A stretch of 64,000 nt of DNA from positions 32,001 to 96,000 of IMG/VR virus record IMGVR_UViG_3300025057_000003; one strand, given 5' to 3'. The position numbers were made by a program, and so were the translations under genes. A model generated the notes under the pieces. It was given only the letters and a program-made list of their open reading frames with translations. It had not been told where the DNA came from and ran no database searches. This document shows positions 1-64,000 of this stretch, piece by piece (positions within the stretch are counted from its first letter, which is position 1; each line of letters opens with the position of its first letter). This DNA is from a virus.

Positions 1-1
1 T

Positions 2-3000
2 GTAATTAGTAACTCAGGTCAGGAATTTAATTTTCAAGTATATAATACTGCTTCTGTTACATCTATTAATTTAACGGAACCTACGGATGATGGCGGAACT
101 ATTATTGCTAGAGGGGGTATGGCTTATTGGCAATCAACCGAAAGATACCCTGCCACTGATCCCGTTAGATGGGCTGATTTGTGCGGAGAACCAATAAGAC
201 ATCATAAATTTCCCACAGAAGAAATAAGTTCAAGTTTAGAGTTATCTGCTAATTCTGGCACACGTATTAGGATACTTGGTGTAGAGTTTAGCAATATAGA
301 AAGACCTAAGTTTAATGATGGTACATACATACCAAATATAGTAGGATATGAAATATTAAGAGGATCTAGACAAGGTAATAAGTCAATACTTGCCAAAGGT
401 ATATTTAGAAATATGCGGGAGTATCAGATTCCTGATAATGAAGGTGTATTTGGACCAAAAATTGGATTGTATCCAAACTTTCCATACAATGATTTAAGAG
501 CCGATGTATACCACTATGATGGTTCTGCCGGTAATATAAATTGGCCTTGGGCAGGTAATAGCTCAAGTAATTTTCTTGGAACAGATCCTGTTCCTAGGAC
601 AGATGGATGCGATACTTGGAGTGATTCATTAAGTAACTTTCCTCCATTAACAGATTACAGAAGAGATATATTTACATTTCATTCTCCAGAGTTAATGTTT
701 AAGCGTCCATTTTTAAATCCTTATGAGATTAGAATGTATGGGGCTTATTCAGGAGAAAGTGTTGGTAGCTTTAAAGCTAGTGAAGAGCATCCTCAAAATA
801 AACTGTTAAGAAATGGTGCTGCTATTATAGCAGGTATAATCGGGGTAGGCTATGCTATAGGTCAAATGCAAGGTACACAACAAGTTAAAAAAGTTGATGC
901 TACAAATTCAAATACACCTTGGTTACCAATATGGTTTCTTGCAGGTTTAGCAAATGGAACAAATGTTCCAGGAGTTAATGCTGTAGCAGCCGGAACATCA
1001 ACAGGAACTGGCGCGGGTTCAGTAGCAGCAAATATAATATTAAATGCATTATTAGATGAAGGTACCAAACTTCTTGATATCTCGCTTAGTGGTGGTTCTG
1101 GAAGTGATATTGCATTTTATGTTCAGGCAGCTATTCAACAAGGTCTTGGTCTTGTTCCAGGTATGAATGGCGGTGGTTATGAAAGAACATATATTAAAGA
1201 TAAAGATACATCTTTACTACCCGTAATAGTAAAAATTATAACAGGTGTTGTAAATTCTAGAACAAATATTGCAATAGGTGCTCAAAAGATTATAGATCTA
1301 ATGTATAATCTTATTTCAGCTGAAGACTTTGCATTTAAATATAATTCTTATGGTTTATTTGATTCATATCATAGAACACAAAGTGGTATAAGATTTAGAT
1401 CCAGAAATGTTCAAGCAAATTACATTGGAAATACATTTACAGCATTTAATACACAGTTTAAAATAAATAACTTATTTAGACCAGATACTGTAGTTATTCA
1501 AACTAATGATAATTTTCAAATACCTCAAGATCTTGGGGCACCTCAAGATAGATCTAGATATTGTGTAGGTGGAGATGCTAGTGGTAGTTATGGTGATGAT
1601 TATATAACTAATCCAAATGCTACACAAACAAAGCAAATCTCAGCATTGTATGGCGCATTAAAATTTAATTATGATAATCAGTATGGTCAGATAGAAGGTA
1701 TAAAGCAAGTATCAATGAGTGGTTGTCTATATCAAATTGATACAACAAAGCCTGATAGATTTAGATATGAAACAGGACCGATCTTTAGTGGAGATACATA
1801 TGTAGGAAGATACACTGAAAAAACAATTATGCCAATATTCAGTGATTTCTTGTATGGACAACCCGATCAGTACCCATATAACTATCTACAAAGAATAAAT
1901 ATACCGTATCCAAGATTTTGGATGGATACTAGAAAGTATGATACTTCGGAGCTTGCAACAGAACTATCAACATTAACTTTATCAAATGGTCCAGGATTAG
2001 ATGGGGCATTACCAAATGATCTGTTTTATTTAGATAGAGGTGGTAAGTGCGGAACAAGTTTACTTGGTTTATTTGGGGCTGACAAAGGAGGTAATAGTGC
2101 ATTTGCAATGAGATATGGTTATATGTATACTCACGTAAATGGCATATTAGATTTCTTTGTTGAGTCAGAAGTTCTTTTACCCAACCGAGACTGGGAAGAC
2201 AGTAGAGGTAAAAGACATTATGATAATTTTAGATATACAGATGTAGATGAATTGTTTCATGCTCAAATTATAAAAGAAGATAACAATTATGTTTATGACT
2301 ATTCATTAAGTGCATCTAGATTTGTTACTAACTTAATTCCTAGTGGCGTAATACAACCTAGAGATTATGATCCAGATATTGCAGAGACATGTTTTTCTTA
2401 TTATCCAAAAAGATTAATATATTCTCTTCAAGCCCAAGAAGAAGCAAAGAAAGATTTTTGGAGAGTATTCTTACCTAATAATTATAGAGACTTTAAAGAT
2501 CAGGTTAATGTTATTAAGCCTATTAATAAGAATGGTGCTATTATATTTTTCCCTTATCAGTCTCCTCAAATGTTCCAAGGTATTGATCAGTTACAAACAG
2601 ATCTTAATACTAAAATTACTTTAGGAGATGGCGGATTGTTTAGTCAAGCATTTCAAAATTTAGTTAATTCTGAAATGTCAAATGAGTATGGCTCTTGCGA
2701 AAGTCAAAGAGGTATAATAAATACTCCATTTGGTTTCTTCTTTATATCACAAGCACAGGGTAAGATATTCCAACAGAATGGTCAAGGTTTAAATCCAATA
2801 TCTAATAAAGGAATGAAATGGTGGTTTAATAAATACTTACCATCAAATCTTATACGTCAGTTTCCTGAATTTGAATTTAGCGTACTTGCAGACAATCCAG
2901 TTATTGGAATTGGTTGTCAAGTTATATATGATATTACAGATGATATTGCATACTTCTGTAAAAAAGATTTCTCATTAAAAGAAGAGTATGAAGGTTTAGT

Positions 3001-5182
3001 TACATATGATAGTGAATTAGATTGTTTTGTAACTAATGGAAATCTTCCTTTAAAGAGAATAGAAATTTTACCGCCCCCAATATCAGTAGTTGTCCCAGGT
3101 CAAGGTGAATCTATAGATCAAAATCAACCAGTAACTCCAGGTAGTAAAAGATGTATTGAAATAGGAGATCCCGTTTATTTTGATGATTGTTCTTGGACGG
3201 TAAGTTATGATCCAAAAGCAGAAGCTTGGATATCATTCCATGATTGGCATCCTGAATTATGCATGTCTAGTATAAATCATTTCTTAACTATAAAGTCTGG
3301 TACAACAGATATACCTCAATGTCCTCCGGGATTTGTATATAATGCAGATTTAGAGAAATGTGTAAGACTTATAGATGTAACAGAAGATGCTGTAGTTTCT
3401 GTAGATGAATTAGCAATTGGAGTTCCAGATAGATGTCCTGAAGGGTTTACATTTAATGAACTTACGCAATTGTGCGAGAAGATAACAACTGCACCACTTA
3501 CATGTGAACCTACAGTATATGAGGTATGTGGTGGAACGCAAATAGTTGGAAACTATGGAAAGTTTGGAGCTAGATTTTATGAGCCAGTAGATCCAAATCC
3601 AGCTAATCTTCCAATACAAAGAGCTGGTTCAACGAATATTGAATACCAAAATGGAACTCCATTAACTTTAGTAGCTCAAGTGAATAGTACAAATAATCCA
3701 ACCGGATTTATAAATATATGGCGAGAAAGATTAAATACAGCAGGTGTATGGGGTAATGATGGCGCAGGTGGCCCATGTCCATCTAGAACGTCACTATCGG
3801 GAAGAGATCCAGTAAATGAGTGGATTGGATTTACAACATGTATTCAAATTCCAGAAACAAAAGTTTATAGTGTTTTTATAGCTGCAGATAATAGGACAAG
3901 ATTTAGTTTAAATGGTCAATTGATTGTAGATTTTGGATTATCGGGCCCTGTTGAAAATTTTCAATATGGTTGGGTATTTCCATTATTATTACCTGCAGGA
4001 ACAAGTATATTGCAACTAGAAGGGTATAATGATAGTTCTGTTGCTGCTTTTGCTGCAGAAGTTTATGATGCTACAGCATTAGAGTTAGCCGCATTTACAA
4101 CAATAGGAGAACTTGATGCTGTAAAAGTATTTAGTACAGAAGATTTAATTGGTAGTGGGGCTGTATTTGATATTGGTGAGGCAGGATTAAGTGGTTGTAA
4201 TTGCCCAGAAGGATTTATTTTATCTAATTGTGGAGGAGAACTACAGTGTGTTCAAATTGAAACAGCAGAACCCTCAGAAGGTTGTAATTGTCCAGAAGAT
4301 TACACTTTAGTTTACTTTAATAAAGATGAACAAAACTTTACATTACCTGATGGTGATTGTTTTAATGAAGAACTTCCTCCACCATTGTGTAGAAAAGTAG
4401 AATGTTTATGCCCTCCTGGGCCAGATCCAGATGCTATTGTTACTCAAAGCGGTCAATGTGATGATGTTTATCAATCAGGACCAAGCGGAAATAGATTATA
4501 TATAAATCCAAATCCAAGAAAGTGTATTTATAAATTACAAGAAGAAGCAGAACCTAATTTTAAAGTAGGTGGAATTTGGAGACACAATTATAGATGTGAC
4601 TTATTTGCAAATTACTATAATGTAGATTATCCATGGGAAGTGGAGCTAATTGAAAGTACGGGTCAAAATGTTATGACACTAAGAAGTATAGAGTACCAAT
4701 TAGAAAGTTTCGTATATAAAGGAAATCAATTCAATGCATGCGGTGATGATAAATGGCATGATTTAGATTTCAATTTTGATGAGTCAATTATTTATAATAG
4801 TGAGCAAGTATCAGGATTATTAAGATTAGAGCTAAGTCCAAAAGAAGATCCCATCAATGCATTAACATATCCAATTATAAATGCAAATGATATTCAAATA
4901 TTATATTCAAAAGAAGAACAAAAATATAGATTCAATCAGTTCTGGGATACAACCAATGACAGAGGTGAGTTTAGTAATGCTGAACAAAATATATTAATAA
5001 CACAATGTAATGGTTATATTAGAGAATTGAATGAGTTTAATTTAAATTATAACAAGGCTGAAGATCAAAGAAAGAAATTCAGACACTACTATAACAAAGT
5101 GTTATTAAGAAGAAATTTTTCAAATAATAAAAAGATGCTTCTTACATTAGTAAATTCAAAACTTAACCTATCATTTAGATAA
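2..5182 (+). CDS. Tail stabilisation/nozzle-type virion protein of crAss-like phage (5' truncated by window edge), with Cys-rich plus beta-sandwich insertion
   Basis: The frame is open from position 2 (VISNSGQEF...) into the track's ORF 119..5182. The motifs GMAYWQSTERYP..W.DLCGEPIRHHKFP, GDTYVGRY and SWTVSYDPKAEAWISFHDWHP resemble crAss-like tail stabilisation proteins, and the gene lies directly upstream of the ejected-cargo genes. Confidence 0.75.
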   Translation, partial: VISNSGQEFNFQVYNTASVTSINLTEPTDDGGTIIARGGMAYWQSTERYPATDPVRWADLCGEPIRHHKFPTEEISSSLELSANSGTRIRILGVEFSNIERPKFNDGTYIPNIVGYEILRGSRQGNKSILAKGIFRNMREYQIPDNEGVFGPKIGLYPNFPYNDLRADVYHYDGSAGNINWPWAGNSSSNFLGTDPVPRTDGCDTWSDSLSNFPPLTDYRRDIFTFHSPELMFKRPFLNPYEIRMYGAYSGESVGSFKASEEHPQNKLLRNGAAIIAGIIGVGYAIGQMQGTQQVKKVDATNSNTPWLPIWFLAGLANGTNVPGVNAVAAGTSTGTGAGSVAANIILNALLDEGTKLLDISLSGGSGSDIAFYVQAAIQQGLGLVPGMNGGGYERTYIKDKDTSLLPVIVKIITGVVNSRTNIAIGAQKIIDLMYNLISAEDFAFKYNSYGLFDSYHRTQSGIRFRSRNVQANYIGNTFTAFNTQFKINNLFRPDTVVIQTNDNFQIPQDLGAPQDRSRYCVGGDASGSYGDDYITNPNATQTKQISALYGALKFNYDNQYGQIEGIKQVSMSGCLYQIDTTKPDRFRYETGPIFSGDTYVGRYTEKTIMPIFSDFLYGQPDQYPYNYLQRINIPYPRFWMDTRKYDTSELATELSTLTLSNGPGLDGALPNDLFYLDRGGKCGTSLLGLFGADKGGNSAFAMRYGYMYTHVNGILDFFVESEVLLPNRDWEDSRGKRHYDNFRYTDVDELFHAQIIKEDNNYVYDYSLSASRFVTNLIPSGVIQPRDYDPDIAETCFSYYPKRLIYSLQAQEEAKKDFWRVFLPNNYRDFKDQVNVIKPINKNGAIIFFPYQSPQMFQGIDQLQTDLNTKITLGDGGLFSQAFQNLVNSEMSNEYGSCESQRGIINTPFGFFFISQAQGKIFQQNGQGLNPISNKGMKWWFNKYLPSNLIRQFPEFEFSVLADNPVIGIGCQVIYDITDDIAYFCKKDFSLKEEYEGLVTYDSELDCFVTNGNLPLKRIEILPPPISVVVPGQGESIDQNQPVTPGSKRCIEIGDPVYFDDCSWTVSYDPKAEAWISFHDWHPELCMSSINHFLTIKSGTTDIPQCPPGFVYNADLEKCVRLIDVTEDAVVSVDELAIGVPDRCPEGFTFNELTQLCEKITTAPLTCEPTVYEVCGGTQIVGNYGKFGARFYEPVDPNPANLPIQRAGSTNIEYQNGTPLTLVAQVNSTNNPTGFINIWRERLNTAGVWGNDGAGGPCPSRTSLSGRDPVNEWIGFTTCIQIPETKVYSVFIAADNRTRFSLNGQLIVDFGLSGPVENFQYGWVFPLLLPAGTSILQLEGYNDSSVAAFAAEVYDATALELAAFTTIGELDAVKVFSTEDLIGSGAVFDIGEAGLSGCNCPEGFILSNCGGELQCVQIETAEPSEGCNCPEDYTLVYFNKDEQNFTLPDGDCFNEELPPPLCRKVECLCPPGPDPDAIVTQSGQCDDVYQSGPSGNRLYINPNPRKCIYKLQEEAEPNFKVGGIWRHNYRCDLFANYYNVDYPWEVELIESTGQNVMTLRSIEYQLESFVYKGNQFNACGDDKWHDLDFNFDESIIYNSEQVSGLLRLELSPKEDPINALTYPIINANDIQILYSKEEQKYRFNQFWDTTNDRGEFSNAEQNILITQCNGYIRELNEFNLNYNKAEDQRKKFRHYYNKVLLRRNFSNNKKMLLTLVNSKLNLSFR

Positions 5183-8100
5183 TGAAAAAGTCATATTCAA
5201 ACATAGAGCGTAGAGGTTTACCGGGTGGACCCAATGAAGAAATAAATTTTAGCAACTTAAGTTATTCAACTCAAGGCTATAAAAGATTTAGTCCAGATGT
5301 AAACAATCCATTTAATCTTATTAATTCAGGAAGAATTACAATGAAAGATGTGGACTTTCCTGTTACGGGTATTGATAATCTTGGATATAGAATGACAATG
5401 ATGCCAGATGAAGAATATGAATTTCCAGGTAATGAAGTATTAGAAATACCTCACAGAACTCTAGAGAGCTTGCAACCGCATCATAAAGATCATCATAATA
5501 ATATACATGCTTTTGCTGGTATAACAGGAGATGCTGTTAACCATATGGGAGTATATGGAGGATTTGATACAAAGCATTTTGGTTTACATGGCTCTTATTT
5601 AAAACCTTTACAACAAATAGCACATAACTCAGGTGATATGCATTTAAGTGCAGAGTATAGAGGTGGTAATAATAGATTAAACTTTAATGTAGGCCCTACA
5701 TTTAATATGCATGGTGGCCATCCTAGCTTTGGAGTACAAGGTGGTTTAAGATTTAACTTTCAACCAGGTGGTGAGATAGAAGAAGATATGATGTATTCTC
5801 AACCTATTGAAGATATTATTAGTGATAGGAAGAATGATAGCTATGAGTACAAAAGATCTCAAGATCCTAGAACAGGGGCAATGAGTTATTATCAAAGAAA
5901 GAAAGGTTCTAACACTTGGAGAGATGCGGGCAAAGAGGGAAGTACAGGATACAGAGCTGTAACTAATGTATTTGGGGATGACAAGACCGGCTATGCAAAC
6001 TCACCAGAGAGAGCTCAGTTTCTAGATAAAATGAAGATGAACTATAGAATGAAGGACCAAAATTATATTAGAGGTCTTTTAGATAAAGCAAATCATCCTT
6101 TAGATTTAGTTTATGGTAATCCACAATTAGGCATACCTGCTTTTGGAGAACAGATTAAAAATATGTCTGAGTATAGAGAAGATTTTTTTGATCCATATGG
6201 AGATCAAGAAGATAAATATTTTGCAGAGTATGCGGCAACTCCACAAGAAAGAAAAGCTGCTGCACAACGGGCAAGACAAAATTATTTAAGTAATGTAGGT
6301 AGAACTGAAGAGGAAGATCAAATATATGAAGCAAAAAGACAAAAAGAAATTGATGAAGAGCATGCTAAATGGAGAGCAGAAAGAGAAAAAGATAGATTAG
6401 AAATGGGTCATGATGGCTTTGGTGGAAATGTAGTTGGTGGATGGGAATACACAGGTCAAACTCCAGATGAATATTATGCAGATATGCAAGACTCTGGACT
6501 TGGGGAGATAATGGATTATACAGGTATGACCACAGCAATGAATGTACTTGGTGTAACTGATATTATGAAATTAGGTATGGATGTTGAAGAAAAAGGTATA
6601 GGTGCTTTAACTGATGGAGGTAATTTGTTGACTGTAGCAGGTTTAATTCCTGGTATTGGTATGCTTGGTAAAGGTGCAAATCTTGTGGGAAAAGGTAGTA
6701 AACTTATTAAAACAGGAAAGAACGTAACAAAAGCTATAGATACAGGAAGAGATGTATATAATAAAGCATTAAAGCCAATTAATAAAACTTTAAATAAAAT
6801 TGGAGATGCTAAAAGCAGCAGTAAAATTTTAAATAAATACGGTGTTGGAAGCTTGAGTGATTTTAATAAAAATGTTCTAAAGAAAAATATAATATCATCA
6901 TCTAATCCAGCAATGCAAAAAAATATAGATAATGTTTTTAATACTACTAAAAAGCTTGGATTATCAAATGACTTATGGGGTGCAGCTACTGGATATGGAA
7001 TGTATAATTCATTAGATGCTGTAGATAGAATAGTGCATGGTGAAGGTAGTACAGATGATTTTGTCAAAGCAGGATTAAATTTTATACCAGGTGCAAATAT
7101 TGCTAAATCAACAGGTTTAGCTACGTATGGAACAAAGGCTGGTTTAAAGGCTATAGATAAATCAGGAGTATTTGATGATGAAAAAAATGAACGTCAAATA
7201 TCTCAACAAAACAACCAATTAAGAACAACAATGTTTCAAGGCGGTGGTGAAAGCGGAAGACGTAACTTAAATGATCTTTATGTTTCACCTTCAGATTTAG
7301 CTTATTTAAATAGACCATCTACAAAGAATGATCCTAATGAATATTATTGTAACCCGGGTGATGTAGGTTGTTTAGCAAGCTCTTATGATGCATATGATAA
7401 ACTTGTTGGACAAAGATATAGAAGTGATGAATTTTTATCGGAGCAAGGTTTAAAAAAATCTCTAGGCTTGCAAAGTTTACCAAGCCGATGGGATTCTCGT
7501 TCCGGAACAGGATATGACTGGGACCCAGAAACAAATGATTTTGTTTATTATAAAAATGACCAGGAAACAAAAAGATATAAGCCTGGATCTACCACACATG
7601 ATTGGATCATGAAGTATAAAGATTATTTCCAAAAAGGATATGAGGGAGAAGAGCAAGGTGGAGGATATGACTTTACAGCTGATAGCTGGGATATACATGG
7701 GATTCTTGTAGATCAAGGTGGAAAGAATGTATTTACTGGCGGTACTGAGTGGGATAACTATAACAAAACGGGTAACATAATGACTCCTGAGAAATTAAAA
7801 AACCTTTATTCAGAAATGACTCCCGGAACAATAATAGGTTTTAATAATTATAATAAAGGACTCAATCCTAAAAAAGGATTAACAGGTTCTGGTCATAGTA
7901 CCCAAGTTGTTGGTTATGATGAAAGAGGTGTTCCTGTAATATATGATTATGGTGATTATCTTCCAATTGATAAACTTGGTTTAGAACAGGGAGGTTTATA
8001 TAGTATAGATCAAATAAGTAATATCACTATACCAAAAGAACATATAGGAAAAAATTTAGAATGGGCAAAAGAAAAAGGTTATTGGACAGGCGAAGATCCT

Positions 8101-9300
8101 AAAGATTTAAATCTTAATTTAGAACCTATACTATCAAGATGGGGTCAAGATGATGATGAGCTTCCTGATTTTTATGCAGGTTTAAAAGATGAAAAGTTTA
8201 ATTTGATGGATGATCTTAACCTTAAAGAAAGTCAATATGATCAAATGGCCGCTGCACTTATAGGCATTGCAATGGAAGAAACAGAAGGTGGAGGTGGTTT
8301 CCAACATAATATAGAACAACTTTTACCTGGTACGGCAGGTCAAGATACTTCTGGTTTAACTCAATTAATGTGGTCTAATATTGCAGACGATGAAAAATTA
8401 AAGAAGATTGCTGAAAAGTATGGAATTACTAAACAATCAGATTTAAAAGATTCTAAAAAGTCTGCTATTGCTTCTATGATATATGGATCAAGAAACTATT
8501 TAGCCGCACAAAAGAATTTAAAGGCGGGAAAAAAAGAAGGTATTAGAACATATTATCCTCCAGGTTGGAAAGGCACACTTAAAAGATTAAAAGGAGATAA
8601 CCAAGTATATGATGGAAAAACATTTATAACAGAAGGTGGAAAACAAATAGATTTATTTACTGGAAATAATTGGTCGGGTATTGGCTGGACAAAAGACTTA
8701 GAGGATATTCAAGAACAACTTGATGCTGCATCTGAAGCTGAAGGAATACCCGGTAGATACACAGCACGTAAAACTACAGATGATGATGGAGATGAAGTAA
8801 TTGTTATAGATAAAAAGACTTTAGGTAATGCAGATATGGATCCTATAGATGCATTTATTTATAATTGGAATTCACCTTATGCCTTAACATCTGGGGATGC
8901 TCAGGGTGGATCTGGTTATGTTAAAAATGTTAAGAGTTGGATGGATCAGATAAAAATGCAAGCTGGTGGTGAAATTACTCCAGAGCATGTTCAACAAAAA
9001 CAAAAAACGTTGGAAGAAGAGTTAGCTAAAATGGAACAATATAATTTGAATCCTGCTCAGAAGATGCAACTTACAGAATCACTTATTGATGCATATAATG
9101 ATACGGTTCCTTATAAATTTAAAATGGGTGGCCCAACTCTTCAACCAGAATTCCAAATGTATAAAGATTATATAGTGGGTAAAGATGAGAGTGAGGATGC
9201 TAGAAGAAACTATGATAAACTTAATAGAGTTTACTATAGAGAAGCCAAAATCAAAAACATGAAACCGGCTAACTATATAATGAGTGAGCTGATATCTTAA
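5182..9300 (+). CDS. Multidomain virion/ejection protein: beta-barrel-like segment, shared module, NlpC/CHAP-like amidase, lysozyme-like (SLT) domain
   Basis: 1372 aa, TAATG-coupled to the upstream gene. CHAP/NlpC-like motifs: GCLASSY..DSWDIH..PGTIIGF..GHSTQVVG. Lytic-transglycosylase-like motifs: IGIAMEETEGG..TSGLTQL..SAIASMIY..YNWN..YVKNV. Confidence 0.7.
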   Translation: MKKSYSNIERRGLPGGPNEEINFSNLSYSTQGYKRFSPDVNNPFNLINSGRITMKDVDFPVTGIDNLGYRMTMMPDEEYEFPGNEVLEIPHRTLESLQPHHKDHHNNIHAFAGITGDAVNHMGVYGGFDTKHFGLHGSYLKPLQQIAHNSGDMHLSAEYRGGNNRLNFNVGPTFNMHGGHPSFGVQGGLRFNFQPGGEIEEDMMYSQPIEDIISDRKNDSYEYKRSQDPRTGAMSYYQRKKGSNTWRDAGKEGSTGYRAVTNVFGDDKTGYANSPERAQFLDKMKMNYRMKDQNYIRGLLDKANHPLDLVYGNPQLGIPAFGEQIKNMSEYREDFFDPYGDQEDKYFAEYAATPQERKAAAQRARQNYLSNVGRTEEEDQIYEAKRQKEIDEEHAKWRAEREKDRLEMGHDGFGGNVVGGWEYTGQTPDEYYADMQDSGLGEIMDYTGMTTAMNVLGVTDIMKLGMDVEEKGIGALTDGGNLLTVAGLIPGIGMLGKGANLVGKGSKLIKTGKNVTKAIDTGRDVYNKALKPINKTLNKIGDAKSSSKILNKYGVGSLSDFNKNVLKKNIISSSNPAMQKNIDNVFNTTKKLGLSNDLWGAATGYGMYNSLDAVDRIVHGEGSTDDFVKAGLNFIPGANIAKSTGLATYGTKAGLKAIDKSGVFDDEKNERQISQQNNQLRTTMFQGGGESGRRNLNDLYVSPSDLAYLNRPSTKNDPNEYYCNPGDVGCLASSYDAYDKLVGQRYRSDEFLSEQGLKKSLGLQSLPSRWDSRSGTGYDWDPETNDFVYYKNDQETKRYKPGSTTHDWIMKYKDYFQKGYEGEEQGGGYDFTADSWDIHGILVDQGGKNVFTGGTEWDNYNKTGNIMTPEKLKNLYSEMTPGTIIGFNNYNKGLNPKKGLTGSGHSTQVVGYDERGVPVIYDYGDYLPIDKLGLEQGGLYSIDQISNITIPKEHIGKNLEWAKEKGYWTGEDPKDLNLNLEPILSRWGQDDDELPDFYAGLKDEKFNLMDDLNLKESQYDQMAAALIGIAMEETEGGGGFQHNIEQLLPGTAGQDTSGLTQLMWSNIADDEKLKKIAEKYGITKQSDLKDSKKSAIASMIYGSRNYLAAQKNLKAGKKEGIRTYYPPGWKGTLKRLKGDNQVYDGKTFITEGGKQIDLFTGNNWSGIGWTKDLEDIQEQLDAASEAEGIPGRYTARKTTDDDGDEVIVIDKKTLGNADMDPIDAFIYNWNSPYALTSGDAQGGSGYVKNVKSWMDQIKMQAGGEITPEHVQQKQKTLEEELAKMEQYNLNPAQKMQLTESLIDAYNDTVPYKFKMGGPTLQPEFQMYKDYIVGKDESEDARRNYDKLNRVYYREAKIKNMKPANYIMSELIS

Positions 9301-9328
9301 ATTATAAATTAGTAAATGTTAGTAATTA

Positions 9329-9341
9329 TTTGTATATTATA
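9329..9341 (+). promoter_or_regulatory. Putative late promoter element TTTGTATATTATA
   Basis: Lies in the 63-nt gap upstream of ORF 9364; an identical 13-mer occurs at 43559-43571 upstream of the second late block. Confidence 0.5.
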
Positions 9342-9363
9342 ATTGTATGTAATAATATAAAAA

Positions 9364-12300
9364 ATGGGTTATAGAGATTTAAACAATAGAGGTTTGCATG
9401 CAATGAGGATGCAGCAATTTATGCAAGGAGGTGGTCAACCACAAATGGCGCCACCACAAATGGAAGCAAAGCAATCCCCTATAGATGAACTAATACCTGC
9501 TATAAAGTCAGCTCTAGAACAAGGTGCTGCTTTACCAGACGTTATTGTTAGTTTAGCGCAAAATCAAGTTCCAATTGAAGCTATCCAACAAGCTTTAATG
9601 GCAGCAGGTATAGCTCAAGAAGAAATTCAGCAAGCTTTTCAAATGCTGCAACAACAGCAGGCTGAACTTGAAAGTCAATCTCAACAAACAGAAGGACCTG
9701 TTGAACCTTCTGCTCAACCACAAGGAGGGGCACCTGCTCCAGAAATGGCGCCTGAGCAAGCTCAAATGCCAATGGCACAAGGAGGTGCTGAAATTGGATT
9801 TGCTCAACAAGGTCAAAATAATGTAGGACCTTCTATTAACTCAGATATCCCAGAATACCAAGAACCTATTGAAGAAGTCATCAGTGAAAGACTTGATGAA
9901 GAAGGTAAGGTAATAAAGGATAATTGGGAATACAAAAAAACTACAGATCCTAACACAGGTCAGATTTTTTATGAACGAAGAAAAAAGGGAAGTAAAAACT
10001 GGATTGATGCAGGAGAAGAAGGTAGTAATTCATATAGAGCTATTACAGATATTTTTGGTGATGACAAGACAAATTGGAAAAGTTCTCCAGAAAGAGCGGA
10101 TCATGTAGCAGGTCTAAAGCAAGGCTATAGGGATATGATGGCAGCACAAAAAGCTAAAGAGTTAGAGGCTGCAGCTCAAGAGCAAGGTATAGACTTTTCA
10201 AAATATGGTGTTAAGGTAATAAATTATCCATATGAATATAAAGGTATGCCTCCTGGACACATTGAAGCCGTATTCTATGATAAAGAAACAGGTGAACCAA
10301 TGAATGAAGTTGGTGGGATATCAACTAGAATTAATAGATGGGGTTCAGGTTATGGTGGCGATGGTCCAAGAATAACAGGAGATGAAGGTTATACTCAAGC
10401 ACTGGTAGATTTTGATGCTTTAAACATGCCAGGTGTTAGAAGTGCAGACTTAGATTTGACTCCAGAACAAATGATGCAATTTATCGCTGAGGCTAATAAG
10501 TTCAAAGGTACATCTTATAAGAATTTAAATGAAAAACAAAAGAATTTCTTAAAGATGATTAACCCTGATATTAGCCAAATACCTATGGCTTTTGGTACGG
10601 GTAGTGATGATAATTATGATTTCTTAACTTCCAATTGTGCAGATGGTGTTTGTAGAGGATTAGGTTTAGATAGAGATCAGTTTACATCTGCAGGAATAAC
10701 TAATCCAGAAAAAGTTATGGATTACATTTTACAAGGTAATAATATAAGCAATGTACAAGGAAAAAAAGGACCAAGTAAAGAAGAGTTTTTAAAAAATGTA
10801 ATTGATCAATCTGGAATTAATAAGTATACAATTGGCGGCTTATCTGATAAAAATATAAACATGTTGTCTGATTTTGTAGATAATATATCTAGAGAAGAGG
10901 CACAAAATCTAGCAACATATGCACCAATAGCTGCTCACTATGGTAACAAAACAAAAGAGGTTCTTAATAGAGGTATTGACTTAGATCAGTCCTTCGGAGA
11001 TATGCTTACAAATACTGGTAACTATTGGCGTGATTTAATTAAGAATAGTGCTGCAACTGGAATTGCAGGATATATGGCTCTTCCAGATGGTACTATACCA
11101 ACTGCGTTAGATGCTGGAGCAAGGGAATATATTTATGAGCCCATAAAAGATGCAACTGGTGGTTTAATTGATTTAGATCAATCTGCGGGTGACATGTTTG
11201 ACAACACAGTAAAATATTGGAAAAGAGAAGGAATTGGCGGTCTTTGGCCTTTTGAACAGGGGGGACAACCAAATAAATATTCAAGTATAATAAATGGTAA
11301 TAAAATGAAATATTCAAATCTATTTAAAAATGGAGGTGGTTATAATAACCCAGGCTTTAGATCATTACCTCAATATGTTCAAAACAAAATAAAAAGGAAT
11401 GCTCAGGAGGGAACTGAAATAGCAGAAGCTATACCTTTAGATATATCTGCAGAACAACAAGCATATATGGATGCTAAAGCTGCATATGATGCTGAGATGG
11501 CTAGAGTGCAGGGTGTTAGAAATAAGACTGCAGAGTTAGCTAGAAAATATGGTGATGCTAATGCATCTTACTCAGATGTAGGTATATCAGATAGATTAGC
11601 AAATTGGATTAATGATACAGGTTTTGCTTGTAATACATATTCTTGTCAGATTATGAGAGAAGCTGGAGCAACAATTCCACAAGGAACCGAACCATTTGAA
11701 ATGAATGGTAGAACATATCGTCCTGGAGATAAGCTTCCTATTATACCAGGTAATGCTCAATTTAACTCTTACGCTGATAAGTTAGGATTTGAACTTATGC
11801 CCAAAGGTACATTGCCAACAGAAGCTGGAGATCTTGTTAGAGGGCATATGTATAATGCAGGTCCGGGTGCAAGTAGCGGTTCATTTCATAGTGTGCTTTC
11901 TGCAGGGTATGGTGATGATGAAATTTTAGATCTATATAATAACCCAGGAGGTGTGTATTCAGGATATCAAAAATCTGGATTTGAAGGTAGTGATCCTGAC
12001 TTTTATACAAATGATTCTGGTGTAATGAGATATGTTGGAGACTCAATAAGATTAAAAGAAGCAATGGATAAAGCTAAGCAAGCATATGATGCAACCATGC
12101 CTCTTGATCAATCAGTAGTTGATTCAAATCCAAACTCTATAGCAAACCTTACTAGGCAATATGGAGGTGAAGGTATGGCAGAAATTCAGCAAGGTCCTCA
12201 ACGTACACCTAGCACGGAAGAATTAATGGCTATAATACAAAAACAACAGATGCAAATGCAACAAATGCAAATGCAGATGCAACAAATGATGCAGGCGCAA

Positions 12301-12453
12301 CAAGCGGAAAAAGAAGTTGGGCAAGCAGAAATGGCAATGCAACCTACTTATAGAACGCAGAGTGCTCAAAAGCAATCTGGAGGAACAGTAGAACTTGATA
12401 CTGAAACAATAGCAAAGATAATGGCTGCCGGTGGTAGCGTTAAATTTAAATAA
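9364..12453 (+). CDS. Multidomain virion/ejection protein with permuted papain-like and NlpC/P60-like domains
   Basis: 1029 aa with Q/M-rich ends. GHIEAVF...YDFLTSNCADGVCRGL gives His-before-Cys (permuted papain/PPPDE/LRAT order); ACNTYSCQIM..EAGDLVRG..FHSVL is NlpC/P60-like. Confidence 0.65.
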   Translation: MGYRDLNNRGLHAMRMQQFMQGGGQPQMAPPQMEAKQSPIDELIPAIKSALEQGAALPDVIVSLAQNQVPIEAIQQALMAAGIAQEEIQQAFQMLQQQQAELESQSQQTEGPVEPSAQPQGGAPAPEMAPEQAQMPMAQGGAEIGFAQQGQNNVGPSINSDIPEYQEPIEEVISERLDEEGKVIKDNWEYKKTTDPNTGQIFYERRKKGSKNWIDAGEEGSNSYRAITDIFGDDKTNWKSSPERADHVAGLKQGYRDMMAAQKAKELEAAAQEQGIDFSKYGVKVINYPYEYKGMPPGHIEAVFYDKETGEPMNEVGGISTRINRWGSGYGGDGPRITGDEGYTQALVDFDALNMPGVRSADLDLTPEQMMQFIAEANKFKGTSYKNLNEKQKNFLKMINPDISQIPMAFGTGSDDNYDFLTSNCADGVCRGLGLDRDQFTSAGITNPEKVMDYILQGNNISNVQGKKGPSKEEFLKNVIDQSGINKYTIGGLSDKNINMLSDFVDNISREEAQNLATYAPIAAHYGNKTKEVLNRGIDLDQSFGDMLTNTGNYWRDLIKNSAATGIAGYMALPDGTIPTALDAGAREYIYEPIKDATGGLIDLDQSAGDMFDNTVKYWKREGIGGLWPFEQGGQPNKYSSIINGNKMKYSNLFKNGGGYNNPGFRSLPQYVQNKIKRNAQEGTEIAEAIPLDISAEQQAYMDAKAAYDAEMARVQGVRNKTAELARKYGDANASYSDVGISDRLANWINDTGFACNTYSCQIMREAGATIPQGTEPFEMNGRTYRPGDKLPIIPGNAQFNSYADKLGFELMPKGTLPTEAGDLVRGHMYNAGPGASSGSFHSVLSAGYGDDEILDLYNNPGGVYSGYQKSGFEGSDPDFYTNDSGVMRYVGDSIRLKEAMDKAKQAYDATMPLDQSVVDSNPNSIANLTRQYGGEGMAEIQQGPQRTPSTEELMAIIQKQQMQMQQMQMQMQQMMQAQQAEKEVGQAEMAMQPTYRTQSAQKQSGGTVELDTETIAKIMAAGGSVKFK

Positions 12454-12454
12454 T

Positions 12455-15400
12455 ATGCCTAAAGTTAAAAACAGTAAACATAGGGTTGAGGTAACTTTAC
12501 CTGATGGATTTCAATTAGTAGATGGCAAACTAGTTAAAAAAGGACATGGTGGTCATGTTACCGGTGATCAATATGAGTATGGGTTAACTACATTTAATCC
12601 ACATGCTGGTGAATCTATGGGCCCAAAAGATACAGATGTAAAGTATAGCTTATCATCTGTACCTAGAGATATAGCTAATATAGAAGCTGAAGGTGGTGAA
12701 ACTGTTTTAACTGATTTAAATAATGATGGTCAGTTTGGTCTTTATGATATAGTTGGCCCTAGACATTCTAGCGGTGGTGTACCAATGTTACTACCAGAAC
12801 AATCATTTATTTTTTCTGATACCCAGGCAATGAAAATGGGTAAAGGTATGTTAGCAGAACATGGAATTCAGTCTAGAAAGAAGATGACTCCTGCTAAAGT
12901 ATCTAAACAATATAACTTAAATAAATATTACGGTATTCTAAATGATGAGTATGCAGATAAGATACAAGCTAATACAGCAGATCTTATGTTGCAGAAAAAC
13001 AAAGAAGGTTTATCTAAGTTAGCTTTTCAATCAGAGATGATGAAAGGATTTGAGGAAGGCGTACCTTTAGCCGCATATCCTTATATACAATCTATAGGTA
13101 TGGACCCATTTGAGTTTGCTCAAAAAATGGAAGGCATGCAGCAAGGTTCTGGTGATCAGCAAGCTCAACCAATGAATGAAGCAGATGCTCAAGCAATGAG
13201 TGCAATGGCTGCCTATGGTAGAGAATTAAATCAAGCTCAGTTTGGCTATGGTAACATTGGCGGAATGGGTTTTGATAATTATAGAAATTTCAATCAAGTA
13301 TTTGGTGAAGATATGGTACGTCCTAATATAAGGAGTGCTTATATGCCAATGAATCTTAATATGAAAGGGAATGCTATTGGTGCATTTAACAATCTTGTAG
13401 AAGGCGCTGGTAGATTATTTAGTAAGCAAGATGAAGATGGAGATGGTTTAGCTGATGGTGCTTTTAGAGATTTAAAAGCTAAAACTAATAGATATAGAGA
13501 TACTCATAAATTCTTAAAAGGTAAGACTACAGAGGGAATGGAGAATATGGGTGATAAAACTATGCTAAAGTATAATCCTGAAACAATGGGATATGATGTC
13601 CAGTATAATGATCCTAGATATCAATCTAATGTAAAAACGGGAGATATCTTTACAGAGAAAAGCAAGCGTAAACTAATGCATGCACCTGATCTAGAAGGCT
13701 ACAAGTCATTTAATGAAATGCAAAAAGAAATGTCAGGTTTATCTGATGATCAAAAAGACCAAATGAGATATATGGGTGAAAGCCTAACTGATTTTCAAAA
13801 CGAAAAGGTAAATATGCCAAAAGGGATGCAGTTTGGAATGGATGCTAGCGGAGGTATTGGATACTATGATGCGGGAGCAACTTTACCTGAAGGAAGTCAA
13901 GAGCGTATTAACGAAATGATGATGACAGGTAGTTATAATAAAAGACTTGGTGGAGGATTAAGAAAAGCTCAATTTGGAAACTTTGATTTTACACAATTAC
14001 CACCAGAGCTTGCAAAATATTTTCCTAATCAATCACAACAAGATTTTGGCCCTATGGGTCCTACACCGTATCAGCAAAAAATGATGAATCAAGCTGAGCA
14101 AATTAAGAATGATCCTGCAAGTTTTTTCCAAAACTTTAACCCGCAAACATTTGGTCAAACTGATGACTATGCTAATGTACAAAGTTTAGGTCCAGATCTT
14201 AAACTACAACAAGATGTTAAAAATAGAAATGAAGTAACTCCAGAAGATCCAGATCCACGAAATGCAGGAGAAAAATTAGCAGGAGGTATAAATAGAATGA
14301 TGAATAGCCCTCTTATGAATGCATTTGGTGAAGGTTCTGTTTTTGCAACTAAAGGTGCTGACTTTATAAATGAGATGGCAAAAAATAGAAAAAGAAAAAG
14401 AGCTGAGAATGATCTGCAGAGGATGACTATGGCAGATAATCAGTTTGGTATATCAGAGCCGGGTATATTATCTCAAGGTACTTATGATGAGAATACTGGT
14501 GATGTATTTTCAATTATGCAAGGTGTTTCTCCATTTGGAGGAAATGCTTCTTACTATGGTAAGCATGGTTTTGAAATACCTATGTTGCAAGATGGAGGAG
14601 AACCATCTTGGAAAGTAGGTGATGAGCTAACTGGAGGTACTGATGCTTGGACTGATTGGTATATGTCAGATGAGAATAAAGACGGAAGAAAGAAAAGATA
14701 TGAAACTTACGTATTCTTAAAAGAAGCTCAGGCAAAAAAGCAAGGAAAGACGTTTGATAAAAGCAAGCTTCCTACAGAAGAAGAATTTCATGATACTTAT
14801 GTAAGAGCTCAGAAACAAATCAATGCTATACAAAACTTTGATTTTGGTGATCCAGATTATTTAAAAAGAACAGATTGGGATTCTTCATGGGAGTTTGATC
14901 CTAAGTATAAGAATGCTAAACAAGCTTTAAAAGCTGGAGCAGCAACAAAAAGAGGTCAAAACTTTAGATATAAAGATGCAATTAAACAAATCAATGATAA
15001 GATTAAACAAGATGCTAAGGTAAACAATCCCGATATCACTGATGAAGAATTAAATAAACTTTTATTTAAAGAGTTAGATGACGCAGGAATTAGAATATTC
15101 CAAACAGGATATCAAGCTGGTCAAATAATGAATGTAGCAGATAATGATGAGTTTCTAAAGTTTATTCAGTCTGGTATTGATGATGACACATTTACATGGA
15201 ATGGTGTAACTTATACTATATCTCCTGAAGATGCAGCATTTGGTAATACAACTGTAGGTCAAAGAGAACAAACTACTGTACCTATATATCCTTGTAAACC
15301 TTGTCCTGATGGACCAGATAAAGGAAAAGTTCCTGAAAGAGATGAGGATGGTAATTGCCCTTGTGGTGATTGTCCTACATGTCCAGAAGGTAAAGTTCCC

Positions 15401-16342
15401 GGACTGCCAACTGAATCTGAACCATGTCCTTGTCAAGACGCACGAAAAATTGAAGAGCCTGATGATCCAGAAATGGCGGCTCCTCCTGAAATGACACCAT
15501 GGATTCAAGATCTAATTAAGACAGAAGCTATTGCAAATAGAGAAAGAGATATGTTCTTTCCATGGGAACCTGCAGTTAGAAGATCTAACTTAGAAGTAAT
15601 GTTAGAAGATCCTAACAGAGCAATTAATGCAGCTAATGCTCAATATGCAGCTTCTGCCCAAGCTCTTGGTGCTTTTGGAGGTAAGAATCAATTAGCAGCA
15701 AATTTATCTGGAATGGCTGGACAAGCTGCAGATAATGTTGCAAATATAATTGCTGGTGTAAATGCAAGAAATGTTGCAAGTGTTAACCGAGCTAATGAGG
15801 TTAATCAAAACATAGAAATGCAACTTAATCAATTAGAGGATGCAAGTAAAGTTAGACAGTATGATAATACTCAAAAAGTTCTACAAACATATATGGATGA
15901 AAAGAACTTTGATAGAGAACAATACGCAGATGCTATAGCTAATACAATTACAAATATGGCTAACACATATAATGTAAATCAAATGTATGACTACTTTAAT
16001 ATTGATCCACTAAGAGGAGGTGTTGTAGGTCAAGTAGGTGCTAAAGCATTCCAACCTACTCCAGAACAAGATGAGTGGGCATTTATGGATGATTGGATGG
16101 AAGCAACTAAAAGAGCTAAAACAATGGGTCTTGTAAATAAAGAGGGGAATGTTGATCCTGCAGTTATACAAGGAATACTTCAATCAAAAAGTGGTCAGCG
16201 TAACTATGCAGATCCAAGAGAAGAAGCATGGAGACAGCAGTATAGAAACTATATGGCCGGAGCTCAGACAAGAAAAACAGGTGGTCAACCTGAGATGAAG
16301 AAATGGGCTAGTCCATTTTATACAGGGAAGATGGGAGTATAA
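12455..16342 (+). CDS. Internal virion protein (EAEGGE-containing N-terminal domain, Cys/Pro-rich linker, helical C-terminus)
   Basis: The track ORF 12431..16342 starts at GTG; the ATG at 12455, immediately after the upstream stop, is more likely. NIEAEGGET..GPRHSSGGV..FIFSD N-terminal motif; located in the cargo gene block. Confidence 0.65.
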   Translation: MPKVKNSKHRVEVTLPDGFQLVDGKLVKKGHGGHVTGDQYEYGLTTFNPHAGESMGPKDTDVKYSLSSVPRDIANIEAEGGETVLTDLNNDGQFGLYDIVGPRHSSGGVPMLLPEQSFIFSDTQAMKMGKGMLAEHGIQSRKKMTPAKVSKQYNLNKYYGILNDEYADKIQANTADLMLQKNKEGLSKLAFQSEMMKGFEEGVPLAAYPYIQSIGMDPFEFAQKMEGMQQGSGDQQAQPMNEADAQAMSAMAAYGRELNQAQFGYGNIGGMGFDNYRNFNQVFGEDMVRPNIRSAYMPMNLNMKGNAIGAFNNLVEGAGRLFSKQDEDGDGLADGAFRDLKAKTNRYRDTHKFLKGKTTEGMENMGDKTMLKYNPETMGYDVQYNDPRYQSNVKTGDIFTEKSKRKLMHAPDLEGYKSFNEMQKEMSGLSDDQKDQMRYMGESLTDFQNEKVNMPKGMQFGMDASGGIGYYDAGATLPEGSQERINEMMMTGSYNKRLGGGLRKAQFGNFDFTQLPPELAKYFPNQSQQDFGPMGPTPYQQKMMNQAEQIKNDPASFFQNFNPQTFGQTDDYANVQSLGPDLKLQQDVKNRNEVTPEDPDPRNAGEKLAGGINRMMNSPLMNAFGEGSVFATKGADFINEMAKNRKRKRAENDLQRMTMADNQFGISEPGILSQGTYDENTGDVFSIMQGVSPFGGNASYYGKHGFEIPMLQDGGEPSWKVGDELTGGTDAWTDWYMSDENKDGRKKRYETYVFLKEAQAKKQGKTFDKSKLPTEEEFHDTYVRAQKQINAIQNFDFGDPDYLKRTDWDSSWEFDPKYKNAKQALKAGAATKRGQNFRYKDAIKQINDKIKQDAKVNNPDITDEELNKLLFKELDDAGIRIFQTGYQAGQIMNVADNDEFLKFIQSGIDDDTFTWNGVTYTISPEDAAFGNTTVGQREQTTVPIYPCKPCPDGPDKGKVPERDEDGNCPCGDCPTCPEGKVPGLPTESEPCPCQDARKIEEPDDPEMAAPPEMTPWIQDLIKTEAIANRERDMFFPWEPAVRRSNLEVMLEDPNRAINAANAQYAASAQALGAFGGKNQLAANLSGMAGQAADNVANIIAGVNARNVASVNRANEVNQNIEMQLNQLEDASKVRQYDNTQKVLQTYMDEKNFDREQYADAIANTITNMANTYNVNQMYDYFNIDPLRGGVVGQVGAKAFQPTPEQDEWAFMDDWMEATKRAKTMGLVNKEGNVDPAVIQGILQSKSGQRNYADPREEAWRQQYRNYMAGAQTRKTGGQPEMKKWASPFYTGKMGV

Positions 16343-16401
16343 ACTTTAAAAGTGTTTTTAATTTGCTTTTTAAACTTATCAAATTTCATTAATTTAGTAC
16401 T

Positions 16402-19400
16402 ATGGCAACGTATATACCAGGAGTAGGAAGTTATTTACCAGAATTTAAACCGTTTACACCGGACTATAAATTCTTGTCTAATGTTTTAGATACAAAGACT
16501 ACAAAGTATGAAACTAACTTTAAAGCATTAAATGATGTTTACAGTAAAGTTGTATATGGTAATCTTTCTAGAAAAGATACTCAGGAGATGCGTGATCAGT
16601 ACGCTGAAAGCTTAGCACCTAAACTTCAACAAATTGCAGGATCTGATTTATCAATGGCTCAAAATGTTGAAGCAGCTAAAGGTTTATTCAGACCTTTCTT
16701 TGAAGAAGATCTTATTGTTAAAGATCTAGCTATGACTAAGAAGTATAGGAATGAAATGCAATATGCCGACATGCTTAAGAATTCTACAGTAAAAGAAGAA
16801 AGAGAAAAGTACTGGCAAACTGGTGTTCAAAAGATGCAATATGAAATGCAAGATTTTGTTGATGCACAAGAGGATAAAGCATTGCGAATGGGAATGATTC
16901 AATATACTCCTGATTCAGACTTGTATCAAATGGCCATGAATTATTTAAATGAATCTGAACTTGGTACAGATGTAATTACAGAAATATCTGAAAATGGTGA
17001 GTGGATGATCCATAGAAAGAATGGAGATTTAATAACTAATGAAGCTTTAACTATGGTGCAAAAGGCACTTAAGGATGATCCAATGGTTGTTAATGCTTAT
17101 CATGCTGCAGAATTTGTTAAGTCAAGACAATATGCGGACCAAGGTATCAAAGAAGGCAGATTTCAAACAATTGATCAAGGTCAACATGAATGGGCTACAA
17201 ATAAAATTGCGGAGATTGAAGCTGAAATAGAAAAAAGAAAAGCAGCATTAGAATCTCAAAAGAAGAAAGCAGAAGAAAAAAATACAGCTTGGCAAAATGC
17301 GCAAAAGCAAAACGGCATTATAAAAGGAAGTGAAGAAGAAAAATTAAAGAATAGCAATAAATCTGATTTAGAGGCATTACGAGAAAGGCTTAATGAATTA
17401 AATCTTTTAGAAGCAGATCAACCTGAATCAGAAAAAAAGTTTAAGACTACGGGTGAATATGATCCTGCAGATACACAATCTCTACTATACAGAGCATATG
17501 GTTTAAGCATGAACTATAACATGGAATCAGATTTACAGGCTGCGGCTTTAAACTATTCTAAGAAGGACGCAATGGTAAAACTAGAGGCCAATGAATATGC
17601 AGTGCTAGCAAAAAGGCATAAATATGATATGGATAAACTTGCAGCTCAGCATGAGTATAAGAAGAGAGAGATGCAAATCAAAGATGCATATGATAAACAA
17701 AATATTGCATTAAAAGCTCAACTTGAAGCTGAGGCTTCTGGTATAGATAAGTTGGATGGTTTAGGTTCTGATGTAATAACTGGAGAAGATGGAACTGTAA
17801 GAGGCGGTTACACAAATGAAGATGGAGAGTTTGAGATGGACGGAGATTATATAGATAATCAAAAAGGCGGAATTGCAGATAGACAACAAGAAGTTAATGC
17901 CTCAAAAGTCAACTTCTTAATTAAAAATTTAGAAAAACAAAAAGATCAAACTAATAGCGGATCAGGTTTACTTAAGTTTGGAAACTTAGAACCAATGACT
18001 TCTCAACAACTCCAAAAATTATTAATAACTGATGGGAAGTTAAATGATAAATATAAAGGTGAGTTTAATAAAGCATTTGAAAGTCTTTCTAAAAATATAA
18101 GAGATATTGATCCAACGGTTGAAGCATTTGCGGATGGTTCACCATTATATTTTACTCAAGGAAATGAAGCTGCTGAATATGCTGCATTACGTAGTGAGTT
18201 AGATAATATAGAAAGTACAGAACTTCAACTTAATCATGCTTTAGAACAGTTATATAAAACTTCTAAAAGCAATCTAGATATAGCTATTACAACTAACTTT
18301 GATACTGACTATGATGAGGAAACTCAAGAGTTACTTCAAAAAGCAGTTATGGAATATGGCGCTCCTTCATTGTTTTATACAAATGAGAATGGCGTTGTTG
18401 ATATGTATGATGAAGATGAATACTTAGATGTATTTGCTGAATGGTCTAAAAAGAATGGAAATAAAGTATCTATAAAAGATACAAAGTATGATGATACTGC
18501 TTGGTATACAGGACGTGGTTCTGAAAGAATGGCTGTTGGTGATACCTGGGCAGGTTTAGGTCATGGTAAAAGTGAGACTATTACGTATGAAACTAGAAGA
18601 GTAAGTGATGGTCTTGGTGGAGCTTATATGCAGGTTCCTGTTAAAAGGTTAGGCTCTACTTTAGAATGGCAAAGAGATATATCTGATACACAAGCCCGTG
18701 ATTTTTATTCATCAATGAAAGAACTAAGCAACTTAGCTATTAGAGGAAAGCTTGAGTCTGTTCAAACAGTTACAGATAAAAAAGGAGATCTTGCCTCAGT
18801 TGGTAATAAGTTTGATGTATATGATGTTGAGCAAGCATTACGCGGGGTTGATAAAGCTAATATGACTGCAGGTGAAATAATGAATGTTCCTGCATATAGA
18901 GTCCTACTAGATCCAAGGGCTGTTACAGATGATGCTGCAATGTTTATAAAAGAAATAGATAAACTTGTCAATCAAAAAATGACAGAGCAAATGACATTTG
19001 GTGAGTATGCTTTTAATGAAGCATCTAAAGAAAGTAGTTATTGGGATGATGCAGATATAATTTCAGATAAAAATAATGATGATATGTTTAATTACGACAA
19101 AGCAGAACCTTTACTTAAACAGTATATAAGAGACCTTACAAAAAGAAGAAGCACAGATAGTAAATCAGTATCAGATTATCCAATAGCTGAAATTACATAC
19201 TATCCGTCATGGACTTCAAATAATAAAGAAGAAATGAATTCTCCTTATGCTGGATATGAAATTGAATTTAGTGAGGAGTATTTAGATGGTTTAAGAAAAG
19301 AAGGAGGTCTTTTGCACAACGTTAAAGGAAACAAGCTTAGTATCATTATAGATAGAGAGCAAGATCAAAATCCTAGAAAACTAGGTAAAATGAATTATTC

Positions 19401-19761
19401 ATATGTTGCATCTTCAATAGCAACTAGTGATGATGCAAGCTTCACACGATCTATTCCAAATGGTGGTTCATTTTCTATTTTCCAAGGTGTAGATGGTCAG
19501 TATAATATTAAAACTCAATTGTTGCAGTGGGATAATGAACAAGGTAAATTTATGTCTAGCGTCTTTGTTAAAGCAATGGAAGATGATAGGGGTGTTCCAA
19601 TAACTCAAGCCAATAGAAATTACTTAGATTTTTATATGAATCAATTTTTATATGAATTTGAAAAAATTGGAACTAGCCAAACAGATTTAAAAAATGCTTG
19701 GAAGAAAGCTAATCCTACTGCTTTAGTTGAAGAACCAGAAATGTTATTTGCAAATAATTAA
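16402..19761 (+). CDS. Internal virion/ejection (cargo) protein
   Basis: 1119 aa with N-terminus MATYIPGV..PFTPDYKFL..VL and coiled-coil segments; immediately upstream of the virion RNAP, as in crAss-like phages. Confidence 0.65.
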   Translation: MATYIPGVGSYLPEFKPFTPDYKFLSNVLDTKTTKYETNFKALNDVYSKVVYGNLSRKDTQEMRDQYAESLAPKLQQIAGSDLSMAQNVEAAKGLFRPFFEEDLIVKDLAMTKKYRNEMQYADMLKNSTVKEEREKYWQTGVQKMQYEMQDFVDAQEDKALRMGMIQYTPDSDLYQMAMNYLNESELGTDVITEISENGEWMIHRKNGDLITNEALTMVQKALKDDPMVVNAYHAAEFVKSRQYADQGIKEGRFQTIDQGQHEWATNKIAEIEAEIEKRKAALESQKKKAEEKNTAWQNAQKQNGIIKGSEEEKLKNSNKSDLEALRERLNELNLLEADQPESEKKFKTTGEYDPADTQSLLYRAYGLSMNYNMESDLQAAALNYSKKDAMVKLEANEYAVLAKRHKYDMDKLAAQHEYKKREMQIKDAYDKQNIALKAQLEAEASGIDKLDGLGSDVITGEDGTVRGGYTNEDGEFEMDGDYIDNQKGGIADRQQEVNASKVNFLIKNLEKQKDQTNSGSGLLKFGNLEPMTSQQLQKLLITDGKLNDKYKGEFNKAFESLSKNIRDIDPTVEAFADGSPLYFTQGNEAAEYAALRSELDNIESTELQLNHALEQLYKTSKSNLDIAITTNFDTDYDEETQELLQKAVMEYGAPSLFYTNENGVVDMYDEDEYLDVFAEWSKKNGNKVSIKDTKYDDTAWYTGRGSERMAVGDTWAGLGHGKSETITYETRRVSDGLGGAYMQVPVKRLGSTLEWQRDISDTQARDFYSSMKELSNLAIRGKLESVQTVTDKKGDLASVGNKFDVYDVEQALRGVDKANMTAGEIMNVPAYRVLLDPRAVTDDAAMFIKEIDKLVNQKMTEQMTFGEYAFNEASKESSYWDDADIISDKNNDDMFNYDKAEPLLKQYIRDLTKRRSTDSKSVSDYPIAEITYYPSWTSNNKEEMNSPYAGYEIEFSEEYLDGLRKEGGLLHNVKGNKLSIIIDREQDQNPRKLGKMNYSYVASSIATSDDASFTRSIPNGGSFSIFQGVDGQYNIKTQLLQWDNEQGKFMSSVFVKAMEDDRGVPITQANRNYLDFYMNQFLYEFEKIGTSQTDLKNAWKKANPTALVEEPEMLFANN

Positions 19762-19765
19762 ACAT

Positions 19766-22700
19766 ATGTCAAATTTAGATAATACGGTATTTAATAATGA
19801 AATTGCAAATACTCCAGTTGGTGTTCCACCGGATCAGTTTACATTTGAAACAATTTCAGATTTAGAGATACCTGCAGATCTTGAAGCTTTTGATGAAGCT
19901 GTAGATCCGCAGTATCAAGCAATGTTAAACTCTGCTTCAGATGAGATTAACAAAACTATTGCATCTCCGATAGCTAATATGAATAATTTACCTGGTGCGG
20001 CTGGAGGAAGATATAATCCTGCTGCTCAGCAAGAAATACCCTCTCCAGATACAATGGAAGGTAAAATTAGATTATTTCAGAATATTAATAAAAGAACTCC
20101 TCAAATAAGTAAGACGGATAATATATTTGGAGATAATACTGTAAATATAAAAGATCCAACATATTCTGGTATAGCTGCAACGCAGTTTGATAGATATTAT
20201 GCTCATCCTGCTTTTTCTAGATTAGGGTTTCGTCCTTATAGAAATAATGAAGAGTTTTACAATACCCATAGTAGTGGTTGGGAAGATGCTCAACGTATGT
20301 TTGGCCAACTAAATAAACTTATGGGAACTGGTTATCTAAGTTCTTATAGAAGCTGGTTTGAGGATGATGTAATGGATCTTAAGTCTGCTATTGAATATGA
20401 AGACGCTGTAAGAATAGGTAGTTCTAGTAGAGGCGGTTTTGGTGCTGGTCTTAATAACTTTGTATTAAACTCAGGTTATACTTTAGGTATTATTGGTTCA
20501 ATTGCAGTTGAAGAACTTGCAATGTGGGGAGCTACTGTAGCTTTAGGTTTAGCAACTCCTGTTACAGGCGGGGCTTCTGGTGCTGCTGCTGTAGCAACAG
20601 GTACAGCTGCTGCTGCAAGAACTGCATATAATGCTGGCAGATTGGCAAAAGCATTTAGATCTATAGGTCAAAGTTTTAAAATAGGTAAGGCATTTCAGGC
20701 TACAAGAACAATGGTTAACAGCTTTAAGAATATAGATAAAGTAAGAGACTTACATTCAGCTGTTAGAGGAACCGGAAATGTTTTAGGTAAGATACTTGCA
20801 CCTGAAACAGTAAGAGCATTTAAACAATTAAATAGTGCTAAAAAAGCTGGTGAAAATATAACAAACATGGCAAAAGTTTCTAAGACAATTGGAGGCTTTT
20901 ATAGGGATCTTAGATCAATGAACTTTGCTTTGTCTGAAGGTAGAATGGAAGGTGGTTCTGTATATAAAGAACAATGGGAAAAAGAATTTATAATTGCATT
21001 AGATAAAAATAGAGAAGCCGGTTTAGGGGATAACTTATCATATGAGCAACTGCAAGGTGTAAATGAAAGAGCTAAGGCTGCAGCATTAACAACAACATTG
21101 TTTAATGCTCCAGTTATATATTTGTCTAATCAGTTGCTTTTAGGAAATGCCTTTGGTGGATATAAAAGAAGTATAAATCAAATTGCTAGAGAAGGTATTG
21201 AGGGTGCCGCATCTAGAGTTATTAGAGGAAAGGCTGCAACTAAAGTTATAAAAGATACTGTTAAAAAACAAGCAGGAAAGGAAGCTGGAAAGCAAGGTAA
21301 AAGACAAGTACAAAAACAATTATATGAAAGTGTAGAAGATGGTTTTATGAACTGGAGATCTACACTTAAGAAAGTAAAATCAGCTGGTCTAAGAGGCGGT
21401 GCTACTATGGCTGGTGCAGCTGCTCTACGATTTACTGCAAATAATTTATCTGAAGGTATTCAGGAAGTTTATCAAGAAGCCGTAGCAGAAGGTATTAAAG
21501 ATTACTATACTAATTTAGCATTTGATCCTTTAGCTGGAGGATCAGATATGTTTAATGCATCATTAAGTCATGGTATAAAATCACAAATGAGTGCTCAAGG
21601 TTTACATACTTTTGCATCTGGATTTTTCATGAGTACTTTAGTTGGGGGACCTCAAAAATTAATATTCCAAACAATGCCTGAATTGTATCAGGCAACATTT
21701 AACAAGGAACAATATCAAAATTATAAAGCTCAAAAAGAAGCTGAAGTAACTAGAATAGTAGATTCCATGAATGAGTATGGTGATGCACTTGCTCAAGATC
21801 CAACTAATTTATTTGGTCTTGAAAAAATGCAATATGCTACTCAAAAACAAGCAGCAGAAGCAATGGAAGAAGCTCAAGCAAATGATGATTTGATGGGCTT
21901 TATTGACATGAAGGATCATGCTAAGTTCCATAATATGTTTACTTTATTTGAAACTGGGAAAACAGATTTCTTTAAAGAACAGCTTGAAGATTATTTATCA
22001 TTAACAGATCAAGAGTTAGCTGAAGCATTTCCAGATAGAAAAGCAGATGCAAAATCAGGAAAGCTTAGGAATAGTATACAAAATCAGATTACTAAGCTTG
22101 ATAAAATGGAGCAATGGTTTGCTCAAAATAAAGATAAAATTCAAGTTACAGCAAAGCCGGAAAACTTTGAAAAAGGTAGTAGAGAACATCAAGATGAGCA
22201 AATAAAATTTTTAGCGCAAAGACATGCTAAGTATTTATATCTATTTACTAAAGATGGATTTGAAAGAGCTGCAGAAAGAACAGATGCTATATATGAAAAA
22301 CTAGCAACAGATCCTATAATAAAAGATTTAGCTGCAAATGATCTTACAGTATTTTTAACCAAAGATGCTTTACTAACAGAGATTGGACAACTTAAAGGTG
22401 AGGTAGAAATTCTTGGCGATCCAGGTTCAAAACAAGCAAAAAAACAGAAAGAAAAAAAGCTAGCACATTTAGAAAAGATAGCGGATGTACTATACAATGA
22501 AGAATATCTAAATAAAGATGGGAGCTTTGATAAAAGGAGAATTGGAAAACTTATGCCATTAATAGGCGCTTATCTAGATGATGTAGCTAAAACTAGAAAT
22601 GGCTTTGTAGATAATGAAATGCTTTTGGATACTGTTAAGAGTATTATTGATCATAATCATTTAAGTGTTAGACAAGCAATGTATGATAGAGCTCTTAGAG

Positions 22701-25700
22701 TAATGACTGATCCAGCATATCTAGATGATTTGCTTACAGCTGGTAAGTTATATTTTAAATTTGCTTATGAAAATAGAAAGGCTTTATTTAGAGAGGCTAT
22801 TGAAAAATTTATTAATAAGCAAGAGATAAACCAACTCTTAAATGCACTTGCAGATTTAGGTGTATATCCAGATATGGATAGTACAATACTATTTTCACAA
22901 ACAGGAGATCCAAAAGATCTAGGGTCATTTTATAATGCTGAAGGTATAGTAAATAAAGTAGATGATCCAGAGCTATATGAAAAGATTGAAAATGCAATTG
23001 ATATATATAGACAAACTGCAACAGATGCATTAAAAAAAGCTGCAGAAAAAGCCAAGAAAGAAGCTGAAGAAGAAGCTAAAGCTAGAACTGCAGAAAAAGC
23101 ATCAAGTAGTGTTGATCAAATATTAGCAGAAGAAGGTGTAGATGCACCCGAGTCTAAGATTATAGGTAAAACAAAAGAAGAATCCCCTGTATTAGATCAA
23201 ACTCTGCAAAGATTGTTTTCTGAAATGAAGGCTTTAGGTCTTAAAAAAGGCTTTACTATAAATCCATCTTGGGAAAAATTTCTTGAAAGTGATTTAGCCA
23301 AAGAGCATATAACTGCTTATAATGGTCTTAAAAAACTTTGGTATCAAACTCTTACAGCCTTACCGGAAGAAGAGAGAATGAATAGATTTAATAAAGACAT
23401 AGGATTTATTGATTGGTTAAAGCTTCAAGGCACTAATGATCTTGTACAAAAAGTTTTAGCAGAAAGTGCTATTGGTGTTGGTGCTATAAGAATTCAAGCT
23501 TTTATACCAGAAGTAGAAGCTGAAATTAGGTCAGATGAAAAAAGAGAAGTAGATTCAAAAACTAGTGACTCTATCAATATTCAGACTAGATTAATTTTTG
23601 ATCATTCTACAGGAGAACAAACAACAATATTTATTCTTACGGATAAAAACAATAATATAATAGATGAAGAAATTTATACATCAGTAGGTATAGATCCAAT
23701 AAGAGCTAATGCTGGATTCCGTACAAGGAAAGAAGCCAATGATGCAATAAAGCTAATGGCTAATTTAGTTCCTGTAACTGCAAGCTTTACTTTTGATGGT
23801 CAGACTTTAACCTATGCTGATGTTGTAGAAGATATAAATACTAAAAAGAAATATGTTATTATATCAGATGCAAATACAGTTGACAGGTATGGTAATCTTC
23901 TATTAATGAAAATAGAAGATATAGGTAAACTTAATCCCAAACAAGCAATAGCCAAAGCAGTTAAAAGCAAGGAGTTAAATTTATCTGAAGGTGATTTTCA
24001 GAAAAGATTTGCAACGGAACAATTGAATGCTGGCATAGCTTCTTTACCTGCAAATGTTACTAAATTAAACGTAAGAGAAGCTACAAGATTAATTCCTCAT
24101 AGAACTAACTTTGATACAAACTTCCCTGAAAATGAAGAGCTTGCTAGAAGACGTTATGATTTTATAATTAAAAATCTTACACCAGAGCAGTTAAAACAAT
24201 TAAAAGTTAAAGTAAGAGTAAGACCTGATGGTGGGAAAGATATAGGTTATGTTAAGTTTGAAGATAAGGCAGCAAATCCATTTATTAAAAAAACTAGAGC
24301 TCCTTATGATATAGAGATAATAGTTCCTGATGAGATACTTTCACCTATACTTGAAAAATTACCAAAAGAAATTAAAAAACCTGAAGGTAATGCATTAGGT
24401 TATATACCTAACGGTAACGTTGTACTTTTGGATAGAACTAATGGTACTGTTATAAATCCTTTGAGTATTACAGCAGATCAAGTAAAGGATTTATTTGATA
24501 TTACCGGAAGCAGCAAAGAACAAGCTGCTGAAGATATTAAGCAAAATTTTGCAATTCAGTTTACAATTATGAACTCAATTGCAGAAAAGCTAGGAGATTC
24601 TGCAGAAATGGAAATGAGCCTTGAGGATATAGGAGGTGTTAATTTCTTTAGTACTCCAGGAGCAATGTTATTTGATGGGATAGACAAACCTGTAAATGAT
24701 TTAAATATTAGAACGGTTGACGGTCTAACTATTATATTAGAAAATACTAAGCTAAAGAATGGCAAGGTAGCTACTAGATTAATACATAATGGTGAACGCG
24801 GTGAGGGTCCAACACTTCAGAGAAAGATTAAAAATGAAATGGATGCTCAAAATCCTAATTTATATGAGGGAGCTACAGGAACGTCTAGATATACAATGGT
24901 TGTAAAAAGTGCTTCAGGAGTATATTCTTACTTTCCAGTTAAAACACCACCATTATCCGATGAGTCTTTGCAAACTATAGCTGACACTCTTATAAAAAGA
25001 TCTGTAGAAACAGCCAAAGAAAACTTTACTTTAGAAGGCAAGGGAAAAACACAAAAGACAAAACTTAAAAATCTACAATATAATAGTACGTTTAATGCAG
25101 ACTTAAATTCTAATGAGTCACAAGATATTCCTAAATTCTATATTGCAGGTAAACCCGGATATACTTTTGAATTAGCTGTAACAGCAAATGGATCTGTATC
25201 AATTAAAGTTTATGATAGAAAATTACAACAATCTCAATATGTAGGACTTTCTGCAGAAGACGTGGCTACATATGCCGAATCAGAAAACAAAGCAGATTTT
25301 ATAAAAGCATTAATAACTAATTATAATGATTATCTATCTAATCTTGATCCTGAAAAAGTAGATACAAAAAAGAAAGCATTCTTTACAAATCTTAAGAAAA
25401 ATGGTGCATTAAAAGAGAATGCGCTTAAAGAATCTTTTGAAGAGCTTGCTCCAGCTGAAGAAATTTCTGATGCTGTAACAACACAGGTTGGACCTAGTGT
25501 TAGAAAAAAGTCTGCCTTAGTTGCAAATATTAGTGGAGTAGATTCTCAGAATATAAAATCTACACCTATTATATCTAGAACAACTAGTGGTGTATTTACA
25601 CCAAGTGAAAGATTTACAGATGCCCAAGGTAAGCCAATACCTAAAGGGCCTGCTATGACTACATCAACTGAGTCATTAAATATAGCTGGAGAAATTGGAA

Positions 25701-28700
25701 GCTTAGAACAGCTTAGTGATGATGAGTTTACTGAATTACAATCAAAAGACTTTTTAACATTAACTAAAGATCAGCAAGAATATTTAGCAAAAAGAGTTGC
25801 AACTCTAAAACAAGAGGAGTTAACAGATAGAGAGCTAACCGTATTAAGTTCTCCTGCGTCTAGTTTAATTAATGTTAGAGCTCAGGCATATAAGATAAAT
25901 GAAGGTCAACCTAAATCTAATGCAACAAGTGCAAGTACAATTGAGAATCAAAAGAAAGAGGTATCACTTGAAAAGCAATTAGAAGATCTTAAGTCTCAGT
26001 TAGACGCTAGAATGAATCAAGTTAAAGAAAATAACTCTGATCTTTTTGGTTTAGCTTTAATAAAAGCAATACAACAGGATAGCACTGTTAAGAGTCTTGA
26101 AAAGAAAATTCAAGAGGTTAGATTAAAACAAGGTGGCGCTAATAAAATATCAGATGATTTATCATTAGATGATGTAAGGCACATTGATGAGTTTGCTGCA
26201 TGGGCTGCTTCCAATTTACCTGAATTTATTACACTAGATAATATTGCAACTTTAACAGACAATATGAAGTCTGGTGGAGAAAGAGTGGGTGCTTTTGTTA
26301 TGTCTCTTGAAAAAATAGCAGGTAAAGAGAGAATAGGCGGTAAGTTATATGTTGGAGCAACATCTAAGTATGCATACCATGAAGCTTTCCATTCTGTATT
26401 TAGATTGCTATTAACAAAAGAACAACAAGAACAATACTATAAACTAGCTAAGAAAGAAGTTCTAGCTAAATTACGTGGAGAAGGTAAAAGCTTAAAAGAA
26501 GAAATAGAAGGTTTAAGAAATACAGACATTGCTAAATATAAAGATTACTCAAATGATAGAATGGAGAAAGAGTATTTGGAAGAATACATGGCAGATGAAT
26601 TTGAAGTCTTCAAACAAAGTCCAAGAAAAACAAAGACAGATTCTTGGATCAAGTCTCTTTTTAATAAAATACTTGAGTGGATTAGAAATGTTCTTGGGAA
26701 TTTCAACGGGCCTCAGCTTAGCCTCTTGTATAAAGATATTAGTTCAGGTAAATATAGACAGGCTGAAGTGGTGTCAAACCCATTTACGGATGATTTATTT
26801 AGTGGCGCTACTATTGACGCTAGTAAGCTTATTAGGTATAAAAAAGAAGTTTTAGAAAATGGAAAGGAGTTATATAAAAACCTTCCAAATAAACAGAGTG
26901 TTGGTATTATATCATCTATTGCAGCTAGAGTTGTTGATCTAGAAATGAAAAATGAAAGTGCAGACTTTGATATTAAGGATGCAGTAAAAAAGTCAATAGA
27001 GTTATACAAGGATTTATATAATCCAGATAATGCTCAGTATAGAAATTTATCTATACAGCAGCTTTTAGATGTAGGTAATATCTATGAAGCCTTTACTAAT
27101 TATGATAAAGATATATTAGAAAGTGTTGTAGATACTCTGGCAATTTATGATATCAAGCTAGAAGTAATTGAAGAATTAGATGAGGAGAATGAAGTAGAAT
27201 ATGGTTTAAGAACTACAGAACAATACGGTAAAGATGCTTCTCAAATAGGAGGAGCTAGATCACTATCTTCATTTTTAAGAAAGTATATTGCATCAACTAC
27301 ATTATCAGAAAAAGATGAATTTGGGAATGAGTATTTGAGCAATGGAGAACGTTTAATTGTTCCTGTAGATTTTAGTGTAGCATATTCTGGCTTCTTAAAA
27401 GCTGCAGCTGGTACAACAGATCCTATAAGAATTTTACAAAAGTTATATATATTTTCACAAAATAACCCACAAACAAGAGCAATTGTAGAAAGGTTATATG
27501 GAGATTTAAATTTAGTTTGGGAAGATCAACTTGAAGATGGTATTATACCAGCAGAAACTAGCAATAATTTATTGTTCCAATCAATGCTAAAAGGTTTTGA
27601 AAACTTTAAGATTGATTACTTATTCTTACATACAAATACAAAAGATGGTTCCGTAGTAGGTTATTCTGCTGCAAATAGAGATGATGCTCATACTCAAATT
27701 GAGAGATGGGAAACTGAGTATAAACATAGAAGAAGATTATACTTAGCAGATCCTAAATTAAAAGAAGAAGCTTCTGATGAACTTGCTAGACTATTGGAGT
27801 TTATCAATACTGATCAGCCTATAAATAAAATGACTAATGTTAAATTAGCAGAGGTATCAAAGAATATATCAGAGGCGCTAGCTAAAACAATGGGTATCAA
27901 ACTCCATCCTGATTATATTGCATATACTATTGCAAACAATATTACTAAACCAACTAAATATCAATCAGCATTATTAGAATCTCAAAAAGATGTTATTCTA
28001 ATAGATCCAGAGGCTATAATGTATATGAAGCAACAGTTTGATGGAGATGCAGATTTAATGTCACAGGCTGAAGACGAAGGTGTTTATAATAGATTGAGGA
28101 GATTAGGTTTAGGTAATGCAATGTTTGATGAAACAGTTGGAGCATCAGTCTTCAAAAATGCTAATGGAGATTTAGTTTATTCTCATCAATTGCCTACAAT
28201 GCACTTGAAAAAAATGGCAGAGCTAAATGATATTGTTAGCGATCCTACTAAAGTTGCAGAGCTTATTGAAAATGAACCTTACGTTGCAACTAATTATTTA
28301 TTAAATGATCCGGCATTCCGTCAAATGGCTAAGGAAGGCTTGCTTAAAATAACTAGAATATCTGGTAGTAAATCAAGTAAAGGTATTGAAGTAGATAGTG
28401 ATGGAGGTGTAATTGAAGGATATGATAGAAATGAAAAAGGAACTGTTTATGGAGATTATGATCCTAAACAATTCTTGGCTTCTTTGCTAAGCGCTTATAT
28501 ATCAGGTGTTAATCCAAAGTCTGGTAGATTGCAAGCTGGTGTAATTCCAGAGGGTCAAGATGATATGGTTGCATTAGCTCCGGTATTACTGAGAGTTATT
28601 GAAGCATCTAACACTGGTGACTTGTCTGCCTTACCTATAATAAAAGCAGTTGAAGAAAATGCAAAGGGTGAAGCTCAAATTACAGATCAAGCTTTAGACG

Positions 28701-31700
28701 CATATGTAAAAAATATAACTGCAGAGTTTGATAGAATACAAAGAGAGTTAAATCCATATACAAAAACTAAAAATTTAAAACCTGGATATAATGCAGATAA
28801 GAAAGGTCAAAAACCAGATCTAAATGGAAGAGCTTACAGATTTGCTAATAATAAACTTATATTAACTCCATCCAATTCAATAACTCCTGATGTAGAATCT
28901 GGAAAACTTTTAGATAGTAGCTCTACAATAACTAGAATTAGAGAAGGAAGTCAAAAACTATTTATAAAGACAGATGCTGCAGCAGTAGCAATGGGATTCT
29001 TTGCGGAAGGAGAAAGTACTAATTTAGAAATAGGAATAGGTGAGGAAACTAAAGTTGGAAAAGGTAAAAGAAGAGTATTTAAACAAGCTGCTAAAGACAA
29101 ATCTACATTCCATAGAGTTAAGTTAATTGGTAAGAAATCTGTAAATAACTTAACATTATTCAATGTTGAGGATATGTTAGGAGAGGCTATATCAGATAAA
29201 AAGACAAACACCCATACTAAAGAAGTAGAGATTGGAAATCAAACAAGATGGGTTGAGTCTGATGCAATGAAGGCATTTTTATTGGGTGAAAAGGAGTTCT
29301 TTGTTTATGAAGTAATTGAAAATGACTTAACTAATCTAACAGACGAAGAGCTTGACATACTAGAGAAAGAAGCTGTAGATCAAGAAGATTATGCTAAAGC
29401 TAAAGAAATAGCAGATCTAAGATCATATGGTGAAATAAATTATGCATCTGAATTAGAAAGAATTTTAAAAGAACATGCTAAAGAACAAGAAGGAAAATCT
29501 GAAGAAGATTATGAAACACTAACTTTAGAAGAAGCTCTTTCTAAAATTCCTAGCGATAAAGACATTAATCTAGATTCTTTAAAAGCTTTTATTACTGAAA
29601 GAATAGATCAAGAGTTTAAGCAATTTAATAAAGACATAAATAATGAATTCTATAGAGTAGAGGAAGATGGTAGTGTATACTTAGATTTACCTAGATTCAT
29701 ATCAACGGGTCTTAAGAGAAATGAGAACTCAACAGGTAGTGAAGCTGCATTTGAAAATGCAAATCAAAAGTTAAACCTTACAAATAATAGAACTCATAAT
29801 TTAAAGCAAATCTTTATTAATGACTGGATTAATACTACAGCAATAAATGATCTTTTGCTTGGTGATCAAGCAGTGTCCCTTAAAGATGGGGTTGATGCAG
29901 TTAAAAGAGCCAAAATGCAAAATGCTGCATACTATAGTGCAGCAAGCAGAATATCTTCTAAAAAACATAATGTATTGAATCCTCTGCAAAAGATATCAAT
30001 GTTTGCTGTGACAGATCCAATTGCGTCTTCAATACATACTAAAGAAAATATAGAGCAAGCAGATGCACAAAACTGGATGACTGTAAAAGCATTTAGATAT
30101 ATGTGGTTTGGCTTTGGAAAACTTACAGAAACTCAATCTAAATTGCTAGATAAAATAGAAGCTGGAGCTGAGATTTCAGTAGAGGAAATATTTGGAGCAG
30201 CCGGTGCCGTTAAAAAGCAAGAGATGTTAAACTCTAAAAAACTTGTTTATGGTGATGGTAAAGTGTTTGACAAATTCTCGGTAATACCTCTTAGTAAGGC
30301 AATGACATCTATGAAGGACAAAAACGGAAACTGGATTGCAAAACCAGGACGTGAGATACTTCATAATATGAGGGTAAAGATGGAGCAGTATGAACAAGAT
30401 CAGCTTGATCAAGGTATTGATACTGTTGCAATGGTGGCCCCTTTATCTGCTTTAAAAATGATGAAGGAGAATGTTTCATTAATTGATGATTTAGTAAATC
30501 CTAATGAAACTATTATTCAATCTCAAGGTAAAGGTACTGATGCTCAGTATATGGGTAGAAGCCTTTCATATGAGGCAGTTAAGTCAGGTAAACCCAATAG
30601 ACTTACTACGGATAATGTAATGGATCTTGATGCTAATTATATGGGTCTGCAAGTATTAAACCCTTCTAATAAAGAAGAGATTATAGATCCTACTCAGATT
30701 AAAACATTATTAACTGGTGAGCAAGATGACAAGGCCACAGTAAGAATTGATGGCGAGGTAGTTTCAATAGGAGCTTTAAGAAAAAGATACAATGAATTAG
30801 TTAGTGCAAGGCTAACTCAAAAGTATATAGATAAAAGAAATCTTATATTTGATATTGATCCTGAATATGCAATGGATCAGTTACATAAAAGTATTGAAGC
30901 AAAAAAGATAACACCTGATTTATATTCTTTCTTGAATTATGCTCAGACATCATTGCTAGCAAGTCAGTCATCATCACAATTATTAGAGTTCTTTTCATTT
31001 GATGAGGACGGCAATCCTACTTTTGATTTTGTCCAAGATTCACCAATGGTTGAAGCTAAGTTTAAGCAGTTATTCTTAAGCTATTTTAGTAAAGGAGTAA
31101 TGGCTGAAAAAATACCAGGTACCGGTGCGGCATTGCTTTCTGATTATGGTTTTTCTCAATATAGAAAGGTTTATAGTGTAGATGAAAATAACTATATAGA
31201 TAGACAAGAAATAATAAGAACAAATGATTTTGCTCAGAACTATTCTATGAGTGATGTGCAAATGGAAGGTAATGATGTTCTTGATTTATCCAATGATGAT
31301 AAGTTTGATGTATTAGCTCAAAGAGTTAATAAACTTAAGAAGGGTGAGTTTATTATAGTAAAAGATAGACTTAGACCTAATATGAAAGAATATAACATTA
31401 AAGGTGAATATACTGGAGTTAAATATTCCGAGGCTTTAATGCCTGCACATTCAAAAGAAGTTTATGAAAATTTAGATCTTTTAAAACCTGATGCAGCAAT
31501 TCCAGATTCAGTTGGTAAGATGTTTGGTATACGTATTCCATCCCAAGATAATCACTCTACTATAAATGTTAAGGTTGTAGATTTTTTACCTGTGTTTAAT
31601 GGATCAACGATAGTTGCATCAAGAGAACTTGTTGAGGTATCAGGAGCTGACTTTGATATTGATAAGTTATATCTTCAAATGAAAGAATACTATCTTAAGG

Positions 31701-34700
31701 ATGGTGAGTTCTTTGAGTATAAAAACAACTTTGAAGACTATGTAAGATATATTAATAAAAAAGTTAAGAAGAAAGGAAGTACTTATGCTGAAGCTGCAAT
31801 GAAAGCTAAGAAAAGAAAAGGTAAACTTTTATCTGACGCAAAGTTTGAAGCAGCTAAAAAAAGAGGTTTTGATGTTCAGGCAATTCATGCTTTAAGAATA
31901 TTAAACCTTCCTTTAACTAAACCAGAATACAATAAATATGTAGAAACAACAGGAAGAGCTCCTTTTGCGGCAGGGTATAATAATGAAATATTAGATGTTA
32001 AGTTTAGGCTTATGGGTCATGATGGTGTAACAACTTCTGCAGATGGAAGTACGCCTATTTCATATGAAGCAGCGAATCTTTTACCATTAACTAACCCTAA
32101 AGATAGAACTGGCGTTTGGGAAATGATACAGACTGAAATGCCTGAGTTAGCTGAAACATTAGCTGAAGACAATTTAGATATAAATAATTTACGTGGTAAG
32201 GGTATATCATTTGGAAATAATAAAGAGGGAGCCAAATCTATTGGTGCTGCTGTACTACCAAATTTGTATCTAAGTTTAATGCAAGAGGTAGATATAAGAT
32301 TAGCTAAAGGTAGAGGCTATGAATTAAACTTGGGTGGTCAAGTATATGATGGTTTTTATAATTATGATCCAATAAAAAAACAGGCTAGAACTAGAGAATT
32401 ACTAGAAGATGGATCAGAAGGTTTTAGAAAACAATATATTATATCTGCTTTGATTACAGCTATGACCGATAACGCCAAAGAAAGACTTGCAAAAAAATTA
32501 GGTCTTAGTCAAAATGGTTTAGGTATTGTAACTGCTATGACAGCAATGGGTGTTCCAATTAAAACATCAATAGGAATGATGAATCATCCTATAATAAGAA
32601 GAGCATATGAATTAGAAAAAAGAGCTCCTGAATTTGAATTTGATGTTAAAGAACATATTGAAGAAAAAATAACAAGCTTAAAACTTGCCGGTAATCAATA
32701 TGAATTATTTGAAGATGATGTTTCTGTTGGTGTAAATCAAGATAATCTAATAAAAGCTGTTAATGAACCAATGCTTTCATTTAGAAATGATGGAGAGTTG
32801 GAGCAAAAGTTAGATAACTTAGAAGAGTTTGAATTAGAAGATATAGGAAATAAAATGCTATTAGATATAGCAATATTAGAAGAGTTCCTAAAGGCATATG
32901 ATATTGCATCATTCTTAAGACCAGTTGGAGATTTATTAAATTTATCAAAAGGTTTTGGTGTAGATACAGCTTCTATTGCTAAAGTTAAAAAAGCAAGACA
33001 AAAATTAAAGCTTGATTTAACTGATCAAGAGATGGCAAAGTTACCTCCAAACGAGGTTCCAATGTTTGATCTTAGAAAAGTATTTAGCAGTGATAGATGG
33101 CAAACAACAATGCTAGATATATATGATGAGTTTGTTGATAGCTTACTACCGAAAGTATTTCTTAATGAAAGCAAACCTTTTAATAATATATTTACATCTT
33201 TTCAAGATAACTTTAAATATCTAAACAAAGAAGATAGAGCTATGGTAGAAAAAGATCTTCTATCATATATAACTATTTCTGGTTACATGCATTGGTTAGG
33301 TCAGAATAAATCTTCTGTTTTAGGCATGCCTACAAATAAATTAATTTATCCTGAAGAAGGTCAAACTGATATTGTAGACGTATATGAAAAACTTAAAACT
33401 GTAAATGGAGAAAAGTATAATTATTTCTTAGATGGTTTTGTGAGACCTGAGAGAGCAACTGATCCTGGTAATAAAACAGGTATTAGCATGCTAACTTCAA
33501 ATACATTAACAACTTTAAATGATTCACAAAGGATAGATGTACAAAATGGATTTAAAGAGTTGTTTGTAGATCCTGCAACTAGATATGGTGCAATGCAGGT
33601 GCTTAATTATATGATAGTTAAAGATGGTCTACAACCTTTATATAGAAGTATAATGAATGCAGTTGATCCAGAAATGTTTGCAGAATATTTAGGGACATTA
33701 CCAAATACATCAAATGTCTTTGCAACTATGAGTGAAGCTCAAATGCAAAGTAATTTTGGAATGTCATTTAAAGAGTTAAAGCTTAACTTCTTAAAAGAAT
33801 ATGGTCTTCATCCAAAAACTGCAAGATTATTAAAATCAGGATGGGCTCCTAAAGAACTTGTACTAAATTCTAAAGCATTCTTTACACAGAGTTTTGGAGA
33901 GTTTAAAAAGTCCACTGTAGAAAATAATCCAGATAAGCTTTTTGTAATATTTGATAATCAAGCAGGTGTTGGATCTTCAAATAACAAAGAGGTTAGAGAC
34001 TATCCTAATGTAATAAGCATTAATATTAAAAAGAATGCCGGTAGTGCTGAAACAGATTTCTATAATAAAGAAGAAGAATCTGCAGCAATACAACATATGG
34101 AAGCTATGATGGCTTACTTAGAACAAGCAGCAGAAGGTTATGATTCTGTAGTAATACAAGATAGAATAGCTGAAGAAGAGTTAAAAGGTATATTAAAATA
34201 CACTCCGAATTTTCATGAAAACTTATTAAGTAAATTAGATAAGTTAGTTGGTTATAAACCAAAAGGCTTGACAGATAAAGACAAGAAGTCTGAAAGAAAG
34301 GCTGTAAATATAGCGGCAAAAAAGAAATCTGTGTTTATAAATAATACCGTATCTGGTAGAGCTGTATTAACTGTAGATATAGAAAAAGGTTTGAGCGGAT
34401 CAGTAAATCCTTCTTTTAAAAATACAGATGATTTGTTTGCTGAAAGAAAACTTGCAGACCCTAAAAAGAAAGGTTTTGAATTTACAACAAGAAGTCAGCA
34501 AATAGCAACAGCTAAGACTATATTTCAAATTGATAGTATTCCAGAAGGAAAGTATGTTCAGTATGTTGCAACATTCCCACAGACAATAAGAGTAAATGTA
34601 GAGGGTGAAGGAAACAAATATTTTCAGTTGGTTAGATATGCTGGACCTGCATATGGAGAAATAGGACCTGGATTGTCTAGAGGTACAGCTCTTGGTACAT

Positions 34701-35461
34701 ATGCTCAATATGTTGAAGTAGATATTATGGGATCATCTGCTCAGACACCAATTGGGTTTATATTTGGAGAAAGACAAACAAATGATAAGATTAAGGAAAT
34801 AGTATCTATAGCTAATGAACCACAGATAGAACAGGGTGGTGAAATAGATAATGAATCTTATGAGTATGGAACCATAGAGGTAATTGATAGAAAAATGGAG
34901 GATCTTTATAATAAGACTCTTGAAACAATGAGAAGACAAGCTGAAGAAGGCGGAGGTTTAATAACTAAAGCTGTGGTTGAACAAACTGAAAAGGCTGGAA
35001 TACAAGCTTGGATAAATATGAGTTTAAGTGGAATACCTAGTAAAGAAGTTGTAGCTGTTATAAATGAATTTAATAATGGCGATAGTGCAGATGTATCATA
35101 TGACTCTGAAACAAAAACTGTAAAAATAGATACTGAGAATATGACAAAATCAGGAAGTTTTAAATTTGATACAGGTGAGTCAATGACTGAAGAAAATATA
35201 GATTTATCTAAAATAGATACAAGTAATATGAAAAAGACTAGTTTTAATCTTGGAGAAACTAGTGATACACAAGGTATACCAGAAGATATTACTGAGGAAA
35301 AAGTAGAAGAGTTTTGGGATAGTTTAGCAATCCCTCAAAAAACAAAATTAAAAGAGTTATATAAAATTAATAACTTAGAAGATCTTATTAAAGAAAGTAA
35401 GAAATCATATTATCAAAATATAGATCAATTCATTGAAGAAATAAATTCATGTTTTAAATAG
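19766..35461 (+). CDS. Giant virion-associated DNA-dependent RNA polymerase polyprotein with zincin metallopeptidase domain
   Basis: About 5230 aa (ATG at 19766 preferred over TTG at 19727). Catalytic-type motif SGADFDIDK (31643-31666) preceded by GIRIPSQ (~31532) and followed by AMTDNAKE, matching the crAss-like/phi14:2-type DFDID RNAP. Zincin HEAFH (26378-26392) with downstream EEYMADEF. Confidence 0.9.
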   Translation: MSNLDNTVFNNEIANTPVGVPPDQFTFETISDLEIPADLEAFDEAVDPQYQAMLNSASDEINKTIASPIANMNNLPGAAGGRYNPAAQQEIPSPDTMEGKIRLFQNINKRTPQISKTDNIFGDNTVNIKDPTYSGIAATQFDRYYAHPAFSRLGFRPYRNNEEFYNTHSSGWEDAQRMFGQLNKLMGTGYLSSYRSWFEDDVMDLKSAIEYEDAVRIGSSSRGGFGAGLNNFVLNSGYTLGIIGSIAVEELAMWGATVALGLATPVTGGASGAAAVATGTAAAARTAYNAGRLAKAFRSIGQSFKIGKAFQATRTMVNSFKNIDKVRDLHSAVRGTGNVLGKILAPETVRAFKQLNSAKKAGENITNMAKVSKTIGGFYRDLRSMNFALSEGRMEGGSVYKEQWEKEFIIALDKNREAGLGDNLSYEQLQGVNERAKAAALTTTLFNAPVIYLSNQLLLGNAFGGYKRSINQIAREGIEGAASRVIRGKAATKVIKDTVKKQAGKEAGKQGKRQVQKQLYESVEDGFMNWRSTLKKVKSAGLRGGATMAGAAALRFTANNLSEGIQEVYQEAVAEGIKDYYTNLAFDPLAGGSDMFNASLSHGIKSQMSAQGLHTFASGFFMSTLVGGPQKLIFQTMPELYQATFNKEQYQNYKAQKEAEVTRIVDSMNEYGDALAQDPTNLFGLEKMQYATQKQAAEAMEEAQANDDLMGFIDMKDHAKFHNMFTLFETGKTDFFKEQLEDYLSLTDQELAEAFPDRKADAKSGKLRNSIQNQITKLDKMEQWFAQNKDKIQVTAKPENFEKGSREHQDEQIKFLAQRHAKYLYLFTKDGFERAAERTDAIYEKLATDPIIKDLAANDLTVFLTKDALLTEIGQLKGEVEILGDPGSKQAKKQKEKKLAHLEKIADVLYNEEYLNKDGSFDKRRIGKLMPLIGAYLDDVAKTRNGFVDNEMLLDTVKSIIDHNHLSVRQAMYDRALRVMTDPAYLDDLLTAGKLYFKFAYENRKALFREAIEKFINKQEINQLLNALADLGVYPDMDSTILFSQTGDPKDLGSFYNAEGIVNKVDDPELYEKIENAIDIYRQTATDALKKAAEKAKKEAEEEAKARTAEKASSSVDQILAEEGVDAPESKIIGKTKEESPVLDQTLQRLFSEMKALGLKKGFTINPSWEKFLESDLAKEHITAYNGLKKLWYQTLTALPEEERMNRFNKDIGFIDWLKLQGTNDLVQKVLAESAIGVGAIRIQAFIPEVEAEIRSDEKREVDSKTSDSINIQTRLIFDHSTGEQTTIFILTDKNNNIIDEEIYTSVGIDPIRANAGFRTRKEANDAIKLMANLVPVTASFTFDGQTLTYADVVEDINTKKKYVIISDANTVDRYGNLLLMKIEDIGKLNPKQAIAKAVKSKELNLSEGDFQKRFATEQLNAGIASLPANVTKLNVREATRLIPHRTNFDTNFPENEELARRRYDFIIKNLTPEQLKQLKVKVRVRPDGGKDIGYVKFEDKAANPFIKKTRAPYDIEIIVPDEILSPILEKLPKEIKKPEGNALGYIPNGNVVLLDRTNGTVINPLSITADQVKDLFDITGSSKEQAAEDIKQNFAIQFTIMNSIAEKLGDSAEMEMSLEDIGGVNFFSTPGAMLFDGIDKPVNDLNIRTVDGLTIILENTKLKNGKVATRLIHNGERGEGPTLQRKIKNEMDAQNPNLYEGATGTSRYTMVVKSASGVYSYFPVKTPPLSDESLQTIADTLIKRSVETAKENFTLEGKGKTQKTKLKNLQYNSTFNADLNSNESQDIPKFYIAGKPGYTFELAVTANGSVSIKVYDRKLQQSQYVGLSAEDVATYAESENKADFIKALITNYNDYLSNLDPEKVDTKKKAFFTNLKKNGALKENALKESFEELAPAEEISDAVTTQVGPSVRKKSALVANISGVDSQNIKSTPIISRTTSGVFTPSERFTDAQGKPIPKGPAMTTSTESLNIAGEIGSLEQLSDDEFTELQSKDFLTLTKDQQEYLAKRVATLKQEELTDRELTVLSSPASSLINVRAQAYKINEGQPKSNATSASTIENQKKEVSLEKQLEDLKSQLDARMNQVKENNSDLFGLALIKAIQQDSTVKSLEKKIQEVRLKQGGANKISDDLSLDDVRHIDEFAAWAASNLPEFITLDNIATLTDNMKSGGERVGAFVMSLEKIAGKERIGGKLYVGATSKYAYHEAFHSVFRLLLTKEQQEQYYKLAKKEVLAKLRGEGKSLKEEIEGLRNTDIAKYKDYSNDRMEKEYLEEYMADEFEVFKQSPRKTKTDSWIKSLFNKILEWIRNVLGNFNGPQLSLLYKDISSGKYRQAEVVSNPFTDDLFSGATIDASKLIRYKKEVLENGKELYKNLPNKQSVGIISSIAARVVDLEMKNESADFDIKDAVKKSIELYKDLYNPDNAQYRNLSIQQLLDVGNIYEAFTNYDKDILESVVDTLAIYDIKLEVIEELDEENEVEYGLRTTEQYGKDASQIGGARSLSSFLRKYIASTTLSEKDEFGNEYLSNGERLIVPVDFSVAYSGFLKAAAGTTDPIRILQKLYIFSQNNPQTRAIVERLYGDLNLVWEDQLEDGIIPAETSNNLLFQSMLKGFENFKIDYLFLHTNTKDGSVVGYSAANRDDAHTQIERWETEYKHRRRLYLADPKLKEEASDELARLLEFINTDQPINKMTNVKLAEVSKNISEALAKTMGIKLHPDYIAYTIANNITKPTKYQSALLESQKDVILIDPEAIMYMKQQFDGDADLMSQAEDEGVYNRLRRLGLGNAMFDETVGASVFKNANGDLVYSHQLPTMHLKKMAELNDIVSDPTKVAELIENEPYVATNYLLNDPAFRQMAKEGLLKITRISGSKSSKGIEVDSDGGVIEGYDRNEKGTVYGDYDPKQFLASLLSAYISGVNPKSGRLQAGVIPEGQDDMVALAPVLLRVIEASNTGDLSALPIIKAVEENAKGEAQITDQALDAYVKNITAEFDRIQRELNPYTKTKNLKPGYNADKKGQKPDLNGRAYRFANNKLILTPSNSITPDVESGKLLDSSSTITRIREGSQKLFIKTDAAAVAMGFFAEGESTNLEIGIGEETKVGKGKRRVFKQAAKDKSTFHRVKLIGKKSVNNLTLFNVEDMLGEAISDKKTNTHTKEVEIGNQTRWVESDAMKAFLLGEKEFFVYEVIENDLTNLTDEELDILEKEAVDQEDYAKAKEIADLRSYGEINYASELERILKEHAKEQEGKSEEDYETLTLEEALSKIPSDKDINLDSLKAFITERIDQEFKQFNKDINNEFYRVEEDGSVYLDLPRFISTGLKRNENSTGSEAAFENANQKLNLTNNRTHNLKQIFINDWINTTAINDLLLGDQAVSLKDGVDAVKRAKMQNAAYYSAASRISSKKHNVLNPLQKISMFAVTDPIASSIHTKENIEQADAQNWMTVKAFRYMWFGFGKLTETQSKLLDKIEAGAEISVEEIFGAAGAVKKQEMLNSKKLVYGDGKVFDKFSVIPLSKAMTSMKDKNGNWIAKPGREILHNMRVKMEQYEQDQLDQGIDTVAMVAPLSALKMMKENVSLIDDLVNPNETIIQSQGKGTDAQYMGRSLSYEAVKSGKPNRLTTDNVMDLDANYMGLQVLNPSNKEEIIDPTQIKTLLTGEQDDKATVRIDGEVVSIGALRKRYNELVSARLTQKYIDKRNLIFDIDPEYAMDQLHKSIEAKKITPDLYSFLNYAQTSLLASQSSSQLLEFFSFDEDGNPTFDFVQDSPMVEAKFKQLFLSYFSKGVMAEKIPGTGAALLSDYGFSQYRKVYSVDENNYIDRQEIIRTNDFAQNYSMSDVQMEGNDVLDLSNDDKFDVLAQRVNKLKKGEFIIVKDRLRPNMKEYNIKGEYTGVKYSEALMPAHSKEVYENLDLLKPDAAIPDSVGKMFGIRIPSQDNHSTINVKVVDFLPVFNGSTIVASRELVEVSGADFDIDKLYLQMKEYYLKDGEFFEYKNNFEDYVRYINKKVKKKGSTYAEAAMKAKKRKGKLLSDAKFEAAKKRGFDVQAIHALRILNLPLTKPEYNKYVETTGRAPFAAGYNNEILDVKFRLMGHDGVTTSADGSTPISYEAANLLPLTNPKDRTGVWEMIQTEMPELAETLAEDNLDINNLRGKGISFGNNKEGAKSIGAAVLPNLYLSLMQEVDIRLAKGRGYELNLGGQVYDGFYNYDPIKKQARTRELLEDGSEGFRKQYIISALITAMTDNAKERLAKKLGLSQNGLGIVTAMTAMGVPIKTSIGMMNHPIIRRAYELEKRAPEFEFDVKEHIEEKITSLKLAGNQYELFEDDVSVGVNQDNLIKAVNEPMLSFRNDGELEQKLDNLEEFELEDIGNKMLLDIAILEEFLKAYDIASFLRPVGDLLNLSKGFGVDTASIAKVKKARQKLKLDLTDQEMAKLPPNEVPMFDLRKVFSSDRWQTTMLDIYDEFVDSLLPKVFLNESKPFNNIFTSFQDNFKYLNKEDRAMVEKDLLSYITISGYMHWLGQNKSSVLGMPTNKLIYPEEGQTDIVDVYEKLKTVNGEKYNYFLDGFVRPERATDPGNKTGISMLTSNTLTTLNDSQRIDVQNGFKELFVDPATRYGAMQVLNYMIVKDGLQPLYRSIMNAVDPEMFAEYLGTLPNTSNVFATMSEAQMQSNFGMSFKELKLNFLKEYGLHPKTARLLKSGWAPKELVLNSKAFFTQSFGEFKKSTVENNPDKLFVIFDNQAGVGSSNNKEVRDYPNVISINIKKNAGSAETDFYNKEEESAAIQHMEAMMAYLEQAAEGYDSVVIQDRIAEEELKGILKYTPNFHENLLSKLDKLVGYKPKGLTDKDKKSERKAVNIAAKKKSVFINNTVSGRAVLTVDIEKGLSGSVNPSFKNTDDLFAERKLADPKKKGFEFTTRSQQIATAKTIFQIDSIPEGKYVQYVATFPQTIRVNVEGEGNKYFQLVRYAGPAYGEIGPGLSRGTALGTYAQYVEVDIMGSSAQTPIGFIFGERQTNDKIKEIVSIANEPQIEQGGEIDNESYEYGTIEVIDRKMEDLYNKTLETMRRQAEEGGGLITKAVVEQTEKAGIQAWINMSLSGIPSKEVVAVINEFNNGDSADVSYDSETKTVKIDTENMTKSGSFKFDTGESMTEENIDLSKIDTSNMKKTSFNLGETSDTQGIPEDITEEKVEEFWDSLAIPQKTKLKELYKINNLEDLIKESKKSYYQNIDQFIEEINSCFK

Positions 35462-35463
35462 TT

Positions 35464-38400
35464 ATGGCAGTAAGATGTATAAATAAAAATCTAAGTGAGT
35501 TTACTGATATTGCAGATGCTTTAGGATCAGCAATACAAGCAAACAGTTTAATTGTAAGATGGCAGGATTCAAATAAAACAGATGCACTTCCTACTGTAAA
35601 GGAGGCCCTGGATTTTAATAAATCCACAATGGCTAATCATAATTTAAAAACAAAAGAGTTTGCGGGATCACTATATGGAAACTTAACTAGACTTGGTATA
35701 ATTTCTAAATATCATGGTAGTTATTATATTGTTTCATCTAGAAACAGGGTATTTGATCCTTCTATACGTGACTTCAACTTAAGAAGATTGTACAGCTATT
35801 TAAGAGTTAATAACATACCAAAAGAATCTATTGTTACAATGCAAAAAGGCAAAGGTCTAGCAATAGAAATAAAGGATAATGTTTTTACTCCTAGGGATAT
35901 ATTACCAGCAACTAGAGGATTTAATACACCTCATTCAAGAGAAGTAGTAAGACATCTTATGCGGATGTTCCCACAGGTAAGCATAACAATGCTATCCGTA
36001 TCTAAAGCTAAAATATTATATGATTCTTTACCTGATAGTCAAAAAGCTAATGTACCATTTGACCAGGTTAATTCTTTTTATGTAGATGGTCAAGCCGTCT
36101 TAATAAAAGGTAGGGTTACTGATGATGTGGCTATAGAAGAAATGTTACATCCTTTTATAGATAGTGTATATGTAGAAAATCAAGAACTATTTAATAATCT
36201 TTTAGAAGAGTCAAGAAAAAACTTTCCTCAGCTAAGGCAAGAGATTAATGATGCTTATTCAGACAAAAGAGGATTTACTCAAAAGCATAGAGATCTTGAA
36301 TTAGTTACTCAAGCTTTAAGTAGGCATTTTAACAAAGAGTATAAACAAAATGAAACTAAATCATTTAAAGATGCAGTTAAGCAGTTCTTGAATTGGTTCA
36401 TGGAAATTATTCAAAACTTATCTGAATACTTAACGGGTAAACCTCTTGGTGCTAGATCTATATCAGCTAAGGCTAACTTAACAGATATAGCTAAGTTATT
36501 AAATACATCAGATATTCAATTTAAACTTGAAAAAGTTGCGGATAGAAAAGTTAGATATAACCTAACTGGTACCGCAAAAATAGCATATGATAATGCAATT
36601 GGTTCTTCAAATGCTGTACAAAAACAAATAATAGAAACTTTATTTCATGCTGCTGTACATTCTCCAGAAAACATAGGAAATCTTGCAGCAACTACTTTAG
36701 AAGATGGAGCGCCAATTTTAGTTTTAGATGAAGCAACTCATACATATCAAGACTTAAATAATTTGACAAGACCTTGGATGAGCACTACAACTGCAATTAA
36801 AGGTAAAATGTCAAAAGAGCAAGAAGAAAAATACAAGTTAAATAGAGAACTTGGAAATGACTTTGATAATTTATTAAATGCACTATCTGCAGGTTTAAGT
36901 GTAGAAGATGTAGTTAATGAAATGAAAATTCTTGATGATCAGCAAGCTAGAGATGCATACAATGATTTATCAGATCAGTTAGAGATATTAAAGACAACAC
37001 CGCAAGGAAAGGCAATTGCTCTTCCACAGGTTGTAGTATATGATGATGCAACTGGTATGGCTGGTACTATTGACTTATTATTAATAGAGCCAAATGGAAC
37101 ATTGAGAATAGTAGATCTTAAGACTTCAAAAAATGGACTTAAGGATTATTCAGGATATACGCAAAGAACATTGAAGTATGATACACAATGGGATTTATCT
37201 GAAGAAAGTCAAATTAGACAAAAACTTGGCGTAACTAGATTATCAACCAGACAACAGCATAATACACAAGTAAATGTGTATAGAAGAATGTTGGAAAATA
37301 TGGGTTATACCATATCAACAAATGATAATGCTACGTCTACAATTCATGTTAAAGTAGATGTAAAAGGTGAAGGAAAGAAGCAAGAATTTAAAGGCACATT
37401 TAAAGTTGAAGAGTCTAGGGAGCACCCGATAGATCAAAATAAAGAATATGTAGATGCAATTGTTCCTTCTAATGTAAATGAAAATAGAAAGTCTAAGATA
37501 GATGAAGCCATGGATGGTTCACCAGAATCTTATGATCATTCATTTAAGCTAAACAATTTAACAAAAGAAGAGCAAGTTCCAGATGATAGTGTTATACAAG
37601 ATCCTGAATTTGCTATTGTAACTCAAGCTTTAAAAACTTATCAATTAGGATTAATAAAAAAGAATGATGCCATTGATCAGTTGAATAAACAAGTATATTT
37701 AGGTAGACATAAAACAACAGCAGATCTTCAAGAGCAAATATTAAATTCAATTAGTGCTATTAATGTTGCGCTAAGTTCTGCCCCACAAGCTAGATCTAGA
37801 ATATATTCTTCATTGCTTAGAGATGCTTTGGCTCAAATGAGAGAGTTTAAATCATATGTCCAAGATCCAAAAAACTTTGGTAAACCTGAGTATATAACTT
37901 ATGTTTTAAATTTTAATAATTTCTTAGGTACTTTCCAGGGTCTATATACACTGCAAGATTCTTCAGAGTTAAACGGCACTCAAAAAAGTTTAGTACTAAA
38001 CCTACAAACTGAAGCTAATGGTTTAGTGGGTGTTGGAAATTTTGATAATTATAAAGAAGGTATTATTGATAGAGCTATTCAGGATTATGTAAGAACTGTT
38101 GTTAAAGACAAGAGTAAAAAAGATATGACTGATGATGAGCTAGATAGAATAATGAAGATTGGAGAAGAAATTGGAATCATGGATCTAGGTACTAGAGATA
38201 TGGCTACACAGCGGGATACACTTCTTGCTATAATGGATAAAATATATAAGGCCAAGAAACAAGAACTTCTAGATAAAATACAAACACGAGAGGATTCAAT
38301 TAGAAGAACAGCATTAAAGTTGCAAAAATTAGCTCCTGAAAAAGATGCTCAAAAGATGTTTGACTTTATGCTTGTATTTGATGAGAATGGTGAATTTACA

Positions 38401-41160
38401 GGACGTTATGTTCAAAAGATAGGCCGCGTTTATTACGATAAGCTTAATGAACTGCGAGATAAACTTTATGATGCAGCGGGTAATCCTTTACAGTTTAAAG
38501 ATATTACTGATGCATCAACTGCAAGTGTAGAGGATCTTGAATGGAATATTAAACTAGCTAAAATGAAGAAAGATTTTTCTGACTTCTTTAGAGCTGAAAC
38601 AATAGGATTGAATGAACAACCAATTGATGGTAAGTATCATTACTATACTAAGGAGTTTAAAGATGCTAGAGCTAAGTACGAATATTTTGTAGCTGCGGGA
38701 GATCACGGTTACTGGAGAAGAAAAGATAATATATCAGACAGAGAATGGGATAGATATCAAGCTAAATATTTTACTTCAGGTATAGAAGTAGAAACAAGAA
38801 CGATTGCTAAGAGAGTTGATGGAGAGTTTACCGGTGAGGTAATTCATGACTTTGGTAAACCATTTGTACGAAATGAATATAGAAAGATTAGAGATGATGT
38901 AAAGATTGATGGTAAAGATATTAAAAGTGATAAGTATAATGCGATAATGAATGATACTTCAGCTCTTGGTATGGCTAGGAAAGAGTTCTATTTAATGTTT
39001 AAAGAATTGTTTGAAGAAGATCTATTAAAGAAACTACCTAAATCTACAAGAGATAAAATGATAGGGCGAGTTCCTGTTATTAGAGGTAGAATAACTCAAG
39101 ACCTAAAGGCAAAACCTAGTATAGTAACAAAGATGTTTGCTAAAACAACCCGTGGCATCAAAAATCTTTTTAGAGAGACTGGTCAAAATAGAACAATGTT
39201 TGCTAATGAGGATGGTGAATTAGTTGACTCATTACCTATATTTTATACAGGTAGCACTAGAACAGATGCTCAGCTTGAAGCTCTTGATCTAGAAATAGAA
39301 GCTTTAAAACAAGATAGAGCAGATGGTAAAATAAAAATAGAACCATATAAAAAGAAACTTAAAGAACTTGAAGGCACAAGAGCTCAGTTAGAAAATAAAC
39401 CTACCAAAGAAGAATTAAACAGAGATATGGGTAATGCTTTGTTAAAATTTGCAGGTATGGCTGAGCACTATGAAACAATGGGTACAATTGAAGATACAAT
39501 GAAAGCTTTCTTATACCAACTTGAAAAGCGTCAGTATACTACACCCGAAGGTTCTGTAAAAAAAGGTGTGAGGACTGTATTAGGATTTCAAGAAAAGGCT
39601 TCAATTAAAGGTTCAGATTCTAGAGTTTTAACTAGAGCTAAGAAGTGGATGAACATGGTGTATTATGATAATGATCAGATAACAAAAGGTTTCTGGGAAA
39701 AGGTCTCTGATGGACTTATTCAGTTATCATCATTATCTTATGTTGCATTTAACCCATTTGGTAACTTTAATAACTACGTCCTGGGTCGGGTCAATGATAA
39801 CATTGAAGCAATAGGTGGTAGATTCTTTTCAGCTAGTTCATATGCCCGTGCTAGTTTAGAATACAATAAAAGAGCTATGCCAGATCTAATCCATAGATTG
39901 TCAGCATCTGTTAACAAGTTAGGTAAATTAAAACAAGGTGATTATGATCCAGAAAAAGCTACTAGTAAATATGAAGCTTTTGTAGAACTGTATAGAATGA
40001 TGGATGATGCATCAGATATACGTGAATCAGGATCAGCTATAGATAGAGCTGGAAAATCTTTATGGAGAAGATTTTTAGATTTTGGTTATGTAATGCAAGA
40101 TGCTGCAGAATGGAATGTTCAAACTAAGGTTGGTATGGCTATGATCATAGATACTAGAATCAGAAACAATGAGACTGGTGAAATACTAAGTTTATATGAT
40201 GCATTTGATTTTGATGGAAATACAAAAGAACTAAAGTTAAAAGAAGGTTTTAAAACTATAGTTAAGATAGATCCAAAAAATGTAGATGAAAATGGAAATT
40301 CTAAAGTACTAAAAGAAATAGGAGAATATAATGATGATTTTAGATATCAACTAAGAAATGAGATCCGTGAAGTAAATAAACAAATTCATGGTAACTACGC
40401 CTATGAAGATAGAATGGTTATTCAATCTCATACTTTAGGAAAGCTAGCAGCACAGTTCCATAAGTGGATTGCACCTGCATATAGAGCAAGATTTGAAAGA
40501 GAATATTTTGATGAAAATCTTGGCTGGATGGAAGGAAGATATAAGTCTTGGGGTAAGTTTGTATGGTATGCTTCAAAACAATTAGCTAAAGGAAATATGG
40601 CCTTTAATAAATATGCTTCAGGTTTCTTAGATGACTATGGTTATTTAAAAGATGGGGACGAGCAAGATAATCAAAGAGCTTTAAATAAACTTCAAGGTTT
40701 TTATAGAACTACTGGTGAAATTGGTATAACAATGTTAACCCTTGTTATATTAGAATTAATGAAGACACTGTGGAGAGATGGTGATGATGAGGATAATGAA
40801 ATACTTAAAAGATTTCAAAATATAGCAATGTATCAAGCAGATAGAACATTTAAAGAACTTATATTATTCTGGCCTGTATTCGGATCTACACAACAAATGC
40901 AAATGGTTAAGTCTCCAATTGCATCAACAAGAACCATGGGTGAACTTGGTGAGGCTTTATGGGGATCAATTGAAACTCCGTTTTATTTCTTAACCCAAGA
41001 TGAAAATGAAATTAAAGGTAATTCAAATGTATACTATCAAAGAGGTTCACGTAAGGGCTCATTAAAATTAAAGAAACAATGGCAAGATGTTGTTCCTATT
41101 TGGTATAGCATTAAGAAATGGCAAAATTATCTTGAGATGAATAACTTCTTTATTAAATAA
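35464..41160 (+). CDS. Large virion cargo protein with degenerate zincin-like and PD-(D/E)xK nuclease domains
   Basis: 1898 aa. AIEEMLHPF..ELVTQAL is zincin-like with the first His replaced; AGTIDLLLIEPNGTLRIVDLKTS..QVNVYRRML is PD-(D/E)xK-like. Confidence 0.75.
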   Translation: MAVRCINKNLSEFTDIADALGSAIQANSLIVRWQDSNKTDALPTVKEALDFNKSTMANHNLKTKEFAGSLYGNLTRLGIISKYHGSYYIVSSRNRVFDPSIRDFNLRRLYSYLRVNNIPKESIVTMQKGKGLAIEIKDNVFTPRDILPATRGFNTPHSREVVRHLMRMFPQVSITMLSVSKAKILYDSLPDSQKANVPFDQVNSFYVDGQAVLIKGRVTDDVAIEEMLHPFIDSVYVENQELFNNLLEESRKNFPQLRQEINDAYSDKRGFTQKHRDLELVTQALSRHFNKEYKQNETKSFKDAVKQFLNWFMEIIQNLSEYLTGKPLGARSISAKANLTDIAKLLNTSDIQFKLEKVADRKVRYNLTGTAKIAYDNAIGSSNAVQKQIIETLFHAAVHSPENIGNLAATTLEDGAPILVLDEATHTYQDLNNLTRPWMSTTTAIKGKMSKEQEEKYKLNRELGNDFDNLLNALSAGLSVEDVVNEMKILDDQQARDAYNDLSDQLEILKTTPQGKAIALPQVVVYDDATGMAGTIDLLLIEPNGTLRIVDLKTSKNGLKDYSGYTQRTLKYDTQWDLSEESQIRQKLGVTRLSTRQQHNTQVNVYRRMLENMGYTISTNDNATSTIHVKVDVKGEGKKQEFKGTFKVEESREHPIDQNKEYVDAIVPSNVNENRKSKIDEAMDGSPESYDHSFKLNNLTKEEQVPDDSVIQDPEFAIVTQALKTYQLGLIKKNDAIDQLNKQVYLGRHKTTADLQEQILNSISAINVALSSAPQARSRIYSSLLRDALAQMREFKSYVQDPKNFGKPEYITYVLNFNNFLGTFQGLYTLQDSSELNGTQKSLVLNLQTEANGLVGVGNFDNYKEGIIDRAIQDYVRTVVKDKSKKDMTDDELDRIMKIGEEIGIMDLGTRDMATQRDTLLAIMDKIYKAKKQELLDKIQTREDSIRRTALKLQKLAPEKDAQKMFDFMLVFDENGEFTGRYVQKIGRVYYDKLNELRDKLYDAAGNPLQFKDITDASTASVEDLEWNIKLAKMKKDFSDFFRAETIGLNEQPIDGKYHYYTKEFKDARAKYEYFVAAGDHGYWRRKDNISDREWDRYQAKYFTSGIEVETRTIAKRVDGEFTGEVIHDFGKPFVRNEYRKIRDDVKIDGKDIKSDKYNAIMNDTSALGMARKEFYLMFKELFEEDLLKKLPKSTRDKMIGRVPVIRGRITQDLKAKPSIVTKMFAKTTRGIKNLFRETGQNRTMFANEDGELVDSLPIFYTGSTRTDAQLEALDLEIEALKQDRADGKIKIEPYKKKLKELEGTRAQLENKPTKEELNRDMGNALLKFAGMAEHYETMGTIEDTMKAFLYQLEKRQYTTPEGSVKKGVRTVLGFQEKASIKGSDSRVLTRAKKWMNMVYYDNDQITKGFWEKVSDGLIQLSSLSYVAFNPFGNFNNYVLGRVNDNIEAIGGRFFSASSYARASLEYNKRAMPDLIHRLSASVNKLGKLKQGDYDPEKATSKYEAFVELYRMMDDASDIRESGSAIDRAGKSLWRRFLDFGYVMQDAAEWNVQTKVGMAMIIDTRIRNNETGEILSLYDAFDFDGNTKELKLKEGFKTIVKIDPKNVDENGNSKVLKEIGEYNDDFRYQLRNEIREVNKQIHGNYAYEDRMVIQSHTLGKLAAQFHKWIAPAYRARFEREYFDENLGWMEGRYKSWGKFVWYASKQLAKGNMAFNKYASGFLDDYGYLKDGDEQDNQRALNKLQGFYRTTGEIGITMLTLVILELMKTLWRDGDDEDNEILKRFQNIAMYQADRTFKELILFWPVFGSTQQMQMVKSPIASTRTMGELGEALWGSIETPFYFLTQDENEIKGNSNVYYQRGSRKGSLKLKKQWQDVVPIWYSIKKWQNYLEMNNFFIK

Positions 41161-41166
41161 AAGAAT

Positions 41167-41195
41167 AGGGGGACATTACATCCCCCTTTCTTTCT
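41167..41195 (+). terminator. Intrinsic terminator of the virion block
   Basis: AGGGGGA-cattaca-TCCCCCT hairpin followed by a pyrimidine tract, 6 nt after the stop codon. Confidence 0.75.
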
Positions 41196-41357
41196 CTCTC
41201 CAGATGGTACAGACACCACTCTGCACCTTATATTGTAGCTAGTAAAAAGGTAGAGTCCAGGGCTTCAACCTGCGCGGCTTTACGTCCTCTACCTTGGCCA
41301 GTGTAACACCTGACTATATTGGAAACCCATAATAAAGTTTCTCAATCCAACACATGT

Positions 41358-43217
41358 TTACTGGATTTCACAGGCTCCTCCAGCACACGCTAGTTCACCT
41401 GTAAGATTTGTTTCATCCGTCTCTTCAGTCACTTTAGATAAATCAACTTCTTTGAGATATTTTAACATCTCATTGTATTTATCTTCTGTAATATCTTGAA
41501 ACGGTGCTTGTTTATATGTACCACCATTATATGGCAATACAGATAGTCCGTTATAGAACTCTCTATTATTCCACATCCACTCACCTGCTAGATCCCATTC
41601 ATCTTCTTTCAAAGAGATAGTTGCAGATACATTATGTGAATTAGAACCATTTCTGTGACCTGGTTTAATCCACTCTGTAGCTACACGCTTAACTCTTTCT
41701 AAAAGAGCAAATGGTGATTCTGTTCTCATGATGGCTCCTTTTGGTGCCTTTTGAGGAACGCTAATTACAGCAGTAGTATGAGGGCTAAAGTATTCATCTT
41801 CAACCAACTCCGGGATGTTCTTAGAAAGATAATTATATATAGCTTCATTCTTACCTACACGGAGAGTACGTATATAGTAATCATTATGCCATGCATGTAT
41901 TCCTGAACTTGTACCTAATGTAAGAGAAGTTGTACCCGCAGGTTTTACAGTAGTTGTTCTAGCTGATTTGTTAATACCAATCAACTTTGCAACTCTTGCG
42001 TTTTCATTCTTTACAACTTCAGCGGCTTCAGTCATATTATAACCTAAAACAGATCCGGATCCAATTCCTGTCATTGATACACCAATCAGTGCATCTTTCT
42101 CAGTTGTTTCTCTCCAGATATCTCTTAGATAATGAAAGTCTGTATATCCTGCTTGTAAAGTTCCAATGAAAGCCGCGGCTTTCACTCTAGCATTTAAATC
42201 TTCTTGAGATTCAATGTTAGATACATTGACTTCACATAAGTTACAGAATTGATATGGACGTAGTGCAATCTCACAACAAGGATTAGTTCCCCAATCTTTG
42301 TCATTATTAAAGTAGATACCTGGTTCACCAGCTCCACTCTTTTCTACACGGTCCCACAACTTCATGAAGAACTTCTTTGTAATCTTATGTCTCATTAAGA
42401 CAGCAGAGTTATTAGCCCTACCTCTTTGTGGATTAAGTTCCCACCAAGATCCAGACTTACATGCAATCATATCATCATCATCTGCTGAAAACAAAGATAT
42501 AAGTGCAGCTCTACGGATACCTCCTGCCAATACTGCATCTGCAATATGACAAACAATATCATGAACTTCTAATGTAGTAAGCTGATCACCATCATCCTTT
42601 GAATCTAAGATACCTGTTACCTTAACAATGCACTCTTTCAATGGCTGAGGTCCTGGAGCTTTACCACCAGATGTTATAAGTCTAGCACCCTTTGGTCTAA
42701 TATCAGAGTAATCAAACTCTATACGAGAACTTTTACCATTAAGATAAGACTTCATAAGAACTTTAATTGCATCTGCCCAACCCTCAATTGAATCACCAAT
42801 TAAGAATCTTCTTTTGCGTTTTACATAAGGTTTATTAATAGGGGGTAGTTTTTCTACATGATGCTTCTGTACTGAATATCCTACACCAGTCCCACCTAGT
42901 AGTAAGAACATAATTTCACTAAAGGACTCACGATCATCAATGGGCAAATAAGCACAGTTATATATTCTATTAGGAGATATTTCAATTGGCTTGCCGCCAA
43001 ATTGCATTGATCTCATAGATGGTAATACTTTTTTATCATATACGAACTTGTAGGTTTCTTCAATCTGATCTTTTAACTCAGGATATTTTTTGATATGCAT
43101 ATCCTTGTTTCTAGTTACAAGTTCTTGCCAGGTTTCTCTTCTATTGAGTTCAGGGATGTACCGGGCATATTTCATGTGGACAGTAATGTCACTAAGAATT
43201 TTGTTACTTAATTCCAT
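41358..43217 (-). CDS. nrdJ: Class II (adenosylcobalamin-dependent) ribonucleotide reductase
   Basis: 619 aa. Motifs VLPSMR, YNCAY, GTGVGYSV, GGIRRAALI, GTNPCCEI, FCNLCEV, VKPAGTTS and C-terminal CAGGAC; no beta subunit gene in the window. Confidence 0.92.
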   Translation of the reverse strand: MELSNKILSDITVHMKYARYIPELNRRETWQELVTRNKDMHIKKYPELKDQIEETYKFVYDKKVLPSMRSMQFGGKPIEISPNRIYNCAYLPIDDRESFSEIMFLLLGGTGVGYSVQKHHVEKLPPINKPYVKRKRRFLIGDSIEGWADAIKVLMKSYLNGKSSRIEFDYSDIRPKGARLITSGGKAPGPQPLKECIVKVTGILDSKDDGDQLTTLEVHDIVCHIADAVLAGGIRRAALISLFSADDDDMIACKSGSWWELNPQRGRANNSAVLMRHKITKKFFMKLWDRVEKSGAGEPGIYFNNDKDWGTNPCCEIALRPYQFCNLCEVNVSNIESQEDLNARVKAAAFIGTLQAGYTDFHYLRDIWRETTEKDALIGVSMTGIGSGSVLGYNMTEAAEVVKNENARVAKLIGINKSARTTTVKPAGTTSLTLGTSSGIHAWHNDYYIRTLRVGKNEAIYNYLSKNIPELVEDEYFSPHTTAVISVPQKAPKGAIMRTESPFALLERVKRVATEWIKPGHRNGSNSHNVSATISLKEDEWDLAGEWMWNNREFYNGLSVLPYNGGTYKQAPFQDITEDKYNEMLKYLKEVDLSKVTEETDETNLTGELACAGGACEIQ

Positions 43218-43340
43218 TTAAATAATTTTTGTTGTTAATAATTGATTTTTATTTGAGTTACTTTTTGAAAAAATGCCTTGTTAGTTTTTGTAACTCTCAT
43301 ATACTTAATTTAAGAAAAATATGTCTTAAAATCAAGATGA

Positions 43341-43508
43341 TTAATTTAATATTCTCATAAATGAGAACCTGAAGAATAATAACCCTATTTCAATACCAAA
43401 AGTATCAAGAACATTTTGATCTTCATCTAAGAATTTATTATTTAAAATTTGAATACCCAGCAAAGGGGCTTTAGGTAATAATACCATGTGGAAAGAGTTT
43501 TTTGACAT
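43341..43508 (-). CDS. Small hypothetical protein (55 aa)
   Basis: Read manually: MSKNSFHMVLLPKAPLLGIQILNNKFLDEDQNVLDTFGIEIGLLFFRFSFMRILN*; fills the gap upstream of nrdJ. Confidence 0.55.
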   Translation of the reverse strand: MSKNSFHMVLLPKAPLLGIQILNNKFLDEDQNVLDTFGIEIGLLFFRFSFMRILN

Positions 43509-43558
43509 ATATTAAAATTTAAAGTTATATAATTTAAACTACAAAAATTCCAATGATT

Positions 43559-43571
43559 TTTGTATATTATA
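43559..43571 (+). promoter_or_regulatory. Putative late promoter element TTTGTATATTATA
   Basis: In the divergent intergenic region about 50 nt upstream of ORF 43623; identical to 9329-9341. Confidence 0.5.
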
Positions 43572-43622
43572 GTATAGAGTACTAAGTGATAGTACTGAAT
43601 TTTGTTTCTACTTTATTGAAAA

Positions 43623-43994
43623 ATGTTTTCAAAAATAAAAAATATTTTGACGTACTATGATTCTGAACCTACAGAAATTATGCAGGGCATCATATGGTTT
43701 ATATTATTCCCTATAATATATACAGTAGAACACGGTCTAAATTTATTTTTGGTTGTAACCTCAATGGTTATAGGATTCTGTGGGCTATATTCAGTTTGTT
43801 ATCATTCTCTAAAGACAAGAAAAACTTTAGCCTTTAGCACTTTTTTATTTTCAACAATTGTTGTTTTAATGTATCTAATCAAAGGAGACTTTGTTTGCCC
43901 TACTCATTGGGGTTGGGCTGTAATTTGCTTTAGTGCTTTCTTCAATCTAAAAAGAATTACTAATCATTACTATAGATCTTTGCAAAATGGATAA
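43623..43994 (+). CDS. Small multi-pass membrane protein (holin-like candidate)
   Basis: 123 aa with about four hydrophobic segments; overlaps the next gene. Confidence 0.6.
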   Translation: MFSKIKNILTYYDSEPTEIMQGIIWFILFPIIYTVEHGLNLFLVVTSMVIGFCGLYSVCYHSLKTRKTLAFSTFLFSTIVVLMYLIKGDFVCPTHWGWAVICFSAFFNLKRITNHYYRSLQNG

Positions 43995-44292
43995 TCTAAC
44001 AACAGCAGTAGTTACATTAATTACCGTACTCTTTTCAGCAGGAGCTTGGAAATTTTATGAAACAAGAATGAAATTAAAATCAGAACTAATGAAAGGAGAA
44101 AAAAATGATCAAAACATGTATAGAGATGATCTTAGAGAACGTGTTAGAAATCTTGAAAGGTTATTAAACATTAGTGCTGATGAAAAAGATGAGATGCGTC
44201 AACAGATCTTGTCATTAACAGAAGAAGTGGGTGTACTTAGAACTAAAGTTGCATTTCTTGAAAAAGAAAATGAAAGACTCCGGAATGTATAA
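43987..44292 (+). CDS. N-terminal membrane anchor plus coiled-coil protein (lysis-associated candidate)
   Basis: TAVVTLITVLFSAGAW hydrophobic segment followed by a heptad-rich helix. Confidence 0.6.
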   Translation: MDNLTTAVVTLITVLFSAGAWKFYETRMKLKSELMKGEKNDQNMYRDDLRERVRNLERLLNISADEKDEMRQQILSLTEEVGVLRTKVAFLEKENERLRNV

Positions 44293-44381
44293 ATGATATG
44301 ATAGTCTTTGTTATATTAGTATTTTTTCTTATCTTATATAGTAGTATGGGAATAATTATGTCCCAGAATAAAATTACAATT

Positions 44382-44639
44382 ATGAAAGTTATTAAATTAA
44401 TTTTTAAGGTGATATGGACTATATCACTTCAAAATATTTTTCTATGGTTAGGTATGGCTTGGAAATGGGCTTGGTCTAAAACTGAAGTTGATGAAAAAGC
44501 TATTGCTGTAGCTAAAGAAGTAAAACGTAGAGCTGAAAATGCAGCAGACGAAATGGGTGATGTTGTTGATGCTTTAAAAGGTAAAGAAATAAATCCAAAT
44601 GGCAGCGCAAAAAAAACTAAACATAAAAAAAGCAATTAA
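44382..44639 (+). CDS. Small membrane-associated hypothetical protein
   Basis: Track ORF 44298..44639; the ATG at 44382 (preceded by AT-rich aaattacaatt) is the more likely start. Trp-rich amphipathic N-terminus and helical C-terminus. Confidence 0.55.
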   Translation: MKVIKLIFKVIWTISLQNIFLWLGMAWKWAWSKTEVDEKAIAVAKEVKRRAENAADEMGDVVDALKGKEINPNGSAKKTKHKKSN

Positions 44640-44802
44640 GAAACCAGGTTCTTTAACTGCCACTGCAAAAAGAGCAGGAGCTGTAAAGAAGGATGGTACT
44701 ATTAAAGTGTCTTGGCTACGTGAAAAAGCTAAAGGAGGAAATAGCAAAACCGCACAACGTGCTAGATTTGCTTTAACCTTAAGAAAGTTAAACAAAAAAT
44801 AA
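44599..44802 (+). CDS. Small highly basic protein
   Basis: 67 aa, K/R-rich (IKKAIKKPGSL...AQRARFALTLRKL). Confidence 0.7.
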   Translation: MAAQKKLNIKKAIKKPGSLTATAKRAGAVKKDGTIKVSWLREKAKGGNSKTAQRARFALTLRKLNKK

Positions 44803-44819
44803 ATTAAAACTTAGAAATT

Positions 44820-45347
44820 ATGCCTTATAATATGAAAAAAGCTGGTATGAAATACCAAGATGGAGGGTCTATAAAAAAAACAGCAAAAAAAGCTGTAAAT
44901 AAAGCAAAGTCAGTAGATGATGCAATTGAAAAAAAATATCCTTCAGTTGCAAAAAACCCTGCATACAAAGGGGCGAAGTCTGCAGCTAAAAGTACCTTAA
45001 AATATCTTGGCTTAATGCAGAAAGGTGGAGCAATGAAATCACCAGATGCTTCTAAATATGTGGGTAATCCAATGGGTTACTATGCTGATAAAGCAGCTTA
45101 CGGAAGAGAGATGGCCCGTCAAAAGATGATGCAAGGTGGTGGTGCTTATGACAGTAACATTGAAGCTCTTAATGTAATAGAACAAGAGCGTGATGCTATG
45201 CGAGCTAGAAAACAAAACAGATTGGATTCTAAATTAAAAAGAAAGCAAACAAAAGAAAAAATCTCTAGTGTTAATGCAGATATAGCTAGAAATAGATCTG
45301 ATAAAAGAGCAGCTAATCAATCTAATAGAATGTTTAAAAGAAGATAA
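44820..45347 (+). CDS. Basic protein with multiple QxGG motifs (candidate internal head protein)
   Basis: 175 aa containing YQDGG, MQKGG, AAYGRE and MMQGGG. Confidence 0.7.
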   Translation: MPYNMKKAGMKYQDGGSIKKTAKKAVNKAKSVDDAIEKKYPSVAKNPAYKGAKSAAKSTLKYLGLMQKGGAMKSPDASKYVGNPMGYYADKAAYGREMARQKMMQGGGAYDSNIEALNVIEQERDAMRARKQNRLDSKLKRKQTKEKISSVNADIARNRSDKRAANQSNRMFKRR

Positions 45348-45349
45348 TT

Positions 45350-45796
45350 ATGGCAGCACCTTGGGTTACAAAATTATTTGGAGGTCTTCTTAGTAAAGCA
45401 GATACAATCATAGATGAGGTAGTCACTTCTAAAGAGGAAAAGATTACCCTTAAAAATGCTATGCAAAAAATGCTGCTTGACAGTGAGGCTGTTGTTCAAG
45501 AGAATGTAACAGAACGTTGGAAAGCAGATATGAGCTCTGATTCATGGTTATCCAAAAATGTCAGACCTATGGTTCTGATTTTTTTGGTTGTATGCACTAT
45601 GATTTTAGTATTTATTGATGCGGGTTTTATTGACTTTAAAGTAGAAGATAAATGGATTAACTTACTAGAGATCACATTGCTTACTGTTATTGGAGCATAC
45701 TTTGGTGGTAGATCTATTGAGAAAGTTAAGAATACAAATGTTGTAAAAAATGAGACTAAACGTAAAGGTCTATTCAGAAAGAAAGAAGAAGAGTAG
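45350..45796 (+). CDS. Holin (3TM/GTA-holin-like family)
   Basis: ERWKADMSSDSWLSKNVRP, two hydrophobic helices, then GAYFGGRSIEK and a basic tail. Confidence 0.8.
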   Translation: MAAPWVTKLFGGLLSKADTIIDEVVTSKEEKITLKNAMQKMLLDSEAVVQENVTERWKADMSSDSWLSKNVRPMVLIFLVVCTMILVFIDAGFIDFKVEDKWINLLEITLLTVIGAYFGGRSIEKVKNTNVVKNETKRKGLFRKKEEE

Positions 45797-45881
45797 ACCA
45801 GGTGTCCACGCTAAAAGTAAAACCTCTAGATCTAAAAGTAGTAAAAACTACAAGAAGAAATATAGGGGACAGGGAAAATGA
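45750..45881 (+). CDS. Small highly basic protein (43 aa), missed by the ORF track
   Basis: MRLNVKVYSERKKKSRPGVHAKSKTSRSKSSKNYKKKYRGQGK*; overlaps the 3' end of the holin gene and is ATGA-coupled to the next ORF. Confidence 0.7.
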   Translation: MRLNVKVYSERKKKSRPGVHAKSKTSRSKSSKNYKKKYRGQGK

Positions 45882-45967
45882 AGATATTAGGATTAGTAGC
45901 GTTTATTATTGTAATGCTACTTCTTCATATAATAAAGATGAGGAGCAGATGGAGGACGTACCTTTAA
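45878..45967 (+). CDS. Tiny single-pass membrane peptide (29 aa)
   Basis: MKILGLVAFIIVMLLLHIIKMRSRWRTYL*; ATGA overlap with the previous stop. Confidence 0.5.
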   Translation: MKILGLVAFIIVMLLLHIIKMRSRWRTYL

Positions 45968-46104
45968 TTGAAATTGTTTTTCATTGGCCGCATGATCGGC
46001 TTGCTTTAGGTTGGGACTGGATTAGACCGGATGAACAATATGATTATACAACAGTTAGATTATATTTATTAATAACTACAATAACAATAAATTATGGCAA
46101 ATAA
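45949..46104 (+). CDS. Small hypothetical protein (51 aa)
   Basis: C-terminal part of track ORF 45802..46104, starting MEDVPLIEIVFHWPHDRLALGWDW; the upstream part of that ORF is occupied by two other small genes. Confidence 0.55.
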   Translation: MEDVPLIEIVFHWPHDRLALGWDWIRPDEQYDYTTVRLYLLITTITINYGK

Positions 46105-46279
46105 AAAATATTACAGAGCAGGTGGTCAGCCATCATTGCTTACTTCATTACAAGGACGTTTAGATATGACTATGCCTGGTGCAATTAATAATAAATACAT
46201 GAAAGGTAAAGATTGTGGTTGTAGTAAAAAGATGCAATTAGGAGGCGGAACTCATAATACTTATTTTGGTAAGAAATGA
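46094..46279 (+). CDS. Small protein with xxGG motifs
   Basis: 61 aa containing YRAGG and MQLGGG; ATGA-coupled to the next gene. Confidence 0.65.
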   Translation: MANKKYYRAGGQPSLLTSLQGRLDMTMPGAINNKYMKGKDCGCSKKMQLGGGTHNTYFGKK

Positions 46280-47880
46280 ATATTTTAACGGATATACTTA
46301 GTCTGATTAAAAGGAAAAAGTTTGTTGATCAAGCTAAAGCCAATGATGTATTAGTTCTTGGGATTAATGAAGAACCTGAGATAGAAGGTATAGCATCACC
46401 GGTTCCCTATAAAGACGTTAAGTTAATCAAAGTATCAGACTTTATTTCTGCAGGATCTGTAGATGCAGAGAATGTACCAATAGGTGCATCTGAAGCAGGA
46501 TGTTTTAAAAATAAGGTTACGGATCCAGTTACTGGGGAAGCTACACTTAACTTTAGAAGATTAAAATCACTGTCTCTAGATCTTACTATACAAGAAAACG
46601 GAGACTACGTTGAGTTTGATATTGATGTTATAGATGAAGGTGTTTGGTCTATACCTAATGCTGCAGGTAAAGATATATATTATGATACATTTCAAGATGC
46701 TTTAGATGCAGCTTCTTCTGGAGATACCGTATATCTACATACTAATGTTATAGAAACTGGAGCAGTTACTGTAGTATTAAAAACTGGAGTTAATGTTGAC
46801 TTTAATGGATTTACATATATATTAGATGAACCATCTAATATAAGTGCAATTGGTGATGGTGGACTGGGTGTAACTGGTGTTGTATTATCAAATGGAATAG
46901 TTCAAAGAAAAGGTGCTCTGGTTACAGGAACTGAAACGGATACCTTAGCTCTTTATATACAAAGTGGGTCATCAATAATTACATATGAAAATATGATCTT
47001 TACAAATAATAATGGTGTAGCTTGTAGAGTTGATGGTGAGACAAGAGGTATAAAAGGTAAAGGTACAGTAGTTGGTATATCATGTGGATTTTCTTCATAT
47101 TTGTATAATTCAATAGGATTTGGTGCAAATACTGGTATAGGTATAAATTCAACTGCTGAAGGAAAAGTGGGTGAACTATATAATTGTATAGGATATTCTG
47201 ATCTTGGAGTTGGTATAAATTCAAATTTTGATATAATAAGTTGTAAAGGTTATTCAGGAGGAGATGACGGAATTAGAGTAAACGGACTTAGAATATATGA
47301 CTCATTTGGATTTAGTACAAGGGCTAACGGGATCTCTTTATTAAACTGCGAGGCTCATTTCTGCAAAGGTGTATCTCTTGCTGCAACTGAGGAATTACCA
47401 ATTGGTAGTTCTGGAATTAGAATAGAAGATTGTGTCAATATAAATAATTGTGCAGGTTATGGCTCACAGGCTAACGGTATGGGTGTTATAACTACCGGGA
47501 TAATTACTAGATCTATAATTTCAAATTCATCAGCCAGCAGTACTAGAAATGCACTTAGAGTATATCAATATCTTGGAGTTGGTACTCAGACAACAGATAT
47601 GGTATTCATGAATTGTTCTTTTGATGGGTCTAGAGATGTTGCATTAATTGATAGAAATGATGTTGCTAAAACAACCTTTATGAATTGTAGTTTTTACACA
47701 ATTAATGATTTTTACAGTTGCATAAAAGGTATAAGCTCAGGTTCAACTACTATACCTGTTGATGTTAGTTATGCAAATTGTACATTTAAGACAGAACAAA
47801 ATTCTGCGGGTACACCGCTTGTTAATATAAATCAAGCAATAACAAATACTACAGATAACCAAGGTAATACTTACATATAA
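46276..47880 (+). CDS. Tail fibre/spike with parallel beta-helix domain
   Basis: 534 aa. TFQDALDAASSGDTVYL is a typical beta-helix cap, followed by G/I/N/C-rich rungs (NCIGYS, NCSF, NCTF). Confidence 0.7.
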   Translation: MNILTDILSLIKRKKFVDQAKANDVLVLGINEEPEIEGIASPVPYKDVKLIKVSDFISAGSVDAENVPIGASEAGCFKNKVTDPVTGEATLNFRRLKSLSLDLTIQENGDYVEFDIDVIDEGVWSIPNAAGKDIYYDTFQDALDAASSGDTVYLHTNVIETGAVTVVLKTGVNVDFNGFTYILDEPSNISAIGDGGLGVTGVVLSNGIVQRKGALVTGTETDTLALYIQSGSSIITYENMIFTNNNGVACRVDGETRGIKGKGTVVGISCGFSSYLYNSIGFGANTGIGINSTAEGKVGELYNCIGYSDLGVGINSNFDIISCKGYSGGDDGIRVNGLRIYDSFGFSTRANGISLLNCEAHFCKGVSLAATEELPIGSSGIRIEDCVNINNCAGYGSQANGMGVITTGIITRSIISNSSASSTRNALRVYQYLGVGTQTTDMVFMNCSFDGSRDVALIDRNDVAKTTFMNCSFYTINDFYSCIKGISSGSTTIPVDVSYANCTFKTEQNSAGTPLVNINQAITNTTDNQGNTYI

Positions 47881-47890
47881 AATATACATT

Positions 47891-48133
47891 ATGAAAAAAC
47901 CAAGTAAAACAGAAATGAGAAAATGGGAGATTGAATCAGCATTGTCAACTTTACAAAGAGCTGAGGAGATAAAAAAAGATGCATCTTTAATGCGTGATGT
48001 AAAAAAGGCAGCTAAAAGTCAAGCAGATAGTTTAATGAAACTTGGCGGAGCTGTAACTAGTAAAAGAACTATTACTAGAAAATCTCCAGTAAGAACAACA
48101 ACTACTAAGAGAACTCTTAGAAGAAAAAAGTAA
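47891..48133 (+). CDS. Small basic hypothetical protein
   Basis: 80 aa; KWEIESALSTLQRAEEIKKD helix and a K/R/T-rich tail. Confidence 0.65.
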   Translation: MKKPSKTEMRKWEIESALSTLQRAEEIKKDASLMRDVKKAAKSQADSLMKLGGAVTSKRTITRKSPVRTTTTKRTLRRKK

Positions 48134-48140
48134 ATAAGAC

Positions 48141-51100
48141 ATGGCAGTAACAGTAGTAACAACTAAAATGGCAGGTGGTGTAAATTACACACACACCACT
48201 GATACTTCGGCAGACTGGCCGTCAGTACCAGTTAGTACCTATTTCTATGATATAGATACAGAAATAGTATACTATAAAGATGCTGCCGGAACTGTTATAG
48301 ATGCATATGAAGAAGGTGGTCTAACTACGGTTGCAACTGATGGTTTCACTATAACAGGTGATGGTACACCAACTAATCCTTTAGGTTCAGTTGGAGTATC
48401 TGGAGGAAATCTATTAATATCAGGTGGTGCATCATACTCTGGTACAGGATTAGACTTTGATATATCTATTCTTGTATTTAAGATAGCGGGAATTCAATAT
48501 ACAACATCAGCTGAGACAACACTTACACTAGCCGCAGGTGATCCTACCTTTGCAAGATTTGATGCTATTATAGCCACATTAGATACTAATGATAATCCTA
48601 TAGTAGATGTTGTACAAGGAACTCCTTCAGCTACTCCAGTTACTCCAGCACTTAACGCAGATCAAGTATTAGTTCAATATGTAGATATTCAAGCAGCATC
48701 AACTACTCCAAATATTACAATACAGCAAGTATATAGAGAAGATCAAACATCTGATTGGTTAGGTAGTGTATCTGGAGGATTTGGGAACGCAGCTGTTTTT
48801 TCATCTACAACACCTTCTCCAACAGAGGGATCTTTTTGTTGCCTTAATACAGTAGGTAGATATGGTATTAGAAGAGGTACTAGATTTACAGCACCTGCTG
48901 CAGTAAATAGAAGTCAATACACACAACTAAGTTTTAGAATATATTTAGTAGATGATTTTATAGCTAATTATGTCAATTACATTAGAGTATTTGGGTATAG
49001 TGCTCTTCCTCCAGAGGAAGGAGGTACTGGTACATATCTTGGTTTACTAGATGTAATACCTTACATGGATTTAACAGCTGTAGGTCAATGGCAGTTAGTT
49101 GTTGTCCCTACAGGACTAATGAATCAAAACTTAAGTGTAAGTGAAATTGGTTTCTTAAACTTTACTGTATACAACTGTCCACCTGCTTTAGTTAAATGCG
49201 GTGGTACTGCGCTCAAAGATAATACTGGTAATTTAATAACTCTTCAGTATGCTATAGATGATGTTAAATTACAAACAGGAACTACCCCATCACCTGGAGC
49301 ACCTACTGTTGATATTTTAGAAAATACTATTGCTGTAGGTTCTACTAGAACACTTGATTTTCAAGATGGTAACAATACTACAGTTAATGTAACAGATGAT
49401 CTTATTAATAATAAAATAGATGTTCAAATAGACTATACAGGTTCTGATGAATTAGTTAAAGCTTCAGCTGCGGATACTATGCCTGGTTTTTTAGATACAA
49501 AGCTAACAGCAGGTACCAACGTTACATTTAATACTTTAAACCCTGGAGCTAATGAATCAGTTGAAATCAGTGCAACTGATACAGATACAACATATGATCT
49601 TACATCAGCTCAGAATGTTTCTGATGTTGATATAACACTTACAGGATCTGATGCTACTACAGATACAGTAAAGCTTGTTGCTGGTACTAATATTACACTA
49701 ACTGATAGCGGCACCAATCAAGTTACAATAGATGCTGCCGGTGGAGGTGAGGCAAACACTGCTTCTAATGTAGGTACAGGAGCAGGTCAAGTCTTTAAAC
49801 AAAAGACGGGTGTTGATCTAGAACTCAAGACTATAAAAGCTGGTACTAACATTACTGTTACAAATAATGTAGATGATATAACAATTGATGCAACAGGTGG
49901 CAGTGGTGAAGTTAATACAGCATCTAATGTTGGAGTTGGAGATGGAGTTTTCAAGCAAAAAACTGGAGTAGATTTAGAGTTTAAATCATTAGTTGCAGGT
50001 ACAAATATAACTTTAACTTCAGGAACAGATACAATTACCATTGATGCAGCAGGTGGTTCTGGTGGATCAGGTATATGGGGAATTGCTAATGCGGCTGGTG
50101 TTTATACTTTTTATTCTACAATAGCTTTAGCTAATGCTGCAGCTAGTGCAGGAGATACAATTGTACTATTTACAAATGTTACTGAAACAGGTGCAGTTAC
50201 TTGGAATCTTGTTAATGGTGTAAATATAAATTTAAATGGTCATACTTACACTTTAGATAATGCCGCAGCTATTGCAGCAATTACAGATAATGCAGTTGCG
50301 GTTGAATGTAAAATATCAAATGGAATTATACAAAGATTAAATGGTGCAGGATTAGCGATAGCTGCCGCATTTACAAACGCATCCAGTGAAATTATTCTTG
50401 ATAATGTAAAAGTTATAGAAGCAGCAGCAGGTATTGCTTTAAGTACTGCAGGTAAAGTTTATGGTGGTATATACGAAAGTGGTTCCCCAGTAGGAGCAGT
50501 TTTAGCAAATAGTTCCACTAGTGAAATATATAATGCAATAATACTTGGCGGTAGAGTTGAAGTTAAGGGTGGTAAATTAGAAAATTGTTATGTTTCTACT
50601 AATTCATATGTAGATCTTAGTCTCTCTGGAATATTAGAAAGATGTACAATTATAGGAGAATCTGGATCACTTGCAGCAGTAAACTGTCAAAATACTGTAT
50701 CAAATAATGGTAAAATGACTAACTGTGTAGTAAGATCTATAGGAGGTACTCCTGCCTTAGTTCAAAATACATCAATATCATTTTTCCATAATTGTTATTT
50801 TGAAAGTACTGCAGAGAATGCAGTAGAAACTACACTTGGTTATTTTTATGGTTGTACTTTTTATTCTGTATCTAGAGTAGCTGTTGATGCTCAACGATCT
50901 AAATTCCATAATTGTAATATGTATTCATTAACAAATGGAGGAGTGCAAACAGGTGCAGAAGGAGCTAATTACTTTTATGGTTGTAATATAACTTCTTTAT
51001 TTGCAACTACAGATGCTTGTACAATAACTGCAACTGGTACTGCAGGAGCAAATATATTTTCAATGTGTAACTTTGAAGTACAATCTTCAACTGATTTTGG

Positions 51101-51242
51101 AATTGCATCAACTGTAGCTTCAGATGTTTATTTAATTGGTAATACTTTTAATGGTATGGCTACAGCAATAGATGGTAATACAACAAATATTCAAAGTACC
51201 GCAAATCAACATGATAAATTTGGTAACGTTTTAATAGGGTAA
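48141..51242 (+). CDS. Tail fibre with internal repeats, beta-sandwich and C-terminal beta-helix
   Basis: 1033 aa, T/G/A/N-rich; AGTN[IV]T repeats; [15 protein letters not shown] cap followed by beta-helix rungs. Confidence 0.75.
49680..50060 (+). repeat. Tandem ~52-aa repeat in tail fibre
   Basis: GE[AV][20 protein letters not shown]...AGTNIT.T...D.ITIDA.GG occurs twice, with additional AGTN[IV]T units upstream. Confidence 0.85.
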
Positions 51243-51244
51243 TT

Positions 51245-52741
51245 ATGGCATATACAGCATTAAACTTAGGATATATACCAACAGCAGGTTATGAGTACAC
51301 AGGTACTACAGATAGTAGTGCTGATTGGGCGAGTGTACCTAATGAAACTTATTTCTTTGATAAAACAGAGAGACAAGTTTATTACAAAGATGTCAATGGT
51401 GGTGTATATGGTGCTTATGCAGGTGGTGAAGAAGGAGTATTAAATACATTTAATATATCATCTAGTCAGTGGAGTAGAACAGCTCCATTAACAAACTTAC
51501 TTGATGGTCAAACTGCCAACGGTTTTACTTTTTTTAGAGATGATTTATACGCTAGTGAGTTGACATTGGGCACCCCAACTGGTTCTGGTTATACAATTGC
51601 CAATGATGTTCCTACTACTACTACTGGATCAGGAGATAATAATTTAACAGTAAATATTTTAGCTGTTGCAGGAGGGCGAATTACCCAATTAGAAGTAGCT
51701 AATCCTGGATTTGGTTATACGTTACGTGATACAATTACAATAACTCAAGCTGGATCAACAAATGATCAAACAGCTACTATAACAGATGTAGCAAGTGATA
51801 AGTCTTTACCATCTGTAGCTATACTAACTATTGATAATCCTGGAACTGGTTATAGTACTGGTACAGCAATACAAGTATCTGGAGGTACTGGAGTTGGTTT
51901 ATTAGTAAACATAGATTCTGTTGGTGGAAGTGGTGAGATTACCGGAGTATCAATTAATGATAAAGGTGACAGATATACAAATGGTGATTCAGTTACAGTA
52001 GAGTCTGGAAACCGTGATGCAACTTTAACTTTAACTTGTTATGAGGCAGGTACAACAGTATATGATCAGTACAATATAGCTTATGGTCTTAGTGTTAGTT
52101 TAAGTGGTACAAGCGGAACGGCAAATATCCGTATTGGAGGGTCAGATTATTTAGCTACGTTCAATACTGATTTATTTACAACAGCACAAGATTGGGAAGA
52201 TTTATATGGAGATACTTTAAGAGCTTTAAATATTAGATCTTTTGTTTTAGGAAGTGGTACAGATGCTAGAATAAGATTCTGTGCGCCAAGAGCTACATTA
52301 TTAACTTTATCAATAGCTAATGTATCAGGAGACTTAAGTGGAACTATATTAAATGAATTTACTGGAGGGACACTTCCGCAACCTGATCATTTGTTAATAC
52401 CTTATGTAGGCAAACCATACTTTGGTAAAAGAATACAGCATATTATCCGAGTAAACTTTAATGTAAATACAGGGCCTGTAAAATATGCAACTTTACAATT
52501 ACGTAGATATGCAAATGACTCTGTGATTGGTAGTGGTATACCTGTTCAAAGATATGATAATACTTCTGGAATTACAGGACAGCAGCACAATTTTGTAACT
52601 TACACTGCAAGTCCTGTAGATAGTTTTGTATTAGGAGGTTTTTACTTTGCATTAGAAAATCAATCAGGTACAGATTGGGAAATTGAAGGTTCTGCTGGTA
52701 TATTAGTTCAGAATACATTCTCCAACGAAACAAGTTTTTAA
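51245..52741 (+). CDS. Tail-associated/fibre protein
   Basis: 498 aa; N-terminal module paralogous to that of ORF 48141; repeated NPG.GY/G..YT.GD beta units. Confidence 0.65.
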   Translation: MAYTALNLGYIPTAGYEYTGTTDSSADWASVPNETYFFDKTERQVYYKDVNGGVYGAYAGGEEGVLNTFNISSSQWSRTAPLTNLLDGQTANGFTFFRDDLYASELTLGTPTGSGYTIANDVPTTTTGSGDNNLTVNILAVAGGRITQLEVANPGFGYTLRDTITITQAGSTNDQTATITDVASDKSLPSVAILTIDNPGTGYSTGTAIQVSGGTGVGLLVNIDSVGGSGEITGVSINDKGDRYTNGDSVTVESGNRDATLTLTCYEAGTTVYDQYNIAYGLSVSLSGTSGTANIRIGGSDYLATFNTDLFTTAQDWEDLYGDTLRALNIRSFVLGSGTDARIRFCAPRATLLTLSIANVSGDLSGTILNEFTGGTLPQPDHLLIPYVGKPYFGKRIQHIIRVNFNVNTGPVKYATLQLRRYANDSVIGSGIPVQRYDNTSGITGQQHNFVTYTASPVDSFVLGGFYFALENQSGTDWEIEGSAGILVQNTFSNETSF

Positions 52742-52790
52742 AGGTACCCATCAGAACACCTTAACTGATGGGGTTGGTTTACCTTTATTA
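52740..52790 (+). terminator. Hairpin at end of tail gene block (terminator-like)
   Basis: AAAGGTA-CCCATCAG..CTGATGGG..TACCTTT nested stems directly after the stop, followed by a T-rich tract. Confidence 0.55.
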
Positions 52791-52909
52791 TGTACACAGA
52801 ATTGGGTATGGTGTTTTTAAATTCCACTAGGGCTGTGGATCCTTTCTACTAGCTACTAAGTAAATTAAAAGGATGGCAATTAATGCCTTTAATATGAGCC
52901 CTAAGTCTA

Positions 52910-53791
52910 TCAAATCTCAAAATCAAATTCATCATTAATCTCATCTTCATGAACATGAATGACTTCAGGGTTATTATCAACTCCATATAATTGGGATGAT
53001 AATTCATCTTCAGTAATTTCATCTTCAATCTGATCTTCTGTATTAACTGAATCTCTAGGAGTAACTCCCATTCCATTTAATACATTAGCTACCATAAAGT
53101 CATGGAAGTTTTTTGTATCACTTAACCATGCTCTAGGATGAACTGATTTATACGAGTGTGTTACATGATTATAGAAAGCCCATGCATTCTCTTGATCACA
53201 TTGGTAATCATATGATGGTTTTTCCATCTCATCTTTAACACAACTCATTTGTCTTGGACTAATAAGATCTTCATTAAAATACATGCGTCCAAGTAATTGA
53301 GCTTGCTCTTTAAATGTTAGAGGAGTATTTCTTAGATTATCTCTATCATCTTTAATCCGGTCAAATGCTTTCTGAGCATTTTTAATTTGACTTGATATCT
53401 GCATTTTAATTTCCTGATCTGCGGTACCTGTATGCTTTCTAGCATAATTCAGTTCTCCACAAACCATTCCATTACTACATGCAAATACATGTGCTCCAAT
53501 AGCACATTGGAATCTGATAGATTTATCATAAGAGTTTGTCCAGGCAAACATCATACCTATTTCATTGTCATCATGACCTGATAAAGGTTTTATATGATAA
53601 ATACCTTGGGCTACTTCTCCACGATTATTAGCTCTATATAATTCATTTGTAACAATAAATCCACTATTAGCAAGCATTTGCTTAGTGGTATCAATTACAA
53701 ATTTGTGTGATATAACCGTATACGTATCAGCATGTGATGGCAACGGTGCGTTTACTACAAAGTCTCTTGTTACTTCTATTTGACTTTTCAT
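52910..53791 (-). CDS. DUF932-like phage/plasmid protein
   Basis: 293 aa; WTNSYDKS..F..GAHVFACSNGMV..RKHTG..NAWAFYNHVTH is the signature of this family. Confidence 0.8.
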   Translation of the reverse strand: MKSQIEVTRDFVVNAPLPSHADTYTVISHKFVIDTTKQMLANSGFIVTNELYRANNRGEVAQGIYHIKPLSGHDDNEIGMMFAWTNSYDKSIRFQCAIGAHVFACSNGMVCGELNYARKHTGTADQEIKMQISSQIKNAQKAFDRIKDDRDNLRNTPLTFKEQAQLLGRMYFNEDLISPRQMSCVKDEMEKPSYDYQCDQENAWAFYNHVTHSYKSVHPRAWLSDTKNFHDFMVANVLNGMGVTPRDSVNTEDQIEDEITEDELSSQLYGVDNNPEVIHVHEDEINDEFDFEI

Positions 53792-53842
53792 AAATTAAAC
53801 TTTATAAGTGTAAATATATTAATAATGTTGGACTATTCCAAA

Positions 53843-53926
53843 TTATACAATTATTAAAAACATAACAATCAAGCATATTATGCCGAATATTATAGCAGAT
53901 AATATTGTATGAAGTTTATGATTCAT
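53843..53926 (-). CDS. Tiny hydrophobic peptide (27 aa)
   Basis: MNHKLHTILSAIIFGIICLIVMFLIIV*; TAATG-coupled to the polymerase stop. Confidence 0.45.
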   Translation of the reverse strand: MNHKLHTILSAIIFGIICLIVMFLIIV

Positions 53927-55926
53927 TAAAATAATTCTAATTGATTAATACTAGTATGTAATATTGAATTTATTTCAGATTCAATAGCTTTAATATAATA
54001 AGCAAGATCAATATTATAATCTTCCCACTTGGGTTCTAACTTTATTTCATTGAATAAGGTTTGCATCCATCTTCCGGCTTCATTTTGTATTTCTCTTCCA
54101 TCTTTATTATTAATCCTTAGTATTTTAACGCTTTTTTCACCATGTTTGGATATGAAGTATCTATTGATCTTTTGAAGATCTTCTTCTTTATATATACCGT
54201 TATTTGATGATATAGCTACTTGCTTCCAATCACCTTTTGATTTTTTACCTATACAGTAGTCAAGTATATTTTTATTCTTTGCAAGATAGTCTTCTGGTAA
54301 GACATCCTTAACAAAGTAATTATAAATAGCCTTTTTAACTACTAGTTTAGATTTATTCTTATGGAGTTGAAGTTCATGAAAATTAAATCTACCTTTTAAC
54401 TTTACAGGAGCATACATAAAATCAGAACCTTTTACTTTAAATAAGTAATGTGGATTCTCTTCTTTTGCTTTTCTCCAGTTAGTTATATCAACAGATTTAA
54501 AATCATTTACTGCAATGTAATTATTAACATCACCAAGAACAAGTCTTTGATATGTGTCATGCTCAAGATTTAGTTGAGTTAGATCTTCCCACTGTTTGCA
54601 GATCTCTAAATATAGATCTTTTTTGTTTCTTGGAATTCTAATCTCTACACCATCTGTATTTTGCAATAAGCCAAATGCTTCTGGTATTGCGTCCAGTATC
54701 ATATCATATAACATCATCAGACTAAGCTGACCATTGAGTGTTATACGCATGCATAGTTCAGGATCATAAAAGAAGCTATTCTCTTCATTGCTCAAACCAA
54801 ATGTACTATTAAGTATAATTTTATATACATAGTTCATTGGATTAGACTTTGGGATTTTAACTCTCTCATTAAAGAACCATTCATACTGATCACAGAACTC
54901 TTCTTTTGGAAAGTGTGCGGGTGACCACTTATTCCGAATACATAGATTTGGATAGAAAGATGTAACATCCGAAGACATAATAATATGATCATCATCTGAT
55001 TTATATACACCACTTTTTCTTGCACCGTGAATGCCACCTAATGCAAACGTTGTGTGTACACCTTTGTGTTCCATCTCATATCTAAACTGACCCTTAAGCC
55101 TCATTGCATCTAGCTCAAGAGATTTAAATCTTTCAAGAGCAGCTTTAAATTCAGGAGCATTAAACTTAATGTAAGGTAATATAAGATCTTTAACCTTAAT
55201 TACATTTCTATAAGTCTTCATGTTCTTGATTTCCCCCGGGTTCATATCCAACTTCTTACCTAAATAATAAGCAAATAGTTCTTTAGCAATCTTTGGTTCA
55301 GAAGCACTAAATAGATTTATACCATATTGAGATGTAAGTTCTTTGCGTAACTTAATCTCTGATTTAGATCTATTAAATATTTCTTTAGTAGATGCAACAT
55401 CATTAACACAATACTTAACTATTGTATCTAGCTCCTCTTGGGTTTTGATTTCTGTAGTATGATGTATAGGCATATCTAAAAGATTTTCCCAATCCATACT
55501 ATACTGAATCCATTTAAGGCTAGAACGTTTAGCTGGGTTGTCCCAGTGGTGTAACTTAAATAAATCAATCTGACCTATTTGTATATGCCACGGTGCAAAT
55601 ACTCCCCATTCTTTTTTATTTTGCCTAGCTATTGTGTCTTGAGCAAAGTCATAAATAATACCAGCTATGTCTTCAGCGCACATGCTATGCCACATATGGT
55701 AATTATTTAGTATATACTGAGTCACTTGAGCATCAAAAGCTAAACCATTATATGATATATGCCATTGCTTCTCATCTCTATTTGTATGTAAAAATTCTAT
55801 GAAATCATCAAAATCATTTTGTAACTCATGTACTATAAATACTCTTTCCTCAGAGGTTTTATAATGCTGAAATACTGCTACAAAACAATTTGATAATGTT
55901 TCATAATCCATTATGTAGTGATCCAT
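53926..55926 (-). CDS. polB: Family B DNA polymerase
   Basis: 666 aa. ExoI DYET, ExoII YNGLAFD, ExoIII YCVND; motif A SDVTSFYPN, motif B KIILNSTFG, motif C NTDG. Confidence 0.93.
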   Translation of the reverse strand: MDHYIMDYETLSNCFVAVFQHYKTSEERVFIVHELQNDFDDFIEFLHTNRDEKQWHISYNGLAFDAQVTQYILNNYHMWHSMCAEDIAGIIYDFAQDTIARQNKKEWGVFAPWHIQIGQIDLFKLHHWDNPAKRSSLKWIQYSMDWENLLDMPIHHTTEIKTQEELDTIVKYCVNDVASTKEIFNRSKSEIKLRKELTSQYGINLFSASEPKIAKELFAYYLGKKLDMNPGEIKNMKTYRNVIKVKDLILPYIKFNAPEFKAALERFKSLELDAMRLKGQFRYEMEHKGVHTTFALGGIHGARKSGVYKSDDDHIIMSSDVTSFYPNLCIRNKWSPAHFPKEEFCDQYEWFFNERVKIPKSNPMNYVYKIILNSTFGLSNEENSFFYDPELCMRITLNGQLSLMMLYDMILDAIPEAFGLLQNTDGVEIRIPRNKKDLYLEICKQWEDLTQLNLEHDTYQRLVLGDVNNYIAVNDFKSVDITNWRKAKEENPHYLFKVKGSDFMYAPVKLKGRFNFHELQLHKNKSKLVVKKAIYNYFVKDVLPEDYLAKNKNILDYCIGKKSKGDWKQVAISSNNGIYKEEDLQKINRYFISKHGEKSVKILRINNKDGREIQNEAGRWMQTLFNEIKLEPKWEDYNIDLAYYIKAIESEINSILHTSINQLELF

Positions 55927-55941
55927 ACTAAAGTTTTAAGC

Positions 55942-55977
55942 AAAAAAAAAGAGGTTATAATACCTCTTTTCTTTTTT
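55942..55977. terminator. Bidirectional intrinsic terminator
   Basis: A9-GAGGT-tataat-ACCTC-T-rich; the hairpin is followed by a U-tract on both strands. Confidence 0.7.
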
Positions 55978-55989
55978 ATTTGATATAGT

Positions 55990-56415
55990 TTAAGCTGGCA
56001 TGATAATGTTAGATATTTTAGTTTCCTTAGCATCAACATTCATAAAGTCTTTATAATTAAATGAGCCTGCATTAATTGCAAATAATTCAATAAAGTTTTC
56101 AATCTCTTCTTTTTCTGTAATATAAAATTCAGAAAAAGTTTCAACCATAACTCTTTGTTCTTTCATTACCTTGCCAGTTTCGTTATTAGGAAACTTTAAT
56201 TTTTGAGGTTCACCATCATCATTTAATCTAGGCATCATGGTAAACGTTTGTTTTTTATTCTTGGAAATAACTACTATAATCCCGCTAGCAGGATCAAACA
56301 TTGCTTCCACATATGGGCAGTCTTCACTGACTGCAATCATGTTAAATGATTTAACTCCTCTAAATGAAGAGGATATTAACATCATGTTCTGACCAATTAG
56401 TTTTTTTACACTCAT
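55990..56415 (-). CDS. Hypothetical protein
   Basis: 141 aa, coupled to the upstream gene by a TAATG overlap. Confidence 0.75.
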   Translation of the reverse strand: MSVKKLIGQNMMLISSSFRGVKSFNMIAVSEDCPYVEAMFDPASGIIVVISKNKKQTFTMMPRLNDDGEPQKLKFPNNETGKVMKEQRVMVETFSEFYITEKEEIENFIELFAINAGSFNYKDFMNVDAKETKISNIIMPA

Positions 56416-56996
56416 TAATTATTTTTTTCTAAAGATATAGAATTATTGTGTAATAAAGCAAACTCATCTGGAATTTTTTCAAATAGTGTTTCTTTTTCTA
56501 GATCAGGAGGTGTGCATAGTTCATGTGTTTCCTTTATAATATCTAAGCTTACATCTAATGCTTCTGCATATGTTTCATGATGTTCACTTGGATCCAGGTA
56601 AGATTGTATATACTTACTTATTCTACCAACCTTACCAAAGTATTTTAATATCTTATGTTTTGTTTTAACTGAAAATTTAGAGTAATGTCCTTTTACGAAC
56701 ATATCAAAGTCATGCTCATATTTAGAATAGTCAAAAATGTAAATTTGCTTGTCCTTCATTCTTTCTTTATGATCTAACAATGGATGTGAATCCAAATGTC
56801 TTCTCTCAAAATTTCTGAACTTTAAGTTTGCATTTGTATGATAAATACAGATATACCTATAGTCATGTGGCTGATAAAGACCATCCCAGCAGATATATGT
56901 TTCTACTGGGACGTAATCTTCACCTTTCCTTATGTCTAATAAAGGATACAAAAAAATCTTTGATTTTTGAAAATACTGCATATAAGCCTGAGTCAT
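56415..56996 (-). CDS. Hypothetical protein (replication module)
   Basis: 193 aa; KSKIFLYPLL..DFDMFVKGHYSKFS; tightly packed with its neighbours. Confidence 0.75.
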   Translation of the reverse strand: MTQAYMQYFQKSKIFLYPLLDIRKGEDYVPVETYICWDGLYQPHDYRYICIYHTNANLKFRNFERRHLDSHPLLDHKERMKDKQIYIFDYSKYEHDFDMFVKGHYSKFSVKTKHKILKYFGKVGRISKYIQSYLDPSEHHETYAEALDVSLDIIKETHELCTPPDLEKETLFEKIPDEFALLHNNSISLEKNN

Positions 56997-56997
56997 A

Positions 56998-57984
56998 TTA
57001 TAATTTTATTTTATTTGTTGCAAAATTATAAGGAAGGCTATAATCTTTCTCATTATAATGGTACTCAGCTACGTTCAATGCATCGGTTAACATAAAAGCC
57101 CATCCTCTCATAGTATCATCAAGAACTTCAAAAATGTAAACTTGATTATACTTGTCTATTACAACAAACTTAAACAAAATTTTGTAATCATCACGTATTT
57201 TTTCATCTAAATTTTCATATACAAGTTTAAAATATATTGCAGCCTGCAAGTAATATTTATAATACTCAACAGTCTCCTCAAACTCAACTATAGTCTTAGA
57301 TGTAGTCTTGAGATCACAAATTGTGACAGTTTTATTTTCATGGTCTATTTTATAGAAATCTACGTAGCCGTGTAAGCCAAACTTTTTTTGTTTAAGTGTA
57401 CACTTTAAATATTTTTCCACATATCTTTCTTCTGAATCTAACTCAAAGTCAGTCTCATTATTTGTAAATAGTTCCTTCACATCAGCGTGTGAGTTTAAAA
57501 TATCCACGTAGTCATTGCAACGAGCAAGGGTATCTTGGTCAATAACATCCACAGTTTTATTGAGAATAAATTTCCAATATGTTTCATAATCATCAATTTT
57601 AATTTTAGCAATTCTTTGTTCATCAGTCTTAAGTGACTGATGCAAATTCACTTCTTTCAGAACATCTATTATTAGTTCATCATTAATATCTTCTAACTTT
57701 GCAGCATCTGTTTTCTCAGATAGTATGTGTAATACTTTTCTTACACTATCTGTAGGAGTTTTACCTGGTACAATCTTAAATTTCTTTTCAAGATTTTCAG
57801 GTTCTAGCAATAAGCAATGAACAAGCTTACCTTCAACTAGATGTTTGTCAGTACGGATCTCACGGTCCTGTAATATATACTCCTTATAAAATATAGAAGG
57901 AGAGAATAATAATTTATTTATAGAGGAGTAGCTAAAGTTAAAGTCTTTAGCATAGAACTCCTCTTCTTTTTGTTTGTCAATCAT
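56998..57984 (-). CDS. PD-(D/E)xK exonuclease (RecB/ExoVIII-like)
   Basis: FSYSSI..GKLVHCLLLEP..GYVDF..ICDLKTT..YYLQAAIY. Confidence 0.85.
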   Translation of the reverse strand: MIDKQKEEEFYAKDFNFSYSSINKLLFSPSIFYKEYILQDREIRTDKHLVEGKLVHCLLLEPENLEKKFKIVPGKTPTDSVRKVLHILSEKTDAAKLEDINDELIIDVLKEVNLHQSLKTDEQRIAKIKIDDYETYWKFILNKTVDVIDQDTLARCNDYVDILNSHADVKELFTNNETDFELDSEERYVEKYLKCTLKQKKFGLHGYVDFYKIDHENKTVTICDLKTTSKTIVEFEETVEYYKYYLQAAIYFKLVYENLDEKIRDDYKILFKFVVIDKYNQVYIFEVLDDTMRGWAFMLTDALNVAEYHYNEKDYSLPYNFATNKIKL

Positions 57985-57987
57985 ACT

Positions 57988-58821
57988 TTAAAATATATAT
58001 CTAATTGTATCAATATTAAAATAGGCTGAATATAAAAACTTCCAATGATCAAGATATGCTTCTTTATCTTTAAGCGGATATCTCATTACACCAGATTCAT
58101 TCTTTACTTCACATGAAGCAGCCATTAACTTCTGTGCTTGTTCTGATGCTTTAGCCATCTGATTAGCGTGATTAGTTAATGCAATAACTTCACACTTATT
58201 CTCACCGGCTATAGCTCTAACCATTTTAAATAGATCAGAATAACGTTCTGACCATTTATAATCAAATACCACAGGACTGTAGTTTATATGAACTTCCCAT
58301 CCTAATTTCTTAAGACGGTTAATATCATGTATCCTATCTTCTATCTTTTGCATTTTAGGTTCAAGAACATCAGCAAAAATCTGAGGCATTAGACTAACTC
58401 TAACTCTAGGCTTCTTATTAAAATGATTAACATCTAAATTTAACAAACCTGGATACTTAGTAGCCATGGTTGTATTAAGTCTTGGATGATCATCATATCT
58501 TTTAAGATAGTCTATCAATGGTTCTGGTGTATGTTTTTGCATCAATACTAAATCAGTATTACATGCAATATCCACCATAGTATATATAGGGTCTTGTTGA
58601 TCAGGTACCTTAGTAAAGCCCTCTTCCCATTTAACAACCGAATTAAATATGTCATCTACATTTGTATTTACAAAGACTCTTGTACCGTTATACCGGGACA
58701 TGTAACAATAAGTATTTACACAGCCACCAAAGCATCCGTAGATTAAATTGGGAGCTATGCAATTAGCACTATTGTTATTGTTCTTTGTTGTTAGAGTCTT
58801 TGTCTTCTGTTCTTTGATCAT
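57988..58821 (-). CDS. Spore photoproduct lyase-like radical SAM protein
   Basis: IAPNLIYGCFGGCVNTYCYM, DIACNTD, MATKY, RVRVSLMPQ, INYSPV and MRYP resemble the SplB family; Cys spacing is CX3CX4C. Confidence 0.75.
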   Translation of the reverse strand: MIKEQKTKTLTTKNNNNSANCIAPNLIYGCFGGCVNTYCYMSRYNGTRVFVNTNVDDIFNSVVKWEEGFTKVPDQQDPIYTMVDIACNTDLVLMQKHTPEPLIDYLKRYDDHPRLNTTMATKYPGLLNLDVNHFNKKPRVRVSLMPQIFADVLEPKMQKIEDRIHDINRLKKLGWEVHINYSPVVFDYKWSERYSDLFKMVRAIAGENKCEVIALTNHANQMAKASEQAQKLMAASCEVKNESGVMRYPLKDKEAYLDHWKFLYSAYFNIDTIRYIF

Positions 58822-58960
58822 AGATTCTTTTTAATCTTTCTGGTAGTACAACTCCATAGTTACACTTATCACAGCATCTGCCATCATTTACAGGCTCAGC
58901 ATTATGCCCAATGGGCTCAAAGTTTTTGCCACATATACTACAAATATATTCTTTATCCAT
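58775..58960 (-). CDS. Small zinc-finger protein
   Basis: CSICG..GHNAEPV.DGRCCDKCN..V.P.R. Confidence 0.75.
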   Translation of the reverse strand: MDKEYICSICGKNFEPIGHNAEPVNDGRCCDKCNYGVVLPERLKRIYDQRTEDKDSNNKEQ

Positions 58961-58980
58961 ACATCTAACTTTAGTTTAGT

Positions 58981-59041
58981 AAAAAAAGGGGTGGTGTGCA
59001 GACGTTCTGCACACCATTTCTAATCAATTATGGCTACCCCT
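58981..59041 (-). terminator. Intrinsic terminator with extended hairpin
   Basis: On the - strand: AGGGGT..TGGTGTGCAGA-acg-TCTGCACACCA-CCCCTTTTTTT (perfect 11-bp stem plus outer GGGGT/ACCCC pairing), just after the stop of ORF 59040..60191. Confidence 0.75.
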
Positions 59042-60191
59042 AAAACGGTAAGTCTTCAGTATATTCAGACTTCAGTTTTAAATCTTTAGGTCTTATATCA
59101 AATACAGACTCAGAGTTTGTAAGGCCTACATGACTCAATATAGTCTTGCACATTTTATTAGATATTGCACCTACAGCAAAAGGAGTTAAACAACCTTTTA
59201 CATGCAAAGCTCTAACTAACATATTAAAACCATATCCATTATTACCCTCAACATAAGGAATATCTACTAATTGTTTCCTTAATGATTTTACATTTACACT
59301 ATTCCAGTTTCTTGCATTACCAAGTAACTCTTTATAGAATGCAAATATTAAAGCCAATTTATCAAATGATTTTTCAATATTGCAATTAGCCATCATTTCT
59401 AAAGCTAAAGCTATACTATCTCTATCACCAGATTTAATCATCTGAGATATAGATTTGCATTCTTCTGGCGTAAGAACAACCGAATCTTCATTACAATAGT
59501 TTATAAGATCAGTATCTTTAACTAACTTATCAGGGTTATTTATTAAATAAGTTAAATTTTCAGAGTGTGTAACTAACCAAAATTCATGACCTTTATCTCT
59601 AAGTTTATCATGTCTATCACTAAAAGCATCTCTAACAGTATGATTAAAGCCATAAGGTATTCTATTATCAATAAAAATAAAACCATCTTTATTTATAACA
59701 TGATCAACAAAGTGACAGATTTTATCATATATAGTTTCAGAAACATAAGCTTTTATTTTAGGTAGATATACTTCTTTTATATCTGATCCTGAGTAAAAGC
59801 TATGCCAGTTATATTCAGTTAAACTTTCAAAATATTTATCTGATGTAATAATATAATCTGCTTTATCCATATCTCTTACAACTTTTATATTATACTTATC
59901 TTTTAAAAGTTGCAATTTAACTTGCGGCAATGCTAATTTTGGAGTTCTATAGAAACTTGTATCTTGTAAATTGTTTTTATCAAACTTAGGTATACTAAAT
60001 GCTGGATTAGATCTTCTACCGTTAGAAATAGAACTTAGACCCCCAATATATGAGTAGTCTTCATTAGATCCTACATGATAATTTTTATGTTTATTTACAA
60101 AGGTAATGGCATCTTCATCAACTAAAACAGATTTTACCCACGATGAATCAGTTGGGTAAATGCTTAATGTATATAATTTTTCTATTTTCAT
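59040..60191 (-). CDS. Hypothetical protein with BRCT-like segment; paralog of adjacent gene
   Basis: 383 aa; LPQVKL..LKDKYNIKVVRDMDKADYIIT and ISQMIKSGDRDSIALALEMMAN. Confidence 0.7.
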   Translation of the reverse strand: MKIEKLYTLSIYPTDSSWVKSVLVDEDAITFVNKHKNYHVGSNEDYSYIGGLSSISNGRRSNPAFSIPKFDKNNLQDTSFYRTPKLALPQVKLQLLKDKYNIKVVRDMDKADYIITSDKYFESLTEYNWHSFYSGSDIKEVYLPKIKAYVSETIYDKICHFVDHVINKDGFIFIDNRIPYGFNHTVRDAFSDRHDKLRDKGHEFWLVTHSENLTYLINNPDKLVKDTDLINYCNEDSVVLTPEECKSISQMIKSGDRDSIALALEMMANCNIEKSFDKLALIFAFYKELLGNARNWNSVNVKSLRKQLVDIPYVEGNNGYGFNMLVRALHVKGCLTPFAVGAISNKMCKTILSHVGLTNSESVFDIRPKDLKLKSEYTEDLPF

Positions 60192-61204
60192 TTTAAGTAC
60201 TTTTTATATTCTGGTTTTACACTCACTTTAAACGTATAAAGATTGCGGTTATGAATTGAAATATCTTTTCTAACTATTTTCTCTAAATATTTAAATGATT
60301 CAGTGTCTAATCTATTTTCTACTTCCAACTGTAGAATCATATCTTCAGCTGAATTATGATATAATTTACTTAGATCTGATTGTTCCTCCCAAAACTGTAC
60401 ATCTTTATCTCTACTAAACTTATGTATATAAGAATATATATTTTGAGCCAATTGCCACATTAAATGTGGTTTCTTTGTATAGTTTATTGTAGGAAGAATC
60501 TTAGCTGCTACAGCTATGTTCTCTTCATCATATGAATTTACCCACTGCGTTATTTCATTAAGAAGGTCTTCAGTTAGATCTATTAGATTTGCAGAAGCAT
60601 GTAACAATGTTTCACCACCGATTACTTTTAATTCACCTATATCTATAAGATATGCTATGTTTAAAGCTAAGGCTGAAATACCCCACTCATCAATGAGAGT
60701 TGTTTGTCCAGAACAGTTATATGAACTTATTCTTCCTTCAAGTTTCTCATCATAAATTACAGCTTTATCATGATTATCTATCATATGATGACCTCCGGTA
60801 AATGCTTCATAATTCCAAAGCCTGTACATCATTACAGTAGATTGAATTTTTTCTCCATGTTCAAATCTTTGAAAAAATTCATCATGTGTAATAATTACAT
60901 CTGCTTTTTCATAATCATTAGTAATTGTTAAACCTTTTTCTTTAGCTACAGCTTTTAATCTATCCTGTGTTATTGGAGATCTTGGTAGTATAAAAGCCCT
61001 CTTATAGTTATTAAGAGCTGTTGGTTTTATATTCTGTATAGAAAGCATATTTTTAATGTTCTCATATCTAGTTTCATCTTGTGTTATAAGCACATCAGAC
61101 ACTTCAAAATCAGATGAAAGAACCCCATAAAGGGGCTCTTTATCCAATTTAAAATGATCTAGTGCATCTTGATTGTATTCTTGATATACACTCTTATTTG
61201 CCAT
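60188..61204 (-). CDS. Hypothetical protein with BRCT-like segment; paralog of adjacent gene
   Basis: 338 aa; ITQDRLKAVAKEKGLTITNDYEKADVIIT and ITQWVNSYDEENIAVAAKIL. Confidence 0.7.
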   Translation of the reverse strand: MANKSVYQEYNQDALDHFKLDKEPLYGVLSSDFEVSDVLITQDETRYENIKNMLSIQNIKPTALNNYKRAFILPRSPITQDRLKAVAKEKGLTITNDYEKADVIITHDEFFQRFEHGEKIQSTVMMYRLWNYEAFTGGHHMIDNHDKAVIYDEKLEGRISSYNCSGQTTLIDEWGISALALNIAYLIDIGELKVIGGETLLHASANLIDLTEDLLNEITQWVNSYDEENIAVAAKILPTINYTKKPHLMWQLAQNIYSYIHKFSRDKDVQFWEEQSDLSKLYHNSAEDMILQLEVENRLDTESFKYLEKIVRKDISIHNRNLYTFKVSVKPEYKKYLK

Positions 61205-61205
61205 A

Positions 61206-62480
61206 TTATTTTACAGTCATTTTAATTATTTCAGGCTTCATCATAAGCTTATTAAACTTCTGCTTGTTCCCGTTAAAAATAGTTCTTACAACTAAGTACT
61301 TAAGATCATTAGTGAAATACTCTTTTGTGCAAAGAGTTTCCAATCTATCAGTAATCTTTTGACTAATTGTATTATCCTTAGAATATACTACTGCAAAGTT
61401 TGCAAGTCTGGTTGCTAGGGTAGATGCAATATCTGCACGATAGTTATCATCTTTACCAATACAACCGGTTAACTCACCAAGAATATATTGCTCATTGTCA
61501 TGAGTCAATAGATCTTTTGGTGTAACTAGTTTATCTAACTTATTATTAATAAATACAGTAAACATAGAAGCAAACTCTTCACCTACTGATCCTTCACCAA
61601 TCATTTGAATATATGAAAGGTTAGCCTCAAAGCTTTCAAAGCTAGAGATAGAATTAAAGAAAGTGGTGATTGCACGAGCATTTGTCTCTTGAGTCACAAG
61701 CTCAGGGTGTAGTAGCATGAAGTTAATACAACGTGTATCAATTCCTTCTTCTTCCGCCCAACGAGCCCATACGTTTACATCAAACTGCAAGTTAGCAGTA
61801 ATATAACGTGTTTTCTGTGCAGCATCAATAGAGTTAACCATATAGTCTCCGTTATCTGGATTTGCGGTTAACACAATATGCCAGTCTTGCGGTAGTGACC
61901 ACGAGATGTACGTCTGACGATCAATCAGTTCCATTACGGCCTGAATAAATCTAACGTCTGCACGGTTCCAGTCATCAAGAAGTAGGATACCACCTTTCTT
62001 CTTGTCTGAGATCCACTCAGGTGCAGCATATGACATACGGTTCTTACCTGTCATCTTGTAACCATTGCTTAAATAGTCACTTACTGCGAGCTCACTTACC
62101 CACTGCCCAATCTTCTTTGTAACAGAAGCATTATTGGCTAGCTGGGCAACATCTTTAGATGCGGCAGTCTTTGCACCGTAAGCTACAGCGTCTTTGTTGT
62201 TATTAATAGATACAACTTTCTCTTTATACATTTGGAACTCTCTAACTGGGAAACCCACGAGATCACCTAGCTCCTCAATCTGAGCTAAGTTTAGTTTTAC
62301 AAAATCAAGGTTATGTTCCTCAGCAATTTGTTTTACTGTGGATGTTTTACCAATACCTGATTCACCTAGAACTTCTATAGCAACAGGAAGTTTTCCCTGT
62401 CCCTGTAGAAATCTATTATTGTTTATAATGTGGCCCATAAAGCCTCTTAAGTCATCAATGTTTAAATTTACTTGTGCCAT
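61206..62480 (-). CDS. MoxR-like AAA+ ATPase
   Basis: Walker A GESGIGKT, LGDLVGFP, Walker B LLLDDWNRAD, sensor VLTANP, arginine finger DAAQKTRY. Confidence 0.88.
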   Translation of the reverse strand: MAQVNLNIDDLRGFMGHIINNNRFLQGQGKLPVAIEVLGESGIGKTSTVKQIAEEHNLDFVKLNLAQIEELGDLVGFPVREFQMYKEKVVSINNNKDAVAYGAKTAASKDVAQLANNASVTKKIGQWVSELAVSDYLSNGYKMTGKNRMSYAAPEWISDKKKGGILLLDDWNRADVRFIQAVMELIDRQTYISWSLPQDWHIVLTANPDNGDYMVNSIDAAQKTRYITANLQFDVNVWARWAEEEGIDTRCINFMLLHPELVTQETNARAITTFFNSISSFESFEANLSYIQMIGEGSVGEEFASMFTVFINNKLDKLVTPKDLLTHDNEQYILGELTGCIGKDDNYRADIASTLATRLANFAVVYSKDNTISQKITDRLETLCTKEYFTNDLKYLVVRTIFNGNKQKFNKLMMKPEIIKMTVK

Positions 62481-62486
62481 AATTGT

Positions 62487-63641
62487 TTAATTTAATTGTA
62501 TTTTTTTTCCGGGTAATTCTTCGTTTATTCTGCAATGACTGCTATGTACCCACAAAGCATTCTTTGGACAGTTCTCTGGGGCCCATGCCTCACCATCCGT
62601 AAAATATATAAGAGCTGTATAACGCCCGTGTTCATTGTAGTGATCTATGACAGGTTGAAATGATGTACCACCTCTACCATGTATTTGCCAATCACGCTTA
62701 GGATTAAAAGGTTCAATTGAATTGATACTTGTATCACACTGCACTACTGTAATCTGATGACCAGTCTTGTGCATATGTGTTAACTCAGACCAAAATTCCT
62801 CAAGTTCCTTTTGACTTACAGATCCTGAAGTATCAACACCTACGCAGATGTGATTTTTGAATTTAATCTTTAGTCCTGGATTTTCAGAATACCTTTTATT
62901 ATACTTTCTTCTTAGCTTCTTTGTATAAACTATAGATGAATTACCAACAAACCTTCTAAGGTAACCACGCCAATCAAACTTGGGTGGTTCTACATGACGG
63001 AGTCTTTTAATTAAGTCCGCCAACTCACCTGGAATATTACCGCATCTCTTCTCAGTCATCTCAGCATTTTCTTTGAGCTGATGCTCAACCTGCTTTTGGA
63101 TTAACTTCTTTTCTGCTTCAGATAAATCTTCAATCTCTTCCCATGTGGCATGATCATATGGAGTACTTCCATCCATTTGATCCATTAATTCATCAAGAGA
63201 TGGAGATGAGCCATCTTCACGAGCTTGTTGTAATAACTCATAATATGTTTTAGTACCAGCTCTTGCAGGAAGATCTAACTCTGGAAATGAATCCATTGTT
63301 ATACCTCCATCAGGAAGATAATCTTGATCAATGTATTGATTGATCTCCAAATCCGCAGCTATATTAAATAACTTCTTATCTGCATACTGATCTCTGACCA
63401 ACAAATGCCCAAATGATATATGAAGAAGTTCATGTTTTAATAAACCAATCCTGTGTTTATCATTCAATCCTGTAAAAAATTCAGGGTTAATTGCAAGCTG
63501 TACACCAATGCCGTGTTTACTAACACCAGCAGTAGGAAGCTTATCTGTATAAACCTTATTAAGGCCAACTAAAAAGAGCCCATAAAAGGGCTCTGTAAAA
63601 ATTAGGGTTTTACTTGCTTTTGAAACTAAATTTGCTACCAT
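62487..63641 (-). CDS. Metallopeptidase-like plus VWA domain protein (DUF2201-like)
   Basis: LKHELLHI..FNIAADLEINQ (zincin-like); VDTSGSV MIDAS motif, GRGGTSF, IYFTDG. Confidence 0.88.
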   Translation of the reverse strand: MVANLVSKASKTLIFTEPFYGLFLVGLNKVYTDKLPTAGVSKHGIGVQLAINPEFFTGLNDKHRIGLLKHELLHISFGHLLVRDQYADKKLFNIAADLEINQYIDQDYLPDGGITMDSFPELDLPARAGTKTYYELLQQAREDGSSPSLDELMDQMDGSTPYDHATWEEIEDLSEAEKKLIQKQVEHQLKENAEMTEKRCGNIPGELADLIKRLRHVEPPKFDWRGYLRRFVGNSSIVYTKKLRRKYNKRYSENPGLKIKFKNHICVGVDTSGSVSQKELEEFWSELTHMHKTGHQITVVQCDTSINSIEPFNPKRDWQIHGRGGTSFQPVIDHYNEHGRYTALIYFTDGEAWAPENCPKNALWVHSSHCRINEELPGKKIQLN

Positions 63642-64000
63642 TTTACTTTGAATTTACCATCTATGAATTTATATTCTTCTGTTAAAGCATGAAAATGCTC
63701 AACAACCAATGATTCATAAATGAGTTTTATATTTTCTATATTATCACTTTTTAATTTTGATATGCTGTTATACAGCTCTTGCATTGTGAGATCTTGATAA
63801 TTCCACATGCTCTGACCAAGCATCTCTATAAGATGACGTCTGCCACCATATGAAGTTTTTTTAAGAATAAGCCTTATAATCTCTTCCTCAGGGTTTAAGT
63901 TTTTAATTGTCTCCAAGGCCATCTCAACATCTTCAGTATTTGAAGAGTTTAACATCTTAGATAAATTATTAAATACCTCTAAATCTATTTTTAATATTTC
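63635..64000 (-). CDS. Hypothetical protein (frame open to window edge) with S-x-D/N-x-E-D helix motif
   Basis: The frame continues upstream of the track's ATG at 63955 to the window end (EILKIDLEVFNNLSKMLNSSNTEDVEMALETIKN...). Confidence 0.7.
   Translation of the reverse strand, partial: EILKIDLEVFNNLSKMLNSSNTEDVEMALETIKNLNPEEEIIRLILKKTSYGGRRHLIEMLGQSMWNYQDLTMQELYNSISKLKSDNIENIKLIYESLVVEHFHALTEEYKFIDGKFKVKW

Follow-up and report, generated by a model that had tools for sequence, protein, structure and literature searches.

Podophages, and crassviruses especially, take up, keep and discharge megadaltons of internal protein by largely obscure means, and the locus analyzed here raises the question of what a short Gly-Gly tag recurring in the presumed cargo of one such phage is for. 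The window (the whole stretch of DNA analyzed, 64,000 nucleotides) belongs to an uncultured marine crAss-like phage, the genome of which has Pfam matches to the Crassvirales markers Crass_capsid, CrAss_Ring_2 and CrAss_Ring_1. The CrAss_Ring_2 and CrAss_Ring_1 genes lie immediately upstream of a gene whose product matches a PHROG annotated as virion structural protein, and whose homologue in csAssE-Sib carries the annotation "Muzzle protein". Three large genes fill the slot directly 3' of this muzzle gene and 5' of the virion RNA polymerase (RNAP) genes, which is the slot of the C1 and C2 cargo genes in crassviruses. From this synteny their products are presumed to be ejected, envelope-breaching cargo. 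The cargo is probably carried in the particle and injected, and built as strings of swappable modules. The features are collected in Table 1.

The tag was defined strictly as Φ-[QK]-x-G-G, in which Φ is Met, Phe or Tyr. In the phage's own genome this pattern occurs 15 times in late-strand genes against 1.9 expected (2e-9), and once elsewhere against 0.4 expected. The looser pattern of the first-pass annotation, [MFYA][QKE].GG, gave the same picture when counted in late and other genes (19 vs 4.76 expected, Poisson 7e-7, and 1 vs 0.87, respectively). Larger samples were 78 related viral loci, counted as unique proteins, and four complete genomes of the clade. In the 78 loci the cargo holds 210 strict tags vs 19.7 expected, an approximately 10-fold enrichment, compared to 12 vs 9.9 (no enrichment) in the muzzle and 1 vs 6.0 in other large structural proteins. 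In the four genomes the tag was found 22 times in cargo genes (1.79 expected) and 18 times in small late proteins (0.99 expected), but once in other late proteins of at least 250 aa (3.28 expected). The impression that the motif is rare in replication genes and in the RNAP held in the same genomes, with 1 vs 1.63 expected in opposite-strand (replication) genes and 3 vs 1.15 in RNAP polyproteins. Enrichment is thus confined to the three post-muzzle genes and to small basic late proteins. Control patterns (reversed, x-A-A, x-S-S) showed no enrichment across the 78 loci. The hydrophobic and the Q/K positions each carry more than 3 bits of information compared to less than 0.5 in the flanks, and Glu follows Gly-Gly in only 24 % of sites. 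An adenain-like pattern with the hydrophobic residue at P4, [MFYLIV].GG, was not enriched in cargo (301 vs 346.6 expected); enrichment is seen only when this residue sits one place earlier in the sequence, at P5, and is combined with Q/K. Codons at the tag follow background usage, which places the selection at the level of the protein, in line with the earlier proposal of a short portable tag. The tag is real and conserved. No published description of it was found in the literature.

All motif coordinates given by the first-pass annotation were confirmed (e.g. F193 and M1259 of ORF 5182 at nt 5758 and 8956, F19 of ORF 9364 at nt 9418 and M718 of the 12431 frame at nt 14582), and the ATG at 12455 that it assumed as start of ORF 12431 is most likely correct. 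Its list contained true tags, but it merged two motifs into one. Enrichment extends to [KEQ]-A-Q-x-G, a second motif (136 vs 11.7 expected), which often stands downstream of Gly-Gly as x-[LI]-[PSD]-[KEQ]-A-Q-x-G. MAQGG (aa 137 of ORF 9364), FAQQG, AQEG and AQFG belong to this second motif, while MAAGG is part of a tail peptide conserved at the C-terminus. At the site where orthologues have M-[QK]-x-G-G, this phage has the degenerate KKGHGG; the strict pattern has no match in ORF 12431.

Table 1 Features of the muzzle, cargo and late regions (nucleotide positions in the window)
Feature	Position	Strand	Description
Muzzle-protein gene, 3' part	1..5182	+	2138 aa; start 1234 nt upstream of window; synteny anchor
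Cargo protein 1	5182..9300	+	1372 aa
Cargo 1 end of variant N-terminal leader	5215-5229	+	GLPGG
Cargo 1 tags	5758-5772; 7234-7248; 8956-8970; 9118-9132	+	FQPGG; FQGGG; MQAGG; FKMGG
Cargo 1 folded enzymatic core (predicted)	7255..8952	+	aa 692-1257, flanked by tags at 685 and 1259
Cargo protein 2	9364..12453	+	1029 aa
Cargo 2 tag of N-terminal leader	9418-9435	+	FMQGGG
Cargo 2 AQ.G-type site	9772-9786	+	MAQGG
Cargo 2 candidate permuted papain-like domain	10192..10767	+	aa 277-468; His-before-Cys; conserved motifs, weak fold matches
Cargo 2 tags	11251-11265; 11323-11337; 12154-12168; 12370-12384	+	FEQGG; FKNGG; RQYGG; KQSGG
Cargo 2 candidate second NlpC/P60-like domain	11512..12036	+	aa 717-891; weak fold match
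Cargo 2 conserved C-terminal tail peptide	12385..12450	+	TVELDTETIAKIMAAGGSVKFK; attached to body via KQSGG
Cargo protein 3	12455..16342	+	conserved N-terminal leader
Cargo 3 degenerate tag	12536-12553	+	KKGHGG
Cargo 3 sites	13949-13978; 14585-14599; 16271-16285	+	GGG plus LRKAQFG; LQDGG; RKTGG
RNA-polymerase polyprotein	19727..35461	+	5244 aa; no tag enrichment
HEAFH in RNAP polyprotein	26378-26392	+	single, conserved; candidate packaged zincin
Small basic late protein	44820..45347	+	175 aa, three tags
Tags of 175-aa protein	44853-44867; 45015-45029; 45129-45143	+	YQDGG; MQKGG; MQGGG
Late protein	46094..46279	+	61 aa
Tag of 61-aa protein	46232-46246	+	MQLGGG
Basic late protein	47891..48133	+	80 aa
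Tag of 80-aa protein	48035-48049	+	MKLGG

The cargo proteins appear to carry wall-degrading domains. The core of cargo protein 1, modelled by AF2 with pLDDT mostly 75-95, is probably a papain-like/CHAP domain followed by an SLT-like lytic transglycosylase: Foldseek gave weak matches to SltB2, MltF, MltE and a papain-like protease, and distant homologues match Pfam SLT+LysM, while a Pfam search of cargo protein 1 itself gave no match. The permuted papain-like candidate of cargo protein 2 has conserved PGHIE (aa 297-301) and NCADGVC (aa 424-430) and was aligned by VIA-align with the MARTX RID domain (Z 6.9) and the T6SS effector TseH (Z 6.4); it also had no Pfam match. The second candidate aligned weakly with the T6SS amidase Tae3 (Z 6.6, rmsd 3.3 over 108 residues). 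The names amidase, lysozyme, permuted papain and NlpC-like given to these modules earlier are tentative: fold matches reach only Z 6.4-6.9, homologues have SLT+LysM, and Pfam and PHROGs gave no match.

The earlier suggestion that the motifs bracket modules was borne out by breakpoint statistics and homologue alignments. No less than 66 % of unique internal tag sites lie at most 5 residues from a homology breakpoint, compared to 27 % of random positions and 35 % of other Gly-Gly pairs, and ends and starts of homology are 5- to 9-fold concentrated at the tag. Modules are gained, lost and transferred between proteins and phages. Inserted cassettes are tagged on both flanks, as in FKPGGE-[270 aa]-MAQPGGE and KQRGGE-[130 aa]-KLKMGGE, and homologues of cargo protein 1 have insertions of 148-419 aa that follow FQPGGE and end in another QPGGE. 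Fused proteins read RAQYGG followed by NISTEGYK where others have GLPGG followed by PNE. In fused forms of cargo protein 3, KIAQMGG is followed by EMKRKVKVTSLP (AQMGG, then EMKRKVKV), and the joint coincides with the start (MAKIKIN) of stand-alone homologues. A DUF5872 module is free-standing in this phage and embedded, flanked by Gly-Gly, in cargo elsewhere. Orthologous sites keep the tag from 87 % down to ~30 % identity while the sequence and length of the flanks vary; the GG columns of cargo protein 1 are conserved across 41 homologues, and G24, G141, G633, G634 and G658 of cargo protein 2 vary hardly or not at all among 22. In the two AF2 models, domains are separated by long low-confidence linkers and 10/10 tag sites (4/4 in cargo protein 1 and all in cargo protein 2, at pLDDT<50) lie in low-confidence stretches between confident domains; other Gly-Gly pairs are also found in low-confidence loops. 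Φ-[Q/K]-x-G-G is a protein-level junction code joining exchangeable modules, and almost all joints between them bear it.

The tag also joins short conserved end peptides, namely N-terminal leaders and a C-terminal amphipathic tail, to the body of the protein, so that two layers can be distinguished: family-specific leaders and tails adjoining a universal tag. Three leader classes end in a tag at residues 8-37, and 43 of the 232 unique sites begin within the first 30 residues. Orthologues of cargo protein 3 start with MAKIKINKLPxGFxIxDGKVV..M[QK]xGG.TGDQxDYGLVT. The tail of cargo protein 2, modelled as a helix at 1013-1021, belongs to a family-wide peptide, x-V-E-[VL]-D-x-x-T-[IL]-A-x-[IL]-[IM]-A-A-G-[GA]-x-[IV]-[KE]-x-x, that follows immediately after Q-x-G-G-[ET]. 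Every separate polypeptide retains its own tag near the N-terminus; no gene ends at Gly-Gly and none starts right after it.

Among the small late proteins, the 175-aa protein has homologues in 2/5 relatives, and three other genomes encode similar small tag-bearing proteins in this block. The 80-aa protein has an orthologous DNLMKLGGAV in the related genome G002. The peptide GVR[VI]PGM[FYI]KK is shared by three small proteins, two of which have it at the N-terminus (tag-GG-body) and one at the C-terminus (body-GG-tag), and modules of the small basic proteins occur embedded within cargo of related phages. Several small tag-bearing proteins adjoin a holin-like gene, so some bearers may be non-virion. 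The RNAP polyprotein matches crAss001 gp50 and phi14:2 g066, and [YF]HEAFH.VFR is conserved in position among RNAP polyproteins from four genomes.

The tag is common to unrelated modules, from which we infer that one shared trans-acting partner reads it. Our preferred reading, to which we give a probability of about 0.4, is that the tag is a processing site and the partner a protease cutting at or beside Gly-Gly. The precursor would enter the particle by means of its leaders and tails. Cutting, timed in the particle or upon ejection, would then release these address peptides and split the modules into lytic enzymes, membrane segments and small basic peptides. It is a more doubtful proposal that this clade and phi4:1 mature their payload like an adenovirus or African swine fever virus (ASFV) core, with loading by end peptides, Φ-[QK]-x-G-G cut by a packaged protease, and room for cassette insertion. 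The released cocktail would then consist of wall-degrading enzymes, membrane segments, Met/His-rich mini-peptides and basic peptides, and new effectors would be added by simple insertion of a tag-flanked cassette.

Searches for such a protease gave no match in six frames of the whole genome at E<=1 for S77/U9 or S78 prohead proteases, C5/C48 (PF00770, PF02902) or C39 (PF03412), nor was a C63-like protease matched in the genome; head-module proteins had no protease match in Pfam or PHROGs. The only clear papain-like gene encodes a DUF1287/CHAP protein on the early strand. As tag-cutting enzymes we infer, purely as candidates, the papain-like domains of the cargo and the HExxH of the RNAP polyprotein, in which Pfam MPTase-PolyVal had no match. 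The cargo domains resemble peptidoglycan amidases among type VI effectors and may have that function only. That gene ends and starts avoid Gly-Gly fits a simple cut poorly, and the N-terminal tag on each polypeptide would agree just as well with a tag that every chain requires. The tolerance of the Q/K position, at which some orthologues have R, S, A or E, also speaks against processing.

The latter observations, i.e. the absence of protease matches, the N-terminal tag on each polypeptide and the lack of genes ending at GG, speak for a tentative alternative in which the tag stays uncut. A repeated particle site (portal, ring, muzzle or scaffold) would hold the chain intact and in register, with the cargo un- or partly folded and stored for ordered extrusion, and the tag would stand at joints only since joints are exposed. 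In the crAss001 atlas no processing is reported, cargo segments are docked on portal, tail barrel and muzzle, and one cargo chain spans tail and capsid (PMC10172136). The muzzle family and tag-bearing proteins occur together in phi4:1 and Lbo-JY46, but FPSV-S29 and csAssE-Sib have a muzzle homologue without tags. Docking also leaves unexplained the restoration of tags on both sides of inserted cassettes, the family-specific leaders and tails beside the tag and the free-standing versus embedded state of the same module. Furthermore, packing is needed as well for the RNAP polyprotein and for two more large proteins presumed to be cargo, yet these are without tag. Processing is slightly favoured over an uncut docking or hinge tag.

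It is improbable that Gly-Gly merely provides a flexible hinge, with a motif that is not read and flanks co-inherited with recombining modules. The loop-like stretches in which the tag and other Gly-Gly pairs lie, and the movement of modules between proteins and phages, agree with it. However, synonymous codons at the motif follow background, which means that shared DNA is not being copied, and a hinge does not account for tags kept at orthologous sites despite changing flanks, for the information at Φ and Q/K or for the unenriched control patterns. Even less probable is covalent modification (isopeptide cross-links made by a packaged transglutaminase-type papain-like domain, with Gln and Lys in otherwise identical surroundings as donor and acceptor) or recognition by a host periplasmic factor after ejection, a purely speculative reading without precedent that would suit a position where Q (125) and K (101) are used almost equally often, the papain-like domains of the cargo and the fact that the tag-rich proteins are the envelope-acting and not the RNAP set, but some orthologues have R, S, A or E at this position and the transglutaminase family had no match.

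The tag provides a sequence handle on internal proteins: it predicts cargo proteins in uncultured marine phages, delimits their modules without structures and accounts for the plugging in of effectors as tag-flanked cassettes. Should the tag be cut, a maturation protease must have gone unrecognised in a phage order believed to have none; should it be an uncut docking tag, it would lead to the binding site by which cargo is organised in the particle. Either way it is a portable signal with potential for loading foreign proteins into such particles. The cultured Cellulophaga baltica phage phi4:1 makes the question of cut versus uncut testable; its gp040, a distant homologue annotated as virion protein from MS/MS, has four tag sites (FQAGG, YQNGG, FQIGG, FQSGG).

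In phage T4, a capsid-targeting sequence on internal proteins (IPI-III, Alt) is removed by the prohead protease gp21, and head-protein processing in phiKZ and SPN3US is related to this system. The analogy with T4 and phiKZ that was drawn at first holds in its logic only: short N-terminal address peptides on unrelated head-packed, ejected proteins, a universal short site between address and body, and small basic internal proteins among the bearers. The motif differs, since T4 sites are L/I-x-E and phiKZ sites S/A/G-x-E, whereas the core conserved here is Φ-[QK]-x-G-G, and the defining S77-type protease gene of the head module is not detectable here. Unlike in T4, the tag repeats at internal joints and before C-terminal tails, and its cutting is a proposal. 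Adenain (clan CE) cuts core and cement precursors at (M/I/L)-X-G-G↓X, and ASFV pS273R cuts polyproteins at G-G↓X. The tag resembles these sites in its Gly-Gly core after an upstream hydrophobic residue. The known sites are used on proteins inside the virion, among them small basic ones associated with DNA; their release of short terminal peptides and the polyprotein logic of ASFV are further parallels to the processing proposed here. However, the hydrophobic residue stands one position further upstream, a C5/C48/C63-like protease had no match, and the known systems are those of eukaryotic viruses. The double-glycine leaders of C39 peptidases are similar to the N-terminal leaders of ~8-37 residues ending in Gly-Gly, but their hydrophobic pattern (-4, -7, -12) is absent here, the genome has no C39 domain, and the internal and C-terminal uses of the motif are without counterpart in that system.

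Polyvalent proteins of phages and conjugative elements, for which self-processing by an embedded peptidase has been predicted (Iyer et al. 2017, PMC5512222), also string many unrelated effector domains in a single polypeptide that the virion delivers. A junction motif is not defined in that work (PMC5512222), its typical zincin MPTase-PolyVal is unmatched here, and polyvalent effectors are anti-defence enzymes whereas the effectors of this locus are cell-envelope enzymes. Closest in position are the crAss001 cargo proteins C1 (gp45) and C2 (gp46), encoded in the same slot after the muzzle and before the RNAP genes, which are presumed to be stored in tail and capsid, docked by short segments, and ejected as a trans-envelope path (PMC10172136). 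The strict tag was not found in crAss001 gp44-gp50 or Cellulophaga phage phi14:2 g065-g071, tblastn of ORFs 9364 and 12431 against crAss001 gave no similarity, and a six-frame search at E<=1 gave no match to the portal-binding domain crAss_CARG1 (PF25725). Compared to C1 and C2, the cargo proteins described here are larger and mosaic.

The window covers bases 32,001-96,000 of an IMG/VR viral record of 115,584 bp, rated complete by CheckV, that shows Pfam matches to Crass_capsid, CrAss_Ring_2 and CrAss_Ring_1 upstream of it; judged by its sequence, the phage is crAss-like. In phage csAssE-Sib, the family to which the 2138-aa protein belongs (its gene ends at base 5182 of the window) carries the annotation muzzle protein, and the 5244-aa RNAP polyprotein was matched to virion RNA polymerases from both crAss001 and phi14:2. 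ORFs 5182, 9364 and 12431 (cargo 1, 2 and 3; the real start of the last is probably the ATG at 12455) are therefore placed in the slot of gp45 and gp46, the cargo proteins of crAss001 (PMC10172136). Pfam and PHROGs scans of these three ORFs and ORF 16402 gave zero matches, and tblastn with ORFs 5182 and 9364 against 50,697 cultured-phage records gave none. A pattern scan of viral contigs using ORF 5182 was empty, and succeeded with the muzzle protein as query. Further along, a class II-like ribonucleotide reductase gene (PHROG 367, E 3e-133) stands alone on the opposite strand, with RNAP-associated genes on one side and the lysis/tail block on the other; its sole motif match, MQFGG, looks like chance. 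In its proteostasis genes the phage is unusual, for the genome combines ClpS with a GroES-like Cpn10, a MoxR/vWA-metallopeptidase (DUF2201) set and a spore-photoproduct-lyase-like protein.

The first-pass annotation had listed short di-glycine motifs in the cargo ORFs, each of which was confirmed in place. With expected counts derived analytically from the composition of each protein, its pattern [MFYA][QKE].GG occurred 19 times in late-strand genes against 4.76 expected (P 7e-7), and once against 0.87 outside them. The sharper [MFY][QK].GG (strict tag) gave 15 against 1.9 in late-strand genes (P 2e-9). As to the impression that the motif is rarer in replication genes and RNAP, four complete clade genomes showed 1 in opposite-strand replication genes (1.63 expected) and 3 in RNAP polyproteins (1.15 expected). 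The RNAP site NMKSGG was judged a chance match, being missing from two of the genomes (G003 and G005). The RNAP polyprotein and the adjoining 1119-aa and 1898-aa proteins are tag-poor. Because the pattern had been chosen after inspecting the data, independent sequences were examined: 78 contigs of related viruses, retrieved by the muzzle protein and taken with 10-kb flanks, in which unique proteins were counted. Here the strict tag occurred 210 times against 19.7 in the three genes that follow the muzzle gene and 11 times against 0.9 in small proteins upstream; the counts were 12 against 9.9 in the muzzle protein and 1 against 6.0 in other large structural proteins. Among the control patterns on these contigs, neither the reversed one nor its x-A-A and x-S-S counterparts of the tag departed from expectation, and the adenovirus-like hydrophobic-x-G-G was not enriched (301 against 346.6). 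The four complete clade genomes gave 22 against 1.79 in cargo, 18 against 0.99 in late proteins below 250 aa, and 1 against 3.28 in the remaining late proteins. Related loci are non-independent samples; even so, cargo proteins are very different in size and make-up, and the gene classes are contrasted within each genome.

In 226 unique sites, information sits in the five motif positions and the flanks carry less than 0.5 bit; Gly-Gly is followed by Glu in 24% and by Ser in 14%. Composition and hydropathy around the sites did not differ from random positions in cargo proteins. Just as cargo-specific as the tag is another motif, [LMIV]-[PSD]-[KEQ]-A-Q-x-G (136 against 11.7 in cargo), which is frequently found 1-3 residues downstream of Gly-Gly. 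The grouping of all listed motifs as a single signal thus did not stand: MAQGG (ORF 9364 aa 137), where homologues have MAQDGTEV, and FAQQG, AQEG and AQFG belong to this second motif. A recombination signal at the DNA level was ruled out, since synonymous codon usage at the tag equals background; the conserved unit is the peptide and not a DNA recombination site.

It had also been proposed that the motifs bracket modules. Breakpoints, meaning positions at which homology begins or breaks off although neither protein ends, were collected by comparing 174 cargo proteins all against all. Homology ended within 5 residues of Gly-Gly 172+224 times, against ~40 per bin at random, and started within 5 residues 385 times against 42. 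The placement at module borders was upheld, with a breakpoint within 5 residues of 66% of unique internal tag sites and 72% of A-Q-x-G sites, against 35% of other Gly-Gly pairs and 27% of random positions. In alignments of 22 and 41 database homologues, the Gly-Gly columns are nearly invariant from 87% down to ~30% identity while flank lengths change. Extra modules of 130-420 residues start exactly behind one tag and end at a second, as in the cassettes FKPGGE-[270 aa]-MAQPGGE (ORF 5182 homologues) and KQRGGE-[130 aa]-KLKMGGE (ORF 9364 homologues). All ten sites in the AlphaFold models (mean pLDDT 56.6 for ORF 9364, 66.7 for ORF 5182 aa 173-1372) lie in stretches with pLDDT <50 between confident domains, a weak test as other Gly-Gly pairs often do likewise. 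ORF 5182 aa 170-289 and ORF 9364 aa 113-256 form a shared paralogous module (38-40% identity, E 1e-22).

Features of the cargo region and related genes: positions, leaders and recurring elements
Feature	Position	Strand	Sequence or remark
Muzzle gene, 3' part	window 1-5182	+	
Cargo 1 leader			M-x(8-14)-[RS]-GLPGG then PNE
Cargo 2 leader			..LNKKSL-x-YQEGG; in window ..MRMQQFMQGGG
Cargo 3 leader			MAKIKINKLPxGFxIxDGKVV..M[QK]xGG then.TGDQxDYGLVT; in window degenerate KKGHGG
Small-protein leader			N-x-x-GV[RK][VI]PGM[FY]KKGG
Paralogous module	window 5692-6048 and 9700-10131		begins at tag in both proteins
RNAP polyprotein	window 19727-35461	+	
HEAFH site of RNAP polyprotein	window 26378-26392 (aa 2218)		single [YF]HEAFH.VFR
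Ribonucleotide reductase gene	window 41358-43217	-	
148-aa protein	window 45350-45796		membrane segments
Met/His-rich mini-modules	genome 28990-29847 (window -3010 to -2153)		also in cargo of related loci, e.g. L013, L030
235-aa DUF1287 protein	genome 108191-108898	-	outside window
phi4:1 gp040	L086 26334-29021		

Sites beginning within the first 30 residues make up 43/232 unique sites, and each orthologous family has one conserved leader ending in the tag. At the C-terminus of cargo 2, a conserved amphipathic tail stands right behind the tag (..Q-x-GGE then VEVDxxTLAxLIAAGADIEIL; in the window, KQSGG then TVELDTETIAKIMAAGGSVKFK); the C-terminal tail sequence is VELDTETIAKIMAAGGSVKFK. Of three small genes between two ring genes, two carry a 13-residue tag N-terminally (tag-GG-body), and the DUF5872 protein between the ring genes carries the same one C-terminally (body-AKHGG-tag). 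In three related loci, L060, L077 and L078, an extra module is fused in front of the cargo-3 domain, and the joint (..KIAQMGG then EMKRKVKVTSLP) is the exact point where stand-alone genes begin MAKIKINSLP. Likewise, an internal stretch of L017, ..IRAQYGG then NISTEGYKRNS, aligns to the N-terminal ..RGLPGG-PNE.. of other cargo-1 proteins. The DUF5872 module, a free-standing 99-aa protein in the window's phage, is embedded in cargo-1 proteins of L060, L062, L077 and L078 with Gly-Gly on both sides, so small tag bearers and cargo modules form one pool. The tag is a junction code that acts at the protein level, is found across the clade and marks small late proteins as well as presumed cargo. Met/His-rich mini-modules (H-F-M-P-D-G-T-L-M, F-H-W-M-K-D-G-S-G-Y-K-L-M-K-H, E-F-E-P-H-M-M-Y-D-P) recur in small proteins and as cargo beads, often directly behind a tag; their composition suggests metal (copper-type) binding. 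The 148-aa protein adjoins a tag-bearing 175-aa protein and is probably the source of a GTA_holin_3TM match (E 5e-5) among pooled genes; some tag bearers may therefore be lysis-cassette rather than virion proteins.

In appearance, the tag-rich proteins are enzymes for breaching the envelope. ORF 9364 has a conserved PGHIE...NCADGVC and weak fold matches to permuted papain-like domains (aa 277-468; MARTX RID Z 6.9, T6SS TseH Z 6.4) and to the T6SS amidase Tae3 (aa 717-891; Z 6.6). ORF 5182 aa 692-1257 has a confident AlphaFold fold, for which Foldseek gave weak rows to a papain-like protease and to lytic transglycosylases; Pfam SLT and LysM are present in distant homologues. Foldseek with whole models returned nothing at E<=0.001 and a PDB profile search no matches. 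The module labels proposed earlier are accordingly plausible, short of established.

Outside the clade, gp040 of the cultured Cellulophaga phage phi4:1, an annotated virion protein from MS/MS with an N-terminus homologous to ORF 5182, has four tags against 0.19 expected: FQAGG(85), YQNGG(328), FQIGG(519) and FQSGG(552). This phage is not a member of the Crassvirales and its gp040 lies two genes downstream of the muzzle-family gp042; the muzzle-plus-cargo module therefore crosses present taxonomic borders. Leptolyngbya phage Lbo-JY46 has the tag too, though less strongly. The strict tag was not enriched in crAss001 gp44-gp50, phi14:2 g065-g071, Flavobacterium phage FPSV-S29 or csAssE-Sib.

We infer a common reader of the tag; family scans, six-frame searches and a presence/absence profile found none. 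Six-frame Pfam searches for S77, S78, C5, C48, C39 and MPTase-PolyVal gave nothing at E<=1, and scans of all other proteins yielded only an early-strand DUF1287/CHAP protein, the DUF2201 metallopeptidase-vWA protein and ClpS. The DUF1287, YkuD_2 and CHAP matches trace to one early-strand gene of the replication block, whose 235-aa product is by its profile a papain-like hydrolase (DUF1287 E 4e-47; CHAP, YkuD_2 and DUF2459 overlap). The HEAFH site, kept in four genomes and preceded by strand-like segments, may be a zincin; Pfam MPTase-PolyVal did not match the polyprotein bearing it. The site would recall zincins for which a role in processing polyvalent virion proteins has been predicted (PMC5512222). 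The profile of phi4:1 (tag present) against phi14:2 and crAss001 (tag absent) singled out no enzyme, only the structural portal, capsid, rings, muzzle and ORF 5182 N-terminus.

In the reading proposed here, the Gly-Gly tag would be a cutting site. Cutting would by itself account for cassettes flanked by tags, the symmetry of tag-GG-body and body-GG-tag, family-specific end peptides beside a universal site, and joints equivalent to gene boundaries. Candidate cutting enzymes would be ORF 9364 aa 277-468 and aa 717-891, ORF 5182 aa 692-900, the HEAFH region of the RNAP polyprotein (about aa 2100-2450) and the DUF1287 protein. The probability of processing is put at 0.42. Against it stand the genome searches, which found no protease, and three features of the tag: zero genes end at Gly-Gly, a tag is retained on every chain, and the hydrophobic residue lies at P5 rather than P4. 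Moreover, no processing is on record for crassviruses (PMC10172136). An uncut docking or hinge tag is nearly as likely as processing. Docking, in which the tag would hold an intact chain in the particle, is the more credible of these two, if still tentative. The passive hinge is improbable. Covalent modification of the tag or its recognition by a host factor is more doubtful still.

No paper describing such a motif turned up in the searched literature. Signals of this kind are known, as addresses and junctions on packed phage proteins, and mature packed proteins arise by such cutting in T4, phiKZ, adenovirus and ASFV. New are this particular signal, its use at module joints and the finding of it in an order of phages for which no maturation protease is known.

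Follow-up and report, generated by a model that had tools for sequence, protein, structure and literature searches.

Does an uncultured marine phage encode a large, probably virion-borne protein with a beta-sheet of the outer-membrane type, and could such a sheet help to open the host cell? To our knowledge, outer-membrane opening by short-tailed phages is known for a few models only, all with helical pores. The window analysed here is a stretch of 64,000 nucleotides (positions 32,001 to 96,000 of IMG/VR virus record IMGVR_UViG_3300025057_000003). ORF 5182..9300 lies in its virion gene block, after the terminase, portal, capsid and tail genes, and its start codon shares one base with the stop codon of the preceding tail-block gene, which encodes 2138 aa (TAATG). 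The product is a large putative virion protein with two domains resembling cell-wall-cutting enzymes, laid out as follows.

5182..9300, plus strand: whole gene P0001, 1372 aa
5266..5451, plus strand: module A, a small beta domain, aa ~29-90 (homologue alignment and fold model)
5452..5505, plus strand: His-rich linker, aa 91-108, including HHKDHH, predicted to be disordered (pLDDT < 50)
5506..5760, plus strand: module B, six predicted strands, aa 109-193 (fold model and homologue columns)
5737..5760, plus strand: last strand of module B, Q186-F193 (fit to the beta-signal consensus)
5758..5775, plus strand: first GG junction, F-Q-P-G-G-E, aa 193-198, a conserved module boundary
5773..5961, plus strand: module C, a separate shuffled module, aa 198-260 (homologue alignment)
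7231..7251, plus strand: second GG junction, M-F-Q-G-G-G-E, aa 684-690, which opens the conserved C-terminal enzyme block
7285..8040, plus strand: NlpC/P60 (papain-like) peptidoglycan endopeptidase-like fold, aa ~702-953
8098..8970, plus strand: lysozyme / lytic-transglycosylase-like fold, aa ~972-1263
8956..8973, plus strand: third GG junction, M-Q-A-G-G-E, aa 1259-1264
After the third junction: fourth GG junction, F-K-M-G-G, aa 1313-1317

Over 100 large phage proteins have module A at their N-terminus (55-73% identity), and many of them also carry SLT, LysM, YkuD, PG_binding or NlpC/P60 domains; it is also found in gp041 of Cellulophaga phage phi17:2 and in a 'structural protein' of phi4:1, homologues that are annotated as virion structural proteins. 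These two phages have GG junctions as well, but lack module B. The product has a peptidoglycan-hydrolase catalytic fold, as virion-associated hydrolases do, and Cys723/Cys730 and His residues of the NlpC/P60-like domain are invariant across the family. This domain follows the first GG junction directly in 855-aa homologues; other homologues have 130-380 aa of further modules inserted at this point, and in P0006 and P0011-P0015 inserted sequence parts module C from module B. Scans of the whole 1372-aa protein and of its sub-segments against Pfam and PHROGs gave no match. The product has no signal peptide, its N-terminus being polar (MKKSYSNIERRG...), and no strong alpha-helical transmembrane segment was found in the 1372 residues (best 19-aa Kyte-Doolittle window 1.21, residues 485-503). 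The inner-membrane 'hydrophobic modules' of an earlier reader were rejected, as the hydropathy of a transmembrane helix is reached nowhere in the protein.

The segment that the earlier note had singled out as barrel-like, nt 5497-5760, corresponds exactly to N106..F193 of this ORF on the plus strand and is followed directly by the QPGG tag (residues 194-197). Residues 106-193 consist of six consecutive amphipathic beta strands that are conserved and rich in His and Gly. The His content is indeed unusual, with 13 of the 23 His of the protein in residues 91-198 (12% of this stretch versus 0.8% of the rest and 1.7% overall; binomial P ~5e-12); Gly and Phe make up 16.7% and 7.4% of the His-rich segment. 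The beta-type (180 degree) hydrophobic moment exceeded that of shuffled sequences (z = 2.6; reached by 14 of 2000 shuffles). More telling than this comparison is the conservation of the alternation in 25 homologues: at ~20 alternate positions not one homologue has a charged residue, and the positions between them are polar, charged or Gly. One face of the sheet is thus strictly hydrophobic and continuous, and the observation made from the sequence is confirmed. Conserved aromatics lie at both strand ends (F128, Y139, Y159, F168, F183 and F193), and the one longer loop contains an invariant P142-L143-Q144. By the homologue columns, read on the predicted strands, module B has the amphipathic 9-12-residue strands, lipid-type face and aromatic belts of bacterial outer-membrane proteins (OMPs) of the monomeric barrel type.

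The last strand ends Q-x-G-x-x-F-x-F before QPGGE; Q186, G188, F191 and F193 fit the beta-signal consensus polar-x-G-x-x-aromatic-x-aromatic, and G188 and F193 are invariant in the homologues. The proposed beta-signal ending stands as far as these residues are concerned, but the strand is internal, with 1179 residues following it, and the short motif occurs in the phage proteome at chance frequency (13 seen versus 11.2 +/- 3.3 expected). The chance-level frequency led us to drop the motif as stand-alone evidence; it counts only because it closes an array of six strands.

Fold modelling predicted, with low confidence, a six-strand meander with a likeness to barrel walls (strands 109-117, 121-129, 133-142, 152-162, 166-177 and 180-191(193)). 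The low-confidence model gave neither a soluble non-barrel fold nor disorder for module B, and a hydrophobic belt was present. Structural neighbours found with VIA-align were overwhelmingly membrane barrels, and not tail-tube, Ig-like or sandwich folds; the matches cover 79-95-residue wall sections of larger barrels. Foldseek returned nothing significant from the PDB for either of two fold models, and from BFVD it returned several members of the Phage_OMP family (E 4e-3 to 0.4). The predicted geometry, at the low confidence of the model, resembles the walls of outer-membrane barrels much more closely than it does any soluble fold.

Module B is not a barrel of the OmpA/OmpX type, with which the earlier note suggested a comparison. 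Strand length, dyad alternation, Gly/aromatic usage and last-strand motif are shared with the OmpA N-domain and with OmpX/Ail/Lom (PF13505). However, small monomeric outer-membrane barrels close with at least eight strands in one chain and have a signal peptide and a C-terminal beta-signal, whereas module B has six predicted strands and no signal peptide, and its beta-signal-like strand is internal in the uncut chain. Nor was a sequence or profile link to an OMP family found: no Pfam family matched module B at E <= 10, and PDB sequence and profile searches with the protein, with homologue alignment A1 and with the module-only alignment A3 gave spurious matches only.

When residues 91-200 were compared by phmmer with 1.84 billion representative proteins, eight matches were obtained, all to the same type of phage protein, and no bacterial OMP was among them. 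A local HMM of module B, run on 2965 six-frame ORFs from 84 loci, found the module at L005, L006 and L019 only and never in any other protein. Most relatives recovered from IMG/VR with alignment A1 keep module A without module B, and the scan of IMG/VR with module B alone gave no pattern match. Module B is thus a rare insertion between a widespread N-terminal virion-protein domain (module A) and the first GG junction, with the NlpC/P60-like and lytic-transglycosylase-like domains downstream. One relative has a version with ~12 strands, so that strand number differs in hairpin steps (6 versus ~12). In another relative, a neighbouring gene encodes a different barrel-like module ahead of an EDGG junction. 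No stand-alone relatives of the array at locus L027 (99-315 aa) were found.

The best non-homologous viral structural neighbours of module B are the cyanophage Phage_OMP proteins (PF24653 / IPR056410, formerly DUF680), likewise viral and with a barrel of ~100 residues and six strands; a preprint describes this as an incomplete barrel and models it as a 12-strand dimer. Q186-F193 aligns with their true C-terminal strand, the two last strands being of the same type (Y-G-x-K-V-G-x-K-Y-x-F in Phage_OMP, F-G-I-N-x-G-F-K-x-N-F in module B). Phage_OMP proteins are, however, small (~120 aa) and stand alone, with a Sec signal peptide and a terminal beta-signal (...K-Y-x-F), whereas module B is internal to a protein of 1372 aa. 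The PF24653 model, which finds six domains in five cyanophages, had no match at E <= 10 on module B or anywhere in the 115.6-kb genome, and in the hhalign comparison the alignment was confined to the final 14-16 columns (Prob 1.5-8%, from shallow profiles with Neff ~2.5-2.8). We therefore treat Phage_OMP as an analogue of module B, membership of the family not being established. The YadA-like anchor of trimeric autotransporters (PF03895) is also a multi-chain outer-membrane barrel with few strands per chain, but it contributes four strands, forms the C-terminal end of its protein and depends on Sec/BAM for export, in contrast to the internal module B with its six predicted strands. The hairpins of the L027 variant resemble the last hairpin of this anchor at 31.4 bits versus a gathering score of 22.7, the 31.4 bits being the sum of three partial matches of 8.5-10.8 bits each; PF03895 had no match in module B or in its own genome.

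Location in the virion gene block, taken with the cell-wall hydrolase folds, makes it reasonable to read module B as being ejected and acting on the outer membrane, and module B may breach this membrane by means of a beta-barrel. Virion carriage of the protein, its ejection, oligomerisation and membrane insertion, and cleavage at the GG junctions are steps that we infer. The protein would be carried in the phage particle and, on infection, would pass through the tail as a largely unfolded chain. Within the outer membrane of the host, several module B copies could then join by their edge strands and close into a single beta-barrel, of 12 strands with two copies or of 18-36 strands, wide enough for DNA, with three to six. 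As both flanks of module B lie on the same, short-turn side, the endopeptidase- and transglycosylase-like domains would sit in the periplasm, from where they could open the peptidoglycan. That module B is an ejected module which oligomerises into an outer-membrane beta-barrel is our tentative preference, held at somewhat below even chance; we give a similarly guarded weight, also short of even, to the description of it as a lineage-specific, incomplete (six-strand) transmembrane-type beta-sheet within a virion-borne, probably ejected, cell-wall-degrading protein.

The role proposed here resembles that of the proteins with which podophage ejectosomes form their outer-membrane pore (T7 gp14, P22 gp7 and DEV gp73); these are carried in the virion, expelled, and open the outer membrane ahead of their periplasm-spanning partners. 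They are small and alpha-helical (DEV gp73 uses a long helix in a nonamer) and have no sequence or fold relation to module B, a beta-hairpin array fused to enzyme-like domains. Internal virion proteins of the T7 gp16 type are large and have a lysozyme/SLT-like fold, as here, where an NlpC/P60-like fold is added; they and other virion-associated hydrolases show no sequence similarity to the ORF 5182..9300 product and have a different domain order. The lytic transglycosylase of T7 gp16 is used in crossing the cell wall. We know of no protein of the T7 gp16 type, and of no other virion-associated peptidoglycan hydrolase, with a barrel-like module.

The sheet might instead be a structural part of the particle that never meets a membrane, which we consider somewhat unlikely. 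Its hydrophobic face would pack on other copies or on tail or portal proteins, which would anchor the lysin in the particle; an inter-subunit beta-barrel that lines or plugs the channel, as in tail-tube lumens, is one example. The structural neighbours listed above argue against this use of module B, as do the high Gly content of its strands, its aromatic belts and its beta-signal-like last strand, all hallmarks of membrane barrels. A change from 6 to ~12 strands between relatives would also be awkward for a fixed structural socket, and most relatives do without module B while keeping module A.

Module B could alternatively act in the manner of insect attacins, binding or perturbing the outer membrane or LPS, and so loosen the outer leaflet or tether the hydrolases without a defined channel. 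Attacins (Attacin_C, e.g. Hermetia Hill_BB_C10074) are Gly-rich open antiparallel sheets delivered from outside; the best structural neighbours of Hill_BB_C10074 are the same transmembrane barrels (KdgM 4pr7, FyuA 4epa, TamA and BtuB), and it has been modelled as an oligomeric 12-strand barrel, with outer-membrane damage measured. Attacin_C/Gloverin clusters were also the named language-model clusters nearest to two divergent variants of the module, at 0.81-0.82, although scores below 0.9 in this protein atlas are, by its own calibration, at chance level and below kinship; Attacin_C (PF03769) had no Pfam match on module B at E <= 10, and attacins, unlike the phage module, are secreted immune proteins of eukaryotes. 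The His-rich polar face could confer charge- or metal-dependent binding, but His-richness is a property of the close clade, with H136 present in 23 of the 25 homologues, and is not kept in the wider family. The 11-residue His-rich core of the linker (aligned LESLQPHHKDH) is confined to the closest relatives. We regard this alternative as quite unlikely.

A His-rich spacer that senses metal or pH, and whose function does not depend on a particular fold, would fit the density of 13 His over 108 residues, most of which lie on the polar face; conservation is nevertheless much stronger for the strand pattern and for the Gly, Pro and aromatic positions than for His, and the L005 and L027 variants are not His-rich, so that we consider this very improbable. 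Phage proteins of the BAM-decoy or exclusion type known to us are exported in the infected cell by a signal peptide. The earlier note's suggestion that the last strand blocks the host BAM machine, or that the module excludes superinfection from the outer membrane of the infected cell, could draw on the beta-signal fit, the resemblance to the Phage_OMP C-terminal strand and the precedent of phage-encoded OMPs such as lambda Lom that can exclude superinfection (cited in the preprint), but it found no support and is extremely unlikely, as the protein lacks the signal peptide that Sec export into the periplasm of the cell making it would require, the motif is internal and at chance frequency, and fusion to a virion module and cell-wall hydrolases points to entry and not to exclusion.

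If the membrane-barrel reading is true, phages would have a second way of opening the outer membrane, structurally unrelated to the helical pores: a virion-borne, porin-like half-barrel joined to cell-wall enzymes. It would also provide a natural case in which a barrel assembles from outside the cell or from a chain injected unfolded, with a bearing on spontaneous versus BAM-dependent barrel folding and, through the 6 and ~12 strands of relatives, on how barrels evolved out of hairpins. More broadly, and here we are doubtful, marine phages related to Cellulophaga Lightbulbvirus and the crAss-like phages might deliver their own outer-membrane channel as beta-hairpin cassettes in ejected polyproteins; each cassette would end in a beta-signal-like strand immediately before a GG junction, and processing at this junction would free or expose it. 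The cassettes would then build a beta-barrel of several chains that lets proteins and DNA through, either spontaneously or with the help of host BAM acting from the periplasm. This would be a beta-barrel ejectosome, as opposed to the helical pores of T7 gp14, P22 gp7 and DEV gp73. Should module B prove to be merely a buried structural sheet, it would still be a new domain and would still reveal a modular GG-junction architecture of giant virion proteins.

The His- and Gly-rich segment of P0001 (module B) lies where the earlier note had placed it, with nucleotides 5497–5760 encoding N106–F193 and QPGG following directly. Its His-richness was also borne out (13 of the 23 histidines of P0001 fall in residues 91–198; P about 5e-12), and the stretch is Gly- and Phe-rich too.

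Features of P0001 (window coordinates)
5182–9300, + strand: 1372-aa ORF (P0001) carrying module B
5497–5760, + strand: noted segment N106–F193, within module B (aa ~98–193); AlphaFold2-predicted strands at residues 109–117, 121–129, 133–142, 152–162, 166–177 and 180–191
7285–8970, + strand: NlpC/P60-like and lytic-transglycosylase-like folds, missed by Pfam

The proposed alternation of amphipathic strands is kept in 25 homologues: positions 122/124/128, 133/135/139, 153/155/159, 166/168/170/174/176 and 183/185/189/193 are hydrophobic and never charged in 25/25, with polar, charged or Gly residues at the intervening sites. The beta-type hydrophobic moment of the stretch exceeds that of shuffles (z 2.6); this cross-homologue conservation is stronger evidence for module B than any single-sequence statistic. 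The last strand, ending in GLRFNF, matches the beta-signal consensus as had been suggested, a motif that carries weight only in context because it is no commoner in the phage proteome (13 seen) than in shuffles (11.2). Conserved aromatics lie at both strand ends (F128, Y159, F168 and F193 on one side; Y139 and F183 on the other) with aliphatics between, a placement that, on the predicted strands, would correspond to the two-belt arrangement of membrane barrels.

The AlphaFold2 model of residues 1–200, built with a 25-sequence alignment, was weak (mean pLDDT 58.6, pTM 0.39). Module A forms a small beta domain (pLDDT 60–80) followed by a disordered His-rich linker, and module B is modelled as a meander of six long strands (pLDDT 56–70) with tight turns, except for one longer loop with an invariant P-L-Q. 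Foldseek of the model against the PDB gave no significant match; about 39 of the best 50 structural neighbours of module B were membrane barrels (rmsd 2.4–5 Å over 79–95 residues), and the best viral-library matches below the module A homologues were cyanophage proteins labelled 'outer membrane protein-like beta-barrel domain' (E 4e-3 to 0.4). We tentatively read module B as a membrane-barrel module, giving this somewhat less than even weight; the main rival, in which the conserved hydrophobic face is simply buried within the particle in a structural role, we regard, given the weak fold model, as only somewhat less likely.

The cyanophage family IPR056410/DUF680 is a six-strand incomplete barrel, modelled as a dimer forming a 12-strand barrel, with members partly located in virion-assembly loci (2026 preprint). 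PF24653 retrieved six members from five cyanophages. All five T4-like cyanophages checked (Syn9, S-RSM4, P-HM1, P-SSM2 and P-SSM4; loci L090–L095) carry one or two PF24653 genes, the two Phage_OMP genes of P-SSM2 lying about 1 kb apart or less. Module B shares with Phage_OMP its strand count and terminal strand type; however, the cyanophage members carry signal peptides, and their C-terminal sequence is Y-G-x-K-V-G-x-K-Y-x-F. Neither a signal peptide nor a convincing TM helix was found in P0001. As the PF24653 model had no match in this phage genome and profile–profile alignment was limited to the last strand (Prob 1.5–8%), module B is an analogue and not a demonstrated member of Phage_OMP. 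In the protein atlas, Attacin_C/Gloverin was closest to both module B and its L027 variant, followed by porin families (0.81–0.82, leads only); an attacin-like binding or perturbing role is improbable, and the BAM decoy or superinfection exclusion raised in the earlier note is very improbable indeed.

Related loci carry variants. L005 has a divergent module B ending in ...I-G-I-N-A-G-I-K-K-T-F-R-K-G-G-G. At the module B position of a 2357-aa homologue, L027 (8361–8900) has a 180-residue Asn/Tyr/Gly-rich array ending in ...N-F-L-F-Q-D-G-G, with by eye ~12 strands, namely the six of module B and a further three hairpins, which the module-only alignment A3 shows as an insertion of 77 residues. 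An hhalign match over 74 columns (31% identity, Prob 18%) hints weakly that this array may be related to module B. Against Pfam YadA_anchor (cut-off 22.7) the array reached 31.4 bits, a sum, in the genome-level search, of three partial hairpin matches of 8.5–10.8 bits each; membership was rejected, the likeness being one of hairpin type only. A DUF6588 match fell below threshold (23.6 bits). When 368 junctions of the form [hydrophobic]-[QKRE]-x-G-G, taken from the large ORFs of every locus, were ranked by beta-moment over the 60 residues before each, the module B variants came 1st (L005), 3rd (L006), 5th (window), 8th (L027) and 29th (L019). A different OMP-like hairpin segment occurs at L021:12696–13193 (...GLNLGLGAQTRI...LRLFTDAQYN...IGASVTF), in a 1183-aa gene directly after the module A protein gene; its G-A-S-V-T-F end abuts an EDGG junction near the C-terminus, and it had no Pfam match.

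BLAST and alignment of 100+ homologues divide the N-terminal region into three parts. Module A (aa ~29–90) stands, at 55–73% identity, at the start of >100 large proteins from phage contigs of 40–120 kb, many bearing SLT, LysM+YkuD, PG_binding_1, NlpC/P60 or lysozyme Pfam domains. About 25 of these have module B (aa ~98–193), directly followed by a conserved F-Q-[PD]-G-G-E junction; in those without it, such as phi17:2 gp041, module A leads directly to an x-Q-x-G-G motif. In 855-aa homologues the post-module-B junction adjoins the domain that in P0001 starts after the second junction (residue 684), and in others 130–380 residues are inserted there; the GG motifs are thus true module boundaries. 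Exhaustive search of residues 91–200 against 1.84 billion representatives returned eight proteins, all of this phage type and none bacterial, and, of 80 related IMG/VR loci scanned with a local HMM, only three had module B, never in any other protein.

Within the giant virion proteins (5182–16342), similar [hydrophobic]-[QKE]-x-G-G motifs repeatedly occupy the borders between modules, with homologue-to-homologue deletions and insertions mapping precisely onto them, and three occur in a 175-aa ORF (44820–45347). P-G-M-[FY]-K-K-G-G-S is common to a pair of small ORFs (G000:C1:28990–29847, in the full genome record) that lie shortly before the start of the window. A nearly invariant G-L-P-G-G-P-N-E (residues 12–19; 5215–5238) precedes module A in long-N-terminus forms, many homologues beginning only after it, at residue ~28; this further GG motif is a possible processing or boundary site.

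In the source IMG/VR record (115,584 bp, rated complete; the window being its bases 32001–96000), genes for terminase, portal (921 aa) and major capsid protein are followed by tail genes, all upstream of the window. The window starts within a virion structural gene of 2138 aa (phrog_37948), after which come very large ORFs of 1372, 1029, 1303, 1119, 5244 and 1898 aa. The P0001 ATG shares one base with the stop codon of the preceding tail-block gene (2138 aa; TAATG, 5180–5184), which suggests translational coupling. The 5244-aa ORF (19727–35461), within the virion block, might be a giant virion-carried enzyme like those of crAss-like or N4-like phages; the adjacent 1898-aa ORF (35464–41160) contains an exonuclease-like region (phrog_298). 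Cellulophaga phages phi17:2 and phi4:1 (Lightbulbvirus) are the sole relatives in culture; their 895-aa 'virion structural protein' (gp041/gp40) has 39% identity to P0001 residues 29–130 and was matched by Foldseek in BFVD (E 1.2e-4). The enzyme folds lie within residues 684–1270 (fold model mean pLDDT 72), with Cys723, Cys730 and several His invariant across the clade.

These findings are consistent with a virion protein that breaches the envelope and has, as an optional element of its N-terminal part, a porin-like half-barrel. The two ends of a meander of six strands would lie on one side, here that of the short turns; if this side faced the periplasm, as it does in bacterial barrels, the hydrolases would adjoin the peptidoglycan. 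From R = b/(2 sin(π/n) cos α), with b about 4.8 Å and α about 40 degrees, Cα radii are about 12, 18, 24 and 36 Å for 12, 18, 24 and 36 strands; by this estimate a module B dimer could pass an unfolded chain, and DNA would need three to six copies. The podophage outer-membrane pores T7 gp14, P22 gp7 and DEV gp73 are helical, and no beta-barrel ejection module was described in the literature searched. Module B is a real, conserved and unannotated domain with genuine outer-membrane-barrel character in an unusual location. It is best classed as a virion-embedded, signal-less version of the six-strand viral OMP-like half-barrel joined to a virion lysin, with a putative function that merits a bench test.
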